A stretch of 64,000 nucleotides of DNA from Micavibrio sp. TMED27 (GCA_002167715.1 NHCG01000002.1:987-64986); one strand, 5' to 3'; positions 1 through 64,000 are shown, numbered from the stretch's first letter. A program made the numbers and translations. The notes: generated by a model from the sequence alone, not told the origin.

Positions 1-2826
1 GTTTATACTCTGAACAACCCTGATCCGTCCGCAAATGACTATTTCGGAACCTCTGTCGATATTTCAAGTAATTATATTATAGTTGGTGCTGATTATAATG
101 ATCCAAGAGACACTAACGATGGTAGTGTTTATATTTATAGTACAGCAGATGGAAGCCTTTTACACACTATAGACAGTCCTGAGGCTGCCATTACTTCGTC
201 ACTATATTTCGGCCGGGATGTGGCAATTACGGATAATTATGCTGTTGCTACTGTAGGATATAACTCGCCTGTGGCCGGTAAGTCCGGAACTATTTATGTT
301 TACGACCCTGCTACAGCGGGCCTCCTCTATTCTATAGAAAACCCAAATGATGGTGATCCAGGATCATATATTGGGTATAATGTTGCTGTCTCTGATCAAT
401 ATCTTCTCGTTTCGGACCATCTTGCTGAAATTGATGGTCAATACCAAGCTGGACAAGTTCTCTTATATGACATCACTGATGGCAGCCTACTTTATACTTT
501 TTCTGATCCTACACCAGAAAACAGCGATCAATTTGGCCAAAGTGTCGATTTAGTGGGTGATTATTCTGTTATAGCACAAACAGCCGCAGGACCAGGGGAT
601 GATTATCTTCCTGCTGTTTATGTTTACAGCAATTTAGATGGTGAATTAGAGGCTATAATCAGGCAACCATATTGGAGTGAGTTAGATTATTCTTCAAACC
701 GAATGGCGGCCAGCGATACGATGATTGTCATCGATTCAAGCTATGCTGACTATTACAGTGAAGAAGCTTTTATTTATCAAGTCGATTTTTTAGGAAATGA
801 TCTGATGACAGGTACGGACCAGAGAGATACTTTGGTTGGTCTTGATGGTGATGATACGATTTATGGCGGCGCTGAAAACGATCAGATCTATGGTGGCCGC
901 GGCGCGGATCAACTATATGGTGGAAGCGGAGATGATTGGTTCTTCTATGATGAAGCTTCGCTTGATGGCTCCGTAGATGTTATTCATGACATTTCTGTTT
1001 TAGATGGTGATGTCATTGATCTAAGATTTATTGATTTCAGTTATAACATGAATGCCACGGGTATAGCTGATTACCTTCGTGTTGAAGTAAGCGGTTCTGA
1101 TCTTATTCTAAGCTATAATACAAATGGCAGTGGCCTGGACGCAGATTACACAGATCTTGCTGTTCTAAAGGATACTGCACAATACACGCTATACGATTTA
1201 CTCTTATATGGAACACTGAATGTCGAGGCGCCAGCTATTTTAATTGGTGGTATTGTAAACCCATCTACGCAGGACAATACAAGATTTGCCCAATCAGTTG
1301 ATGTAGCTAATGGATATATATATATCGGTGATGGGACTTTCGATGATGGGGATGGTGCCAATAATGGCCGCATTTATGTCTATGATGCCGACACGCAGGC
1401 ACTCGTTTACACATATGATGATACCACCTCTAGCAGTGGCAACTATACAAATACTTTCGTTAGTAGCTCTGATGCATATATTGCCATTGGTGATGCTTCA
1501 TACCCCAACACAGGTTTAGTAAGCGTTTATAACAGTTCAGATCATACACTGGCTTATACTGTTAGTCATCCCGAAGGAACATCTGGTGATGCATTTGGTG
1601 TTCACTTTCTTATTAGTGACACACATTTAATGGCTAGTTCATATAAAGATGTAGGCGGTAATTCAAACTCCGGTGCAGTATATATTTTTGATAATACAGA
1701 CGGTAGCCTACTCTATACAATTGATAATCCAACTGCCGAAGCAAATGCGTATTTTGGAGACCAAAATAGCTTAGCTTTAACCTCCAATTACGCAATTATA
1801 GGCGATAGAAATGCCGACACTGCCTCTATCAATGGCGGTGCTGTTTATGTTTACGATTTAACGGATGGCTCTTTGGCCTATAGCCTAACATCGCCGTTAG
1901 GGTCTGGCGGTAGTCAGTTTGGTACTTCAGTTAGGGCAACTGAGAACCATTTAGTTGCATCCCACAGAAATGGCTTGGACGTTGGTGTATATGATATTGA
2001 TGATGGTAGCCTACTTTATACGATTGATGGAAATAGTTCCCAGTATGGTAGAGGGGGGCAGTATATGGACATCAATGATAATTATATCTTTATACAATAT
2101 GCCAAGGGATATTATGCTAATGGCCACACCGTTATATATGACCTAAATGACGGGTCAATTGTAGATGCTATATCTTTTAATCTCAACTCTGGAGATATAG
2201 GCTTTATAAATACTTATGACCCTATATCCGTTGATAACAATTATCTCGTAACACTATATACATTTCAGGGTGAAACATATGCCTTAACTTATGATACGGA
2301 TAGCATGAACTCTGATTTTTATAACGGATCAGCAGATAATGACTATTTCATCGGGTTATCTGGAGACGATGTTATTAATGGGAATGCGGGCCATGATATG
2401 CTTTACGGCAGTATTGGTGAGGATGTCATTCATGGCGGCGCTGGCAATGACCATATATATGGCGGCGCGGACAGTGATGAGCTGTATGGTGATAGTGGTG
2501 CTGATACATTTTATCTAAATGATACAGATAATGCAGATACCATTCATGACTTTAACACGGCTCAAGGTGACGCGATTGATGTTACAGAACTTCTTAGCGC
2601 TTATGATCCTTTAGATGATGCAATTCTAGACTTTGTTAGAATAAGTGATAATGGCGCGGACAGCGTTCTTTATGTAGACGTTAATGGAGCAACAGGCGGT
2701 GAAGAATTTGTCGCCGCAGCAACAATAGTCGGCGGTGCTGGTCTTGATGTTCTCAGTCTTGTTTCTAATGGTAATTTAGTCTTAGATTCCATAACCGCTG
2801 AAGCGCGCTCAACTTATACTTGGTAA
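1..2826 (+). CDS. Large secreted RTX-type repeat protein, 5' end upstream of the window: beta-propeller-like blades, two RTX Ca2+-binding blocks, two VC_A0849-type T1SS C-terminal target domains
   Basis: Frame 1 is open from nt 1 (VYTLNNPDPSANDYFGTSVDISSNYIIVGADYND...) straight into the listed 220..2826 ORF, so the GTG at 220 is internal. A blade motif recurs (FGxSVd..xNYxxxG...G[AS]VY[IV]YD..DGSLLYT). GGxGxD nonapeptide runs are present. The C-terminus (DTIHDFNTAQGDAIDVTELL...DFVRISDNGADSVLYVDVNG) resembles the T1SS target domain. Confidence 0.8.
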   Translation, partial: VYTLNNPDPSANDYFGTSVDISSNYIIVGADYNDPRDTNDGSVYIYSTADGSLLHTIDSPEAAITSSLYFGRDVAITDNYAVATVGYNSPVAGKSGTIYVYDPATAGLLYSIENPNDGDPGSYIGYNVAVSDQYLLVSDHLAEIDGQYQAGQVLLYDITDGSLLYTFSDPTPENSDQFGQSVDLVGDYSVIAQTAAGPGDDYLPAVYVYSNLDGELEAIIRQPYWSELDYSSNRMAASDTMIVIDSSYADYYSEEAFIYQVDFLGNDLMTGTDQRDTLVGLDGDDTIYGGAENDQIYGGRGADQLYGGSGDDWFFYDEASLDGSVDVIHDISVLDGDVIDLRFIDFSYNMNATGIADYLRVEVSGSDLILSYNTNGSGLDADYTDLAVLKDTAQYTLYDLLLYGTLNVEAPAILIGGIVNPSTQDNTRFAQSVDVANGYIYIGDGTFDDGDGANNGRIYVYDADTQALVYTYDDTTSSSGNYTNTFVSSSDAYIAIGDASYPNTGLVSVYNSSDHTLAYTVSHPEGTSGDAFGVHFLISDTHLMASSYKDVGGNSNSGAVYIFDNTDGSLLYTIDNPTAEANAYFGDQNSLALTSNYAIIGDRNADTASINGGAVYVYDLTDGSLAYSLTSPLGSGGSQFGTSVRATENHLVASHRNGLDVGVYDIDDGSLLYTIDGNSSQYGRGGQYMDINDNYIFIQYAKGYYANGHTVIYDLNDGSIVDAISFNLNSGDIGFINTYDPISVDNNYLVTLYTFQGETYALTYDTDSMNSDFYNGSADNDYFIGLSGDDVINGNAGHDMLYGSIGEDVIHGGAGNDHIYGGADSDELYGDSGADTFYLNDTDNADTIHDFNTAQGDAIDVTELLSAYDPLDDAILDFVRISDNGADSVLYVDVNGATGGEEFVAAATIVGGAGLDVLSLVSNGNLVLDSITAEARSTYTW
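838..936 (+). repeat. RTX nonapeptide block 1 (internal)
   Basis: Translated GLDGDDTIYGGAENDQIYGGRGADQLYGGSGDD, which is consecutive GGxGxDxxx repeats. Confidence 0.8.
2326..2505 (+). repeat. RTX nonapeptide block 2 (C-proximal)
   Basis: Translated GSADNDYFIGLSGDDVINGNAGHDMLYGSIGEDVIHGGAGNDHIYGGADSDELYGDSGAD. Confidence 0.85.
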
Positions 2827-2873
2827 TCTCCTACTTCTTTTTCAGCCCGAAAGGTCAAGATTTAAAAACGTCA

Positions 2874-4772
2874 TTAATTACGGCGAACACAACGAACGCG
2901 GTAATTTGTACTTTTATTGTTGCTTGTCTCATTGCCATTACCAGTATAGCGCACATAATTTCTACTGCTATCGCGTTCAGTCGATGTATTATACCAATTA
3001 TTAGTGGATAATGTACCTATTGCAGAGAAGTTCTGCGTAAGAATATACATTTCATAAGTGCTGGGCAGATACCAGTCACTATATCCGCCATATGTCATAT
3101 TGGCGCAATATTCCACGGCAGGATATGTACCAACGCCGGATGTCGATACTCTGGCCATGACCACTGTTTCATTATTACGCCCGTCGCTTGTATCATCTGA
3201 ATTAATATCTACAGTTTCTGTTGACCATGCCTTATGTAGGGTATCCGTCGCATTATCACAGACGGGTGTTGCACTGTCCGTACAGTTACCGGGCGTCGTA
3301 ATAAGTTGATAGCCATCACGGCAGCTAACAAGCACGCCGCCGCCCGTAAATGATCCTATAGTACCGCAAACATTTGTCGCAGTGCCTTTAAGGCCTAAAA
3401 TGGGCCTGTTATTTTGATTAACTTGAACCGCGCCGTAAAGTGTACCATCTTTTGATGATTTTGCCCTTACTTGAACTGTACAGCTGGCCGCGGCGGCTAA
3501 GCTATTGCCAGAACAATTATCTTGCCCCGACACAAGTTCAAAATAATCTGAATTTCCAACGGTCAGTGAAATAGAAGAAGAGGTGGCCGTACCATTATTT
3601 GTTAATGTAAAGGTTTGAGGAGAACTATAAGCTGGGCTTCCGGCTGAGTTAATGTCTAAGCTCTCTGTTCCACCAGGCGACCATACTAAATTCGCACCAC
3701 TATATGTTTCTTCTCTTCTAACACATCTAATATATTCAAGGTATGTTTTGCCAGCATCTGAGTTTGTTCCATCGCTAAACATAACCCCCTTGATGGCATT
3801 TGAGTCTCTTTCCGTAGAACTCAAATATCTTTCTGATTGAAATTTACCAAGTGTATTTCGAACATTCGCGACTAAATTGAGTTCATTACGTGCAGGCAGG
3901 TACCAATCACTATAGCCATTATGCGTTAAGCTTGCACAGTAATGTATAGCCTGGTGCGGAATGTGAGGTGAATACATAATAGCGATTTCGGCATTGCTTC
4001 GGCCATCACTGTAAGAACTAGCATTAATATCTGTTCCTGAGGAACCAGCCCAGCGATGCTCAAGCGTATCTAATGATCCGACACATGTGGGTTCATTGAC
4101 TGTTCCGTCGCAGCCGCCTTCCATTGCAATTAATTTATGATCTGATTCACATGATACCAAAAGACCACCATTCATAGCGGCACCGATAGTACCGCAAGAA
4201 CCGGATGCTGTACCGCTTAACTCTGAAGACGGATTGTTATTAGCATTAATGGTCAAGAGGCCAGAATAACTACCATCACCAAAAGCTTTTGGCCTTACCT
4301 GAATTGTACAGGTTGCATTTTGCCCCAGAGTATTGCCTGAACAATTATCAGTACCCAATTAAAAATTTGTTTGATTGGATAGAACCACTGATAGAGATTG
4401 TGAGGTGACATTACCGATATTTTCGACTGTAAACGTTACGTAAGATCCATATGCTGGAGAGCCAGAACTTGAAATATCCATGGTATTGCTAGTTGCGGGT
4501 GTAAGAACCAAATTAACGGCATTGCCGGAAGAGGTGACAGTTTGCCAATTTGTACCGTCACAAAATTCAATATTTTGATTAGTTGTACTGTAACGAATGC
4601 CGCCCTCTGTTGAGCTGTCGCAAGCAGATGTAGATGGCCCTATCACTATCGCGCCGCCATTACTATAATCAGCACTCACTTGCGCGTGAACGTTAGAACT
4701 CGCGACGACAAAAGCTAAAAGCATGCAGAAAAATAGAGCCAGTTTTGGCTTTAACTTAAAAACACTTTTCAT
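2874..4772 (-). pseudogene. Secreted two-module DUF1566 (Lcl C-terminal-like) protein interrupted by one in-frame TAA at 4359..4361; listed as two ORFs (4359..4811 and 2874..4358)
   Basis: The minus strand reads ...AAT TTT TAA TTG GGT ACT GAT AAT TGT... = NF*LGTDNCSG. The second module of the same protein reads YFELVSGQDNCSG at the equivalent point. The upstream ORF carries the only signal peptide (MKSVFKLKPKLALFFCMLLAFVVASSNVHA, ATG at 4772). Each module is a beta-sandwich-like segment plus a DUF1566-like segment with DWYLP(A/S)..E(L/M). Confidence 0.65.
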
Positions 4773-4960
4773 TTGAATGATTACAGTGCGAGCTGAGTAT
4801 TTGTATATCATCTATCAACGTCCCCAAATTAGGCAAAGCCTTTTACTCTATTGTTCCTTCAGAATACATTATTCATGTTAATCCATTATTAAATACAAAG
4901 AAATAAAGATTATTTCATATGAGGATTTATGATTATCTCATTGAGAATACTTATAAAAAA

Positions 4961-4981
4961 AGAGCCGCTAACTGCGGCTCT
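4961..4981 (-). terminator. Rho-independent terminator after the 5012..5662 gene
   Basis: 8-bp stem AGAGCCGC/GCGGCTCT with a 5-nt loop. On the minus strand it is followed by a T-run (the complement of aaaaaaa at 4954..4960). It lies 31 nt downstream of the stop. Confidence 0.6.
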
Positions 4982-5011
4982 TTAAATCTATAAAATGCTT
5001 TTAAAAAAGCC

Positions 5012-5662
5012 TTATTCACCAGGACCTTTAATTGTAATCACTGAGTTAGCTGATGTTGCTACTGAGTTTACGTCTTTAATATGGCTTACACCTAAGCTGT
5101 TAGTTGCTGTATTGTTTACACCATGTGCGCCTTGGTTTACTTGAACTTTCTGAGCACCTGTGATTGATGTGCTCGCACCAATTGAAGTTGCATTCACTTC
5201 TGAATTATCCAGAACAGGTGTTTCAATTTGGTTCAGTGCTGTACCACTTGTGTGAATGATCTGGTTGTTCACTTGAACTTGCTGAGCACCTTCAACAGTT
5301 ACGCCATTCGTTAGTGCTTGCGCATTGAAATCTGTGTCTTTAATGCCATTTGCGTTGATTTGGTTTTCACCTCTTGCGTTTGCACCATATACACCTGTAT
5401 TCACTTTAACTTTATTCGCACCTTCAATAGAAATTGTCTGGTTGATACCAACGGCCTCAAAGTTAGAGTCTTTGATTTTCGTTAGTTCACCGACTTCGTT
5501 CAGCGCTTGTGAATTAACATGACCAGCATGGGCATTAACAACGACGTCATGTGATGGTGCTGAGTAATCTTCATGTGGGTTCTGCCCATGTTTCTTATCA
5601 CCAGCATGTGCTTGTACTGCAAAAGTTGCTGCGATGGCAGCGGCTGCTATAGTCTTTTTCAT
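5012..5662 (-). CDS. Secreted repeat protein (4 x 44-45 aa imperfect tandem repeats), function unknown; candidate fibre/amyloid-like subunit
   Basis: Sec signal peptide MKKTIAAAAIAATFAVQAHA. Repeats span aa 40-84, 85-128, 129-172 and 173-216, each starting V-x-V-N and ending [IV]x[IV]xG[AP]x[KQE]. The protein is N/Q/G/T/V-rich with no Cys. An AAGGAT SD lies about 8 nt upstream. Confidence 0.75.
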   Translation of the reverse strand: MKKTIAAAAIAATFAVQAHAGDKKHGQNPHEDYSAPSHDVVVNAHAGHVNSQALNEVGELTKIKDSNFEAVGINQTISIEGANKVKVNTGVYGANARGENQINANGIKDTDFNAQALTNGVTVEGAQQVQVNNQIIHTSGTALNQIETPVLDNSEVNATSIGASTSITGAQKVQVNQGAHGVNNTATNSLGVSHIKDVNSVATSANSVITIKGPGE

Positions 5663-5707
5663 TTTAGTTCATCCTTTTGGTTAAAATTTAAGTTCTCTGG
5701 TTACTCA

Positions 5708-6763
5708 TTAGCCTGGCATCCCCGCTACCAGTTTTTGTTGTTCCCACGTGAAATTCTGAGAGTAATCCGTAGGTTTATTATCATTGGTGACGCCAGCATG
5801 AGCATCACTGTAATCTTTTGAAAGAGAAGAAGTTTGGTCTTGCTGCTTAGATTTTTGAAGCTCGTCCAAACGTTGATTCAGTTTTTTAGGTGTGAATTTT
5901 TCGCCATCTTTGAAGGTTGCGCATGCTTTCGCGTAATCTTCTTTGACTGTTGGTGCAATAGCATTAAAAATAGCTTTATTCACGAGCGCATTAGCAATAA
6001 ACGCAAGAGCAGGTGTTTCTTTATGACCCGCATCTGCTACGAAAATTTTATCATTAGACCTTAAGCGGGTTGCGCCCAATTCAATGACATCGCCATCGAA
6101 ACTTGCATGGGCTTCACCAGACCATAACAAAATAGATGTATCAACTTCAGTGTAGTTAACAACAGCGGTAATCATACCAGTTTGTTGTCTATTACCTGCC
6201 CCTACGCCATCATAACGAATTTCCCAGCCATTGGACTCAACTGAAAACTCTAGGCCAGTAATGCTGCCACTGATCATTTCTGTTGGTGAGACGATGCGTG
6301 GTTTTTTATCGCCATATCCGACGCGCAAATTATTCTCTTCAGCAATAAGCTTGTAATCATTTGAATTACGATTAACCATTGTGTAGCCAGCTTGACGTAA
6401 AGAGCGCATTGTCATGTTCTGAAAAGCCTGAGAGGTTGGTAAGAACGCCCCTGCTCCCGCTTCTGTAATCGAATATTTCCCGCTCTCTTCGCCAACATAA
6501 CCAACAGTTAAAATACGCTGAGGTAGCTGCGGTTGTTGGTGAGCCGCTCTATTTTGATTTTGCACCTGAAGTGTGTGCGCCTGTACGGCTGCTAAGCATG
6601 TTAGTGACTCTTCATACGGCTTCTTTAATGTGACAGAAGCGACGCTGTCCGTCATTTGGCTGTTGACTACTAATTCTGTAGAATCTTGGTTAGGCACAGT
6701 TGAACATGCTTGTGCAAGAAGTGATACTGCACCAATTCCTAACGCATTAAATTTATTTTTCAT
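5708..6763 (-). CDS. CsgG/HfaB-family outer-membrane secretion-channel lipoprotein (with a C-terminal K/Q/D-rich extension)
   Basis: Signal peptide ends in a lipobox-like LLAQAC. By-eye alignment to E. coli CsgG, recalled from memory, gives two matches. RILTVGYVGEESGKY matches KIFVSVYNIQDETGQF. EMISGSITGLEFSVESNGWEIRYDGVGAGNRQQTGMITAVVNYTEV matches IMVEGSIIGYESNVKSGGVGARYFGIGADTQYQLDQIAVNLRVVNV. Confidence 0.7.
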   Translation of the reverse strand: MKNKFNALGIGAVSLLAQACSTVPNQDSTELVVNSQMTDSVASVTLKKPYEESLTCLAAVQAHTLQVQNQNRAAHQQPQLPQRILTVGYVGEESGKYSITEAGAGAFLPTSQAFQNMTMRSLRQAGYTMVNRNSNDYKLIAEENNLRVGYGDKKPRIVSPTEMISGSITGLEFSVESNGWEIRYDGVGAGNRQQTGMITAVVNYTEVDTSILLWSGEAHASFDGDVIELGATRLRSNDKIFVADAGHKETPALAFIANALVNKAIFNAIAPTVKEDYAKACATFKDGEKFTPKKLNQRLDELQKSKQQDQTSSLSKDYSDAHAGVTNDNKPTDYSQNFTWEQQKLVAGMPG

Positions 6764-6788
6764 CTCTCTATTCCTTTTGCCGTTCTTA

Positions 6789-7367
6789 TTAGTCTAGTTG
6801 TAATGGCTGAACAGGCTGAATTACCTTTGTTTTTTCTTCTACTGGCTCAGGGAGTTTAATAACATCTAATTCATCCTTTTTTGTCACTGCAGGGTCTAAA
6901 ACTGGCAAATGCAATGAGTTACCTTGACGGTTATTGATGTTCGTGGTTGATCCATCAATATTTCCATTTTCAGTCAGATTTGTTGTAGAATTAGCGTTAC
7001 TGTCCGTTACTGTAGACTGACTTTGACAATTCGCTCCATTGTCACAATCAATAGCTGTGTAACTGTTCACTGAACCAAAACGTGTTCCGACATGCTCTAC
7101 ATCACCGTTGAAATTGGTTTGATTAATATAATCACCATCAACTTGAATTACAGGTGCTTTATAGAAGCCTTCTTTGATCTTTTTTTGCTCAATTTGCTCA
7201 ACTAAACGCTGATTTTGTAAGGCTGTGCTAGGCTTCCAGCCATTATGAATTTGCTCATTCGGTGTTACGCCTTTATCATCGTGAGCGAAGGCATTCGCTG
7301 CTGCTGATAATGAAATAGCTACAGCAAGAGATTTCGCTGCGAAGCCATGTTTTAATGTGTTTGCCAT
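6789..7367 (-). CDS. Secreted N/Q/S/T-rich protein, function unknown
   Basis: Signal peptide MANTLKHGFAAKSLAVAISLSAAANAFA. Low-complexity polar core (NQTNFNGD...SNANSTTNLTENGNIDGSTTNINNRQGNS) and a P/E/K-rich tail. An AAGGA SD lies 7 nt upstream. It sits 25 nt upstream of the CsgG-like gene. Confidence 0.7.
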   Translation of the reverse strand: MANTLKHGFAAKSLAVAISLSAAANAFAHDDKGVTPNEQIHNGWKPSTALQNQRLVEQIEQKKIKEGFYKAPVIQVDGDYINQTNFNGDVEHVGTRFGSVNSYTAIDCDNGANCQSQSTVTDSNANSTTNLTENGNIDGSTTNINNRQGNSLHLPVLDPAVTKKDELDVIKLPEPVEEKTKVIQPVQPLQLD

Positions 7368-7394
7368 TTTTCGATCCTTTTAAAATCTTTTTTG

Positions 7395-8702
7395 TTAAAA
7401 ACCAGGCTGCGTTTTTTGGAATTCTCTTAATGATTCCGCAGCATCTTTCACACAATATTTTTCTTGGGCATTACTTGGTGTTTCATAACTGTCCCAAATC
7501 TTGTTCCAAACCGCACTAAAGTCAGGACATAAACTTTCCGGGATTTTTGAGACCGCGGGCTTTTCTATTACAAGCGGTCTGGTAAAGTCGGTCACAGGTT
7601 TTTGGTGCAATGGAGGCTCATTATTATCAATCTCTGGTTCAGAAATTGCTGGCTTACTATCGCAAGCATTTGAAGAGCTGTATTTTTCTTCCTCTGTTAT
7701 TTCCCAGCGATCAAAAGATTGCTCTTTATTATGACTTAACTCTGTTTGCATAGTGTTCAGAGCCACTTCTGCATTTTGTTCGACGCCTGCAAGGCCATAA
7801 TGCTGTATATAGGATAAATCACTGATGGCTTGCTCATTGCCCATGGAAGCAGCAAGTTCATAGACTTTCAGAGCCATTTGCTGGTTTTGTGTAAAGCAAT
7901 CAAAACCATTAAATAACCTAAATGCATTATCTTTAATGTCCTGCGCTGTTCCATTCTCAATGCTATCAATCAGTTTTTGCGCGTCTTGTTCTGGTAAAGC
8001 ACCATTTTCGAGCTGATTAGAGATGTGCTCAATTAATGCCGTTTTGAGTGACGCAATATTGACTTCTTCTGGTTCATCCGGGCCTACGTTATCTTCGTCG
8101 AGCTGTTCTGTAATAGGCTCGTTGACTATCGGGCTTTCAACACCTACAGGAAGCACAGAAACCGGCTCTTCTAATGTCGCTGCGTGCGCTTGGCCGAATA
8201 ACGAGAAACCAGATAAAGTCTCTTTAATTGAACTCCAGAGCTTTTCAACTGCTCCTTCAGGAATGATAGCGCCTGCTAATTCCAAAGCTTCTGAAAAACC
8301 AGCTGCTATTGCGGCCGAAGAACCTGCTCTTGTACCGGCCGTCTTCAAAAATTCTTTAGACCAGATTTTTTGCTCTTTGTTTTTATGAAAGTCCCAAGCC
8401 GTCATCAGCGTGCTCGTTCCTGCCGCGCCTACGGCAGCGATCGTTGTTGTACCTGTAAGACTGGTACCAGCGGAAAGTCCATATTTAAGAACCTGCCCTA
8501 ATGCGGCAGCGGATGCGATATGTTTTGCTGTTTTGATAACGCGCGATGAAGTTATCTTTTCTAAATTATCGCTATTTAAAAAACGATCCAATGATTTAGG
8601 CTTTATACGCGATAGGAAACGGCTAACTCCGTTTGTACGGTTAGTTAGTCCCGCATCATCAATCTCAACTGATGAAACAAGTGTAGACATAAGCAGACCC
8701 AT
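7395..8702 (-). CDS. Hypothetical protein with Gly/Ala/Thr-rich hydrophobic segments and one Sel1-like repeat
   Basis: No signal peptide. Hydrophobic G/A/T-rich stretches at about aa 60-105 and 120-150, followed by an acidic linker. Sel1-like motif ALKVYELAASMGNEQAISDLSYIQHYGLAGVEQNAEVAL. Alternative ATG at 8690. Confidence 0.6.
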   Translation of the reverse strand: MGLLMSTLVSSVEIDDAGLTNRTNGVSRFLSRIKPKSLDRFLNSDNLEKITSSRVIKTAKHIASAAALGQVLKYGLSAGTSLTGTTTIAAVGAAGTSTLMTAWDFHKNKEQKIWSKEFLKTAGTRAGSSAAIAAGFSEALELAGAIIPEGAVEKLWSSIKETLSGFSLFGQAHAATLEEPVSVLPVGVESPIVNEPITEQLDEDNVGPDEPEEVNIASLKTALIEHISNQLENGALPEQDAQKLIDSIENGTAQDIKDNAFRLFNGFDCFTQNQQMALKVYELAASMGNEQAISDLSYIQHYGLAGVEQNAEVALNTMQTELSHNKEQSFDRWEITEEEKYSSSNACDSKPAISEPEIDNNEPPLHQKPVTDFTRPLVIEKPAVSKIPESLCPDFSAVWNKIWDSYETPSNAQEKYCVKDAAESLREFQKTQPGF

Positions 8703-8926
8703 CTATATTATATTTATTATGTCGAATGGATTTAAAGTGACTTCCTGAATATGTCAAGGTTTATTGTTGTGAAAACTGCTCCAAACTCTTTTCTGACTTG
8801 ACCTAAAACGCTTTTTTATAAAAAAACTACGTTTGATTTGAATAGATTATATTGAATAGTCTGCAATCGTAATTCCTGTATCTTCTTCGTTAAATGACTC
8901 ATCAATATTATTTAGTCTTTTTTTAT

Positions 8927-8955
8927 TTGACGCCCGCTTTTTAGTTATGTAAAAA
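8927..8955 (+). promoter_or_regulatory. Candidate sigma70-type promoter for the 8995 gene
   Basis: TTGACG (8927..8932), a 17-nt spacer, then TAAAAA (8950..8955), about 40 nt upstream of the ATG. This is a pattern match only. Confidence 0.3.
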
Positions 8956-8994
8956 GTAATTCCTTTTATAAATAGTATTTGTGTAAGAGTATAT

Positions 8995-11900
8995 ATGCCT
9001 ACTGATAAAAATAATAACGAAGCTCATACTGAAATGAGCCGAATGACACGTATCCGAAATGCTGCTTTTCGTCATAAGAAAAAAATAATAGGGTCTTTAG
9101 TTATCAGTGCAGGTATTGCAGTCGATAATGTGCATACAAATTATATGCAAGCGCATTATTTTCATTACGAAGCCAATAAGTCGAGTACGACCCTAGTGAC
9201 AGGCCCTAAAGCACTTGAAACAAAACTGACAGTAGCGCCGAGTGGCCCCTATAATATTCGCAACGGTTATACCAGAGCGCAAGAATTCGCAGATGCTCTT
9301 ACGGGCAGCGGCCAATGGCGGTTAACTGCTAGAGCTAGTCATATAGCGCCTAAAGCGTTTGGGATTGAGCTCTATCCACTTTATGAAGAAAAGCCGCAAA
9401 CAGGCTTTAGTATTATTGATCCATCAAGTGATGATATTTCAATTTCGCGTTTTCCAACTCAAATTTATCAAAATGCTTCTGAAATTCCAGAAGTGGTTAC
9501 AAGAAGCTTAATGCGCGTAGAAAATCGGCAATTAGGACAAGACAATCCTCAGACTAAAAACCTTGTTATTGAACCAGGTCCATTGCTCTGGAATACGACA
9601 AAGAAGATAGGTGAGAAGGCAGGGTTACCAGTTGGAAAAGTGTCTGGTGCATCCACGCTGATTACCCAAAAAACTAAAGCACGTCATACCGAAGGCGGCC
9701 GAACAGATTCTGTGCGTCAAAAGCTTATACAAATGCTTTCTGCATCAATGGAAATATATGCGGATGACTTGGATACGCGCAATAATATCCCAAGCATTGT
9801 GCAAGACTATAATAACTCTATGCCATTTGCCTCTTTTGGTCAGTTTGGCGAAGTTATTGGATTTGCGGATGCGATGGCGATTTGGTTTGGTAATGATTTT
9901 GACGATGTGACGCGCCTTTTATCTAAACCAGAAGATGAGCTAAGTGACGCAGAATTTGATCAATATGCCGAATATTACCGCGAAGCTCTTGCGCTTGTTA
10001 TGGCGCTGCCGCGGCCTAATGATTATCTTGTTATTGATAGATCATCTGTCGATGAGCGTATTAATAAGTTCCTGAATTTATTTGCTGAAGAAGGCATTAT
10101 TTCAGAGCGTTTAAGAGATGCAACTTTGCAGGCAACACTCCATTTCAATGATGAAGAGCTAGATACGCGTATATTACCGGAAAACCCATCATTCAAGGCA
10201 AAAACAACCTTAGAAACACAGCTTATGCGGGAACATTTCCATATGAGCAATAAATATGAATTTAGCCGTATTGATGGTGAAGCTGTGTCGACGTTAAATT
10301 CAGCTGTGACAGCGGATGTGTCAGAATACTTAAATAAGCTAAGTGATCCAGAGTTCTTAGAAGCGCAAGGCCTTACTGGTGTGCATATAAAAAGAGCTGA
10401 TCCAGAATTAGCGCAGGATTATATTTATGGCTTCACACTCTATGAACGAACAGATAGCGGTAATGTTCTTCGCGTAAAAGCGGATACTTATAACGGTGAA
10501 TTTGATATCAATGAACACTCACGCGTAGAGCTTGGCTCTGTTGCTAAATATAGAACGCTTATTACTTATTTGGAATTGATTGAAAGACTACATCAAACAT
10601 ATAACGATAAAACGGCGGCGCAGATAGATGCAGCTCGCAGTGAGCATCAAGATAACCTCACAGCTTGGATGCTTACATATCTTAGCAATCCAGAGACTGA
10701 TAAAACAAAGCTGGGCACTTTAATGGCCGCTATGGAGAGAAAATATTCAGCAGATCATCGTGAAGCCTTTAGAACTGATGGCGGTTATCAACGATATGCT
10801 AATTATGAATTTACTGACTACAAAAAAGAATTTTCAGTGAGCCAGGCGCTGTACCAGTCCTCAAACTTACCATGGATCAGAATTATGCGGGATATCCGTG
10901 ATCATATAACGGCTGTAGACCTTGGTATATCTGAAACGCTGTATAATGATATTAGCCACCCTGATCGGGATGGCTACCTTCAAGATTTCATAGCTTATGA
11001 AAGTCCGATCTTTCTTGGCCGATATAACAGGACATTTTTTCGCAAAGGTGCGAAAGCACCCGAAGATATTTTATCGGATGAATTAATTAGAAAAGGGAAT
11101 ATTGATGCTAAGAGTATAGCGGTAATTCATAGAGCATTGTACCCAGAGCGTGGCTTTGATGACTATAAAAAGCTGATTAATAAGCATAAGCAAACCTCTG
11201 AAATTGCGAATAAAACAGATGCTGAACTCAAAGAAATATATATAGAAGAGCTGGGCATCGAACGCACACCAAAGGAAAAAGGACATGCAACGGGCATTAC
11301 GCCTCTTAAGATCTGGATCGCGGAACAAGCAGTTAAAAACCCGGGCACCCGACCAAAAATTATTCCAGAGAATGTATTGGCCGCTGATTATAATTGGCTG
11401 ACATATTATGATGCAGACAGTGAAAAATCTGTTTCACGCGCATTAGACAGACAAAATAGACGCATTCAGCAGGTTGTTGAAATGCGCGCTTTCGAAATCA
11501 TTCATAAATCATGGGAGCGTCAAGGCTTTCCGTTTAATAAAATGGTCTCATCGCTTGCGTCTGTTCTTGGTTCGTCAGCTGATAGGCCTAAAGCCACAGC
11601 AGAGCTTTTGGGTATCATGCAAAATAATGGTCAAAAACTGCAAACACGTGCTTTCAATAAAATACATTTAGCTAAAGACACGCCGTATGAACAAATTTTT
11701 GAAGCTGTTGCAAGTCAGCCTGAACAGGTTGTCTCACCTGAAATTGCACAAATTGCGTTTGAGGCCGCTCAAGGTGTGGTTGAACACGGAACCGCTATGA
11801 ATGCTAAGGATTCTGTGAGTTTAAGTGATAAGCGTAAGCTGACTATTGCTGGTAAAACAGGGACGCATGACGGTGAAGCGCGCCGAAGAAATCCGGTTAC

Positions 11901-12363
11901 AGGAAAATTAGAAACAGTCAAAGATGATAGATTTGGGGTCTTTACCTTTGCGATAGGTGATTATCATTTTGGTACAATTACGATCGCTGTCTTAGATCAA
12001 AAAGCCGAAGATCATAAATTTACGAGTTCATTTAATGTTCAACTCTTTAAAAAATTAGCTCCTATGCTAAGACCCGTCCTAGACTCTGCTTATGGTATTA
12101 GTCCAGAAGAAACAAAATGTGTGCGTGAAGCAGCAGAATACGCAATGTCGCTGGGGTTAAATTATGATCACGAATATACAATTCAGGTGGGCGATAATTT
12201 ACACAGTATTGCTAGAGAGTTTAGAGAAAAAAGTGGTGATGAAACCATTACTGTTTCTAATATCCAAGAGGCTAATAACGATAATTATCCGGGCCTTAGC
12301 ACCCCTACTCTGGTTGCAGAAAAAGAAATCATTATTCCAATTCAATATAGCTGTAAAATATAG
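8995..12363 (+). CDS. Atypical class-A penicillin-binding-protein-like protein: N-terminal TM anchor, degenerate GT51-like region, SxxK/SxN/KTG transpeptidase motifs, C-terminal LysM
   Basis: TM segment IIGSLVISAGIAV. GT51-like motifs RVENRQ, GASTLITQKTK, RQKLIQMLSASMEIY and IVQDYNNSMPF. Transpeptidase-like GSVAKY (SxxK), QSSNLPWIRIM (SxN) and AGKTGT (KTG). LysM at 12175..12342 (YTIQVGDNLHSIAREF...). Confidence 0.55.
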   Translation: MPTDKNNNEAHTEMSRMTRIRNAAFRHKKKIIGSLVISAGIAVDNVHTNYMQAHYFHYEANKSSTTLVTGPKALETKLTVAPSGPYNIRNGYTRAQEFADALTGSGQWRLTARASHIAPKAFGIELYPLYEEKPQTGFSIIDPSSDDISISRFPTQIYQNASEIPEVVTRSLMRVENRQLGQDNPQTKNLVIEPGPLLWNTTKKIGEKAGLPVGKVSGASTLITQKTKARHTEGGRTDSVRQKLIQMLSASMEIYADDLDTRNNIPSIVQDYNNSMPFASFGQFGEVIGFADAMAIWFGNDFDDVTRLLSKPEDELSDAEFDQYAEYYREALALVMALPRPNDYLVIDRSSVDERINKFLNLFAEEGIISERLRDATLQATLHFNDEELDTRILPENPSFKAKTTLETQLMREHFHMSNKYEFSRIDGEAVSTLNSAVTADVSEYLNKLSDPEFLEAQGLTGVHIKRADPELAQDYIYGFTLYERTDSGNVLRVKADTYNGEFDINEHSRVELGSVAKYRTLITYLELIERLHQTYNDKTAAQIDAARSEHQDNLTAWMLTYLSNPETDKTKLGTLMAAMERKYSADHREAFRTDGGYQRYANYEFTDYKKEFSVSQALYQSSNLPWIRIMRDIRDHITAVDLGISETLYNDISHPDRDGYLQDFIAYESPIFLGRYNRTFFRKGAKAPEDILSDELIRKGNIDAKSIAVIHRALYPERGFDDYKKLINKHKQTSEIANKTDAELKEIYIEELGIERTPKEKGHATGITPLKIWIAEQAVKNPGTRPKIIPENVLAADYNWLTYYDADSEKSVSRALDRQNRRIQQVVEMRAFEIIHKSWERQGFPFNKMVSSLASVLGSSADRPKATAELLGIMQNNGQKLQTRAFNKIHLAKDTPYEQIFEAVASQPEQVVSPEIAQIAFEAAQGVVEHGTAMNAKDSVSLSDKRKLTIAGKTGTHDGEARRRNPVTGKLETVKDDRFGVFTFAIGDYHFGTITIAVLDQKAEDHKFTSSFNVQLFKKLAPMLRPVLDSAYGISPEETKCVREAAEYAMSLGLNYDHEYTIQVGDNLHSIAREFREKSGDETITVSNIQEANNDNYPGLSTPTLVAEKEIIIPIQYSCKI

Positions 12364-12502
12364 GCGTAACACACGACCGTAAATTTTGTACAATTAAAAG
12401 CTAAATAATTTCCACTCAAAGTAGCTATTCACTAAGATGAATGTCTCCTTTCTTATCTTTAAAATAAGAAAGCACTCATTTTTTGTGAAAGGACAAAGAG
12501 TT

Positions 12503-13354
12503 ATGAAACAGTTTCAAAAACTAACTTGGGTTTTAATTTTCACACTGAGTACACCATTTGCCGTACAGGCGGAAGATTTTGATTATAGTCAGGCGATCAA
12601 TCTTGCTGGTAAGCAACGGATGCTCACACAAAAAATGAGTAAAGAAGCGCTACTTATCTCTTTGGGCGTTGATAAAGCAGCAAATGCGGCAAACCTAAAA
12701 ACATCACATGACTTATTTGATAAAACGCTTAAAGGCTTGAAAAATGGTGATGACAGTTTAGGTCTTCAAGCGACGGATAACGCCGTCATCAAAAAATCAC
12801 TTGATGAAGTATCATACCTTTGGAAAAAATTTGGTAAAGCCGCCAATGACATTGCGGCTAGTGCTTCGACTTCGGACGAACAGCTAAATGTTATCGCAAC
12901 CTATAATTTAAATCTTTTGAAATTTTCAAATAAGGCTGTGAAACTTTTTGAAGCGTCTTCTGCGACCGGAGATCTTAGTCCTGAAATAGCAACAGCAGTT
13001 AATCTGGCGGGACGTCAACGGATGCTTACACAAAAAATGAGCAAAGAATTTTTGATGATTGCTAAAGATATTGATGCTGAAGATAATAGAAAAAATCTCA
13101 TAGAAACTATGGAGACTTTTGATACAACATTGTCGGGTCTGATAAATGGTAGTGATGAATTAGGCCTCTCCCCTGCTCCAACGAAAGAGATAAAAACGCA
13201 GCTTGAGAAGGTGCGCTCCATGTGGATTATTTTTAAACTAAAATTACAAGCACCTCCAAACGATAGTTCAATTGCTCAGGTTTCAAAAACAAATCTTCCG
13301 CTTTTAAAAGAAATGAATGAGGCGGTTGTTATGTACACTGCACTTGGACAATAA
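12503..13354 (+). CDS. Periplasmic stand-alone protein with two PilJ/NarX-type (nitrate/nitrite-sensor-like) four-helix sensor modules
   Basis: ATG at 12503 follows an AGGA SD; the listed 12437 start adds an unlikely 22-aa leader. Signal peptide MKQFQKLTWVLIFTLSTPFAVQA. Motif duplicated: AINLAGKQRMLTQKMSKEALLI and AVNLAGRQRMLTQKMSKEFLMI. Confidence 0.7.
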   Translation: MKQFQKLTWVLIFTLSTPFAVQAEDFDYSQAINLAGKQRMLTQKMSKEALLISLGVDKAANAANLKTSHDLFDKTLKGLKNGDDSLGLQATDNAVIKKSLDEVSYLWKKFGKAANDIAASASTSDEQLNVIATYNLNLLKFSNKAVKLFEASSATGDLSPEIATAVNLAGRQRMLTQKMSKEFLMIAKDIDAEDNRKNLIETMETFDTTLSGLINGSDELGLSPAPTKEIKTQLEKVRSMWIIFKLKLQAPPNDSSIAQVSKTNLPLLKEMNEAVVMYTALGQ

Positions 13355-13387
13355 TAATTAAGCGTGGTCTTATCATCTTATTAAAAT

Positions 13388-13430
13388 TCTATACTGGTTC
13401 TGTGCAAGTAATTTGCCAATCCAGTATAGA
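13388..13430. terminator. Inverted repeat between convergent genes (possible bidirectional terminator)
   Basis: TCTATACTGG (13388..13397) pairs with CCAGTATAGA (13421..13430). An inner GCAA/TTGC pairing is also possible. There is no clean T-run. Confidence 0.35.
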
Positions 13431-13466
13431 GCCTATTTAGTCGAGACTATGAAAAGTTTGGATTAT

Positions 13467-13847
13467 TTATAGATATGTATTTTGAATCTCTAACAGGTTT
13501 TCATTATCGATTGGTTTAGTGAAATAACGTTTCACAAAGCCATAAATACTGGCACGTTCAATATCAATCTCTTGGTCTGAAGACGCCAACATAATGAAAA
13601 CAGCCATTTTATGATCTGTTTTCTCATAATGTTCTAAAAACTCATGCCCATCCATTACTGGCATATTTATATCTAAGAGAATTACATCGGGTTTGTTTTC
13701 TATTTTATTTAAAAGATCTAACGCTTCTTGTCCGTCAGTAGCCTGAATAATCTCTATATCAGGGTTGAAATCTTCTATGAGAGTTTTTGCAAGAAATTGA
13801 TCGGCTTCATTGTCGTCAATTACCATGACCCTTATAAGAGTTGTCAT
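13467..13847 (-). CDS. Stand-alone response-regulator receiver (CheY-like)
   Basis: VMVIDDNEADQF..., PDVILLDINMPVMDGHEFL and K-P near the C-terminus. No output domain. AGGTGA SD. Confidence 0.85.
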   Translation of the reverse strand: MTTLIRVMVIDDNEADQFLAKTLIEDFNPDIEIIQATDGQEALDLLNKIENKPDVILLDINMPVMDGHEFLEHYEKTDHKMAVFIMLASSDQEIDIERASIYGFVKRYFTKPIDNENLLEIQNTYL

Positions 13848-13993
13848 TTTTCACCTATTGCTGGTGGCTTGAAATATAGCCGTTAATTAGTATGTGCGCG
13901 TTTTTTCAATGTATGCAAGTCTTAACTAGGCCCCCACTATACTGTTGTATGACGTTGGTATAATAGATGACAAATATGCTCAGCAATTTTTAT

Positions 13994-15007
13994 CTAATCG
14001 TAGCTAAGTTCCGTCGCCTTACCATGAAAGATATAATAGGACAAAGCCGTATAACCCAATAAGATAGGCAGTACGATAAGAGCGCCAAACAGCATGATAA
14101 GCAATGAATCATCGGCGGCAGCAGCCTCTATGATTGTCATTTGATCTGGAACTATATAGGGGAAGAAACTATAAGCCAGCCCCACAAAGCTCAAAATATA
14201 GACCAACACAGTCATCACTAAGGGAAGCCAGCAATATTGATCCTTAGGAAATGGCATATGCCGCAATAAGACATAGAGTGCAATGATCAAAATACCTGTG
14301 GTAAGTGGAATGGGCAATAGTGCCAAAATAGCTGGAAAACTAAACCATTTTTCAAAAATGCGTTCACTCATTAAGGGTGTTGTAATGGATACGGCCGCTA
14401 GCCCTAAAATAGAAAATAGCAAAAAGAACTTCGCCCATTTAACCGCTTTTTTTTGTAAGTCTGTTTCACATTTCATAATCAGCCAACATGCACCGATGAG
14501 GCAATATGCCGCCGCGACGCAGACTGCAATAAGGCATGAGAAGAAAAAAGCGCTCCATCCATCCTGAAACCCAAGGATATACGCACCGAGCATGTAACCT
14601 TGTGCTAGCGCCGTTAACAAAGAGCCTAAGAAAAATTTATGATTCCAGCGAGATTTTTTCTCTTTCGGTACTTTTGCGCGAAAATCAAAGGCCACCCCTC
14701 TAAAAATCAACCCAAACAGCATTACAGCTACGGGTAAATAGAGATGTGTTAGAATAACGCCATGTGCCATTGGAAAAGCAACCAATAATAGGCCAACCCC
14801 CAATATAAGCCATGTTTCATTCGCGTCCCAAAACGGCCCTATCGATGCTATCATTCGGTCTTTTTCTTCGTCCTCGGCATCAATAATCAATATTCCGACA
14901 CCCAGATCATAGCCATCTAAAATAGAATAGATAAGCATCGATAGCCCCATAAGAAATGCAAATGTATATGGAAGCCAGTAACCTTCTGCAAAGATTTGTT
15001 CGATCAT
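13994..15007 (-). CDS. cydB: Cytochrome bd-type quinol oxidase subunit II
   Basis: Polytopic membrane protein. The N-terminus ...LMGLSMLIYSILDGYDLGVGIL matches the CydB DGFD(M/L)GVG motif. It lies directly downstream of the subunit I gene. Confidence 0.9.
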   Translation of the reverse strand: MIEQIFAEGYWLPYTFAFLMGLSMLIYSILDGYDLGVGILIIDAEDEEKDRMIASIGPFWDANETWLILGVGLLLVAFPMAHGVILTHLYLPVAVMLFGLIFRGVAFDFRAKVPKEKKSRWNHKFFLGSLLTALAQGYMLGAYILGFQDGWSAFFFSCLIAVCVAAAYCLIGACWLIMKCETDLQKKAVKWAKFFLLFSILGLAAVSITTPLMSERIFEKWFSFPAILALLPIPLTTGILIIALYVLLRHMPFPKDQYCWLPLVMTVLVYILSFVGLAYSFFPYIVPDQMTIIEAAAADDSLLIMLFGALIVLPILLGYTALSYYIFHGKATELSYD

Positions 15008-15022
15008 TTTATATGCCTTCCT

Positions 15023-16414
15023 TTAATCTGCTTTGATCATGTTTGCATGGCGCTCTGCACCTTCAATAACCTGTTTTTCTGGGTCTCTTCCACTTCCGTC
15101 ACCTGCTTTTTTAGCAAGATAAAAAAGTGTCGTGACGTAGCTAATTGTTAAAAATGCATAGACACTTAAATACATCATAAGTGTTGAAAACACCATTCCA
15201 CCTGTAACGGGACCAAGTGCGTCTTTGGTCAAAAGCACGTCTTGTACTAACCATGGCTGACGGCCAATTTCTGTCACATACCAGCCAGCAATTGTCGCAA
15301 AGCAGCCAGAGAATGTCATAGCGATTAGAGCGTATAGATAAAGCTTAGGGAATTCTTTTTTCCTTAAAATGAAATAGCTACCAAGCCAGGAAACAGCAAG
15401 CATTAGCATTCCAATTCCAACCATTATTCTAAAAGAGAAGAAAATGGGTGTAACAGGCGGAATATGTTCAAATTCATTAAGGCCTTTAATCTCGCCATCG
15501 ACTTTATGTGTCACAATAAGGCTCGCAAGATATGGAATTTCTATGGCGTAGTCATTACTACGCGTTTCCTTATTTGGTAATCCAAAGAGAACGAGGGGTG
15601 CACCTTTTGTTGTTTCCCATGCTGCTTCCATAGCCGCGATTTTTGCAGGCTGATGATGCTTCGTGTTTATGCCATGTTCATGACCAGCTAAAATTTGAAG
15701 AGGTATAAGAAATGCCGCTATCATGATCGCCGTGCAGAGTGCCTTACGAACGGCAAATGACTGATCCCCGCGAAGATATCTAAAGGCAGAAAGGCCAGCA
15801 ATTAAGAAAGAGGCCGTTAAGCCTGATGCTAAAAGCATATGTACTAAACGATATGGCATCGAAGGATTAAAAACGACCTCCCACCAGCTTGTCACATGTG
15901 CTTGCAATAGACCATTTTCGTTTGCAATCATTTCAAATCCATCTGGGGTGTGCATCCAGCTATTTAAAACTAAAATCCAAAATGCTGAGAGCGTCGTACC
16001 GACAGCCACAAGCACAGTTGCTAAAGTATGCAACCAGCTAGGAACGCGCCGATAACCAAAGAGCATAATTCCCAAAAATGTGGCTTCTAGGAAAAAGGCT
16101 GTTAAAACCTCATAAGCCAGTAATGGCCCTGCAATATTTCCAACAGCTTCCATGAAGCCTGGCCAGTTTGTCCCAAACTGGAAAGACATTGTAACCCCGC
16201 TTACAACACCAATGGCAAAGCTGAGTGCAAAGACTTTCGTAAAAAAGAAGTAAGCCTGCATCCAAGCTTCATCTTTCGTCATGTTATGACAGATTTTGAA
16301 AAACAATAAAATCCATCCAAGAGCAATTGTGATGGATGGGAACATTATATGAAATGTGATATTGGCCGCAAACTGAATGCGCGATAATACAAACGGGTCA
16401 AGATCCAAGGTCAA
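15023..16414 (-). CDS. cydA: Cytochrome bd-type quinol oxidase subunit I (short Q-loop, CioA-like length)
   Basis: The N-terminus DPFVLSRIQFAANITFHIMFPSITIAL matches the CydA LSRxQFA..xxxH motif. At 463 aa it implies a short Q-loop. The TTG start overlaps the upstream stop (TTTGA). Confidence 0.9.
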   Translation of the reverse strand: MTLDLDPFVLSRIQFAANITFHIMFPSITIALGWILLFFKICHNMTKDEAWMQAYFFFTKVFALSFAIGVVSGVTMSFQFGTNWPGFMEAVGNIAGPLLAYEVLTAFFLEATFLGIMLFGYRRVPSWLHTLATVLVAVGTTLSAFWILVLNSWMHTPDGFEMIANENGLLQAHVTSWWEVVFNPSMPYRLVHMLLASGLTASFLIAGLSAFRYLRGDQSFAVRKALCTAIMIAAFLIPLQILAGHEHGINTKHHQPAKIAAMEAAWETTKGAPLVLFGLPNKETRSNDYAIEIPYLASLIVTHKVDGEIKGLNEFEHIPPVTPIFFSFRIMVGIGMLMLAVSWLGSYFILRKKEFPKLYLYALIAMTFSGCFATIAGWYVTEIGRQPWLVQDVLLTKDALGPVTGGMVFSTLMMYLSVYAFLTISYVTTLFYLAKKAGDGSGRDPEKQVIEGAERHANMIKAD

Positions 16415-16986
16415 ATCTCCTCTTTATTTTTTCCGCCACTAATAACAGTGAGCTTGTCTTTAAATTGGTATAGGCCATAAATCTTTGTGCCCATTTTTAA
16501 TAGGTTAACTAATCTTTGCGTTTCCATTTCCTGCATCTCTTGATACCAATTTGTGAGCATTTCGATGAGGTCATGCATTTCTTCCATTTTGCCTTGAGCA
16601 AAAGTCTCTTCTGGTGTTGTGGCTTGCTCCATGATGATTGAGCGCAGCATAGTCAAAGTCGGCTCCACTTCACGTTTGCGTCTTTCCTCAATCAGAGTAC
16701 GAACAATGTCCCAAATTTCTTCATGCGTACCGTAGTAATCTTTTCGATCATTAGGGATATGTTTAAGCTTAACAAGCTTCATTGCAGTTAGTTCTTTAAT
16801 GCCCATAGCTACGTTGGAACGTGAAAAGCCCAGTGCCTCGACAATTTGGTCTGCATTTAATGGCTGCTCTGATAGATACAATAGAGCATAAATTTGCCCC
16901 ACTGTTCGGTTTATACCCCAGCGGGAGCCCATCTCTCCAAAATGTAATACAAATGTTTGTATCAGTGGTGGTAAATTCATTTCCAT
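16411..16986 (-). CDS. GbsR/MarR-family winged-helix transcriptional regulator
   Basis: GEMGSRWGINRTVGQIYALLYLSEQPLNADQIVEALGFSRSNVAMGIKELTAMKLVK is a typical GbsR-type wHTH. The gene is translationally coupled to cydA. Confidence 0.7.
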   Translation of the reverse strand: MEMNLPPLIQTFVLHFGEMGSRWGINRTVGQIYALLYLSEQPLNADQIVEALGFSRSNVAMGIKELTAMKLVKLKHIPNDRKDYYGTHEEIWDIVRTLIEERRKREVEPTLTMLRSIIMEQATTPEETFAQGKMEEMHDLIEMLTNWYQEMQEMETQRLVNLLKMGTKIYGLYQFKDKLTVISGGKNKEEI

Positions 16987-17001
16987 TATCTCTAGTTTAA
17001 T

Positions 17002-17029
17002 TTCTGAATTTTCAGTATTTTCTGAAAAT
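17002..17029. promoter_or_regulatory. Two adjacent palindromes just upstream of the regulator gene (candidate operator)
   Basis: CTGAATTTTCAG (17004..17015) and ATTTTCTGAAAAT (17017..17029). They contain a direct repeat TTCTGAA (17002..17008 and 17020..17026) and lie 16-43 nt upstream of the ATG at 16986. Confidence 0.35.
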
Positions 17030-17271
17030 ATAGGTCAAAAGTGAGCGAAATCAATATAATTATGATAATTTTTTTATTTGAGTTTTTACTTTACCCCAAC
17101 GCACAAGCCGCAAAGTAGTCATTTAAAATGATTATATAAAGCAGATTAACAACTCTTAGTTACAATCGTGTTTGCTTAAACAAAAATGTCCCATGTAAAC
17201 ACAGGATGTTATAGTATTGATATCCTTGATATTAGAGAGTTAATTTTTTTAGAAAAAACAGGAATTCAATA

Positions 17272-18489
17272 ATGAAATATATTTGTTTTATTTGTTTGTG
17301 CATCATGGCTTTTCCTGTGATGGCAAATGATAAAATCATTCGTATATATCAAGATGCAGATCTATCGAACCATAGAAAATCATCAGAATCTATTCAAAAG
17401 GGAATTGAATTAGCTTTCTCTGAAATCGGCAATTCTATTTCGGGTTACACTGTAGAATTCAAGTATCTAAATCATCGCGGCAATGTCGTTCGCAGTAAGA
17501 TGAACTATGAAAAATTTATCAATGATCCTAAAGCGCTCGCCATTTTCTCTGGAATACATTCTCCTCCGCTGATTAAGAACAGAGATTTTATAAATAAAAG
17601 CAAAGCTCTAACACTTGTTCCTTGGGCGGCAGGTGCCCCGATCTCACGTTATCCATCTTCTGAAAACTGGATTTTTCGTTTGTCTTTAGACGATGCTAGG
17701 GCTGCGCCTGTCATTGTTGACTTTGCAATGAAGAATAAAAAATGTAAGTCACCGCATTTGCTTTTAGAAAACACTCCGTGGGGTGATTCAAATCTTACAG
17801 GGATTTCTAAGTCATTAATTAACTATGGCATTGTAAATGCGACCGCTACTAGATTTGGATGGAATATGGGAGAGCAGAGCTCTCGTATGATCCTTAGGGA
17901 AATCTTAGAAAATGGGCATGATTGTATATTGCTCGTCGCGAACTCAATAGAAGGCGCAATTATTATACAATCTCTTTTAGATATTGATGCTGAAGATAAA
18001 ATCAAAATTATTAGCCACTGGGGCATAACGGGCGGCAATTTCCATGAGATGATCAATGCTACGAAACGTACCAATATAGATCTCTCTTTTATACAGTCGT
18101 GTTTTGCTTTTACCAATTCGGTACAGAGTGATTTTGCTAAAGACGTATTTTCCAGACTAAAAAAGAAGTATAGAAACGAAATCAATAACCCAGAAGACTT
18201 GCATTCTGCGGTTGGTTTTATTCATGCGTATGATTTAACGCGTGTTTTAATTGCTGCAATTAAACAAGCAGGCTTAACCGGTGATATCAAAATAGATCGG
18301 AATGCAATTCGTTTAGCATTAGAGAATTTACAGTCTGAGGTTCAAGGACTTGTTAAAACTTACAAAAAACCTTTTACCCAATTTGACGCTAAGAATAACG
18401 TAAATGCCCATGAAGCACTAAATAGCAATGATTTCTGCATGGCACGTTTTGGTTATGCTGATGAAATATTAATTTTAGGGGATGAATAA
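17272..18489 (+). CDS. Periplasmic type-1 solute-binding protein (Leu/Ile/Val-binding-like fold), probably a sensor accessory
   Basis: Signal peptide MKYICFICLCIMAFPVMA. Size and alternating alpha/beta pattern fit Peripla_BP_6-type proteins. No ABC permease or ATPase is adjacent. The stop overlaps the start of the kinase gene (ATGAATAA). Confidence 0.6.
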   Translation: MKYICFICLCIMAFPVMANDKIIRIYQDADLSNHRKSSESIQKGIELAFSEIGNSISGYTVEFKYLNHRGNVVRSKMNYEKFINDPKALAIFSGIHSPPLIKNRDFINKSKALTLVPWAAGAPISRYPSSENWIFRLSLDDARAAPVIVDFAMKNKKCKSPHLLLENTPWGDSNLTGISKSLINYGIVNATATRFGWNMGEQSSRMILREILENGHDCILLVANSIEGAIIIQSLLDIDAEDKIKIISHWGITGGNFHEMINATKRTNIDLSFIQSCFAFTNSVQSDFAKDVFSRLKKKYRNEINNPEDLHSAVGFIHAYDLTRVLIAAIKQAGLTGDIKIDRNAIRLALENLQSEVQGLVKTYKKPFTQFDAKNNVNAHEALNSNDFCMARFGYADEILILGDE

Positions 18490-21400
18490 ATTGTCGATTA
18501 AAAAGAGTTTTTTAAAATCCCTAACGATCATGATGGTCTTTTTCTTTATGCTTATGAGCATATTGACCTCATTGGTTATCATGCCACAGCTGAGCCATAT
18601 CTTTGATAGGCAACATATTAGAGATTCTATTGGCACGCTCCAACTAGAAGCAGAATTGTTAAGACGTTTTGTTAAAGATAAACAGCAACATCTCGAAAGT
18701 CTTGCGGCTTCGCCAATAGTTATAAACTCAGCGTTACTCGCGAGTGCTGATGATCCTGATTTGCTAGATCTGCTTAATAACTACATTATAAATACCGAAA
18801 AAGCTCACCTCCTGCTGCAGGATATTGCTGGAGGGGTTATATATAAGACAGATGACAAAATTAAGGGCGACTTTTCAGCAGATTCCAATTGGTTTGAAGC
18901 GCTGATAACTCAAAAAACATCTTATAATTTTAAATTGCTCCCCCAAGAAGGCGACGAACTACGGTTTATTCTCTCAGTACCGGTACTTTATCAAGGTAGC
19001 ACTGAAGGGATATTAAGCGCGTATATATCCACGCCTATTGATAATGTTTTTAGCCCGCAGCTTATAACGAATGATAGTGCTTTTAAGTTAAAGCAAAATA
19101 ACATAATAGCAAAAACGAGAAGCGACCATATTCAAATGCCTAAAGAGGTTTCAACGATTATGGTCGAAAAAAATCTCGAGCTTATATATGTCAGCGATGC
19201 AACTTATATTGAAAAAGAAAGAGACCGTATTAATGGCGTTATCCTGAGCGTTATATTTATGGGTTTTTTAGTGTCTTTCTTTATTTTCCTGCTCTTCAAT
19301 ATTTATTCATTTAAGAACGAAGAAGCCACAACGCATAAAACCAATCTTTTGAATTACATGGTTCCTATTTGTGTTTGTTTATTTGGTGTGACAGCCAGTA
19401 TTTCTGCATCCAGCTTACTGAACAGTATATTAAATAATCAAAAATATCAGGATGTGTTAGCGGAAAATAATGTTCAGATTTTAAGTGTTGTACGTTCCAT
19501 AGAACAGCATATTGAGGTTTTAAATAGCCTCAGATCTTTTTGGGATGCTTCGGATTTTGTATCCAGGAATGATTTTCAAAATTTTATTGCTCCTATGTTG
19601 ATAAAACATGAAAACATAGAAGCTGCTATATGGGTTCCGCATACTACTCGCAACGAGCGCCCAGAGTTGGAAGAAAAAGCGCGAAGAGATGGTATAACAA
19701 ATTATCAGATTCTGGAGCGCAATCAGGATGGATTAGAGGTCACAGCGAAAGATCGTGATCGCTATGCGCCTGTTTTCTTCGCAGCACCGAAAAGCTTAAG
19801 TGAGAAATTACTCGGGTTTGATCTATTGATGAGCCCGCAGAGTAAAGAAGCAATGATACAAGCTGAGAAACTTGGTACATCTATTGCCTCCGCACCGATA
19901 GAATTTGGAACACCGGACGAAAAACGAGCGGCTATTGTAATATTTAATCCCGTTTTCAAGACCACAGATGAGGGAGAAAGCGTCCTAGAGGGACATGTCG
20001 GTGTTATTCTTCTAATTGATCAGATCGTTGATACAGTTAAAAGAACCTATTTCCACTCAACAAGTATTTTCATTCTGGATATCACACAAGAAAATGATCC
20101 TATTACAATTTATGGCGGGATGAATCTTAAAAATATGCGTCAGGATTTAGCATTAGTTGAGACGGTGAATATCGCGGGAAGACAGTGGGAATTCATCGCT
20201 TATCCAAATTCAGATTTCCATACCAACATCAATAATTCCTTACCATGGATTATCTTGTTTTTGGGGTGCTTATTTTCCGCGGCCATTACCTTTACCCTTG
20301 TTCAGCTTATTCGTCGAAACCAAGCCAATGAACAGCTGAAGGAAATAATAACCCTTAAGCTCTCCGATAGTGAAAATAAGATGCAGGCTATTGTAGATAG
20401 TACAGTTGACGGCATTATCACTATTAATAAAAACGGTATTGTTGAGAGTTACAATGCTGCTTGCTCAAAGATATTTGGTTATAATTATGACGAAGTTGTT
20501 GGACGAAACATCATTATGTTGATGCCGGAGCCTTATAAGTCCGAGCATGATAAATATCTCAAAAATTACCAAAGAACCGGAACCAAGAAAATTATAGGTA
20601 CTGGACGCGAAGTTGAAGGCAGGAGAAAAGATGGCTCTACCTTCCCTCTTGAATTGGCTGTAGCTGAAGTGAAAATTCATGGCCGCATATTATATGCAGG
20701 TGTTTTAAGAGATATTTCTGAACGAAAAGAAGCGGAAGCAAGAATTTTAGAGGCCAATGAACAGCTCAAACTCCTACAAGAATCCGTAGAGAATATTGAT
20801 AGTATGATTGCTATTGCGGAGGCTGGTGATATCGATGACGACATGAAGATTATTTATGCTAGTGGCGGCATTGAAAAAATGTCAGGCTACGCTCCCCATG
20901 AACTACTAGGGAAATCACCGTTTATTTTGCAATGTGAAGAAACGGATAAAAAAATTATTAGCAAAATAAGAAATTGCTTAATCCAAGAGGTCGAGTTTAA
21001 AGGAGAGCTTTTAAACCAACATAAAGATGGCAGTACATTTTGGGCACATATGAGCATATACCCAATTAAAGATGCACAAGGAAAAGTGAAATATTTCACT
21101 TTTGTACAGCGCGATATCACTGAATCACGCGCTGTTATACAGGAGATTATTCGTTCTAATGTTGAGCTTGAGCGCTTTGCATATTTAGCATCACACGATC
21201 TTCAAGAACCCCTTAGGATGGTTACAAATTTCACATCTTTGTTATCAAAAAAATATGAAGATCAGCTTGATGAAACAGCTCAAGAATATATCAAGTTTGC
21301 CTATGACGGCGCCAAAAGAATGCAAGAACTTGTAAATGATTTGCTAGAATATGCACGTGTTGGCCCTGATGCAGAGTCATATGAAGAAGTAGAGTTCTTG

Positions 21401-21850
21401 CAGCTTTTAAAACTAACCGAAGATAACCTGCAAGAAGCAATCAATGAAAGCGGTGCAAAAATAATTTATAAGCCCGAAGATTGTCCTGTAGTTTTAACAA
21501 ATCCTGTAAGGCTCATACGTGTACTCCAAAACCTCATAGGTAATGCCATTAAATACCGTAAAGAAGGCGCAGCACCTGAGATCAATATACGTATCGAAGA
21601 TCAGCAAGATTTTTGGGAATTTACTTTCCAAGATAATGGCATAGGCATGAAACAAAAATACGAAAACAAAATATTCGAGCCTTTTAAAAGGCTTCATAAA
21701 AATAACGCATACAGTGGTACAGGTATGGGTCTTGCCATTTGCCGTAAAATTATAGAAGGTTTCGGAGGGCGAATGTGGATGAAGTCAGAACTAGATAAAG
21801 GCTCTACTTTCTTTTTCACAATTCCAAAACAGGGTTCTAAAAAAGGATAA
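18482..21850 (+). CDS. Four-TM sensor histidine kinase: periplasmic domain 1 (Cache-like), CHASE domain, 2 x PAS, HisKA, HATPase_c
   Basis: TMs at about aa 13-33, 252-275, 291-315 and 587-610. CHASE-like segment (IEAAIWVPH...RDRYAPVFFAAP...GFDLLMSPQSKEAM...). PAS segments (VDGIITINKNGIVESYN..., GKSPFILQCEETD...). H-box LASHDLQEPLRMV. G-boxes DNGIGM and GTGMGLAIC. Confidence 0.85.
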   Translation: MNKLSIKKSFLKSLTIMMVFFFMLMSILTSLVIMPQLSHIFDRQHIRDSIGTLQLEAELLRRFVKDKQQHLESLAASPIVINSALLASADDPDLLDLLNNYIINTEKAHLLLQDIAGGVIYKTDDKIKGDFSADSNWFEALITQKTSYNFKLLPQEGDELRFILSVPVLYQGSTEGILSAYISTPIDNVFSPQLITNDSAFKLKQNNIIAKTRSDHIQMPKEVSTIMVEKNLELIYVSDATYIEKERDRINGVILSVIFMGFLVSFFIFLLFNIYSFKNEEATTHKTNLLNYMVPICVCLFGVTASISASSLLNSILNNQKYQDVLAENNVQILSVVRSIEQHIEVLNSLRSFWDASDFVSRNDFQNFIAPMLIKHENIEAAIWVPHTTRNERPELEEKARRDGITNYQILERNQDGLEVTAKDRDRYAPVFFAAPKSLSEKLLGFDLLMSPQSKEAMIQAEKLGTSIASAPIEFGTPDEKRAAIVIFNPVFKTTDEGESVLEGHVGVILLIDQIVDTVKRTYFHSTSIFILDITQENDPITIYGGMNLKNMRQDLALVETVNIAGRQWEFIAYPNSDFHTNINNSLPWIILFLGCLFSAAITFTLVQLIRRNQANEQLKEIITLKLSDSENKMQAIVDSTVDGIITINKNGIVESYNAACSKIFGYNYDEVVGRNIIMLMPEPYKSEHDKYLKNYQRTGTKKIIGTGREVEGRRKDGSTFPLELAVAEVKIHGRILYAGVLRDISERKEAEARILEANEQLKLLQESVENIDSMIAIAEAGDIDDDMKIIYASGGIEKMSGYAPHELLGKSPFILQCEETDKKIISKIRNCLIQEVEFKGELLNQHKDGSTFWAHMSIYPIKDAQGKVKYFTFVQRDITESRAVIQEIIRSNVELERFAYLASHDLQEPLRMVTNFTSLLSKKYEDQLDETAQEYIKFAYDGAKRMQELVNDLLEYARVGPDAESYEEVEFLQLLKLTEDNLQEAINESGAKIIYKPEDCPVVLTNPVRLIRVLQNLIGNAIKYRKEGAAPEINIRIEDQQDFWEFTFQDNGIGMKQKYENKIFEPFKRLHKNNAYSGTGMGLAICRKIIEGFGGRMWMKSELDKGSTFFFTIPKQGSKKG

Positions 21851-21855
21851 ATATT

Positions 21856-22305
21856 ATGAAACAATCCGCTATGTCACGACCAATAGAAATCCTGCTTGTT
21901 GAAGATAATGTTGGTGATGTGGTATTAACCCGAGAAGCATTTAAAGAGTCCAAACTACACAATAAGCTTAATGTTGTTCAGGATGGTGAAGAAGCTCTAG
22001 ATTATTTATATAAGCGCAGCGGATTTGAAAATGTGAACACACCAGATATTATTCTTCTCGATTTAAATATCCCTAAAATGGATGGCACAGAAGTTTTAGC
22101 AAAAATTAAAGAAGATGAAGATTTAAAGCGTATTCCTACGGCAATTTTAACCAGTTCTAAAGCCGAACAGGATATTGTTAAATCTTATGACTTGCATGCT
22201 AATAGCTATGTTCTAAAGCCCGTAGATATGGCTACGTTTAAAGAAGTTGCAAAGGCGATTGAGAACTTCTGGTTTGCAGTCGTTTTATTACCCCCACATG
22301 AGTAA
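21856..22305 (+). CDS. Stand-alone response-regulator receiver (Rcp1-like)
   Basis: ILLVEDNVGDVVL, PDIILLDLNIPKMDG, LTSS, YVLKP and a FW(F/G)xVxLLP tail. No output domain. Confidence 0.85.
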   Translation: MKQSAMSRPIEILLVEDNVGDVVLTREAFKESKLHNKLNVVQDGEEALDYLYKRSGFENVNTPDIILLDLNIPKMDGTEVLAKIKEDEDLKRIPTAILTSSKAEQDIVKSYDLHANSYVLKPVDMATFKEVAKAIENFWFAVVLLPPHE

Positions 22306-22308
22306 AAT

Positions 22309-22992
22309 ATGAGTGCATCATCCAAAGAGCTTGAAAAGATATTATATACTATATCGCATGATTTGAGCGCACCACTAAGGCATATAAAATTTTTTGGTGA
22401 AATGCTGTTCCAAAAATTAGATGATAAGGTTGATGAAGAAGATCGCGAGTATCTTGAATATATGCAAGAGAGCGTTGTTAAGCTTGAAAAAATGATATCA
22501 GCATTAATGGATTATTCTCATCTTAGTGAAGGCGAAGAATTTCATGATGATTTTCAGTGCTTAGAAACAATCCACTCCGCCGCAGAAATTTTTGAGGAAG
22601 AGCTCAATAAGATCGGGGCTGAGATTGGCTATGAGAATATCCCCAATACAATCAAGGGGCATAAGGGCCAATTTTATCAGCTATTTTCTTACCTCATTCA
22701 TAATTCTATTTTGCACTACCGCGGCAATAATCCACTCAAAATACATATCTCTGCTGAAGAGTGTTCAGGTCAATGGCACTTTAAAGTTCAAGATAACGGC
22801 GAAGGTATACCAGAAAACCAGTATGAAAATGTATTTTCATTTTTCAAACGGCTTGATCCTCAAGATGGGCATACGGGTATGGGGATTGGCTTAACTCTTG
22901 CAAAAAAGATTATTGAAAACCACGGCGGTGCTATTTGGATCGAAACAAACAACCAAAATTTCTCAATCATCTTCACAATAAGCCCCTCTTAA
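22309..22992 (+). CDS. Soluble histidine kinase (HisKA + HATPase_c only)
   Basis: H-box ISHDLSAPLRHI, plus DNGEGI and GMGIGLTLAKKIIENHGG. No TM or sensor domain. Confidence 0.8.
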   Translation: MSASSKELEKILYTISHDLSAPLRHIKFFGEMLFQKLDDKVDEEDREYLEYMQESVVKLEKMISALMDYSHLSEGEEFHDDFQCLETIHSAAEIFEEELNKIGAEIGYENIPNTIKGHKGQFYQLFSYLIHNSILHYRGNNPLKIHISAEECSGQWHFKVQDNGEGIPENQYENVFSFFKRLDPQDGHTGMGIGLTLAKKIIENHGGAIWIETNNQNFSIIFTISPS

Positions 22993-23360
22993 AAATTATT
23001 TTTTTCGCGTAGCGGAACTGATTTTATTGCTATCAATATTTATATACTGTTTTACACTGTATATCGACAAAAACTAAGCTCAATAAAGATTATTGGCCAG
23101 TTCAATTCGTTTCGTATTTATAGTAAAAGTAGTGAGATATTTTTAAATTTACATCAGCATATAGTTTATATGAGGGCCGGTTTATAGTGATGGATATAAC
23201 GCAATTTATGTCCAATATCCTATCGAAAACTATAATTCATATTTATTTACAATGACTTAAGAGGTTAAATTACAGCAAATCCTGATAAAATTAACACTAG
23301 GTATGTCCGCAGCCATATGGAACATGTTATTAAAATATTCGGCTAATAGATTGATATAAT

Positions 23361-25421
23361 TTAATTATTCGAAGAAAAAACAGGCAGGCTTAGTGTGAAA
23401 CACACACCTTTACCAGATGCAGGGCGATTATATTCGATATGCCCTCCTAATATATCTGCGCTTTTTTTAACCATATATAATCCAAGCCCAGAACCAAAAG
23501 ACGCAGCCTTATGAAAACGTTGAAACATTTCAAAAAGCTGTGCTTCATCCTGCGGCTCAATCCCTAACCCATTATCCTCGACAGATAAATAAAAACTATT
23601 ATTCTTTTGAGAGCTAGAAACTTTGATATATGGCTCAGCTTCAGCAGGATCGTAATATTTAACAGCATTTGAAATTAAGTTATCAATGATGAGCTGCATA
23701 CGTATTTTGTGAGATTTAACTTGCCGGCACCCCATATCCGTTACAACTTTAATATTCTTCTCAACATGTATATGTCCTAATTTTTCAAAGCTTTGATCAA
23801 TTAGGGATTGTAGATCCAGATTTTGTGGCGCTTCCTTAATCTTACTAACAAATGTGAGTGATAGAATATCAGCAATCAGCGCATCCATTTGTGAGAGTGA
23901 TTTTTTCACGTTGCTATATGTATTTTGTGCCCCTGCAACATCTTCTGCTTTAAGCTGCGTTTGCATGTTCTCTAGATTTTGGATGGCCGATAATATAGGC
24001 GCCTTTAAATCATGCGCTGTTTGGTACGCAAATTGCTCCAACTCTGCATTCACCCCCCTTAGATCGTCAATTAAATGCTCCCTCTCATTCTTGGTTATAT
24101 TGCGGTAAATTTCATGACCAAGATATTGAGAGATTAAGTTTATGAAAGCCTTTTCACGTTCAGAAAATGGTTGAACTCGCGCATCTTTTGAAGAAAAATT
24201 TACCGTACCATATGGCCGATTATTAACAAAAATTTTCGTTCCTATGTAAGCATTTAAGCCAAAATGCTCATAACATGGATGAGTTTTAATTTCACTCATC
24301 CCTGCATTATGCCATGCCTGTGGGGTATCAGACTTAAAGGTAAAAGAACAGTAAGTATTCCCGAGTGAAAAGAGCTGATCTTGTTTTATATGTGTGTAAT
24401 CAGACGCAAATTTCACATGATAATCATCAAAATTAATCTCACTTATAATGCCGAGCTCTAGACCAAAATATTGTGTTCCAAGTTTAAGAATATCTTTCAT
24501 ACGCTTTTCGAACGGTCTATGTGCGTCAGATACAATAAGATGAATTTGATTCAGAACCTCTTCCTCTTGAAACTTTTCAATATGAATCTTTTTCAGAGCT
24601 TTTTCTTTTTCAATCAGCAATTTATTTAATTTTTGATATTGAACAGCTCTCGAAACTACGCTTTTTGCATTTTCAGGAGATAACTGGGATTTAACCATAT
24701 AATTATCCGCCCCATTCTTAATGGAGCTGACGGCAATTTCCTCGCTCCCTTGACCTGTCATGATAATGACCGGAAGAAACGGGTTATGTTGCTTTATGGT
24801 TTGAAGAACCGTAATACCATCTGCACCCGGTAATGAATAATCTAATAGAATGCAATGAAACTCATGCTCCTTAATAGTCTCTACAACATGTTGACTAGAG
24901 GATAATTCAACGAAATCATATTCAGTGTCTTTATTCTTACGCAAGGCGCGCATGCAGACCTCACGGTCATCTTCATTATCATCAATGACCAGCACTAATA
25001 GACGTTCATTTTCAAACTGCTCCGCGGCCATATGTTCATGAGTACGTACCGCTTTTTCAATCGTATATTTCAGTATTTCGGGTGTAGCTGTATTCGTTTC
25101 TACAAAATCACTCACACCATTTTTGAATTGATAGATAGCCATATCGGTATTGTCATGGTCACAAAGGATAATGACGGGCAAATCAGGCCTTAGATGAAAT
25201 AGTTTTTTGAAAAAATCATGATCGCTTTGCTGCTGCGTAGAATATGAGACAAGGATACAGTCATATGAACCTTGCTCAATATCTGTGAAAAAATCATTCT
25301 GGCTATCCTGAAAAATCAGAAAATACTCATGTGTAGATGAAGACTTTAGATAGCTTTGACACAAACGTACATCATCAATATTGTCGCTATAAACTAAAAT
25401 TTTATAATCAGTTTTCATCAT
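23361..25421 (-). CDS. Hybrid kinase: pseudo-receiver, receiver, GAF, HisKA, HATPase_c
   Basis: REC1 lacks the acceptor Asp (YDCILVSYS) and the conserved Lys. REC2 is canonical (VLVIDDNEDD, HCILLDYSLPGADG, MTGQG, VKS). A GAF-like middle region follows. H-box TAHDLKAPIL, plus DNGLGI and GSGLGLYMV. Confidence 0.85.
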   Translation of the reverse strand: MMKTDYKILVYSDNIDDVRLCQSYLKSSSTHEYFLIFQDSQNDFFTDIEQGSYDCILVSYSTQQQSDHDFFKKLFHLRPDLPVIILCDHDNTDMAIYQFKNGVSDFVETNTATPEILKYTIEKAVRTHEHMAAEQFENERLLVLVIDDNEDDREVCMRALRKNKDTEYDFVELSSSQHVVETIKEHEFHCILLDYSLPGADGITVLQTIKQHNPFLPVIIMTGQGSEEIAVSSIKNGADNYMVKSQLSPENAKSVVSRAVQYQKLNKLLIEKEKALKKIHIEKFQEEEVLNQIHLIVSDAHRPFEKRMKDILKLGTQYFGLELGIISEINFDDYHVKFASDYTHIKQDQLFSLGNTYCSFTFKSDTPQAWHNAGMSEIKTHPCYEHFGLNAYIGTKIFVNNRPYGTVNFSSKDARVQPFSEREKAFINLISQYLGHEIYRNITKNEREHLIDDLRGVNAELEQFAYQTAHDLKAPILSAIQNLENMQTQLKAEDVAGAQNTYSNVKKSLSQMDALIADILSLTFVSKIKEAPQNLDLQSLIDQSFEKLGHIHVEKNIKVVTDMGCRQVKSHKIRMQLIIDNLISNAVKYYDPAEAEPYIKVSSSQKNNSFYLSVEDNGLGIEPQDEAQLFEMFQRFHKAASFGSGLGLYMVKKSADILGGHIEYNRPASGKGVCFTLSLPVFSSNN

Positions 25422-25428
25422 TTATGAA

Positions 25429-25854
25429 TCATTTTTTAGGAAGAATAGCCACACCAAACCAATAATCTTTTATAGTTTTAACCGCCTCTGTTAAGCTTTC
25501 AAAGTTTACTGGTTTTTGAATATAGGTGCTTGCACCCAGTCTATAACACATTTCAATATCAATCGGATCCCCGGATGTTGTCAGGATAATGACTGGAATT
25601 TTTTTAGTTTTATCATTGTCTTTAATACGCTGTAACACTTGCCGGCCATCAATACCTGGCATATTTAAATCCAATAAAACTAAATCAGGCATCTGCTTGT
25701 TATTGTTTTCAAATAGATAGTCTAAAGCCTCTTGACCTGACTGGCACCAATGAACCGGATTTATAAAGTGATTTTTTTCTAAACTTCTCTGAGTCGCTTC
25801 AAAATCATCTTCGTTATCCTCAACTAATAAAATCATGGGGGGGGTCTTAGACAT
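25429..25854 (-). CDS. Stand-alone response-regulator receiver (Rcp1-like); the start may be ATG 25854 or ATG 25836
   Basis: MILLVEDNEDDFE, PDLVLLDLNMPGIDG, LTTS, YIQKP and a DYWFGVAILP tail. ATG 25854 overlaps the upstream kinase stop (ATGTCTAA). A C8 tract lies between the two candidate ATGs. Confidence 0.85.
   Translation of the reverse strand: MSKTPPMILLVEDNEDDFEATQRSLEKNHFINPVHWCQSGQEALDYLFENNNKQMPDLVLLDLNMPGIDGRQVLQRIKDNDKTKKIPVIILTTSGDPIDIEMCYRLGASTYIQKPVNFESLTEAVKTIKDYWFGVAILPKK
25837..25844 (-). repeat. Homopolymeric C8 tract (G8 on the plus strand) at codons 4-6 of the receiver gene
   Basis: The plus strand reads aatcat-GGGGGGGG-tcttag. The minus strand reads ATG TCT AAG ACC CCC CCC ATG. 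Confidence 0.95.
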
Positions 25855-27247
25855 TTTGCTGATCCATATTCAATGTAAAATAAAAAGTTGTATATTCACC
25901 TAGATTTGAGTCTACCCATATACGTCCATTATGACGCTCTACAATCTTCTTTACAAAAGTTAACCCCACGCCAGAGCCTCTTATTTTTTCATCTTCTTCA
26001 TTTAATCTCTTAAAAATGCGGAATACGCTTTCATAGAAAACAGGATCAATCCCAATGCCATTATCTTTAACGTAAAATAACAAAGTTTTATCCTCTTGAA
26101 TAGAAAAGCCAATTTCAATAATTTTAGTGTCCTTATCATTATACTTAATAGCATTCGTAATTAAATTTCTATAAAGCTCAGTGATTTTCGTTTTATCGCA
26201 TATAATCGTAGGTAGTTTTTGAGGGATGTGAATTTGTACATTTTCTTCCTCAATTGTATTTTCCATCAATGATATGATGTCTTTTATAACTTCATTGAGA
26301 TCTGTTTCCCTTATAGCTAATTCATGACGGCCTAATCTTGAAAAATACAACAGATCATCAATCAATTTTTCCATCCGCGCACATAGATGTATCATACGAT
26401 TTAAACGTTTTTGTGCCCCTTGATCCAGCTGCTCTCCATAATCTTCTTGTAAAAAAGACGCATTATTTGCCAGTCCGCGAAGTGGTTCCTTTAAATCATG
26501 TGATGCAATATAGGCAAAATCATCAAGTTCTTGATTGCTTATCTTTAGCTTAAAGTTTTTGTCTTCTATTTCCTTCATAGATTTAGCAATTAAGTATGTC
26601 ATAGGCTCAAAAATAAATGTGATTTCAAGCGTTAATATGACTAAACCAATAATGAATAATATAACGTGCAAATCCTTACTTTGCTGGACTCGTCCCAATG
26701 CCTCTTTTTCATATTGAGTAACCACCTGATCTAATTGAAACAATACTTTATCAAGCGCCAGTGCGACTAGTTGATCAACCTCTTTTGATCCTTTAGAAAC
26801 ATCTACTCCTGAGATTTTAAAGGTTTCCTTTATTTGCAAGGCAAGGTTAAAAAATTTATCCAGATTTTCATTTAAGCCTTCTGGTGCAAATATAAGCCGT
26901 TTTGTTTCTTCGCTAATTTGAATATTAAAACCATTCAAAGTCTCTTCACCGCTTAAATATTTATGGTTTTGTTTAAGAGTCTCTAAAGCACTAGAGAGCT
27001 TAGAAATATAATCTTGCCTCGCTTCATCTGTGATATTGTGATAGGCAATCATATGTGAAAGTAAGGCTATACGCTGCGAGAGCATACGCTGCTTACCACT
27101 CATATTAATGACTTTTGAGTCATCTGCGCCGCGCGCAACATGCTGATTAAAAACAAAGAAGCTAGCTATTAAAACAAAAGCAATCAATCCAACGGCTAAA
27201 ACATAACGCCGTTCTAATGATTGACTAATGTTTAGATTATGAAACAT
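25847..27247 (-). CDS. Membrane sensor histidine kinase with a PilJ/NarX-type periplasmic sensor module
   Basis: TM1 YVLAVGLIAFVLIASFFVF. Periplasmic INMSGKQRMLSQRIALLSHMIAY. TM2 LHVILFIIGLVILTLEITFIF. H-box IASHDLKEPLRGL, plus DNGIGI and GSGVGLTFV. Confidence 0.85.
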   Translation of the reverse strand: MFHNLNISQSLERRYVLAVGLIAFVLIASFFVFNQHVARGADDSKVINMSGKQRMLSQRIALLSHMIAYHNITDEARQDYISKLSSALETLKQNHKYLSGEETLNGFNIQISEETKRLIFAPEGLNENLDKFFNLALQIKETFKISGVDVSKGSKEVDQLVALALDKVLFQLDQVVTQYEKEALGRVQQSKDLHVILFIIGLVILTLEITFIFEPMTYLIAKSMKEIEDKNFKLKISNQELDDFAYIASHDLKEPLRGLANNASFLQEDYGEQLDQGAQKRLNRMIHLCARMEKLIDDLLYFSRLGRHELAIRETDLNEVIKDIISLMENTIEEENVQIHIPQKLPTIICDKTKITELYRNLITNAIKYNDKDTKIIEIGFSIQEDKTLLFYVKDNGIGIDPVFYESVFRIFKRLNEEDEKIRGSGVGLTFVKKIVERHNGRIWVDSNLGEYTTFYFTLNMDQQNV

Positions 27248-28256
27248 CTTTTCTAATATGTTCTTCTTTTAAAAAAGTTTGGGATTCTATGTCGTTTGCT
27301 GCTTTTAATCCAACAACATCATCCCACTGCGATGCAGGAATGCCATTACATGGTTTACGAATCTCTAAGTTTTCCTCACTAAAGGTTTCGCCCGCCTTTA
27401 TATCTTTTTTCACATAGATAGACTGGAAGAATAGCTTTCTAAAATCAACAAATTCTTTAGCTTTTTCATCCTTATCAAGCGGGTTGGCACGCATCTCTTC
27501 AGCAAAACGCACCCCCTCGACCATACGTTTTAAATCCTCTGGATCAAGGGAAGCCGGCATATCAGGGCCCGGCATTTGGTAGCTCATACATATATGAACC
27601 TCTATCACAGAGGCCCCTTCCCATGCCGCAGCGATTGCAGGATAAATTGTTCCTGAGTGATCGGATAAACCTACATATGTACCGAAGCGCTCCTTATATT
27701 CATTCATAACATTCAGACCAACTTGCGAAGGTGGCGTTGGATACTGTGTCGTACATTGCGTAATGGCAACATCAATGTCATATGATTTTAGAATATTAAC
27801 CGCATCTTCTATTTCCTTCATTGGACTCATGCCTGTAGATATAATAACGGGCAGTCCTGTTTTTCCGACTTTGTGAAGCATCGGCACATTCGAGGTCTCG
27901 CCTGAAGAGATTTTCCAAACCGGAACACCAATTTCTTCAAGCATATCTATAGCCTGCAATGAAAAGGCCGACGCCATAAAAACAAGGCCTTTTGACGCAG
28001 CATAGTCGGCTAATTCCTTCCATTGCTCTGGTTCAAAGCATGTGCGCTCCCAATATTCAGAGCGCGTTTTATAACCATCTATGGGCACACGAAATTTTTC
28101 GTCTGGTGTACTTTCATACTTGGGAAGATGAATTTGAAACTTCACCGCGTCACAACCCGCATCAGCAGCAACATTGATATGCGATTTTGCCAGCATAAAA
28201 CTCGCATCATGAGCCTGCGCGACTTCCGCGATTATAAAGCATTTTTCATCAAACAT
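27237..28256 (-). CDS. NeuB-family nonulosonate synthase, divergent subtype (with C-terminal SAF domain)
   Basis: IIAEVAQAHDASFMLAKSHINVAADAGCDAVKFQ, KISSGE, GLSDHSG, IEVHI and a SAF-like C-terminus. The stop overlaps the downstream kinase start by 11 nt. Confidence 0.85.
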   Translation of the reverse strand: MFDEKCFIIAEVAQAHDASFMLAKSHINVAADAGCDAVKFQIHLPKYESTPDEKFRVPIDGYKTRSEYWERTCFEPEQWKELADYAASKGLVFMASAFSLQAIDMLEEIGVPVWKISSGETSNVPMLHKVGKTGLPVIISTGMSPMKEIEDAVNILKSYDIDVAITQCTTQYPTPPSQVGLNVMNEYKERFGTYVGLSDHSGTIYPAIAAAWEGASVIEVHICMSYQMPGPDMPASLDPEDLKRMVEGVRFAEEMRANPLDKDEKAKEFVDFRKLFFQSIYVKKDIKAGETFSEENLEIRKPCNGIPASQWDDVVGLKAANDIESQTFLKEEHIRKDVS

Positions 28257-28264
28257 AGTATTCC

Positions 28265-29227
28265 CTATTTATTATTTTTGGCCATGCGGGCGTTTGGAAA
28301 AGCCAAATGTGATTTATTAAAGAGAGCGCCTGTAAAGTCATTAGCAACTGGCGCTTGAACCGCGCGTTCCTCGCGGCCCCATAAAGGCATCATTTTTGAA
28401 AAGGCACTATAGAAATGTAGATGTAATAAAAGTCTTGGTTTTTGAGCTGTTCTACTTCCGTAATGATAACAACGGCATGTATCAATAAACGCAACTGTTC
28501 CTGGCTTACCAACCACCTGCTTTGCTTGATCCTCTTGAGCATATTGATAAACAATATCATCTTCAAGTTTTGTGTTTCTGCGCTGAATTTCATTTTTCTG
28601 ATGAAGTGTATTATATACGTTATCACTCACATCAGCTGGTAAGATTGTTAAAGGTCCTGTCTCACTCGTTATTTCATCGACAGGGAGGAAACATTTTATC
28701 TGCTTAATATCCTCTCCATCCAAGTGATAAAGCTGACTTCCTTTTGCACGTGCATCTTTGTTAGGTGAATACCAAAGAGCAGCAGAACTTAATATTGGGA
28801 AGGACCCTAAATAATCTGAAATTGGCCTTAAAATTTCCGGGCTTAATACCAGCTTTAAGATTGCTTCATTTTCAGGAGATGTGAGATCCAGTTTATGATT
28901 CAGAAGAAAAGCTTTCTTCGAAGTTTTTTCTTTTTCTTCCCAATCAATTTGATTGGCCTGCTGCTTGGCGTTTGCAATCGCATTCATAACCAATTCATTT
29001 TTGCTCATATCTGCTATGAGATAGCCAAGCTGATCTTCAATTTCGTATTCAGGTGTTGTTTTTGGAATTTTATTTAATAGGTCTTTTCTATGTTTATATT
29101 CACCTTGATTGAGTTTAGATGAAACTTTTTCATAGAAATGAAGCCAAGGTAAAGTGTCAGGAATAACAAGGCCCGGATAATTTGGGTAATGTTTAATCTG
29201 ACTAAGAGTTGCACGAAGTTTTTTCAT
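28265..29227 (-). CDS. PhyH-like Fe(II)/2-oxoglutarate dioxygenase (putative)
   Basis: HxD...H arrangement: LYHLDGED ... CRCYHYGSR. The ATG at 29227 (MKKLRATL) has a GGGGTG SD; the listed 29293 start would overlap the upstream gene. Confidence 0.5.
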   Translation of the reverse strand: MKKLRATLSQIKHYPNYPGLVIPDTLPWLHFYEKVSSKLNQGEYKHRKDLLNKIPKTTPEYEIEDQLGYLIADMSKNELVMNAIANAKQQANQIDWEEKEKTSKKAFLLNHKLDLTSPENEAILKLVLSPEILRPISDYLGSFPILSSAALWYSPNKDARAKGSQLYHLDGEDIKQIKCFLPVDEITSETGPLTILPADVSDNVYNTLHQKNEIQRRNTKLEDDIVYQYAQEDQAKQVVGKPGTVAFIDTCRCYHYGSRTAQKPRLLLHLHFYSAFSKMMPLWGREERAVQAPVANDFTGALFNKSHLAFPNARMAKNNK

Positions 29228-29267
29228 AGATTCACCCCTATATAAATCAAAGCAATACACATAACTA

Positions 29268-30275
29268 CTAGACAAGAAACTGGTTAATAACAACCTTTAA
29301 TTTATCTATACTGCCTTCTACGGCCTGCATTAATTGGCCTAACTTGTCATCAGTTAACGTCTCGGCTTGTAGAGCCTGCTTGAATTCCGGAACTGAATAA
29401 CTTGTAACGAGCGGGACTAAAGCACGGCTGGTCAATGGGCATAAATTTGTTTGGAGTAAATTAGGCTGGAGTCCAATAACGTGCTGGCCTGCAAATAGTC
29501 CCTCAACCATGATAGCAGAAAACATGGAAACCATCGTACCGCAACTATTGAGTGTATCTTCATCCGTAAATGGAAACCGGATAGAGCCACTCATATTATT
29601 TGGTAGTTTTTTTTGTGAAGGATGCGGCTTATAAACCAGCTCTTCTATTAAATCAGGATTTTGTTTTTGAAAGTCCTTTAGAAAATTCCAAACGCTCACT
29701 TCATCAAATCCAAGACCTTTCATAGAAGGAATTTCAGATAAAGGTTGCGAAGCAAAAACCACTCGAGATCTTGATTGAGGAGATGTCTTTATCTTGATAC
29801 GTTCTTCCCATGCTGGATGCCCAGTACAATGGATAATGTTTTCGGGAAGGCCTTCTGCAACAGCCTTGTCTTTTGCCCATTCATCAATAACAGTTACCGC
29901 GTCAGGAAGAGAGCCTTTTGGGTTAGACTCAAATATACGGGAGGCGTAATCATTCCATGAATCTATAACCTGAATATGGGGAATTTGATATTTCTTCGCA
30001 AATGTAGATATATCCAAAATAGGTTGTAAGCGGCATGCCGAATTAATGATGAGCTTAGGCGGATAATGACGAAAAACATGTTCTATATCTGATTGCTCTT
30101 CCCAAAAAGGCAGTAAAAAGCTTTGCAAAGTCGTTTTAAGTTTTTCAGACAGAGCCTTATTTGCAGAATATATACACCACTCTTTATAGCCTTTGTTAAT
30201 CCAATCCTTCCATAAAGGTGCAAGATATGCAGCTTGCCCCGGTTGAGCAATTACAAAGATTACGTATTTAGTCAC
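29268..30275 (-). CDS. Hypothetical GT-B-like protein with a K-P-H-P motif
   Basis: Rossmann-like pattern in the C-terminal half: RVVFASQP ... LVYKPHPSQ ... MVSMFSAIMVEGLFAGQHVIGL. No family assigned. Confidence 0.4.
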   Translation of the reverse strand: MTKYVIFVIAQPGQAAYLAPLWKDWINKGYKEWCIYSANKALSEKLKTTLQSFLLPFWEEQSDIEHVFRHYPPKLIINSACRLQPILDISTFAKKYQIPHIQVIDSWNDYASRIFESNPKGSLPDAVTVIDEWAKDKAVAEGLPENIIHCTGHPAWEERIKIKTSPQSRSRVVFASQPLSEIPSMKGLGFDEVSVWNFLKDFQKQNPDLIEELVYKPHPSQKKLPNNMSGSIRFPFTDEDTLNSCGTMVSMFSAIMVEGLFAGQHVIGLQPNLLQTNLCPLTSRALVPLVTSYSVPEFKQALQAETLTDDKLGQLMQAVEGSIDKLKVVINQFLV

Positions 30276-31215
30276 TGAAAAAAGCCTTTATTTCTTCAGC
30301 GATTTGAAGACTCATACGTTTTTGAGCATCATTTGTTGATGCCGCGATATGTGGCGTAAAAAGAATTCGTGGGTGATTAATCAAAGCATGAGAAAAATCA
30401 TGTTGCTCTGGCGCGGCATTATATGGCGGTTCCGGATGAATAACATCAAGGGCCGCAGATGCTATAACCCCATTATCAAGCGCCTCGATGAGGTCCTTTT
30501 TATTCACAATATCGCCGCGTGCAGTATTAATTAAAAAAGAACCTTTTTTCATTCGATTAAAAACAGATTCATTAACCATATTGCTTGTTTTATCCGTACT
30601 AGGAACATGCAATGTCAGAACGTCAATATGCTCAAGCATTTCATCTATTGTTTCAACCATCTTCCCGCCGAGATCCGCAAATATGGTTTCACGGCGCATA
30701 GTTCGATCACAACCATATAATTTACAACCAAATGGCGACAACCTTCTAGCAACAGCCATACCAGTATTACCTAAGCCAACAATTCCTATACTCAATTGAG
30801 AAAGCTCACGCCCTTCATAAAGGTGTCTTCGAAAATCATTATTCTGAACCGCTGTATTTATCTCTGGCATTCGGCGAATAAGGTTCATAATCAAACCAAT
30901 AGTAAACTCCGCTGTTGAGATTGTATTACCAGTCGGCGTTGTAATTAACTTAATGCCTTTTTCTTCCAGAAGGTCGCAATCAATATTATCGACCCCTACC
31001 CCTGCACGTGCAACGATTTTCAGTGCTTGAGCGCGCTCCAAAAACTCGCGGTCTACTTGAATATTGCTCTTTAGAATAATGACATCATAATCATGAATAA
31101 CAGATAGTAATTCAGCTCTAGATAAACCTTCAAAATGCTCAACATTTGATGTCAGAGCCAGAACCTCTAAACCTGCATCATGGATAGTTTCTAAAACTGC
31201 AATTTTCACAGACAT
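30268..31215 (-). CDS. D-isomer-specific 2-hydroxyacid dehydrogenase (phosphoglycerate-dehydrogenase-like)
   Basis: NAD motif GIVGLGNTGMAVARRL, plus NTARGDIV, ALDV and TPHIAAST (catalytic His). Confidence 0.85.
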   Translation of the reverse strand: MSVKIAVLETIHDAGLEVLALTSNVEHFEGLSRAELLSVIHDYDVIILKSNIQVDREFLERAQALKIVARAGVGVDNIDCDLLEEKGIKLITTPTGNTISTAEFTIGLIMNLIRRMPEINTAVQNNDFRRHLYEGRELSQLSIGIVGLGNTGMAVARRLSPFGCKLYGCDRTMRRETIFADLGGKMVETIDEMLEHIDVLTLHVPSTDKTSNMVNESVFNRMKKGSFLINTARGDIVNKKDLIEALDNGVIASAALDVIHPEPPYNAAPEQHDFSHALINHPRILFTPHIAASTNDAQKRMSLQIAEEIKAFFSD

Positions 31216-31218
31216 TCG

Positions 31219-32262
31219 CTATACCGCCTTCAACATCTTATAAGGGATAACGTGCTTTTCTTCCGGACTTATTCGCTGCGAAGTTTCTTCTCCTTTTGCA
31301 AGGCTAATAATATCATCTAAGAGCGGGATACCTGCTGCTATTGAAATAGAAAAACTACCGCTTGGCCGAGGATTTATTTCCAGTATATATGCCGTGCCAT
31401 CGACGTCATACATGGCATCAATATCTTGTAACCATGATAAATTAAATTTCTTAATTACAATTTCAGCCATTTTAATAAGCTGCGGGTCATTTAAAAGGAT
31501 ATGCCCCTCATTTGGTGCCGCTGAATGCACTCTGCGTCTGGGGATTACTTGAATAACTCGTCCATCATGAGAAACCATATCGATATCATGAACGGGCTCT
31601 GCTAGGCGCTGCATAACCACTACAGGAAACTTTCCCTCATAAAAATTCGTGAAATCTTTTTTATAAGTGTTTAACCCCATACGAAGTTCACGTGCATTTG
31701 GAACTGTTTCAACTTCCTGATATTGATCACTGATGATAAGGATATCACGCCCCCCCCTAGCGACAGATGGCTTTAAAACTATACCATGTGGACATTGCAC
31801 ATATACTTCATCAAGAGCGTCTAACAATTCGTTTTGATCAGAGACTTCTTTCCATACAGGAACATTTAAACCTTCAATCTTTGATATAGCTCTATAGGTT
31901 TCAGCCTTATTAGCCAGAATCTCTAGTGTTTGATAGTCAGGACAAGCAACTTGACACCCCTGCTTTTCAAAAAGTTCTCTATGTTTTGCCAGCATGAGAG
32001 CCTCTTCATCCGAACCAGGCAAAATCAGCTGCACAGCTTCATTCGAAACAATATTTAATACTGATGAAATATAAGAAGGATCATCTGCAAATGGCACGGT
32101 GTAAAATGCATCAGCAAAATATTTTCCAGTGGCTTTTTCACTGGCATCTACACCAACCACACGTACGTCGTGACGCTGACTTTTTTGAGCAAACGTCATA
32201 GTTTGCGCAGACATTTCTCCTCCTACGGAGGTCATCATTAAAGAAAATTTCTTAATGCTCAT
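31219..32262 (-). CDS. ATP-grasp ligase (carbamoyl-phosphate-synthase-L-like fold)
   Basis: VLKPSVARGGRDI and YILEINPRPSGS, with size and pattern typical of ATP-grasp enzymes. Contains a G8 tract. Confidence 0.8.
   Translation of the reverse strand: MSIKKFSLMMTSVGGEMSAQTMTFAQKSQRHDVRVVGVDASEKATGKYFADAFYTVPFADDPSYISSVLNIVSNEAVQLILPGSDEEALMLAKHRELFEKQGCQVACPDYQTLEILANKAETYRAISKIEGLNVPVWKEVSDQNELLDALDEVYVQCPHGIVLKPSVARGGRDILIISDQYQEVETVPNARELRMGLNTYKKDFTNFYEGKFPVVVMQRLAEPVHDIDMVSHDGRVIQVIPRRRVHSAAPNEGHILLNDPQLIKMAEIVIKKFNLSWLQDIDAMYDVDGTAYILEINPRPSGSFSISIAAGIPLLDDIISLAKGEETSQRISPEEKHVIPYKMLKAV
31750..31757 (-). repeat. Homopolymeric G8 tract (C8 on the plus strand) in the middle of the ATP-grasp CDS
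   Basis: The minus strand reads GCT AGG GGG GGG CGT GAT = ARGGRD. Confidence 0.95.
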
Positions 32263-33287
32263 AATTTATATATATCCTGCTCAGTTATGGGCTCATTCTT
32301 TGTCAGCGCTTTTCTCGTTCTTTGCCCTAAAACAAAATCGTATTGTTTAGCTTCCATTCCACGCTTATCGGGTAAAGCCCGTTTAAGTGCTACATTATTT
32401 TCATCTAAAATTTCGTCCGCTTGAATATCACGGCGCGCGACTAAAGTACGTAAATATTTAACGGCATTATTCGCTAGATTACCTTCAACACTCTTTGTCG
32501 CTTGACCTAAAATAATTTCGGCTTCACGGACTTTTTTAACTAAAAGTGCCATCTCGGTTGGCTCTAATGACAACTTATGATCAAAACTAGGCCGTGTTTT
32601 ATCAAGGGTAAAATGTTTTTCAATGATGTGTGCGCCTGCAAACACAGCTGCTGCCGCAATATCTGTACCTTCAGTATGATCAGAGAACCCTACTGGCACA
32701 TTATAACGTTCTTGCATAGCTCTTATCGTGCTTAAATTTAATGTTTCATAGGGTGCAGGATAGATAGATGTACATTGAAAAAGACCAAGCTGTTTCATAT
32801 CACCATAATCTTTTACCCATGACACAGCTTCATCAATTTGTTCTTCATTGGCCATTCCAGTCGACATGAGAACTGGCTTGCCTGTTTGGGCCGTTTTTTT
32901 AATGATCACTGGATTTGTCATCATGCCAGATGAAATTTTATGTCCTGCTGGATTTAATTTATTAACCCATTCAAGAGTAATAGGATCCGGTGAAGTCGTA
33001 AAAGGATCAATCTTCAAGTCCCGGGCATATTGAAACATTTGCGCTGTTTCTGATTTACTCAGCTCACACGTTTTAAACAGTTCATAACTTTCGGTTCCTG
33101 GGACATAATTTTCTTCAGGATCACATGTCTGCAACTTAATAGCATCCGCGCCGGCATCGGCTGCAGCTTTTATCATGCGGGCGCAATCTTCAACACTCCC
33201 CTCATGATTTACCCCAATCTCAGCGATTATATATGCTGGGTTTCCAGGCCCTATTTTTTTTGTACCAAATTGAAAAGGCTTAACCAT
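32259..33287 (-). CDS. NeuB-family nonulosonate synthase, canonical subtype (probable pseudaminate synthase given the adjacent PseG-like gene)
   Basis: IIAEIGVNHEGSVEDCARMIKAAADAGADAIKLQT, KISSGM, GFSDHTEG, IEKHF and a SAF-like C-terminus. Confidence 0.85.
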   Translation of the reverse strand: MVKPFQFGTKKIGPGNPAYIIAEIGVNHEGSVEDCARMIKAAADAGADAIKLQTCDPEENYVPGTESYELFKTCELSKSETAQMFQYARDLKIDPFTTSPDPITLEWVNKLNPAGHKISSGMMTNPVIIKKTAQTGKPVLMSTGMANEEQIDEAVSWVKDYGDMKQLGLFQCTSIYPAPYETLNLSTIRAMQERYNVPVGFSDHTEGTDIAAAAVFAGAHIIEKHFTLDKTRPSFDHKLSLEPTEMALLVKKVREAEIILGQATKSVEGNLANNAVKYLRTLVARRDIQADEILDENNVALKRALPDKRGMEAKQYDFVLGQRTRKALTKNEPITEQDIYKL

Positions 33288-34239
33288 TTGCGTTCTTTGC
33301 CCAAGTCGTTATTTCATTTGCTATGCGCTGAGCACCATTACCATCTATCAGCTTTCTTGAACAGTTAGAAAGTTGATTTAGGGCCATTGGCGTGAGGGTA
33401 TCTATTAAATTTAAAAACTCTGTATCAATAATATGCTCAATTTTCCCAGCATTGATAATAACCCCTAACGCGCTCAATTCTTCGACTTGAGCGCTTTGAT
33501 TTTCAGCCGTAATAATCGCCAAATAAGGAATTCCGGCCGCACAGCTTTCCAAAACACTGACTCCGCCAGAGCCAATAAACAAATCAGTTTGAGCCATAAT
33601 CTCAATCAAGTTCGAAGGCGCATGATAAAACTGTGCATCATGACGCGTGCGATCTACATATTCTTTAATCGCTGCATATGCTTCGTTTTGCGCTCCGCAA
33701 ACAACATTCAGCTTTAATGGCACTTCTGTTGATTCTAATATGCTTAATATTTTAGTCGTCGCCCCTTTGCTGTCCTTTTGACCAAAACATAAAGTTATTC
33801 GGCTCAAAACAGGAGACGGACTTCTTTCAATTTTTGCAAATTCTGGATTTAATAGCGCGTATTCAAAACCAGAAACATTAGCTCCGACATGAGCGCTATA
33901 TGCAATACTATGTTTTGGAAACCCTGATTTATTTACGGTATCAATTAAACCAGCAACCGGATAAGAACAGCGATTTAAAAACATATAATCTGGGTGATAA
34001 TGATCAAGCCAAAGCCCTTCATACTCACCTGTCACAGAATTAACGTCATCAAAATATTCAAAGCCATGCTCAGACAATACAGGAAACCAATGAGCTGCAT
34101 GTTGGTCTAGCAAGAAATCTATGTCTTTGCCGTTGGCTTGCATAGTTTTTGCCAGTTCTAAACTCCGCATAACATGACCACCACCAAATTGAGGGGCACT
34201 AGCAACATAAAACAACCACGCTTTTTGTGTATTCTTCAT
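33280..34239 (-). CDS. pseG: PseG-like UDP-sugar hydrolase (GT-B, GT28 C-terminal type)
   Basis: MKNTQKAWLFYVASAPQFGGGHVMRSLELAKTM matches the PseG N-terminal GxGHxxR motif. C-terminal LFIGSGGVSVLESCAAGIP. The ATG at 34239 is preferred; the listed 34368 start leaves only 20 nt to the divergent gene. Confidence 0.6.
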   Translation of the reverse strand: MKNTQKAWLFYVASAPQFGGGHVMRSLELAKTMQANGKDIDFLLDQHAAHWFPVLSEHGFEYFDDVNSVTGEYEGLWLDHYHPDYMFLNRCSYPVAGLIDTVNKSGFPKHSIAYSAHVGANVSGFEYALLNPEFAKIERSPSPVLSRITLCFGQKDSKGATTKILSILESTEVPLKLNVVCGAQNEAYAAIKEYVDRTRHDAQFYHAPSNLIEIMAQTDLFIGSGGVSVLESCAAGIPYLAIITAENQSAQVEELSALGVIINAGKIEHIIDTEFLNLIDTLTPMALNQLSNCSRKLIDGNGAQRIANEITTWAKNANG

Positions 34240-34279
34240 ACTTACATAGATATCAGAAAGCCTTAGGATACATAAGCTA

Positions 34280-34353
34280 AAATTGATTGTAATCAATTTG
34301 GAAAAACAAAAGTTACTTATTGTGAAACATTGATTTTTTACGAGATATCTCGT
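34280..34353. promoter_or_regulatory. Two perfect palindromes in the divergent promoter region
   Basis: AAATTGATT-gt-AATCAATTT (34280..34299) and ACGAGATATCTCGT (34340..34353). Confidence 0.4.
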
Positions 34354-34388
34354 AGATAAGCTATACAACCTAATTTAGTGAGAACAAT

Positions 34389-35789
34389 ATGAGTCAGAAT
34401 ATAGTGATTGTGGGCGGTGGAATGAGTGGATTGGCTTCAGCCCGTTTTTTAGCAGAAGACCCAAATAACAATATTACTATTATAGAAAAAAGTAATGAAT
34501 TTGGCGGGCTATATACATCAACAAGAAGTAAAGATGGTTACGTTTTTGATCATGGTTCACACACTGTCCTGGATACAGGCGTTCCAGAGCTAGATTCAAT
34601 CTTATTTGAAGACTTCAAGAAGGATGAATGGGAAATCATTGAAGAATCTCTGAAAGAGACTGTCTACTTCCTCGGAGAACACACTGATAACACTGTTTGC
34701 CCAGATGCCCGCAAGCTACCAGCAGATATATATCAAAAAGGCTTAGCTGAATTCATGGCGCTAAAAGCCCCTGAAACTGAGCCAAAAAACCTAGAAGAGA
34801 TGCTGAATGCCACATATGGAAAAACTTTTGCAGACCATCTAATCAGGCCAATAATTGAGAAATTCTATCAAGGCGATTTCAAAGATTTACATCCCAAAAT
34901 GTATAAGGATTTTCTTCCACTTTCGAGAATTATTCTATTCGATACAGAGATGACAAATCGTCTCAAACAAATTCCATTTTTTGATGATCGTATTGCATGG
35001 ACTCATTTCAAAGAAGGCAATTCACAAATTAAAAAGTACTTTTCTAAAAAAGGCGGTGTTGGCGTTTGGCCTGCCTTATTAGAAGAAAAAGTAAGAAAAA
35101 TGGGCGTTAAGATGATGCCTAATCACGCTGTTAAAACAGTCACCCATAATAACGGAGAAATTTCGGGCGTCGTTCTTGAGGATGGAACAACTATTCAGTG
35201 TGATCAGCTTATATGGACAATCCCAGCTATATCATTCTTGCAAGCTGCGAATTTGCCTTTACCTAAGGCAGAGCGCCCAACTGTGCTCCAGTCTCTAGTG
35301 TATAATTTCATTTTTGATAAAGAGCTACTTAAGGACGATCACTGGATTTTCAACTATGATAAGGACATGGATACGTTCCGTGTAACGCTCTACCCAAATC
35401 TGACAACTGGTCCTATCGGTAAAGCGCCGCACCACATGACGGTTGAGGTTCTAAAGCAGCCTCAGGACATTCCAGAAAATATAGATGATTTATGGGATAG
35501 CCTTTTTGCTGAAGCTGTAAAAATGGGCCTTGTTTCACAAGACACGAACATAATTGATCGTTATTGCTACGCTGCACCTGGTGCACGCCCTATACCAACG
35601 CTAAACTTTAAAAAAGCACAGTCAGAACAAATCCAACTTGCTAAAGATTCATTTTCTAATTTGAAGCTTTACGGACGCGGTAATGGTTCACATTTCATGA
35701 ACCCACTCCTTAGAGAAATCTGGGTTGATATTAAAGGGATAGATGTAAACCCAAATGAACGTCCAGCAAAAGCATTAGAAGCAGCGTAA
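34389..35789 (+). CDS. FAD/NAD(P)-binding oxidoreductase (amine-oxidase/protoporphyrinogen-oxidase-like)
   Basis: N-terminal IVIVGGGMSGLASARFLAE...ITIIEKSNEFGG dinucleotide-binding motif. Confidence 0.7.
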   Translation: MSQNIVIVGGGMSGLASARFLAEDPNNNITIIEKSNEFGGLYTSTRSKDGYVFDHGSHTVLDTGVPELDSILFEDFKKDEWEIIEESLKETVYFLGEHTDNTVCPDARKLPADIYQKGLAEFMALKAPETEPKNLEEMLNATYGKTFADHLIRPIIEKFYQGDFKDLHPKMYKDFLPLSRIILFDTEMTNRLKQIPFFDDRIAWTHFKEGNSQIKKYFSKKGGVGVWPALLEEKVRKMGVKMMPNHAVKTVTHNNGEISGVVLEDGTTIQCDQLIWTIPAISFLQAANLPLPKAERPTVLQSLVYNFIFDKELLKDDHWIFNYDKDMDTFRVTLYPNLTTGPIGKAPHHMTVEVLKQPQDIPENIDDLWDSLFAEAVKMGLVSQDTNIIDRYCYAAPGARPIPTLNFKKAQSEQIQLAKDSFSNLKLYGRGNGSHFMNPLLREIWVDIKGIDVNPNERPAKALEAA

Positions 35790-35790
35790 A

Positions 35791-36906
35791 ATGAACGCAA
35801 TACCTCTGAATACCGAGGAAAAGGCATTGTCTGTAGTTGCTGTATCTTCCGTTCAGGATGCTGCTGCCATGTGGATGGAGGTCGTCCTCAATTCATCTCA
35901 TGCATGGTACAGACACACCCACCATCTAGCTGAGTTTCATCGCTGCGTTGCTGAAGATAAGCAGCTAAATGAATTATCATTCTTCATTAAAAAAGATGAT
36001 CAGATCATAGGATTAGCCCCTTTACTAGCCATCAAGTCGTCAGCGGGTTATCTAGAATTAAGCTATAATGGGTCTCCAACACCATGGCCCTGCTTCATTG
36101 ATGAATATCAAAAGGACATCAAAGACTTAGAAGATTTTACTTTTTCTTATATAGAAAAACTTTGCAGTGATCATGACATAGAACGCTCAATTTTTGGGTT
36201 AAACAGTCCAAAATTAAGCCATGGCCTACATAAACAATCTGTACACAATGTGACCAATGCTCATCACTATATTGATGCTTCATTCAAAAGCCATTTGGTT
36301 CATGTGGATGATGAATCGCCTGCACGGATACGCGCAAGTTACCGGCGAAATATTAGAAAGTTTTCTAAGAAATATGAAGCGCAAAGCTATACAGGCTTAG
36401 CAGTCACCGATGAGATTGAGGATATCTATTTCAAACTGCATGTCAAAGATGCTGGCGGACAATTTCGTTCACGAGAAAGCTATACAAAAATGGCAGATCT
36501 TGCCCGTAATAATGAGGCTGCATTTATTGTCGCACGTGAGAAAGAGACATCAAAAGTCGTTGGTGTTCTAGTCATCGCAACTTTTAAAAACGCAGCTTAT
36601 GATAGTTCCGTTTCGATTGATCCAGATTATCATCAAGATTACATCTCACATATTCTAAAGATGGAAGCCCTTCGTTTTTTAAATGAACATAAAATTGAGC
36701 ACTATGAGCTCGGTCAAATTTTTGACCAGCCTTCTATGGGTTTCATTCCCGATAGAAAACAAAAAAGCATCAGCTTTTTTAAAGAAGGCTTTGCCCGCGG
36801 AAATGAAAAAACATCTTATGTGACTGAGCGATATTTCTCTGAACAATCTTTGAAAAGTAAAATTGAGCAAACAGAAAAGAACCTCCTGACCTACTTCAAA
36901 TTATAA
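35791..36906 (+). CDS. FemAB-like / GNAT-fold acyl(aminoacyl)transferase (putative)
   Basis: SYRRNIRKFSKKYEAQ, plus the later ...AAFIVAREKETSKVVGVLVIATFKNAAYDSS... and ...HYELGQ. This architecture is shared with the 55350 ORF. Confidence 0.45.
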   Translation: MNAIPLNTEEKALSVVAVSSVQDAAAMWMEVVLNSSHAWYRHTHHLAEFHRCVAEDKQLNELSFFIKKDDQIIGLAPLLAIKSSAGYLELSYNGSPTPWPCFIDEYQKDIKDLEDFTFSYIEKLCSDHDIERSIFGLNSPKLSHGLHKQSVHNVTNAHHYIDASFKSHLVHVDDESPARIRASYRRNIRKFSKKYEAQSYTGLAVTDEIEDIYFKLHVKDAGGQFRSRESYTKMADLARNNEAAFIVAREKETSKVVGVLVIATFKNAAYDSSVSIDPDYHQDYISHILKMEALRFLNEHKIEHYELGQIFDQPSMGFIPDRKQKSISFFKEGFARGNEKTSYVTERYFSEQSLKSKIEQTEKNLLTYFKL

Positions 36907-36920
36907 AAAGCGAAGAGCCC

Positions 36921-37637
36921 ATGAAAGAACATATTAAACAAACACAGCTTTTTCACGAAAAAGACTATGAAAAACAAGGATTAAAAGCCCAAAGGAATTA
37001 TCCAAACGAAGAATTATGCCGTTTTATGGGTCGTCATTTTTTCTCCAAACCTAGAGAGGAACGCTCAAAAATTAATATTCTTGAAACCGGCTGTGGTAGT
37101 GGCGCTAATCTCTGGATGATTGCTTATGAAGGCTTCAACACAACGGGTTTAGATATCTCGGAACAAGGATTAAAACTCTGTGAAGAGCGATTAAAGTCAA
37201 TGGGTTTGGAAGCACAATATCTTTGCGCTTCTATGACTGACATTCCTAGTGACGATCAAGAGTTTGATGCCATTATTGATGTGTTTTCATCACACTGTTT
37301 AGATCTTCAAGACAAAGAACAGTACATGAATGAAATCAGTAGGCTTCTAAAAAAAGACGGCCTTTTCTTTAGTTATCATCCGTCTAAAAACTCAAAGGCC
37401 TTTATAGATCATGCACCAGCGAAACTAACAGATGCGTCTACGCTCAATGGAATCCTTCGTGAAGGTAGTGCTTTTTATCGCTATGAAAATAGCTTTGCCT
37501 TTTTGTCGCCTGAAGAATATAGCGCACTAGCACAAAATGCTGGCCTAAAAACAATATATCTGGAAACTGTTGGCCGTACCTATCGCAACCAAGACGAATA
37601 TTTTGAATTCGTAACCGCAGTTTTTCAAAAGTTATAG
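36921..37637 (+). CDS. Class I SAM-dependent methyltransferase
   Basis: Motif I ILETGCGSGANL, plus post-I/II LDIS and FDAIIDVFSSHCL. Confidence 0.8.
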   Translation: MKEHIKQTQLFHEKDYEKQGLKAQRNYPNEELCRFMGRHFFSKPREERSKINILETGCGSGANLWMIAYEGFNTTGLDISEQGLKLCEERLKSMGLEAQYLCASMTDIPSDDQEFDAIIDVFSSHCLDLQDKEQYMNEISRLLKKDGLFFSYHPSKNSKAFIDHAPAKLTDASTLNGILREGSAFYRYENSFAFLSPEEYSALAQNAGLKTIYLETVGRTYRNQDEYFEFVTAVFQKL

Positions 37638-38354
37638 GCCTAGTCTCTGCTGTATCAGCTGCGCATAAGCTTTAAAAATATTACCCGGTAAGGCACCAAC
37701 AGCTGGAACGTCATCAAACGCTTCTTGATTTGATATGAGCGTTGATTGCTCATTCTTTTTTGTCGTTGCAATGAAGTAATACGCTACATTCGGATATTTC
37801 TTTGATACTTTTTCAATTACATCCTGCCACCATTCTGGAGGTTGAATTGTGGCATGTGCATTTTCACCATTTGGTAAAATGGTTTTTGCCGGATAGCATG
37901 CTATATTTGCAAAAACAAACTTCTCTGCTTTTTCAAACATTTCAGAGATAATCCATTCAATATCATCCTGTGAGCAATGCTCTAGAACATCCGTTGAAAT
38001 CACTCCATCAAATTTACCTTCGGGCCATTTATTAAATGGCTGGTAACCTGCATCATAACATGTCTCTTTTATGCCCCAATACACTGAAACACTTGGATAC
38101 ATTTTACCCTTAGCTACTTTCACACGCATATTGGTATATTGCATACCCTTACCCGCACCATAATCTAGCAACGTTTTAGCACCATGGCGTTCAATAGCCG
38201 CTTTAATAAAACCAATATGCGGCCATAAACTTTTACCTGGATATACATCCTTTGCCCAATTCTCGTTATCAGATGAGTTATGGTGGTCTTTATAAAGCGC
38301 TGCCAACCTTAAATATTCAGGACTAGGGTTTTCACGTGAATAAGCTAAGCTCAT
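37632..38354 (-). CDS. SAM-dependent methyltransferase (putative)
   Basis: LLDYGAGKGMQY and FDGVISTDVLEH. Confidence 0.65.
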   Translation of the reverse strand: MSLAYSRENPSPEYLRLAALYKDHHNSSDNENWAKDVYPGKSLWPHIGFIKAAIERHGAKTLLDYGAGKGMQYTNMRVKVAKGKMYPSVSVYWGIKETCYDAGYQPFNKWPEGKFDGVISTDVLEHCSQDDIEWIISEMFEKAEKFVFANIACYPAKTILPNGENAHATIQPPEWWQDVIEKVSKKYPNVAYYFIATTKKNEQSTLISNQEAFDDVPAVGALPGNIFKAYAQLIQQRLGL

Positions 38355-38374
38355 GTGTCTAAGGTATCCTTGTG

Positions 38375-39610
38375 TTAGGGATCTAAAATACTATTTAAAA
38401 CATCTACAATTTTTTGATTAGGTGATTCAAGCTTTTTAGAGATATGATTCACCATATTATTTTGAGCCTCTATTACTTGCGGCATTTTTGCGCGGCTAAG
38501 TCTTTCTTCTATTTCATCAAGATTACGGATATCAAGTACTCCATCAAATAAACAAAATAGATTATCTACATCGTATCCTTTTTGATCTAAATCTATGACC
38601 AAAAGTGGTTTTTCAAGCCATGCTGCCAATACGCCAACGTTACTCGATTCCACACATGTCGCTTCACAAAATTGAATCAACTTCATGTTGTTTTCATCGC
38701 CCTTTAATTCACTTAAAATATGAATATTGGCACGCGAAAAAGTCTGCGCCCATGTTATGAGTTCATTTTTTGCTTCTACAGTCATGCGCGGATGAATTTT
38801 AAGAATAAATGATAAATCACCATAATATTTTTCTAACGATTCAATATAAGTTTTTAAGGTCGCCAACTGCTGCTCAGAAAAAGATAGGTGCGATGAAAAG
38901 AATACAAATGCCTTATCATTTTTATTAATCTCTATTCCAAACTCCATCAAATCGTCATGCCCTAATGGCGCTTGCAAAGCAGAGTGTATTAGATGTTCAT
39001 AATTAGGATTGCCAGTTATAAAGATATTCTGCTCAGGGATACCTAAACGCGAATAATATTCCTTAAAATCTTCTCCAGTAACTGTATAATATTTTAGATT
39101 TTCTGGCCCACGTACAACTCTGTGATATGAACCGCCAAATATACGGTCCGTCCACGGCCTAAGTGTATTTATTCTTGGAACCGGAAATGGAATAGTCTCC
39201 TTATATTTATGAATAAGATATCTTTTTTCATCATTACCCAGACCAGGCTGACAAACCAACGAGGGCTTCCATGCACTCACCATATGTTGAAAAGGCCTGC
39301 CGTCTCTAGGTACTATGACGGCATCATATCCACGCACAGTAAACCCACTCCACAACCAGCCATATATCCATATTAGGGGACGAAATATAGGATGCTCAAT
39401 TAGACGAATAAGAGGTCTTAAAAGCGGTTTATAATAAATATTAAAACAAGTTGAATTAGCCAAAGATTGGTACTTCGTATGCACATCTGGGCAACACGTG
39501 ATCATATCAACCCGGAAGCCTTGCTGTATCAATATTGGAATTAAATGAAGAAAATATCCAAATAAATGATAATCATAATAGAGTGCAATAAGGATTCGTT
39601 TTTTGTTCAT
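38375..39610 (-). CDS. Hypothetical GT-B-like protein with a K-x-H-P motif
   Basis: KAFVFFSSH ... FILKIHPRM ... ATCVESSNVGVLAAWLEKPLLVI. No family assigned. Confidence 0.4.
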   Translation of the reverse strand: MNKKRILIALYYDYHLFGYFLHLIPILIQQGFRVDMITCCPDVHTKYQSLANSTCFNIYYKPLLRPLIRLIEHPIFRPLIWIYGWLWSGFTVRGYDAVIVPRDGRPFQHMVSAWKPSLVCQPGLGNDEKRYLIHKYKETIPFPVPRINTLRPWTDRIFGGSYHRVVRGPENLKYYTVTGEDFKEYYSRLGIPEQNIFITGNPNYEHLIHSALQAPLGHDDLMEFGIEINKNDKAFVFFSSHLSFSEQQLATLKTYIESLEKYYGDLSFILKIHPRMTVEAKNELITWAQTFSRANIHILSELKGDENNMKLIQFCEATCVESSNVGVLAAWLEKPLLVIDLDQKGYDVDNLFCLFDGVLDIRNLDEIEERLSRAKMPQVIEAQNNMVNHISKKLESPNQKIVDVLNSILDP

Positions 39611-39683
39611 AAATACAGACTTTTCCTTTTTTCAGGGCTATAAAATGTGTAAAAGATAATCTTCCAAGATTCAATGATAGAAC

Positions 39684-41093
39684 ATGACAATTATTAAGAC
39701 GCTACAAAAGTTTAAGTTTCTCTGGTTTCCACTCAGAGCCATATGGAGAGCTGTCTCTCATCGCTCATGGTTTATGCCTTTTTTGCTACTTTACCTCAAA
39801 CTCCGCGTTAAAAGATTTCAAGATAGACCCGCAAAAAAAGACGCTAAAATAAAAGTGCTCGCCGTTCACTCACCGCGCTATGTACCTGATCAAGAATGTT
39901 TATCCGAACATCCAGACATGGAAATATGGGTATTACCGCACGATGTCCAAGCACTCATCAATAGTATTTTCATCAGAGATCAAGCCAAACTTTTAGAGGG
40001 TTTGGATGCCATAGAAACATCACGTGTATTCAGAGAAGGTGAAATCCCACAAATCAAAGAAGGCCGAGAAAGATTACAAAAATATCTGGAACGTTTTTTA
40101 CCCAAAGCTATGCGTCTTTTAAAAGTTGATGGCATGATGAGTTGTAGCTTTTTCTATCTTCTTGACCTTGATTGGCAAATTGCGTGCACCAAAACTCATA
40201 TTCCTTTCTTTGCGCTTCACAAAGAAAATATGCAAGACCCTGTCGTACATGAGCATATGATCAAACGTTATTCAGACATGCATTTGAAATTCGAAGGACA
40301 ACGTCTCTTCTTATATAATGGCCTTGTAAAAAAAGTGCTCATGGGTGCGCATATTTGTGATGAAGAAATTACACGTATTGTTGGTGCCTGCCGTATGGAT
40401 GCCCTAATCAACAAAGTGCAAAATAATCAATGTGCATCTCCAAAAAGACAAGTCACCCTTTTTTCATCGCATCATGCAATTGGTCTTCTCTCACTAAAAG
40501 ATCATAAAGGCTATTTCTCAAACGATCGAAATGATGGGTTTGTAAATTATTTTGATCAAGTACATGGCAATATGGTTTTATTTGCCAAACAAAACCCAGA
40601 TGTAACCGTATATATCAAGCCCAAATGGGGAGGACGCTGGCTAGAAGAGATTAAAAGCGCAGCTAAACGCATCGCCAATATTGATCTAGATAATGAAGAT
40701 ATCCCGAACCTTCATATTGTATGGGATACACCGGCGCAGCAATTAATCGAAGAGTCTGCGGTTATCGTAGGGATCAATTCTACAACGCTCTTAGAAAGTT
40801 TAATTGTTGGCCGCAGGGTTGTGGTGCCACTCTTCGAAGAAGCCGCAGATAAATATTACGATAGACACGTCTATTTCAAAAAATACCAAGATGTTGTTTT
40901 TAATGTCGTACGTGCCCCTAATGAACTTAGCCAGACTCTTTTAGATGAGCTAAACGAAAAAATTCCCGCGCGCGACCTTCCAAAAGAAATTATTGAAGAT
41001 TATCTTGGATATTTTGATGATCAGGCCGCTAATCGCGTTGTAGAACAGATGAAAATGGATGTTCAAAACCTTAACGCGAAAAAAGCTAAATAA
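39684..41093 (+). CDS. Hypothetical GT-B-like protein
   Basis: RQVTLFSSH ... VTVYIKPKWGG ... SAVIVGINSTTLLESLIVGRRVVVP. No family assigned. Confidence 0.35.
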   Translation: MTIIKTLQKFKFLWFPLRAIWRAVSHRSWFMPFLLLYLKLRVKRFQDRPAKKDAKIKVLAVHSPRYVPDQECLSEHPDMEIWVLPHDVQALINSIFIRDQAKLLEGLDAIETSRVFREGEIPQIKEGRERLQKYLERFLPKAMRLLKVDGMMSCSFFYLLDLDWQIACTKTHIPFFALHKENMQDPVVHEHMIKRYSDMHLKFEGQRLFLYNGLVKKVLMGAHICDEEITRIVGACRMDALINKVQNNQCASPKRQVTLFSSHHAIGLLSLKDHKGYFSNDRNDGFVNYFDQVHGNMVLFAKQNPDVTVYIKPKWGGRWLEEIKSAAKRIANIDLDNEDIPNLHIVWDTPAQQLIEESAVIVGINSTTLLESLIVGRRVVVPLFEEAADKYYDRHVYFKKYQDVVFNVVRAPNELSQTLLDELNEKIPARDLPKEIIEDYLGYFDDQAANRVVEQMKMDVQNLNAKKAK

Positions 41094-41124
41094 TCTATTT
41101 GTCTTCTATCATGTTTCTCACTAA

Positions 41125-43364
<2,240 letters not shown>

Positions 43365-43375
<11 letters not shown>

Positions 43376-44279
43376 TGCGGACTTTTTTGAACAAACATGC
43401 TTGGGAACTGTTCAATTTGGTTTAAATTACGGTGTTAGTAATAAAAATGGCCAAATCGCAGGTGCAGATGTTCAAAGGATTCTAGAACTTGCCCATCACT
43501 ACAATGTATCACGCCTAGATACAGCTGCTGATTACGGAGATTGTGAACGCGTTTTATCAAAATATCCGGAGACATTACAAAATTTCTCTATTGCAACGAA
43601 ATCTATTAAAACGTCTAACATTCAGGAAAAAAAATTTTCAAAAATCAAAACTGATTTAATAGAATCACTAGAAACAAGCTTAGACATACTCGGTATGAAA
43701 TCATTTGATTTATATTACCTAAGAAGCCCAGAGACATTGTTTCAATATCACCGTGAAGATACATCTAAATATATAGCTGAAATAAAAGAAAAGGGTTTGG
43801 TTAACAAAATCGGCATTTCTATATATGAAGAAAAACAACTCAATGACATTCTAGAAGTCTTCCAACCCGATGTCATACAAATCCCGTTTAATATATTAGA
43901 TCAACGCTTAAGCAAGTCAGGGACACTCAAAAGTCTAAAAGCAAAGGGAATAGACATATATGCCCGCTCACTTTTCCTTCAGGGCCTTCTTTTGATGCAG
44001 CCAGATCAAATACCGAATTTCTTTAGGCCTATTAAATCGCATCTTCAACAAATTCATTCGCAGCTCACTGAATATAGCCTATCCTCTTTACAAGCTTGCT
44101 TACTCTGTGCATTTCAAACAAAGGAAATTGATAAAATCATTCTAGGCGTTTCCTCCCTTAAAGAATGGAAAGAAATTTTAAAAACGATTGAAGAATTACC
44201 AAATCAGCCACTTGATTGGTCATCCATGAGTCTGGATAATGAAACATTCTTAAACCCTTCAAAATGGGAAGTTAATTAA
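43365..44279 (+). CDS. Aldo/keto reductase
   Basis: LGTVQFGLNYG, RLDTAADYGDCE and a (beta/alpha)8-type pattern. Confidence 0.7.
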
Positions 44280-46306
44280 TGACAACCATCGCAATGATAC
44301 AAGCCCGCATGAGCTCTTCTCGCCTGCCTGGTAAAGTGCTGATGGATTTAAATGGTCAAACTGTTCTGCAATATATCGTCTCTGCAGCGCAGAGAGTAAA
44401 AAATATCGACAAAGTCGTAGTCGTAACCTCTACCGAAGATGATGATAATGCTATTCAAGAATGGTGCTCTGAAAACAATGTAGAGTGCTACAGAGATAGC
44501 TTACATGATGTGCTAAAACGCTATTTCGGCGCCGCTCAACATTATAATGCAGAAACAATTATACGGTTAACAGCTGACTGCCCGCTTTTAGATCCCTCAA
44601 TCATAGAGCAGCTCATTGTTTTTTATGAGATGAACGGCGCTGATTACTGCAGTAACGTGGCACTCGCCACATGGCCGGATGGCATGGATTGTGAAATTTT
44701 TTCAATGTCTTCTTTAAAGCGCGCCCATGAAGAGGCCACCTTACCTGAAGACCGCGAGCATGTTACGCGTTATATTCATCGAAATCGCTCTATCTTCGAC
44801 GTTCGTAACCTACCCTGTCCTCTGGGAGATCTCTCTGATCACCGCTGGACATTAGATACCCCGCAAGATTTCGAATTTTTAAAACAGCTCTTACCGTTAT
44901 TGCCTAAAAACCCATCTTACACAGATATTTTAAGCACATTGAAAACGCTGCCTAAATTAGACATTAAAAATAATCAACCTCGTGTCACCATAAAGCAATC
45001 ATCGAACACAAATCGCTCATATGAACGTTCACAAAAACTTTTAGAGCGTGCAGAGAAAACAATCCCACTCGGCACACAAACATTCTCAAAAAGCCGTTTA
45101 TCTTGCGCCCCAGGACACGCGCCTTTATTTGCATCACATGGTCGTGGTGGACGTATATGGGATGTCGATGGAAACGAATATATTGATATGGTTATGGGCC
45201 TGCTTCCCACCTCTTTAGGCTATGCCGATCCAGATATTGACCATGCTATTAAAACGCAGCTTGATAAAGGTATTACCTTTAGTTTAGCGACAGAGCTGGA
45301 ATATAGACTTGCTGAAAAAATTACTGAGCATGTCCCTTGCGCAGAAAAAGTCAGGTTTGGGAAAAACGGTAGCGATGCAACCTCCGCAGCAATTCGCCTA
45401 GCACGTGCATTCACAGATCGGGATCATATAATCGTTTGCGGATACCATGGTTGGCAAGACTGGTACATAGGAAGTACTGCACGTCATAAAGGTGTTCCGC
45501 AAGCAGTACGAGATCTAACACATAAAGTGGACTTTAATGACTTAGATCAAGTCGAAGCGTTATTAAATAAACATCCAAATAAATTCGCTGCTCTGATTAT
45601 GGAGCCTATGAATGTAGCTCTCCCGAATGAGAATTATCTGCAAGATCTTAAAACACTTCTTCATAAACATGACACGCTCTTGATCTTTGATGAGGTTATT
45701 ACAGGTTTCCGCTATGCTATTGGCGGAGCGCAAGAATATTTTGGTGTAACGCCTGACCTCACAGCACTTGGTAAAGGCATGGCAAACGGGATGCCACTCT
45801 CAGCCATTACTGGACGCAATGACGTCATGGATGAAATGGAGAATATCTTTTTCTCTGGTACGTTTGGAGGGGAGGCTCTGTCTTTAGCAGCGTCTATTGC
45901 GGTCATTGATAAAATTAAAAATCAACCCGTGATCCAAACACTCTGGAAATCTGGAGAAACTATAAAAGACGGATTAAATAGGCTTTTTTCTCAACATGGT
46001 CTGTCAGAGTTAATCAAACTATGTGGTTTAGCGCCATGGCAAATTTTACAATTCGCTAGCTATGGTGAGTATAGTCCTGCGCAAATCAAAACATTCTTTG
46101 TTCATGAGCTATTCAAACGAGGCGTGCTGAGTTTTGGTTCGTATAATATTTGCTATGCACATTCGGCGCAGGATATACAAAATCTGTTACAAGCACATGA
46201 TAATGTGCTGAGCCTTTTAAAAACACATCTGCAAAATAAAACACTTTCCGATTATATGGATTATCCGACAATACAGCCTGTTTTTGAAGTCAGAAAAAAT
46301 GCATGA
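44279..46306 (+). CDS. Fusion protein: SpsF-type cytidylyltransferase (N) + class-III aminotransferase resembling glutamate-1-semialdehyde 2,1-aminomutase (C)
   Basis: N-terminal part: MIQARMSSSRLPGKVL and RLTADCPL. C-terminal part: GKNGSDATSAAIRLARAFT, ALIMEPM, LIFDEVITGFR and ALGKGMANGMP. Confidence 0.8.
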   Translation: MTTIAMIQARMSSSRLPGKVLMDLNGQTVLQYIVSAAQRVKNIDKVVVVTSTEDDDNAIQEWCSENNVECYRDSLHDVLKRYFGAAQHYNAETIIRLTADCPLLDPSIIEQLIVFYEMNGADYCSNVALATWPDGMDCEIFSMSSLKRAHEEATLPEDREHVTRYIHRNRSIFDVRNLPCPLGDLSDHRWTLDTPQDFEFLKQLLPLLPKNPSYTDILSTLKTLPKLDIKNNQPRVTIKQSSNTNRSYERSQKLLERAEKTIPLGTQTFSKSRLSCAPGHAPLFASHGRGGRIWDVDGNEYIDMVMGLLPTSLGYADPDIDHAIKTQLDKGITFSLATELEYRLAEKITEHVPCAEKVRFGKNGSDATSAAIRLARAFTDRDHIIVCGYHGWQDWYIGSTARHKGVPQAVRDLTHKVDFNDLDQVEALLNKHPNKFAALIMEPMNVALPNENYLQDLKTLLHKHDTLLIFDEVITGFRYAIGGAQEYFGVTPDLTALGKGMANGMPLSAITGRNDVMDEMENIFFSGTFGGEALSLAASIAVIDKIKNQPVIQTLWKSGETIKDGLNRLFSQHGLSELIKLCGLAPWQILQFASYGEYSPAQIKTFFVHELFKRGVLSFGSYNICYAHSAQDIQNLLQAHDNVLSLLKTHLQNKTLSDYMDYPTIQPVFEVRKNA

Positions 46307-46754
46307 TTTTTCTCTAAGAAATGCGCAAATAAAAGATAGCGAAGATGTATTTTCATGGCGCAATGATCCCCATAGCCGTTCAATGTTTATTGAGCAAGAA
46401 AAAGTGACTTGGGAAACACATCAAAACTGGTTCAAAAAATCGTTAGAAAACCCAATGCGTCTTATATTGATTGCTACAAGTGATCAAAAAAATATAGCTG
46501 TTATACGATTTGATTTTTTATCCACTTCGAAAAATCACGCGGTTATTTCTATTAATCTTAAACCCGAATGTCGTGGAAAGGGCATAGCTGTTCCGCTGCT
46601 CATAGAAGCCGAGAAATTTTTACCAAAAGACTGTTCAAAAATATCAGCCGAAATAAAACAAGAAAATAGTGCTTCTATTAAATCCTTTGAACGTGCTGGC
46701 TATTCCATTACTATATCTGGCGAAAATATAGTTACATATACTAAAACCCTCTAA
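46299..46754 (+). CDS. pseH: GNAT N-acetyltransferase, PseH-like
   Basis: LRNAQIKDSEDVFSWRNDPHSRSMF...THQNWF and CRGKGIAV. ATG 46299 overlaps the upstream stop (ATGCATGA). The listed TTG 46284 is the alternative start. Confidence 0.6.
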   Translation: MHDFSLRNAQIKDSEDVFSWRNDPHSRSMFIEQEKVTWETHQNWFKKSLENPMRLILIATSDQKNIAVIRFDFLSTSKNHAVISINLKPECRGKGIAVPLLIEAEKFLPKDCSKISAEIKQENSASIKSFERAGYSITISGENIVTYTKTL

Positions 46755-46769
46755 TTAATGAGCATTTAA

Positions 46770-47474
46770 ATGAGCAAAAATATTCTCGTAATAGCCGCAC
46801 ATCCCGATGATGAGATTTTAGGATGCGGAGGAGCCATGGCTAAACACATCGCCAATGGTGATCATGTGAGTGTTGTCATTATGGCAGAGGGGTTAACAAG
46901 CCGCTATAACACACGTGAAGAAGCCTTCGCAGCAAAAGACGAAATGGCGGAAGAACTCGAAGAATTAAAAAATATTGCTCGTAAAGCAAATGAAAAATTG
47001 GGCGTCAAAGATGTCAATTTTGAAGGTTTCCCAGATAATAGAATGGATAGCGTTGATCTATTAGATATCGTTAAGCGCGTTGAACATCATGTTCAAAGAG
47101 TGAAACCTGATATTATCTATACGCATCATGCAGGGGATGTAAATATAGACCATCAGCAAATCCACGATGCTGTGGTCACTGCATCTAGACCTATGCCAGG
47201 TGGGCTAAAACCGACAATTCTATTCTTTGAAGTTGCCTCAAGTACCCATTGGCAGCCCCCTATTTCTAAGCCTGCATTTGCACCAACCTGGTTTACCGAC
47301 ATTAGTGATTTCCTGGATCAAAAAATTGAAGCGCTTGCCGTTTATGAAGGTGAAATGAGACCATGGCCCCATGCACGCTCATTAAAAGCCCTAGAACATT
47401 TAGCCAGATGGAACGGTGCGAATATAGGTGTAGAAGCCGCAGAGAACTTTATTCTTGGAAGACACTGTGACTAA
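46770..47474 (+). CDS. PIG-L/LmbE-family deacetylase
   Basis: VIAAHPDDEILGCGG and HHAGDVNIDH. Confidence 0.85.
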   Translation: MSKNILVIAAHPDDEILGCGGAMAKHIANGDHVSVVIMAEGLTSRYNTREEAFAAKDEMAEELEELKNIARKANEKLGVKDVNFEGFPDNRMDSVDLLDIVKRVEHHVQRVKPDIIYTHHAGDVNIDHQQIHDAVVTASRPMPGGLKPTILFFEVASSTHWQPPISKPAFAPTWFTDISDFLDQKIEALAVYEGEMRPWPHARSLKALEHLARWNGANIGVEAAENFILGRHCD

Positions 47475-49017
47475 ATCTATATCTCAGTTTTTACCCTCAG
47501 ACTATCAACAGAATCCCGAGAAGTTCTCTTGGCCCGTAGCAAGAGATGATATTGCGTTAGTACGAGATAAGTTTATCAAACAAATTATTCTTATTTCCAA
47601 AAATCCTCAAAAAGAACACCATAAATATTATAAGATTCTTGGGCTTTTGTGGGTTAACCAAGTTATTCAGGCCTATCATTTTCTATCAGCATGTGATGCT
47701 TTCAAAACAGCACACATTAAACCAAACTTCGATGGTGATTGCGGTTTCATGCGCGCTATTTGGAACGGTGATAAACCGGAGCTTCCAGACTATCTGAATA
47801 GTCTAGAACAAGGACTATCAAGCGAGCCTGCCTTCATCTTATTTCTTAAAGGGCTTAAAAGGAATTTCACACCAAACCCATTAAAATATAAACCTAATTT
47901 CTTAGTCAATTTTGATAATGACATTATTGTCAGCTCAACCGGAGAGCTTATTTTCAAACATGCCGAAAATATTCAAAAACCGCTTATTTATATTCCCCGA
48001 TCTTTTTGGTTCAAAAACCATATGCCTATCTCAAGGCAAAGTGATTACGACTTCGAAGAATTTTTCAATATCATAGAAGAAGCCTTTGGAGATAAAAGAA
48101 CCCTTATTACAGACATATATAAAGACTGGTTTAAAGAAATTTACACGCGCTCTATTTCTGCCTGCCATGCTCATATTCACTATTTGCAATCTAACCCTAA
48201 TATAATTCCTAAAAATCTATGGATCGGCAGCGGCGGTGTTATGTGGGATAGAATTATGAAATTTGTTGTAACCGAAAATGGTGGCAGTGTTACTGGGCAC
48301 GATCACGGCAGCGGCATAGGACATATGGTTTCAAAAAGCCGTGCCCTTTCTGAATGCAATGATTGTCATTATTTCGTTCCATTTAACAAAGATAAAGAGA
48401 TGTTCTCTCAAGCTCTTGATCACGACTTCCTGTTCGAAGATTTACCGGAAATTACACCGATTTTCCAATCACAAACAACAATGGATACGAGCTCGCATAG
48501 ACCCCTTCAAAACATCAAAAAAATTCTCGTCATACCCTACGGCCCTGATCAAAACACGTCTCGTTTTTTAACAACACCACATGATTCCGTTAAGTCTGAC
48601 TTTCTTATTCGCATTTTAGACCAGTTAAAAAAATTAGATTATGACGTTACCCTTAAACCGCATCCACACTGCCCTTTGCCTCTATCAAAGCAATATTTAG
48701 AAGAACACGACATTACGCTCGCCACAGGTAATATTGAGGCAGCCTTCAATAAAACGGATGCTGTTTTATTTCTGCATCATTATACAACCACATTTCGTGA
48801 AGCCTTCATCCATGGTTTACCCATCATATTAATTGACCCACAGTTTGAAAAATGGGTTCCTGATGCCTTTGAAAAACTTAAAAAAAGATGCAGTATTATT
48901 CCTTCATATTATGATGAAAATAACCGTATCCAGATCAATTTTACAAAGTTGGAACAAGAGATAAAGGACGCGTCCAATAGAATGGACCGCGCTTATTTTG
49001 AAACCTATTACCAATAA
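47455..49017 (+). CDS. Hypothetical GT-B-like protein with a K-P-H-P motif (start uncertain: TTG 47455 or GTG 47467)
   Basis: KKILVIPYG ... VTLKPHPHCP ... DAVLFLHHYTTTFREAFIHGLPIILI. No family assigned. Confidence 0.4.
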   Translation: MEDTVTKSISQFLPSDYQQNPEKFSWPVARDDIALVRDKFIKQIILISKNPQKEHHKYYKILGLLWVNQVIQAYHFLSACDAFKTAHIKPNFDGDCGFMRAIWNGDKPELPDYLNSLEQGLSSEPAFILFLKGLKRNFTPNPLKYKPNFLVNFDNDIIVSSTGELIFKHAENIQKPLIYIPRSFWFKNHMPISRQSDYDFEEFFNIIEEAFGDKRTLITDIYKDWFKEIYTRSISACHAHIHYLQSNPNIIPKNLWIGSGGVMWDRIMKFVVTENGGSVTGHDHGSGIGHMVSKSRALSECNDCHYFVPFNKDKEMFSQALDHDFLFEDLPEITPIFQSQTTMDTSSHRPLQNIKKILVIPYGPDQNTSRFLTTPHDSVKSDFLIRILDQLKKLDYDVTLKPHPHCPLPLSKQYLEEHDITLATGNIEAAFNKTDAVLFLHHYTTTFREAFIHGLPIILIDPQFEKWVPDAFEKLKKRCSIIPSYYDENNRIQINFTKLEQEIKDASNRMDRAYFETYYQ

Positions 49018-49023
49018 TATCTT

Positions 49024-50712
49024 TTAAGGAACCTTACCAAGATCGATAATCAAATCTGCTTCTTGTTTGATCGTATTTTGATGAGAAATAGCAACTATCG
49101 TTGTACTCTTGGCCAGCTTCTTCAAGGTCACAAAAATTTCTTTTTCAGTCTTAGGGTCTAATGAAGCTGTGGCTTCGTCTAAAATCAAAAGTTTAGGCTT
49201 TCGAATAAGAGCTCTTGCAATCGAAATTCTTTGACGCTGCCCACCTGATAAACGACTACCCCGCTCACCAAGATTTGTATATAGCTTATCTGGCAGCTCT
49301 TTCACAAAGTCCCACGCTTCAGCTTGTTTCAAAGCTTCAATCGCATCTTCCTCTGTAAGAGTTTCATCACCGAGAATAAGGTTTCCAATAATGTTATCAT
49401 TAAAAATGACAAATTCTTGAGGCACATATCCAATATTTTGGCGCCATGTAGAAATATTAATATCATTCAGATCAACACCATCAATCAAAACTGAGCCAGA
49501 CTTGGGTGTATAAAGACCGCACAACAAATCAACTATCGTTGTCTTTCCTGTTCCTGAAGGCCCTAATAAACCAATCAAATTATTGACTGGTAGATATAGG
49601 TTTAAACCTTTTAAGATCTCTTTATCACCATAATCAAAATCTACATTTTTAAGCTCAATGTCTTTTTCAAATACAGGGGACTGACCTTGTGTGAAGTGCT
49701 CTGCACCTTCACGCGCTTTCTCTGTGAAATCCATCAAAGACCAAAAAAAACTTTCCTTACCGCAAAGCACTTGATATGACTGCTGCAACGCTTTACCGGA
49801 CGAAATCACCCTATAAAAGAGCGCGGCCATAACCATCAAAACTGAGCTCTCCATATCAAGCCAGACAATTGCACCGTAAAGTCCAAAACACATGATCGTA
49901 ATAAAGACAGGTTCATGCAAAATTCCTAAATTTTGCTTTGCCATCATTTGTTCTTTAGTGATCCTAAATAGCTCATGAATATCACCGAGAATTTTCTTAT
50001 AAACCACGTTCTCAATATTCATGGCTTTTAGAGGCTTAAAGTTCTGTAGCACATCTGCAATTTGCGTATTAATGCTAATAGATAGATCTTTTTGTTTTAT
50101 ACCTGTCTTACCCGTAATCCTCACAAAACGAATTAACACAAACCATAAAAATATACTGGCAATAACCCCCAACACCACAACTTCCCATGATGAAATCGCG
50201 GCAATAGACAATAAGATAATGATCTGTAGAACAGACGCCGCAATATCCGCAAAGGATTTAAAGGTTCCTCCACTACGCTGCGCTTCAGAAAACAGCGCAT
50301 TTAAAAATGTACCAACAGGCTTGTCCGTATAAAATGACCACCTAGAATGAAAAATCGCTTCTAAAAATTGGGATCTAAAATCATAAACAATTTTTGCTGA
50401 AAGATGAGAAGTATATAAAGCTCCAAGGTATCGTAAGAAAGCCTTCAGAATAAATATCACTGCTATAAATAATAATACATTTGTTAAATTAAGCTCTACA
50501 GATAGCATTTCAAAGAATTGCGAGAAGATCAGCGATAGCTGAGAGTTACTCTGCCCTAAACCATCAGTTATAAGGGTAATTAACGGCAATAGAGCCATAA
50601 TCCCAAGGCCTTCTAAAAAGCCAACACTGAACTGAACAAATAATAGCAATAAAGTCTGCCATCTATATGTCTTTAAAAAATAAAGGAGAATATTTAGCTT
50701 TGTTTGCTTCAT
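49024..50712 (-). CDS. ABC exporter half-transporter (fused TMD-NBD; MsbA/PglK-like)
   Basis: Six predicted N-terminal TM helices. Walker A GPSGTGKTT, signature LSGGQRQR and Walker B LLILDEATS. Confidence 0.85.
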   Translation of the reverse strand: MKQTKLNILLYFLKTYRWQTLLLLFVQFSVGFLEGLGIMALLPLITLITDGLGQSNSQLSLIFSQFFEMLSVELNLTNVLLFIAVIFILKAFLRYLGALYTSHLSAKIVYDFRSQFLEAIFHSRWSFYTDKPVGTFLNALFSEAQRSGGTFKSFADIAASVLQIIILLSIAAISSWEVVVLGVIASIFLWFVLIRFVRITGKTGIKQKDLSISINTQIADVLQNFKPLKAMNIENVVYKKILGDIHELFRITKEQMMAKQNLGILHEPVFITIMCFGLYGAIVWLDMESSVLMVMAALFYRVISSGKALQQSYQVLCGKESFFWSLMDFTEKAREGAEHFTQGQSPVFEKDIELKNVDFDYGDKEILKGLNLYLPVNNLIGLLGPSGTGKTTIVDLLCGLYTPKSGSVLIDGVDLNDINISTWRQNIGYVPQEFVIFNDNIIGNLILGDETLTEEDAIEALKQAEAWDFVKELPDKLYTNLGERGSRLSGGQRQRISIARALIRKPKLLILDEATASLDPKTEKEIFVTLKKLAKSTTIVAISHQNTIKQEADLIIDLGKVP

Positions 50713-51671
50713 GAATTTGCCATCATTTCTGCTCTTTTCAGTCCCATTGAAGCCTGACCAAATGGAAACTGATTACAATCATATCGTGGTAGGGCTTGTT
50801 TTTTATGTATTAGATCATGAGCGTTAATATCTCTTTGCTCAACACTGAATGAAAAATCGACATTTTCTTTTTCTAATATCATCAACGTATCTTCATTAAA
50901 ACTATGATCACCACCATAGGGGTAACAAAATGTCTTAATAGAATTAGAAGGAACGAAATCATCCAATAATTTAAAACAATTCATAATCTCATTATTTTGC
51001 GTTGCATAATCAAGACGGCTAAAAACAGGATGTGTGACACTATGCGCCCCGATAACCATACCCATATTATTCATAGATTTAATCTGTGTTGGTGATAGAT
51101 AAAAATCCTTACAAAGCAATGCTTCATCTGGGAAATACTTCTGCATCAAGACATCAAGTACATCATCTTTTTGCTGATAGTCTAAGAAGTAATTCAAAAT
51201 CTGCTTCACTTGTTTTGTCGCAGCATCATTATCTTGACGGGCATAAGTAACTTTTTCAAATTTATCAACATACTCATTTTGAATATAGCTCTCACGCAGA
51301 GTTTTTTCCAACGTCAACAAAATTTCTTGGCCACCATATTTACCAATTAAAACATGAATACGGTGAACGTCGAGCAGCTTTTGGGTTTGATATGGTCCCG
51401 TCGGAATATAGAAAATTCCCCACAAACCTTCAGCTGCTAGGTACTCAGCCGCTTCAAAATGATCAATCAAACCGTCATCAAACGTTAGAATAGCCGCATC
51501 TTCAACAGGCTCTTTCTGTTCAATAGAGTTGAAGAATTCTGATTTAGAAATAAAATTATAATGATGTTTAAAGTACGAAACCTGCTTTTTAAAATCCTCT
51601 ATATGAAGATATCTAAACCACGGATATGCTTCGTCGCCTTCACGAATATAGTGATACATGAATGATTTCAT
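50709..51671 (-). CDS. Polysaccharide deacetylase (NodB homology domain)
   Basis: ILTFDDGLIDHF and GAHSVTHP. Confidence 0.75.
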   Translation of the reverse strand: MKSFMYHYIREGDEAYPWFRYLHIEDFKKQVSYFKHHYNFISKSEFFNSIEQKEPVEDAAILTFDDGLIDHFEAAEYLAAEGLWGIFYIPTGPYQTQKLLDVHRIHVLIGKYGGQEILLTLEKTLRESYIQNEYVDKFEKVTYARQDNDAATKQVKQILNYFLDYQQKDDVLDVLMQKYFPDEALLCKDFYLSPTQIKSMNNMGMVIGAHSVTHPVFSRLDYATQNNEIMNCFKLLDDFVPSNSIKTFCYPYGGDHSFNEDTLMILEKENVDFSFSVEQRDINAHDLIHKKQALPRYDCNQFPFGQASMGLKRAEMMANS

Positions 51672-51681
51672 GGCATTTTTT

Positions 51682-52488
51682 CTAACTTAATACAGAGTTT
51701 TTAACAATAGGCGTTTTCGTATTCATCTGTATTCTTTGTGCAAGATATTCATCAATCATGCCCTTTTCGAAATTACGGTACATTTGCCGTACAGCATCGT
51801 CTGAATAATCTTTGCGTTTATAATATTTTTCTTCTCTATTCAAAACAGGTTGAGGCTGCGTCTTGATTTCATCTAATTTAGTAATAATTTGCGCGTATGT
51901 CTCAGGAATTATGCTAATAAGGCGATTACCAATATCATGAGGGCTATCACCAGAATGAATATCTGCGCGGATTTGATGGATAATCTCGCCTGTGTCCACA
52001 CCAGCATCAATATACATGAATGTAGCACCAACACATTCGGGCTCATTATTAACTAGCGGCCAAAAATTAGTGGCTGTTCCTCGATAATAGGGAGAAAGCC
52101 CTAAATGAACATTCAAAAAACGACCTTTAAACTCTTCCAGTAATTCACTTTTAACGAGCGAGCACCCATAAGCAACTAAGACATCTGGCTGTAAATTTAT
52201 AATGTCTTCTACGGTTTTTTGCTCATTTATAGCTCCCGTTTTAACAAATATAGGATTAGTCAGATCAGGTGTTAATCGATCAAAAATTCCAAAAAAATCT
52301 TGTTCAGATAAAGTCCGAAGCTCTAAATGTCTTCGCGCAAATTCACTTTGATCCGTAACAGGAATATCTGGTTTAACCTCACAATAGCTTGCTAAAACTT
52401 CAATTCCATTACATTGTGCCAGGGCCTTTCTAAAGAAATTATGCCTGAGCTGATCACCTGTTAGTACAACAACACGCTTCGACATCAC
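51682..52488 (-). CDS. Formyltransferase-domain protein
   Basis: FLNVHLGLSPYYRGTA (the xNxHxSLLPxxRG type) and IDAGVDTGEII. Confidence 0.7.
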   Translation of the reverse strand: MMSKRVVVLTGDQLRHNFFRKALAQCNGIEVLASYCEVKPDIPVTDQSEFARRHLELRTLSEQDFFGIFDRLTPDLTNPIFVKTGAINEQKTVEDIINLQPDVLVAYGCSLVKSELLEEFKGRFLNVHLGLSPYYRGTATNFWPLVNNEPECVGATFMYIDAGVDTGEIIHQIRADIHSGDSPHDIGNRLISIIPETYAQIITKLDEIKTQPQPVLNREEKYYKRKDYSDDAVRQMYRNFEKGMIDEYLAQRIQMNTKTPIVKNSVLS

Positions 52489-53204
52489 AACCCTCTCTCT
52501 GATTGCATACGTTGTTTCAAAAGAAAGTCCGCCAAAACTAAATCAGCCTCTTCATCAATGTCTATCGAGCGCTCAGCAGGCATTATATAGGGCACTATAT
52601 GCTCTCCATATAGATCATTTTGATCCATAAGGACATCACGGCGTGTCATGTATAAACTGCCATTTCTTTTATAAATAGCGGGTTCTAAATCCTGACGCCT
52701 AATCATTTCCGGTGTATCTTGGATATATGGTTTCAACTCGCCTTGTTCTATAATTTTCAGCTTAAATGGATGGCTATCCATCGCTTCTTTAACCGAGACG
52801 ATGGATGTTGCGTTTGGATGTTGTTGTAATAAGCCAAGCGCCTTATTTATATCAGCAGGCAATACGAGTGGATTAGTGGCCTGCACTAACATTGTCCAAT
52901 CAATCTGCACTTTATCATTCTCTTCAAAATACTGGAGCGCGTGCTGCATGACACCAAGAGAAGAAGCCTCATCTGTCGCTAGATGAGCTGGCCGAATAAA
53001 TGGCACATCTGCGCCATATTGACGTGCAACACTGGCAATGGTTTCATCATCGGTACTCACTATCAATTTGTGGAACTGATCAGAACATTCTAGGCACGCT
53101 TTGATGGCATGCGCAATAAGCGGTATACCAGCAACTTCTTTGATATTTTTACCTGGTATACCTTTTGAGCCACCGCGTGCAGGAATAACAGCTAAGATAT
53201 TCAT
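52485..53204 (-). CDS. Acylneuraminate (nonulosonate) cytidylyltransferase, NeuA/PseF/LegF family
   Basis: ILAVIPARGGSKGIPGKNIK, QATNPL and NGSLY. Confidence 0.85.
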   Translation of the reverse strand: MNILAVIPARGGSKGIPGKNIKEVAGIPLIAHAIKACLECSDQFHKLIVSTDDETIASVARQYGADVPFIRPAHLATDEASSLGVMQHALQYFEENDKVQIDWTMLVQATNPLVLPADINKALGLLQQHPNATSIVSVKEAMDSHPFKLKIIEQGELKPYIQDTPEMIRRQDLEPAIYKRNGSLYMTRRDVLMDQNDLYGEHIVPYIMPAERSIDIDEEADLVLADFLLKQRMQSERGL

Positions 53205-54394
53205 TAAGCTACACTCTGCTTTTCTGTATGCTGTTCAGAATCCAAATAACTCAATTTCTTATGAAAGCTTAACGCACATTCTGAAAGGGTTTGTGCAATA
53301 ACTTCCCCCGCGTTACCGTGTCCATATAACTTAGATGATTGTGGACGCGGCTGACTAAGATGGCGTTCGATAGCTGCCTTAATTTGTTTTTGATCATAGT
53401 CTGAATGAATAACATTTTCTGCATGTTCACGATCAGATTGACGACTACCAATATTCACAGCTGGCACACCCAAATAAGATGCTTCTCTAATAGCACAGCT
53501 TGAATTACCAATAATTACACTCGCCTTATTTAATAACCTTAGGAAATCCTCAACGGCCATATTTCTAAAAAAGTGAATATTTTCAGGGCTATAATTTTCT
53601 CTATATGAGCGAATAGCTTTTGAAGTTGCGTCACTACCAGCATCAATATTTGGCCAGAACCACAAAGTTGGAATACCAAGTTCATGAACCGTTTTTAGTG
53701 TCACCATACTCTGTTCAAGTGCGTCACCATATTCTGTAGTAACAGGATGTTGCATAACAATTAAAAAATCTTCATCTAAAACTGGGTGTGCTCCTACACC
53801 GCCATATCTATCATAAATTTTAAAATCAATTTCAGGTGAATCTATGATTTTTTGACACAAATCCGTACTTGGGCATCCTGATAAAATGACTTTCTCAGGT
53901 TGTTCCCCCATGCGCAAAATAAAATCACGTGCACATTCAGTTGCAGGAAAATGAATATCTGCAAGTTTTGTGATGGCATGACGAACTTTTTCATCAATAT
54001 TACCCGTCACTTCTCCGCCCTGCGCATGAGCAATCGGGATGTTCATATATGCCGCAGGTATAGCCGCCGCCATCTGCTCATAACGATCAGCCATAATAAA
54101 TACAATATCGGGTTTTAAACGATCATAGGCACTGGCGAATTCTATTAGCCCTAATCCTGTAGTTTTTGCGGATGTTAAGAGGTTTTCTCCTTCCACAATC
54201 ATATAAATTCGCTCATCAATCTTAAAACCATCTTTTGTAATAAGATCTTCCATTTCACCATAGCGTGTGAGTAGTGCAGAGCCAGCACAAATGAGCTGCA
54301 TTTCTAAATCTGGGTGACTATTGATAGCATAAAGGACTGGACGTATTTTTGCGTAACTGGTTCTTGCTGTTAAAACAACACAGACTTTTCTCAT
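53204..54394 (-). CDS. Hydrolysing UDP-sugar 2-epimerase, NeuC/LegG family
   Basis: KVCVVLTARTSYAKIRPV and AHAQGGEVTGNIDEKVRHAITKLADIHF. Confidence 0.85.
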   Translation of the reverse strand: MRKVCVVLTARTSYAKIRPVLYAINSHPDLEMQLICAGSALLTRYGEMEDLITKDGFKIDERIYMIVEGENLLTSAKTTGLGLIEFASAYDRLKPDIVFIMADRYEQMAAAIPAAYMNIPIAHAQGGEVTGNIDEKVRHAITKLADIHFPATECARDFILRMGEQPEKVILSGCPSTDLCQKIIDSPEIDFKIYDRYGGVGAHPVLDEDFLIVMQHPVTTEYGDALEQSMVTLKTVHELGIPTLWFWPNIDAGSDATSKAIRSYRENYSPENIHFFRNMAVEDFLRLLNKASVIIGNSSCAIREASYLGVPAVNIGSRQSDREHAENVIHSDYDQKQIKAAIERHLSQPRPQSSKLYGHGNAGEVIAQTLSECALSFHKKLSYLDSEQHTEKQSVA

Positions 54395-54523
54395 AATATT
54401 CTCTTTTATTCAGGCCAATCCTAGGCAATATTGCGGCTTTATATTCATTCTCATCTATACAAAGAATGTTACATTTTATATCTTCATAGTGATTAGCGTG
54501 TCAATTATATCGAGTTTTAGGCT

Positions 54524-55375
54524 TTGAAAATCTCTCACAAAATAAAATCTATTCTTATAAAACTCTGCAAACGCATTGGTGAAACCAGCCCTATTCTTAT
54601 TAACTGGTCAGAAATGTATGATTTAAAACCAAGTGCACAATTACTTGATACTATGAGAATCAGTAAAGATTTAATTCCTACGAATGTAGATGCACCAAGT
54701 AATCAAGATATTTTAATCCTAGCCCCCCACCCTGACGACGAAGTTATTGGTATGGGTGGTACTTTGATTCAAATGATCCAGAATAACTGCCGTGTCAAAG
54801 TTTTGTATATAACTCTCAGTGATGACGAAGCACTTGTAAAAGAAGCAACTGACGCATCAAAAAATGTTGGTTATGAAATCGAATTCCTAGGACTAGAGAA
54901 AAGAAATATCTCACTTGATACTAGCGCCCTTGAAAAATTTGCTCATAAAATCAACATGACAAATGCAAAACATCTCTTCATTCCCTTTATGCTAGATGAT
55001 CATGATGACCACAGGCGTGTATCGGAGCTGTTGCAAAAAGCTTATCATCAAGGACTTATAGAGACGAAGTTTTGCATATGGGCTTATCAAGTTTACACAG
55101 CCTTGCCGCTTAACTCAGTGGTTGATATCACCAATGTGATAAGTAAGAAAATAGAAGCCATTCGTTATTACCGTTCACAATTTAAATCACGGGACTGGGC
55201 TCATTTTGCACAAGGTTTAAACGCATTTAATATGCGATTTTTATCTGGTAGAAATGATGCTTCCTACGCTGAAGTTTTTTTCAGAGCCTCACTAAAAAAC
55301 TATATAAAAATGTGCGATAGCTATTTCGGACATAACTCTGGATCTTGTTATGAATTACAATCTTATAAAAATTGA
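54524..55375 (+). CDS. PIG-L/LmbE-family deacetylase (start uncertain: TTG 54524 or ATG 54614)
   Basis: ILAPHPDDEVIGMGG and DDHDDHRR. Confidence 0.8.
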   Translation: MKISHKIKSILIKLCKRIGETSPILINWSEMYDLKPSAQLLDTMRISKDLIPTNVDAPSNQDILILAPHPDDEVIGMGGTLIQMIQNNCRVKVLYITLSDDEALVKEATDASKNVGYEIEFLGLEKRNISLDTSALEKFAHKINMTNAKHLFIPFMLDDHDDHRRVSELLQKAYHQGLIETKFCIWAYQVYTALPLNSVVDITNVISKKIEAIRYYRSQFKSRDWAHFAQGLNAFNMRFLSGRNDASYAEVFFRASLKNYIKMCDSYFGHNSGSCYELQSYKN

Positions 55376-56384
55376 AAATCAAGATGACCCGCTAAATCAA
55401 GCAAGCGATAATTTTATTTCTACAAAGAATATGCCAGATTATAGTTCCTCACACTGGCAAAAAATTATCGATAGTACCTATGCTTATAATACCGCTCGCT
55501 TTTGTGTGATCGGTGAAGATAACCAAATTCATGGCACATCCCTTATCTATTATTGCCCCAAGACAGGCAAAGCTTTTACACCGCGCTTTGGTCTTTGCGC
55601 CGACAATCAAGACGTTTTCAACATCTTAGCGAAAGCCATTAAAGATTTTAGTACAGAGCATCAATTTAAAGACGTTTTAATAACTTCAGGTCATGACCCC
55701 TTTCAATCTGAAAAGCCCTACTGGCATAAAAAGAATATATTCATCCCGCTAGAATATGAAACACAAGAAAAGCTATGGGACGCAGTACCAAAGAAAACTA
55801 AAAACATGATACGTAAAGCTGAGAAAAACGGGATCACCATTCGCATATCTCATAATGCTCTCGAGAGCTTTTATCCGTTGTACCAATCTCATATGCTTAG
55901 TAAACAGCTAAAAATTAAACCGCGTATGTATTTTGAAAAACTTCAAAATGAGATGAAAGAAAAACTTGTTTACGTTGAAGCGCGGCATAATGGTGAAATT
56001 GCTGGCTATATGATTTTTTTAAATAATGCCCATAACGCAAGCTATCTATACAATGTATGTGAACATAGCGCGGCGCGTGACGGTGCCAATAACCTAATGA
56101 TGTGGAATGCCTTTTGTTATTTCTACGAACAAAACAAAAAATTTATAGAGCTAGGGGAATCCAGTGAAAATAGTCCCGTTTACAATTTTAAAAAACGCCT
56201 CACTAAAGAACCACGCATAGAAGACATATTTTATGTTCAGCTCTTACAATCCCAACAGAGAAGCCTATCCGAAAAAATTATAGGAAAACTACATGCGTTC
56301 CAAATGAAAGTACTCCCTTACATGCCGGAAGCGATGCAAACACACATCCTACTTAAAGAGGACTCTATCGGCCGTGTTATATAA
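55350..56384 (+). CDS. FemAB-like / GNAT-fold acyl(aminoacyl)transferase
   Basis: KKTKNMIRKAEKNGITIR and EARHNGEIAGYMIFLNNAHNASYLYN ... FIELGES, typical of the FemA/FemB-type family. Confidence 0.55.
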   Translation: MNYNLIKIENQDDPLNQASDNFISTKNMPDYSSSHWQKIIDSTYAYNTARFCVIGEDNQIHGTSLIYYCPKTGKAFTPRFGLCADNQDVFNILAKAIKDFSTEHQFKDVLITSGHDPFQSEKPYWHKKNIFIPLEYETQEKLWDAVPKKTKNMIRKAEKNGITIRISHNALESFYPLYQSHMLSKQLKIKPRMYFEKLQNEMKEKLVYVEARHNGEIAGYMIFLNNAHNASYLYNVCEHSAARDGANNLMMWNAFCYFYEQNKKFIELGESSENSPVYNFKKRLTKEPRIEDIFYVQLLQSQQRSLSEKIIGKLHAFQMKVLPYMPEAMQTHILLKEDSIGRVI

Positions 56385-56949
56385 AATCATAGATTGGCGT
56401 ATATATACTTCTTATAAAAAAGATCCTCAAAGCATGAGTGATCAAGAAAATAGTCTCATAGAACTTACAAAGGATTACTTTAATAAGGATCCACTGTTTA
56501 CAGAAAAAAATCGTAAAGATAGGTATATAGAGCGCTTACAAGACGGTCATCGATGTTATGCATACACCCAGAAAGGTAAAATAAGCGCCTATTTCTGGGT
56601 CTCAGATTCAAATGCTAACTTAACTCAATTTGCTTTTAAGATTAAACTCAGTATTCCTAAAAATACCGCCTATATATGGGACTGTAGAACAGCGCCTGAC
56701 TTCAAGCGCCAAGGGCTTTACTCCATGGGCTTATCAGAAATAAGCCGTATTTATTCTGATAAATATCTCAGCATTAATTGTATAAAACATAATATCGCGT
56801 CAAAACGTGGAATTGAAAAAGCTAACTTTATCAAACATACCCATATTATGGCTGTTATTCTCCTTCAGAAATATTCATTTTGTTGGTTATCAAAATACCC
56901 GTTTAAGATTTATATAAACTCTATTGATATGCATCGCCTAATAGATTAA
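56374..56949 (+). CDS. Putative GNAT acetyltransferase (start uncertain: GTG 56374 or ATG 56434)
   Basis: Motif-A-like CRTAPDFKRQGLYSMGLSEI. Confidence 0.4.
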   Translation: MLYKIIDWRIYTSYKKDPQSMSDQENSLIELTKDYFNKDPLFTEKNRKDRYIERLQDGHRCYAYTQKGKISAYFWVSDSNANLTQFAFKIKLSIPKNTAYIWDCRTAPDFKRQGLYSMGLSEISRIYSDKYLSINCIKHNIASKRGIEKANFIKHTHIMAVILLQKYSFCWLSKYPFKIYINSIDMHRLID

Positions 56950-56976
56950 GGATTGATGCATAAAGAGAGGTTATCG

Positions 56977-57981
56977 ATGTCAGAGTTTAAAATAGATGTT
57001 GCGGTAATTGGCTGCGGCTATTGGGGAAAAAACTTAGTTCGTAATTTTCATGAAATTGGTGCTCTCAAAGCTATATGTGATTTTGATCCAACAACCGCTG
57101 AGAAATTTGCTCAGCAATATGAAGTTCAAGCGCTGAGCTTACAAGAGATTTTAAACGCAAATGATATTCAAGCGGTCGTTATTGCCGCGCCTGCCGCCCA
57201 ACATTTCAATATTGCAAAACAAGCGCTTGAAAAAGGAAAGCATGTTTTTGTAGAAAAACCACTTTCTTTATCTGTTAAAGAAGGTGAAGAGCTCTGTGAA
57301 ATCGCAAAGCAAAACGATCTTATTCTTATGGTTGGGCACTTACTGCATTATCACAGTGCTTACCAGAGTCTTAAAACTTTAGTTGAAGACGGCACCTTGG
57401 GTGATCTTCGTTATATATATTCTAACCGTCTAAATTTAGGAAAAGTCCGCCGCGAAGAAGATATACTCTGGTCTTTTGCACCTCATGATATTTCAATGAT
57501 ATTAGACCTTATGGGCGAAGAGCCTAAAAACGTTGATGCGAAAGGCGGCTTTTATCTCTCTGAAAATATTGCCGATGTCACGACAACACATCTAACATTT
57601 TCTAATAACCGAAAAGCACATATTTTTGTATCATGGCTACACCCGTTTAAAGAGCAAAAGCTTGTTGTGGTGGGCTCAAAAGCAATGGCGGTCTTTATTG
57701 ACGGAGAGCCATGGAATCAAAAGCTACAGCTCTATAAACACAATATTGATATCACCGATGAAACCGCTGCGCCGCTAATTGATAAAGCTGATGTTGAATA
57801 TGTTGACGTACCTGAAAGTGAGCCTCTCAAGAATGAATGTTTACATTTTCTAGAATCTATAAGCACTAAAGCGCAGCCCATTACCAATGGTGAGGAAGGA
57901 CTTCGTGTGTTAAAAGTACTAGAAGCCTCAACATCCGCTATAGAGAAACATAATGAGCAATCAAAATTACTATGCGCATGA
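56977..57981 (+). CDS. Gfo/Idh/MocA-family sugar-nucleotide oxidoreductase (WbpB-like)
   Basis: IDVAVIGCGYWGKNLVRNF and EKPL. The ATG at 56977 follows a GAGAGG SD at 6 nt; the listed 56953 TTG is less likely. Confidence 0.8.
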   Translation: MSEFKIDVAVIGCGYWGKNLVRNFHEIGALKAICDFDPTTAEKFAQQYEVQALSLQEILNANDIQAVVIAAPAAQHFNIAKQALEKGKHVFVEKPLSLSVKEGEELCEIAKQNDLILMVGHLLHYHSAYQSLKTLVEDGTLGDLRYIYSNRLNLGKVRREEDILWSFAPHDISMILDLMGEEPKNVDAKGGFYLSENIADVTTTHLTFSNNRKAHIFVSWLHPFKEQKLVVVGSKAMAVFIDGEPWNQKLQLYKHNIDITDETAAPLIDKADVEYVDVPESEPLKNECLHFLESISTKAQPITNGEEGLRVLKVLEASTSAIEKHNEQSKLLCA

Positions 57982-58528
57982 GACCGCTATCATTGATGAT
58001 GGTGTCGAAATTGGTAAAGGGTCAAAAATTTGGCACTTCACACACATACTTGGTAACTGCCGCTTAGGTAAAGATGTAGTTGTCGCGCAAAATGTTATGA
58101 TTGGGCCAGACGTGTCTGTCGGTGATGGCTGTAAAATCCAAAATAATGTCAGCCTTTATAAAGGTGTTTCATTGGAAGAAGGTGTATTTTGCGGTCCATC
58201 TTGCGTTTTTACCAATGTAAAAAACCCAAGGGCGATGGTAGAGCGTAAAGAAGAGTTCTTAAATACCCCTGTTGGGAAATGGGCGACTATCGGTGCCAAC
58301 TCGACAATTATTTGCGGCACAAAAATTGGTGCTTATGCCATGATTGGCGCAGGGGCCGTCATAACCAAAGACGTCAAACCACACGCTGTCATGATTGGTA
58401 ATCCAGCGAAACAATCAGGCTGGTGTAGTCATGCCGGTGAAATATTGGATGAAAACTTAATTTGCCCGCGTGAAAATAGACAATATAAAATTGAAAATGA
58501 ACAGCTAGTGGAAATAGAGAATGAGTAG
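57953..58528 (+). CDS. Left-handed beta-helix (hexapeptide) N-acetyltransferase (WbpD/WlbB-like)
   Basis: Hexapeptide repeats IGKGSKIWHFTHILGNCRLGKDVVVAQNVMIGPDVSVGDGCKIQNNVSLY and FTNVKNPRA. Confidence 0.8.
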   Translation: MSNQNYYAHETAIIDDGVEIGKGSKIWHFTHILGNCRLGKDVVVAQNVMIGPDVSVGDGCKIQNNVSLYKGVSLEEGVFCGPSCVFTNVKNPRAMVERKEEFLNTPVGKWATIGANSTIICGTKIGAYAMIGAGAVITKDVKPHAVMIGNPAKQSGWCSHAGEILDENLICPRENRQYKIENEQLVEIENE

Positions 58529-59672
58529 TAACGCAGCCTTAAAACCCGTTGAAAATATCGCCTTTATCGATCTTGCCGCTCAGCAAGCACGTATTAAAGA
58601 CAAAATTGATAATGCGCTGAGTACAGTTCTTGCTCATGGTAAATATATTATGGGTCCAGAAGTTAAGCAGTTCGAAGCTGATCTCTGCAGCTATACAGGC
58701 GCGAAACACACGATTAGTTGCTCCAGTGGAACAGATGCACTTGTCATGGCTCTAATGGCTTTAGGTGTTCAAGCTGGTGACGCCGTTTTTGTACCCTCCT
58801 TTACATTCGCAGCCACAGCCGAAGCAGTTGCCATTTTAGGGGCTATCCCTGTTTTTGTAGATGTTGATGCCAAGAATTATAATATTGATCTATCTAGCCT
58901 AGAAGCTGCCTATGAAACGAACGCCGCACTCAACCATAAAGCCGTAGGTATCATTGCGGTTGATTTATTTGGCTTGCCTGCCAATTACGAAGCTTTGAAT
59001 TCATTTGCTGAGCAAAAAGGACTCTGGGTTATGGCCGATAGTGCCCAAAGCTTAGGTGGTCGATCTAATAATCAGAATGTTGGGCAAATGGCACGCGTAA
59101 CAACCACAAGCTTTTTCCCTGCAAAACCTTTAGGCTGTTATGGTGATGGCGGTGCGATCTTTACCGATGACGATGATCTTGCTGCTAAATTGCGCAGTAT
59201 ACGTGTGCACGGTAAAGGTAATGATAAATATGATAATGTACGTTTGGGAGTGAATGGCCGTTTAGATACACTCCAAGCTGCAATATTAATTGAAAAACTT
59301 AAGATCTTTCCTGAGGAAATAGTAAGCCGTAACCGTGTAGCTGCCTACTATAATGAAAATCTATCCGACATCATTCAAACGCCTTTCATGGACGATCAAA
59401 CAACATGTGCTTGGGCACAATACACACTTCAGCTCTCTGAGAAGAACAGACAAGATGTGCTTGATCAATTAAAAGCTGCCAGCGTTCCAACAGCTGTTTA
59501 TTATCCACTGCCGCTTCATCAGCAAACATGTTATAAAGATTATCCAAGTGCACCAGATATGAGCACATGTGAGAAGCTCTCACAAACAGTGTTTAGCCTG
59601 CCGATGCACCCATATTTAAAGCCTGATACTCAAGATTATATTATTCAAGAAGTGCGTAAAGCACTAACCTAA
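58521..59672 (+). CDS. DegT/DnrJ/EryC1-family aminotransferase (WbpE-like)
   Basis: GKYIMGPEVKQFE, SSGTDAL, ADSAQSLG and SFFPAKPLGCYGDGGAIFT. Confidence 0.85.
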   Translation: MSSNAALKPVENIAFIDLAAQQARIKDKIDNALSTVLAHGKYIMGPEVKQFEADLCSYTGAKHTISCSSGTDALVMALMALGVQAGDAVFVPSFTFAATAEAVAILGAIPVFVDVDAKNYNIDLSSLEAAYETNAALNHKAVGIIAVDLFGLPANYEALNSFAEQKGLWVMADSAQSLGGRSNNQNVGQMARVTTTSFFPAKPLGCYGDGGAIFTDDDDLAAKLRSIRVHGKGNDKYDNVRLGVNGRLDTLQAAILIEKLKIFPEEIVSRNRVAAYYNENLSDIIQTPFMDDQTTCAWAQYTLQLSEKNRQDVLDQLKAASVPTAVYYPLPLHQQTCYKDYPSAPDMSTCEKLSQTVFSLPMHPYLKPDTQDYIIQEVRKALT

Positions 59673-59676
59673 TGCC

Positions 59677-61956
59677 ATGAAAATTCTTTTCGTCTGCAGA
59701 TTATATTCAGGATTTGAAGAAAGCCTGCAGAATGGTGTTTGGAAGCCCAAAGGGGCCCCTACAATTGCTAGGATGATTGAACATTTAGACGCATCCAAAG
59801 ATCATGAATTAGAATTAATTTTCACACAAAAAGGGGCTAGCGATACTCTTTATCCCTCCCATGTTGAAATAGAGGGGCTTGCTCTCAAACTTCATGTGCT
59901 AAGGGGGCATAACCATTTACCGGCTTGGCTAGGGAAATTTAGAGAAAAGCTCAGTGACCTGTATCAAGCGAGCCAAATTATATGGGCGTATCATAGGATC
60001 AAACCCGACATCGTTTATTGTGACCGCGTGAATATTTTCCCCGCTTCCTTACTTGCCCGCTTCACAAATGCACGTGTCATTTGGCGTGTTATGGGCGTTT
60101 TAGAAGAAATGCATCAAGCGGTGAAATCAGATCACTGGCGTGCGGCACTTTCTCGTTTTATGTGGAGAAGCCCGTTTAAATCTGTTATCTGCACCTTGGA
60201 TGGTTCAGGCGGTGGGCCGTGGATGGATCACGTCTTATCTAAAAACACTCCTCGTCATTTACTTCTAAACGGTGTGAATAAAAACTTAAAAGAGGAACAG
60301 GTCAATCTACTTCCTCATAAGGGCGTAAAAATGCTATTTGTTGGGCGCCTAGAAGCGCTCAAAGGTATAGAAGAGTTCGTGGATGCCTTCTACAGCGCAG
60401 CCGAGACGCATAAAAATTTACATGCTGTGATCGCAGGTGATGGCAGTTTGAAAAATAAATTGATAGAAGATGCAAAGAACAAAGGTTATGCGGATCGTGT
60501 ACATTTCCTTGGCAGTATTAGCGCGCCTGAACTTAAATATACTCGTCAAAATACGGACTTTTATGTTTCACTCAATAAACAAGGCAATCTTAGTAATGTA
60601 AATCTTGAGGCATTATCGGATCACTTACCAACAATCGTTCCATGTTCTCATACAGACAAAGGTATAGACATAGATACGGACAAGCTTGTTCCTGATGATG
60701 TGTTTTACCGTTTTGGTACAGTCGGTGATACTCAGGCGCTCTCTAATGCTATATCACATCTCATGGACGAAAAAGTACGCGCATCGTATAGGCAGGCCGC
60801 ACAAAAATGCGCTGCACATATTCTACCGAGCTGGACTACCCGTATTGAGCAGGAACTACAAATTTATGAAGATACAAAGCCCTATGATTTTGCTCTGACG
60901 ATCGCGGATTTAGGCTCTGGCGGCGCGCAAAAAATCGCAGTTTCACTCATGAATGATCTAAACCAAGCCGGTAAAAAAATAGCTCTTATTACCCTTAAAG
61001 ATAATAAGAGTGACTTTCATAAATTACCGCAAAATATCAAACGCATTACCCTAGAACATTGTAATGAATATAAAGGCATACTAGCCAATCTACTTCGTAT
61101 ATATAAAATTCGAAAAGCCCTTAAAGACACTGGTGCAAAATGCGTCATAAGTTTTATTGCACCAACCAATATATTATGCGTATGGGCCGCTTTGGGTTTA
61201 AATAATCGTCTCATTATTTCAGAGCGCAATGACCCTACTCGCCAGAGCTTTGGCCAAATGTGGGATAAACTTAGACGCCTCAGCTACCGCTTCGCTGATA
61301 GAGTTACAGCCAATAGTCAAAATGCAGTTGAAAGCCTTAAAGCTTATGTCCCAGAGCATAAACTTCATTATGTTCCCAATGCATTAACGCCGCCGCCTAA
61401 ACTGAATAAGCAAAAAGATAAAACAATTCTGATTGTGGGGCGTTTACATGAGCAAAAATCTCACCAAACGCTTCTGAAAGCTTTTGCAAAAGTGCACCAA
61501 GATCATCCGGACTGGACACTCATTATCGCTGGAGAAGGTCCACTTGATAATCAGCTCAAAGAACAAGCCGCGCAATTAAATATTGCGGACGCTACTACAT
61601 TTACTGGCGTTGTGAAAAACCCATATAGTCTCTATGAAACCGCTTCCATTTTTGTATTACCATCGATCCATGAAGGCACTCCCAATGCCCTTTTAGAGGC
61701 AATGAGTTGTTCATGTGCACCAATCATAAGTGATGCATGCGAAGGGGCGATGCCCTTTGTAAAGCATGAAGAAAGCGGACTTATTTTCAAGACAGGTGAT
61801 TATCAACAACTCGCTGATCAGCTTAACTCTCTCATTTCAACGCCTGAAAAGATAGTTCAGTATTCAACCGCAGCAAAAGAACATACAAAACCATTATATT
61901 CTCGCTCAACAATTGAGATATGGGATGATGCTATTAATGCAAAGGGGCAATCATGA
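59677..61956 (+). CDS. Two-domain glycosyltransferase (two complete GT4-like units fused)
   Basis: Unit 1 begins MKILFVCRLY and includes FVGRLEALKG. Unit 2 begins FALTIADLGSGGAQKIA and includes IVGRLHEQKSH and PSIHEGTPNALLEAMSCSCAPI (EX7E). Confidence 0.8.
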   Translation: MKILFVCRLYSGFEESLQNGVWKPKGAPTIARMIEHLDASKDHELELIFTQKGASDTLYPSHVEIEGLALKLHVLRGHNHLPAWLGKFREKLSDLYQASQIIWAYHRIKPDIVYCDRVNIFPASLLARFTNARVIWRVMGVLEEMHQAVKSDHWRAALSRFMWRSPFKSVICTLDGSGGGPWMDHVLSKNTPRHLLLNGVNKNLKEEQVNLLPHKGVKMLFVGRLEALKGIEEFVDAFYSAAETHKNLHAVIAGDGSLKNKLIEDAKNKGYADRVHFLGSISAPELKYTRQNTDFYVSLNKQGNLSNVNLEALSDHLPTIVPCSHTDKGIDIDTDKLVPDDVFYRFGTVGDTQALSNAISHLMDEKVRASYRQAAQKCAAHILPSWTTRIEQELQIYEDTKPYDFALTIADLGSGGAQKIAVSLMNDLNQAGKKIALITLKDNKSDFHKLPQNIKRITLEHCNEYKGILANLLRIYKIRKALKDTGAKCVISFIAPTNILCVWAALGLNNRLIISERNDPTRQSFGQMWDKLRRLSYRFADRVTANSQNAVESLKAYVPEHKLHYVPNALTPPPKLNKQKDKTILIVGRLHEQKSHQTLLKAFAKVHQDHPDWTLIIAGEGPLDNQLKEQAAQLNIADATTFTGVVKNPYSLYETASIFVLPSIHEGTPNALLEAMSCSCAPIISDACEGAMPFVKHEESGLIFKTGDYQQLADQLNSLISTPEKIVQYSTAAKEHTKPLYSRSTIEIWDDAINAKGQS

Positions 61957-63026
61957 TCAATATACATGTACTTAGTCCCGGTTTCACAAATCCAAATAGC
62001 ACGGCCTTTCTTATGCCATTTATCATCTTTCGCTCTGCACTTAAAGAAGCGGGATATCACATTCGGATTTTTTCTGACTACAAAGATGGTATAGAGGCAT
62101 GCGACTATCTCTTCATTGATAGTAAAACACATAAGAAAGATTGGAACGCACGTTACGATCAAACATTAGAAAAACTCTCATATTATAATGCAAAAACCAA
62201 AGTGATCTGGTGCGATCAAGCCGATAGTAGCGGTACATTTCTTGGTCAAGTTCTTCCCCATATCCATAAATATTTAAAAGCACAGCTCTTAAAAGACAGA
62301 AACCAGTACTTAAAATCGCATTATGCCTCGCGTATATATGCACAATATTACCATGAAAAATATGGTATCCAGGATGAACAGGCTTATATTCAAGAACCTG
62401 TAAAAGACCAAAAAGACCTATCCAAGCTCGATATTTCATGGAATTCCGGTTTAATGAATTATGGGCTTTTTGGCCCCTACTCTCAGCGCTTAAGAGAACA
62501 TATCCCAATTAACGCGCTTCTATATTTTGCAAAACCTCTTAGAAAAGCAAGCGCGGAACGTCCAATGGACATCACGTGCCGCATGGGTATTTCCTATCCG
62601 CGTGAAACAATGCGTTTTCAACGTTTAAAAATACGAGAACTCTTAAAAGATCACCTTCCTACTAATAAATTATCGAGACGTGCCTATTTCAAAGAACTGT
62701 GTGAAAGTAAAATCTGCATTTCTCCCTTTGGTTTAGGCGAAATCACGCTCAAGGATTTTGAATGCTTTTTAACAGGCTCATTATTGTTAAAACCACAAAT
62801 GAACCATATGCAAACATGGCCAAACTTATACGAAGACAAAGTCACATACATAGCCCATAGCTGGGACTTAGATGATGTGCTGGAACAAATAGAATGGGCG
62901 CTCAATCATGAAAAAGAGCGTATAGAAATAGCACAGAACGGACAAAATCGTTACCTCGACTACACACTAGGTTTAGGAGCTAGCGATCGCTTTGTCGAAC
63001 ATTTCAAACAGATAATAACAACTTAA
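61953..63026 (+). CDS. Putative glycosyltransferase (CgeB-like C-terminal domain)
   Basis: KICISPFGLGEITLKDFECFLTGSLLLKP. This is only weak family recognition. Confidence 0.4.
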   Translation: MINIHVLSPGFTNPNSTAFLMPFIIFRSALKEAGYHIRIFSDYKDGIEACDYLFIDSKTHKKDWNARYDQTLEKLSYYNAKTKVIWCDQADSSGTFLGQVLPHIHKYLKAQLLKDRNQYLKSHYASRIYAQYYHEKYGIQDEQAYIQEPVKDQKDLSKLDISWNSGLMNYGLFGPYSQRLREHIPINALLYFAKPLRKASAERPMDITCRMGISYPRETMRFQRLKIRELLKDHLPTNKLSRRAYFKELCESKICISPFGLGEITLKDFECFLTGSLLLKPQMNHMQTWPNLYEDKVTYIAHSWDLDDVLEQIEWALNHEKERIEIAQNGQNRYLDYTLGLGASDRFVEHFKQIITT

Positions 63027-64000
63027 GCAGTAAGCATGTCTTCGAACTGCTTCATCACGCGCGGCAGGGAAAAAGCATCCGGCAAAAGAGAATGTGTATT
63101 TTGATTGTGTTTTGTTTTTTGCATCTGCTGAATAAATTCGTTCATATCCTGCGTTATCACGAGGTCTCCATCGCGGGTATATTTACCAATATCAGATACC
63201 CCGCCAGCATCCACAATAGCAATAGAAGGCACTGCACTACAAAGTGCTTCTAAGACCACATTGGGCATCCCCTCCCAGCGTGAGGGTAATAACAAACAAT
63301 CGGCGTAAGATGCACTCATCCAGGGTTTATCGTCATAGCCTTTCAAAATGACCTTATTTGATAGGTCATATTTAGCAATTAAAGCTTCAAGATCAGCTCT
63401 AAAAGGCCCCTCACCTATAATCTCAAGTGTCCAATCAAAATCTGGCTTAAAATCAACCACCATATGTTCAATCAGCCTATCGTAGCCTTTCTCATAGGAT
63501 AAACGTCCAACACATAAAAAACGAATTGGATCACTTGGATTGCTAGGTGTACGTGTTTTGAATTTAACGCGCGCTTGGTCAACTGGATTAAACAAAATCT
63601 CATGATTCTTGGTAGAGATTTTTACTAAACCTTTAAACTCATCAATCATTTGTGAGCAATTACTAATCACTTTATTAGCAAGCGGATACAACCCCTTATA
63701 CACGAACCAGCACGCACGACCTTTAAGACCATAGCCGTTTAAGATCGAGGATGGCAAAGCCGCTTCGCGAACAAACACTTTAACCCTCGGAAAAAAAATC
63801 TTCATCAAAATCGCAAGCGCATTACTATGCACCATTGTTGTGAAGATGACATCTGGCTGAACCTCTTTCACCAGTTTAAGCATTTTAAAAACGCTAGATT
63901 TAATCGACGAACAATCTAGAGAATAAAAAGGAATCTCATCATCAATCCAATCACGAAATGGACCCTCATTTTTTACAACAACGAATTCAGGCTCAAAACG
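63023..64000 (-). CDS. GT4-family glycosyltransferase, N-terminus beyond the window end
   Basis: The frame stays open upstream of the listed ATG 63883 as far as nt 64000 (RFEPEFVVVKNEGPFRDWIDDEIPFYSLDCSSIKSSVFKMLKLV...). C-terminal CVGRLSYEKGYD and PSRWEGMPNVVLEALCSAVP (EX7E). Confidence 0.8.
   Translation of the reverse strand, partial: RFEPEFVVVKNEGPFRDWIDDEIPFYSLDCSSIKSSVFKMLKLVKEVQPDVIFTTMVHSNALAILMKIFFPRVKVFVREAALPSSILNGYGLKGRACWFVYKGLYPLANKVISNCSQMIDEFKGLVKISTKNHEILFNPVDQARVKFKTRTPSNPSDPIRFLCVGRLSYEKGYDRLIEHMVVDFKPDFDWTLEIIGEGPFRADLEALIAKYDLSNKVILKGYDDKPWMSASYADCLLLPSRWEGMPNVVLEALCSAVPSIAIVDAGGVSDIGKYTRDGDLVITQDMNEFIQQMQKTKHNQNTHSLLPDAFSLPRVMKQFEDMLTA

Follow-up and report, generated by a model that had tools for sequence, protein, structure and literature searches.

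Ten genes follow one another on the minus strand, from 34239 to 23361, of the 64,000-nucleotide stretch of Micavibrio sp. TMED27 analysed here (GCA_002167715.1, NHCG01000002.1:987-64986; the window), and they run from sugar genes directly into a phosphorelay. A fairly probable explanation is that three evolutionary modules were made contiguous in one uncultured marine alphaproteobacterium lineage, as an incidental and tolerated operon fusion. The first module would be a strain-variable block of six genes, PseG-like to PhyH-like, for tailoring nonulosonate, sitting at the left margin of a ~45-kb surface-glycan island. The second would be NeuB-2, which elsewhere is the last gene of an (epimerase-AsnB-)UGDH-GT4-NeuB operon lying at the other end of the homologous island and has probably moved ~35 kb to its present place. 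The third would be a phosphorelay cassette, consisting of a phytochrome-type H-box kinase with an orphan periplasmic PilJ-type sensor, an Rcp-like receiver and a REC-containing hybrid kinase; relocation of NeuB-2 would have put it right onto the start of the kinase gene.

An ORF listing and Pfam and NCBIfam scans reproduced the gene order and the identities given in an earlier note on this DNA. The run opens with a PseG-like GT-B protein (33280..34239; PseG TIGR03590 at 124 bits and a weak Glyco_tran_28_C match), the nonulosonate synthase NeuB-1 with NeuB and SAF domains (32259..33287; PF03102 at 6.6e-69, SAF at 1.5e-10), an ATP-grasp ligase (31219..32262; ATPgrasp_Ter and PylC-like_N matches) and a D-2-hydroxyacid (PGDH-like) dehydrogenase (30268..31215; 2-Hacid_dh_C at 5.8e-54, PGDH TIGR01327 at 298 bits, below cut-off). 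These are followed by a 335-aa protein (29268..30275), called GT-B-like in the earlier note and without any Pfam or NCBIfam match, a weakly PhyH-like protein (28265..29227; PhyH E = 0.0029, below cut-off) and a second nonulosonate synthase, NeuB-2, which belongs to a distinct clade (27237..28256; PF03102 at 6.5e-68). The signalling genes encode a PilJ-HisKA-HATPase membrane sensor kinase (25847..27247; Pfam and translation), an Rcp-like single-domain receiver (25429..25854, probable start 25836; Response_reg at 8.5e-26) and a REC-REC-GAF-HisKA-HATPase cytoplasmic hybrid kinase (23361..25421; Pfam, with residues from the translation). With the starts chosen in the earlier note, all nine junctions came out as it had given them (-8, -4, +3, -8, +40, +8, -11, -8 and +7 nt). 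The 8-nt overlap before the receiver holds for the ATG selected there, but gene calls in same-species contigs and relatives use the second ATG, at 25836, which gives a 10-nt gap and a 135-aa protein beginning MILLVEDN. For the PseG-like and PhyH-like genes, gene calls in same-species contigs agree with the starts chosen in the earlier note and give proteins of 319 and 320 aa, respectively; the longest ORFs begin at a TTG at 34368 and at 29293. Ten co-directional genes are unremarkable by themselves in bacteria. Upstream, the ORF map and same-species gene calls delimit a divergent intergenic region (34240..34388) that separates the PseG-like gene on the minus strand from an FAD oxidoreductase gene on the plus strand, and we infer that it is the probable promoter region for the minus-strand sugar genes in this haplotype.

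NeuB-2 and the sensor kinase gene overlap by 11 nt (27237..27247, minus strand; AAAAG-ATG-TTT-CAT-AA), the kinase ATG lying within the final NeuB-2 codons (GAT GTT TCA TAA). All 10 same-species contigs that reach the junction, at about 97% nucleotide identity, have it unchanged. NeuB-2 sequence precedes it in nine of them; L118, the other one, starts 33 nt ahead of the kinase gene. As the earlier note had reported, no terminator-like hairpin, that is, none G+C-rich with a U-run, was found between the sugar and signalling genes. The sole terminator-like match there (27339..27322) combines two wobble pairs with a T-poor tail, and terminator-like matches in total equal the shuffle expectation. 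On sequence, the ten genes have the marks of a single transcription unit, with one strand, gaps of -11 to +40 nt and no convincing intrinsic terminator. The starts of the kinase, receiver and hybrid kinase genes lack an obvious Shine-Dalgarno sequence, and the region around the kinase start can fold into a weak A/U hairpin. The overlap leaves no room for a terminator between NeuB-2 and the kinase gene, so RNA polymerase transcribing NeuB-2 most likely runs into the cassette. Together with the lack of obvious Shine-Dalgarno sequences and the weak hairpin, this makes read-through and translational coupling the likely default expectation on structural grounds; given read-through, kinase translation would probably be coupled to termination of NeuB-2 translation. 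For this haplotype, transcription would start in the divergent promoter region at 34.3 kb; for the other, it would start within an intergenic region of 300 nt.

That other haplotype, B, is represented by three independent assemblies with identical upstream sequence. blastn of its contigs (L119, L120 and L121) against the window found homology only downstream of 28308, 52 nt before NeuB-2, which places the module boundary at 28257..28308; the last 14 codons of the PhyH-like gene fall within the common sequence. Haplotype B retains NeuB-2, the kinase, the receiver and the hybrid kinase, but the six upstream sugar genes are replaced, within the 1.1-1.4 kb that the contigs cover upstream of NeuB-2, by a 300-nt non-coding stretch plus a pair of small unknown genes that this genome lacks. 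A mismatch map of a mosaic contig, L207, revealed 100% identity to the window over 28213-33500, yet 15 differences inside NeuB-2, which sets a second mosaic boundary at 28213-28300. Within the species, the linkage of NeuB-2 to the kinase does not require the six sugar genes upstream.

The sensor kinase consists of a transmembrane helix, a periplasmic PilJ-type domain, a further transmembrane helix, a phytochrome-type HisKA (ASHDLKEPLR) and a HATPase. Its core shares 65-71% identity with PAS kinases of Alphaproteobacteria; for its sensor part, no relative outside the species exceeds 35% identity. Both kinases carry a HisKA with the acceptor His and a HATPase_c, with the H-boxes ASHDLKEPL in the sensor kinase and TAHDLKAPI in the hybrid kinase; the latter begins with a pseudo-receiver in which Ser replaces the acceptor Asp, followed by REC, GAF, HisKA and HATPase. 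The receiver displays the Rcp-type acidic pocket, acceptor Asp, Thr and Lys (EDNEDD, LLDLNMPG, LTTS and QKP), and among solved structures it comes closest to RcpB (1K66, E = 2e-38), while RcpA and Rcp1 also rank near the top. The three genes are consecutive and co-directional here, and among the 90 loci with the closest kinase cores an Rcp-like receiver lies directly downstream in 83 and a REC-containing (hybrid) kinase follows that receiver in 62. By this comparison, the kinase, the Rcp-like receiver and the hybrid kinase make up a widespread, self-contained cassette. In 60 of 75 scorable related loci, the gene upstream of the cassette either is divergent or lies more than 30 nt off. A tight co-directional neighbour precedes it in the other 15, and the 10 that are annotated comprise eight signalling proteins and two unknowns, with no recognisable biosynthetic enzyme among them.

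NeuB-1 and NeuB-2 both carry PF03102 (about 1e-68) and SAF (1e-9 to 1e-10), and both score below the equivalog cut-offs for NeuB/NnaB (TIGR03569; 277 and 307 bits, respectively, vs 399.65) and PseI (TIGR03586; 250 and 228 bits vs 340.25). The PseG-like gene likewise stays under its TIGR03590 cut-off (124.1 vs 153.55 bits) and is therefore named PseG-like only. In a phmmer alignment, the catalytic and metal-binding E, K.Q, KI.SGE, SDH, E.H and PGPD of NeuB-2 are identical to those of 1XUU/4IPJ; we take the key residues of N. meningitidis NeuB to be Glu25, Lys53, Gln55, Lys129, His215, Glu234, His236 and Asp247. Thr replaces the Asn of CTNIYP, the RPG-loop Arg sits one position away (RKP) and is clade-invariant, and the clade shares the motif EVAQAHD[AG]S. 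Ratios of synonymous to non-synonymous codon differences (22:1, 17:2 and 15:1) indicate purifying selection on NeuB-2, which looks like a functional, catalytically intact second nonulosonate synthase.

Orthologues of NeuB-2 (75-84% amino acid identity) occur in four distinct other contexts, with a kinase downstream in none. They either stand alone or are the last gene after GT4, three of the four contexts having NeuB at the end of a UGDH-GT4-NeuB operon, and the next gene downstream is on the opposite strand (a glycan gene in three contexts and an aminotransferase gene in the fourth). In this genome, epimerase-AsnB-UGDH-GT4 lies at 63-69 kb, running past the end of the window, 35 kb from NeuB-2. 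The GT4 glycosyltransferase gene that ends this operon (63023..64000, minus strand; assigned from L228 ORFs and Pfam) shares 52% identity with the GT4 found before NeuB in L224, and the 357-aa glycan-island gene convergent on it (61953..63026, plus strand) shares 61% identity with the L224 gene convergent on NeuB. In relatives, the NeuB-2 orthologue sits between the counterpart of the 357-aa gene and GT4; here that slot is empty, because the GT4 stop overlaps the convergent gene. NeuB-2 has thus probably been relocated ~35 kb from the far end of the island, a direction given by parsimony from just three related contexts. Compared with most orthologues, NeuB-2 has 4 more aa in its tail, and the extra residues precede the ancestral D-V end.

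Neither the kinase nor NeuB-2 has an orthologue in 40 related genomes of the genus, family and order, and the hybrid kinase has none among 20 genomes of the genus; synteny was therefore compared module by module. A kinase or receiver was found in none of 18 NeuB loci and nonulosonate genes in none of 99 kinase-cassette loci; the 2-hydroxyacid dehydrogenase, in 4 of the 99, is the only one of the seven sugar genes that occurs near cassettes. The earlier note had inferred co-transcription of the sugar pathway and the phosphorelay and had suggested feedback sensing or control of the pathway as possible meanings, a view that would fail if relatives lacked the adjacency. These NeuB loci, cassette loci and related genomes all lack it, the adjacency is confined to one species-level lineage, and the idea of a designed unit is not supported. 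The ten genes would instead be a recent patchwork limited to one species; beyond adjacency nothing suggests that NeuB-2 and the signalling cassette act jointly, and the comparative evidence gives no hint of cross-talk in regulation between the phosphorelay and glycan synthesis.

A chimeric join could be suspected at the junction, given a draft metagenome-assembled genome of 22 contigs and a strain-variable region; the identical junction in at least nine independent assemblies (ENA, JGI, NCBI and Logan) effectively refutes it and leaves it a negligible chance. It is unlikely that the run is two transcription units, with the cassette expressed mainly from its own promoter in the 3' part of NeuB-2 and sugar transcripts attenuated upstream of or inside the kinase gene, perhaps through Rho, so that the two would hardly be co-expressed. 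Roughly 80% of related loci have the cassette at the head of its own unit, and it would have arrived with promoter-dependent regulation; G+C content, 40% in the six-gene block and 42.4% in NeuB-2, drops 9 points at the junction, to 33.5% in the kinase gene; and the last 170 nt around the junction are weakly structured (z = -2.0). A cassette promoter could lie inside NeuB-2, but 27237-27400 holds no sigma-70-like site or terminator above chance level, insertion of NeuB-2 at the kinase start would have displaced the original upstream promoter, and the poor ribosome-binding sites favour coupling.

Genuine functional coupling, in which the phosphorelay senses a glycan-linked periplasmic or cytoplasmic cue or controls the pathway and selection keeps it on a single transcript with NeuB-2, is a rather improbable alternative. 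It draws on the invariance of the overlap across same-species contigs, on a periplasmic sensor domain that lacks close relatives, and on downstream starts that, being devoid of obvious ribosome-binding sites, suggest dependence on upstream translation. It also has in its favour a counterpoint to an incidental fusion, namely that the link of NeuB-2 to the kinases has been kept through about 3% nucleotide divergence despite the replacement of the sugar genes in haplotype B; such persistence is also what selection for linkage would produce. Against it stand the single-lineage adjacency, the empty counts at the 18 NeuB and 99 cassette loci, tight upstream partners that elsewhere are signalling proteins (8 of 10) or unknown (2 of 10), and a compositional step and tail scar that point to a recent junction. 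In addition, the cluster encodes no output domain or glycan-related regulator, and a literature search found no nonulosonate operon linked to histidine kinases. We consider it improbable, too, that the NeuB-2 move was itself selected, either because it made expression of the PilJ relay strictly proportional to nonulosonate synthesis or because a nonulosonate-related periplasmic cue is sensed with glycan feedback. If true, sialic-acid-like sugar synthesis would be wired directly to two-component signalling, of which we know of no description.

Among the closest known systems, islands for nonulosonic acids (pseudaminic, legionaminic and neuraminic) serve to decorate flagellin or surface glycan in, for example, Campylobacter jejuni, Helicobacter pylori and Aeromonas caviae. 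Like them, the window has NeuB-family synthases with SAF, PseB/PseC-like, PseG-like and PseH-like (GNAT) genes, CMP-transferases and a hydrolysing 2-epimerase, and the island here is strain-variable with tailoring enzymes. Unlike them, it has two synthases of different clades, no match to a NeuB, PseI or PseG model at the equivalog cut-off, no recognised Maf or FlmG-type transferase, and a synthase gene that overlaps a histidine kinase gene, for which the literature searched held no other case. The signalling genes resemble Cph1-Rcp1 of Synechocystis and CphA-RcpA and CphB-RcpB of Calothrix (PDB 1I3C, 1K68 and 1K66) in the SHDLKEPLR-type H-box, in a receiver gene directly after the kinase gene and in a receiver closest to the RcpB structure. 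They differ in a periplasmic PilJ-type input in place of PAS-GAF-PHY, with no chromophore-binding module, and in a unit without free sequence upstream, the start of which falls within a biosynthetic gene. In the eps locus of Myxococcus xanthus, the association of the single-domain receiver EpsW and of EpsF is conserved and genetically tested, whereas the association here is found in a single species. Orthology to EpsW and EpsF (NF041866 and NF041880) was rejected, since scores stay far under the model cut-offs (47.8 vs 200 bits, and 104 and 99 vs 900 bits). The two loci have in common receiver and kinase genes amid glycan biosynthesis genes, and eps is a precedent for function in such an arrangement.

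Ten co-directional genes on the minus strand were recovered from the ORF list and from Pfam and NCBIfam scans, with the identities that the earlier note had assigned to them. The run comprises a six-gene sugar block (28265..34239; PseG-like, NeuB-1, ATP-grasp, 2-hydroxyacid dehydrogenase, a 335-aa protein and PhyH-like), a second nonulosonate synthase gene, NeuB-2 (27237..28256), and a signalling cassette made up of a PilJ-HisKA-HATPase sensor kinase (25847..27247), a receiver (25429..25854) and a hybrid kinase (23361..25421). All nine junction distances proposed for the run were reproduced when the proposed start codons were used, and the gene callers picked identical starts in the same-species contigs; one amendment applies to the kinase/receiver junction, since the receiver most likely begins at its second ATG, 25836 (MILLVEDN), which would replace the 8-nt overlap by a 10-nt gap after the kinase stop with a C8 run inside it (25837-25844). 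Slipped-strand switching at this C8 run was rejected, as its length is 8 in 10/10 same-species contigs with no variation in the assemblies. A G8 run within the ATP-grasp gene (31750-31757) is strain-specific, with GGGGTGGT (a synonymous change) in the same-species contigs L117 and L209 and G8 in L207; switching at this tract was also rejected, since it is interrupted in two strains (L117 and L209). The junction of NeuB-2 and the kinase reads ...AGA AAA GAT GTT TCA TAA, and the kinase ATG lies within GAT GTT. The kinase N-terminus, MFHNLNISQSLERRYVLAVGLIAFVLIASFFVF, is an ordinary short cytoplasmic stub followed by a membrane helix, into which the next in-frame start would cut.

A terminator cannot be accommodated between NeuB-2 and the kinase. 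In agreement with the earlier observation that no terminator-like hairpin separates the sugar genes from the signalling genes, no convincing intrinsic terminator was found there: the hit total of the terminator scan equalled the shuffle expectation, and the stem of the only terminator-like match between the two groups of genes (27339..27322) contains two wobble pairs and is followed by a tail poor in T. Folding of 27180-27350 (z = -2.0) gave only a weak A/U stem, which covers the kinase start region. Across the window and haplotype B, the second of two within-species arrangements, the match counts of promoter and terminator scans were likewise those expected from shuffled sequence. A candidate promoter, TTTCCA-18-AATAAT at 28300..28271, was rejected, because it would leave hardly any leader and would disrupt the ribosome-binding site of NeuB-2. 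Since there are no obvious ribosome-binding sites at the kinase, receiver and hybrid-kinase starts, translation of these three genes probably depends on termination and reinitiation.

Ten independently assembled contigs carry the kinase, and they share the junction ATGTTTCATAA without any difference; the nine that extend upstream of the kinase all have NeuB-2 there. The samples behind these contigs are from ENA, JGI and Logan (for example ERZ505297, SRR3967690 and JGI 3300025234). Because nine independent assemblies agree, an assembly chimera at this junction was rejected. Five contigs (L116, L117, L207, L208 and L209) match the window and represent haplotype A, and three contigs from independent sources (L119, L120 and L121; 100% mutual upstream identity) represent haplotype B, which is about 97% identical to the window from 15844 to 28308, that is, to 52 nt before the NeuB-2 start. 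Beyond 28308 the divergence is complete: haplotype B continues with a non-coding stretch of 300 nt plus two small genes, paralogous to each other and of unknown function, and its contigs reach no further than about 1.1-1.4 kb upstream of NeuB-2. The small genes (L119:44-502, 152 aa; L119:557-1120, 187 aa, the latter with a signal-peptide-like N-terminus) stand in place of the six sugar genes and are absent from the window's genome. L207 shows another mosaic boundary at this position, with 0 mismatches to the window over 28213-33500 and 15 within NeuB-2. From these two boundaries, the six sugar genes therefore behave as a swappable block, and NeuB-2 travels with the kinases. On the other side of the cassette, the hybrid kinase and a plus-strand kinase core converge on an AT-rich intergenic region of 368 nt (22993-23360) that is hypervariable between strains, with 69-73 mismatches in the 23000-23499 bin versus about 10 in adjacent bins; its fold is not significant (z = +0.5).

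Compared with N. meningitidis NeuB, NeuB-2 retains the positions for catalysis and metal binding, and its synonymous to non-synonymous codon differences (22:1, 17:2 and 15:1) show strong purifying selection. Members of its clade, which share the motif EVAQAHD[AG]S (alignment A1), are found at 75-84% identity in four other contexts, and all of these orthologue loci lack kinase and receiver genes; the hybrid kinase orthologue was also not found in the genome of one of them (L112). NeuB is solitary in L223, and in L112, L224/L225 and L226/L227 it is the last gene, behind a GT4 transferase and with convergent glycan genes directly after it; the order is UGDH-GT4-NeuB in L224 and epimerase-AsnB-UGDH-GT4-NeuB in L226. 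The window's genome holds an epimerase-AsnB-UGDH-GT4 operon at the far edge of its glycan island, where GT4 (63023..64000, minus strand) is 52% identical to that of L224, and the 357-aa gene convergent on it (61953..63026, plus strand) is 61% identical to the L224 gene that abuts NeuB. The stops of GT4 and the 357-aa gene overlap (63023/63026), and the NeuB slot is therefore empty. Only two NeuB genes are present in the whole genome, and both lie within the ten-gene run. The most parsimonious reading of these arrangements is that NeuB-2 originally followed GT4 and was transferred over about 35 kb to its place beside the kinase. Base composition agrees with the relocation, as GC is 42.4% in NeuB-2, 40.3% in GT4, 41.7% in the double GT4 gene, 33.5% in the kinase and about 40% in the six-gene block. 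The NeuB-2 tail carries four extra residues (HIRK) ahead of the ancestral ...E-E-D-V-x end, with the kinase ATG in the D-V codons, and the junction looks like a scar. When the 52 nt upstream of NeuB-2 were compared by eye with the 3' end of GT4, no similarity was seen as a trace of relocation.

The window corresponds to C20:987-64986 of a 2.5-Mb draft genome of 22 contigs, 96% complete. RpoB assigns it to an uncultured alphaproteobacterium, with a MAG of the Alphaproteobacteria as the top match (86%) and Azospirillum next (75%), and proteins of the organism are present in Tara and other marine metagenomes. The ten-gene run straddles the seam between a region dense in signalling genes (12-23 kb; a protein with two PilJ domains, receivers such as those at 13467 and 21856, a CHASE-PAS kinase and a kinase core) and a surface-glycan island (28-69 kb) with PseB/PseC-like genes, two CMP-transferases, a hydrolysing 2-epimerase, formyl- and acetyltransferases, PIG-L deacetylases, an ABC exporter and GT4 transferases. 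At its far end (61953-64000 and L228, C20:63900-76000), the island is syntenic with L224 and L226 of other organisms, running GFO, hexapeptide transferase, DegT, double GT4 and the 357-aa protein, convergent on GT4-UGDH-AsnB-epimerase, without the NeuB that occupies the convergence point in L224 and L226. A fused CMP-sugar cytidylyltransferase/class-III aminotransferase (44279-46306, 675 aa), followed by GNAT and PIG-L genes, has a counterpart in the same gene order in L224. In the signalling region, a stand-alone 305-aa protein with two PilJ-type domains (12437-13354; E = 9e-41) is encoded 13 kb from the PilJ-domain kinase, and is possibly a periplasmic partner or a paralogue of the kinase sensor. 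A solute-binding protein is encoded just upstream of CHASE-PAS kinase, receiver and kinase-core genes (17272-22992).

Forty genomes of the genus, family and order were searched for the kinase and NeuB-2; the hybrid kinase and this neighbouring solute-binding protein were looked for in the 20 genomes of the genus. No orthologue was found of the kinase (best full-length match 31%) or NeuB-2 (best match 36%) in the 40 genomes, and in the 20 genus genomes the hybrid kinase gave kinase-core matches only and the solute-binding protein gave no match. As the solute-binding protein thus has no orthologue there, the entire stretch at 12-69 kb looks accessory for the genus. A search of 5.8 billion proteins matched the kinase over its full length in its own 90% cluster only, the rest of the search being saturated by kinase-core matches; the sensor region (residues 1-232) searched alone gave no match above 35% identity outside the species cluster, and a PDB sequence search with the sensor domain gave no meaningful match. 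A single-sequence AlphaFold model of this domain was too poor to use (mean pLDDT 39, pTM 0.25). Since there are no orthologues in relatives, the adjacency could be traced within the species only and was otherwise tested module by module.

The kinase core (H-box ASHDLKEPLR) shares 65-71% identity with PAS kinases from numerous Alphaproteobacteria and from other phyla. The receiver is Rcp-type, with RcpB as its best solved relative (1K66, E = 2e-38) and RcpA and Rcp1 also ranking high, and the hybrid kinase consists of a pseudo-receiver (Ser for the acceptor Asp), a canonical REC, a GAF domain and a kinase core. Among 90 loci with the closest kinase cores, a receiver lies directly downstream of the kinase in 83 and a REC-containing kinase comes next in 62, and in 60 of the 75 scorable loci the upstream neighbour either is transcribed divergently from the cassette or lies at a distance of over 30 nt. 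The 15 tight co-directional upstream neighbours include HTH-REC regulators, kinases, YfiR/DUF4154 proteins and a PAS protein; annotation of ten of them gave eight signalling proteins and two unknowns. No NeuB or other sugar-block gene was present in the flanks of 99 kinase loci, save an unrelated 2-hydroxyacid dehydrogenase in four.

The six-gene block, NeuB-2 and the cassette are three contiguous modules of different origin, and the junction is stable within the species. Co-transcription of the ten genes is plausible from their arrangement: NeuB-2 transcription would run on into the cassette, with its start in haplotype A in the divergent region at 34.3 kb, and in haplotype B in the intergenic region of 300 nt. 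By domain logic, a signal could pass from the periplasmic PilJ-domain kinase to the Rcp-like receiver, to the hybrid kinase's second REC, or to both, and then through the GAF-gated kinase to a putative output regulator encoded elsewhere. The proposal that the sugar pathway and signalling are functionally coupled did not survive the search for the same adjacency in relatives, since the genomes searched have no orthologues, and in the other loci compared the modules lie apart; no comparative result indicates a tie between relay and glycan. The arrangement is best described as a species-specific operon fusion from the probable relocation of the synthase gene, and the evidence suggests that the fusion is incidental. 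If so, it offers a clean, datable natural case of operon growth, in which a biosynthetic gene shifted 35 kb onto the start codon of an unrelated cassette and was tolerated over about 3% divergence, with its former site visibly empty and the scar legible in the protein tail. It is also a caution that tight packing in strain-variable glycan islands is poor ground for inferring function. The practical impact is modest either way, because the organism is uncultured.

A literature search returned no paper linking nonulosonate operons with histidine kinases (one candidate names both in unrelated passages) and none that describes the fusion of a nonulosonate synthase with a kinase cassette. The individual parts are ordinary members of known families, and if the fusion is selected, it would be the first nonulosonate synthase wired to a phosphorelay.
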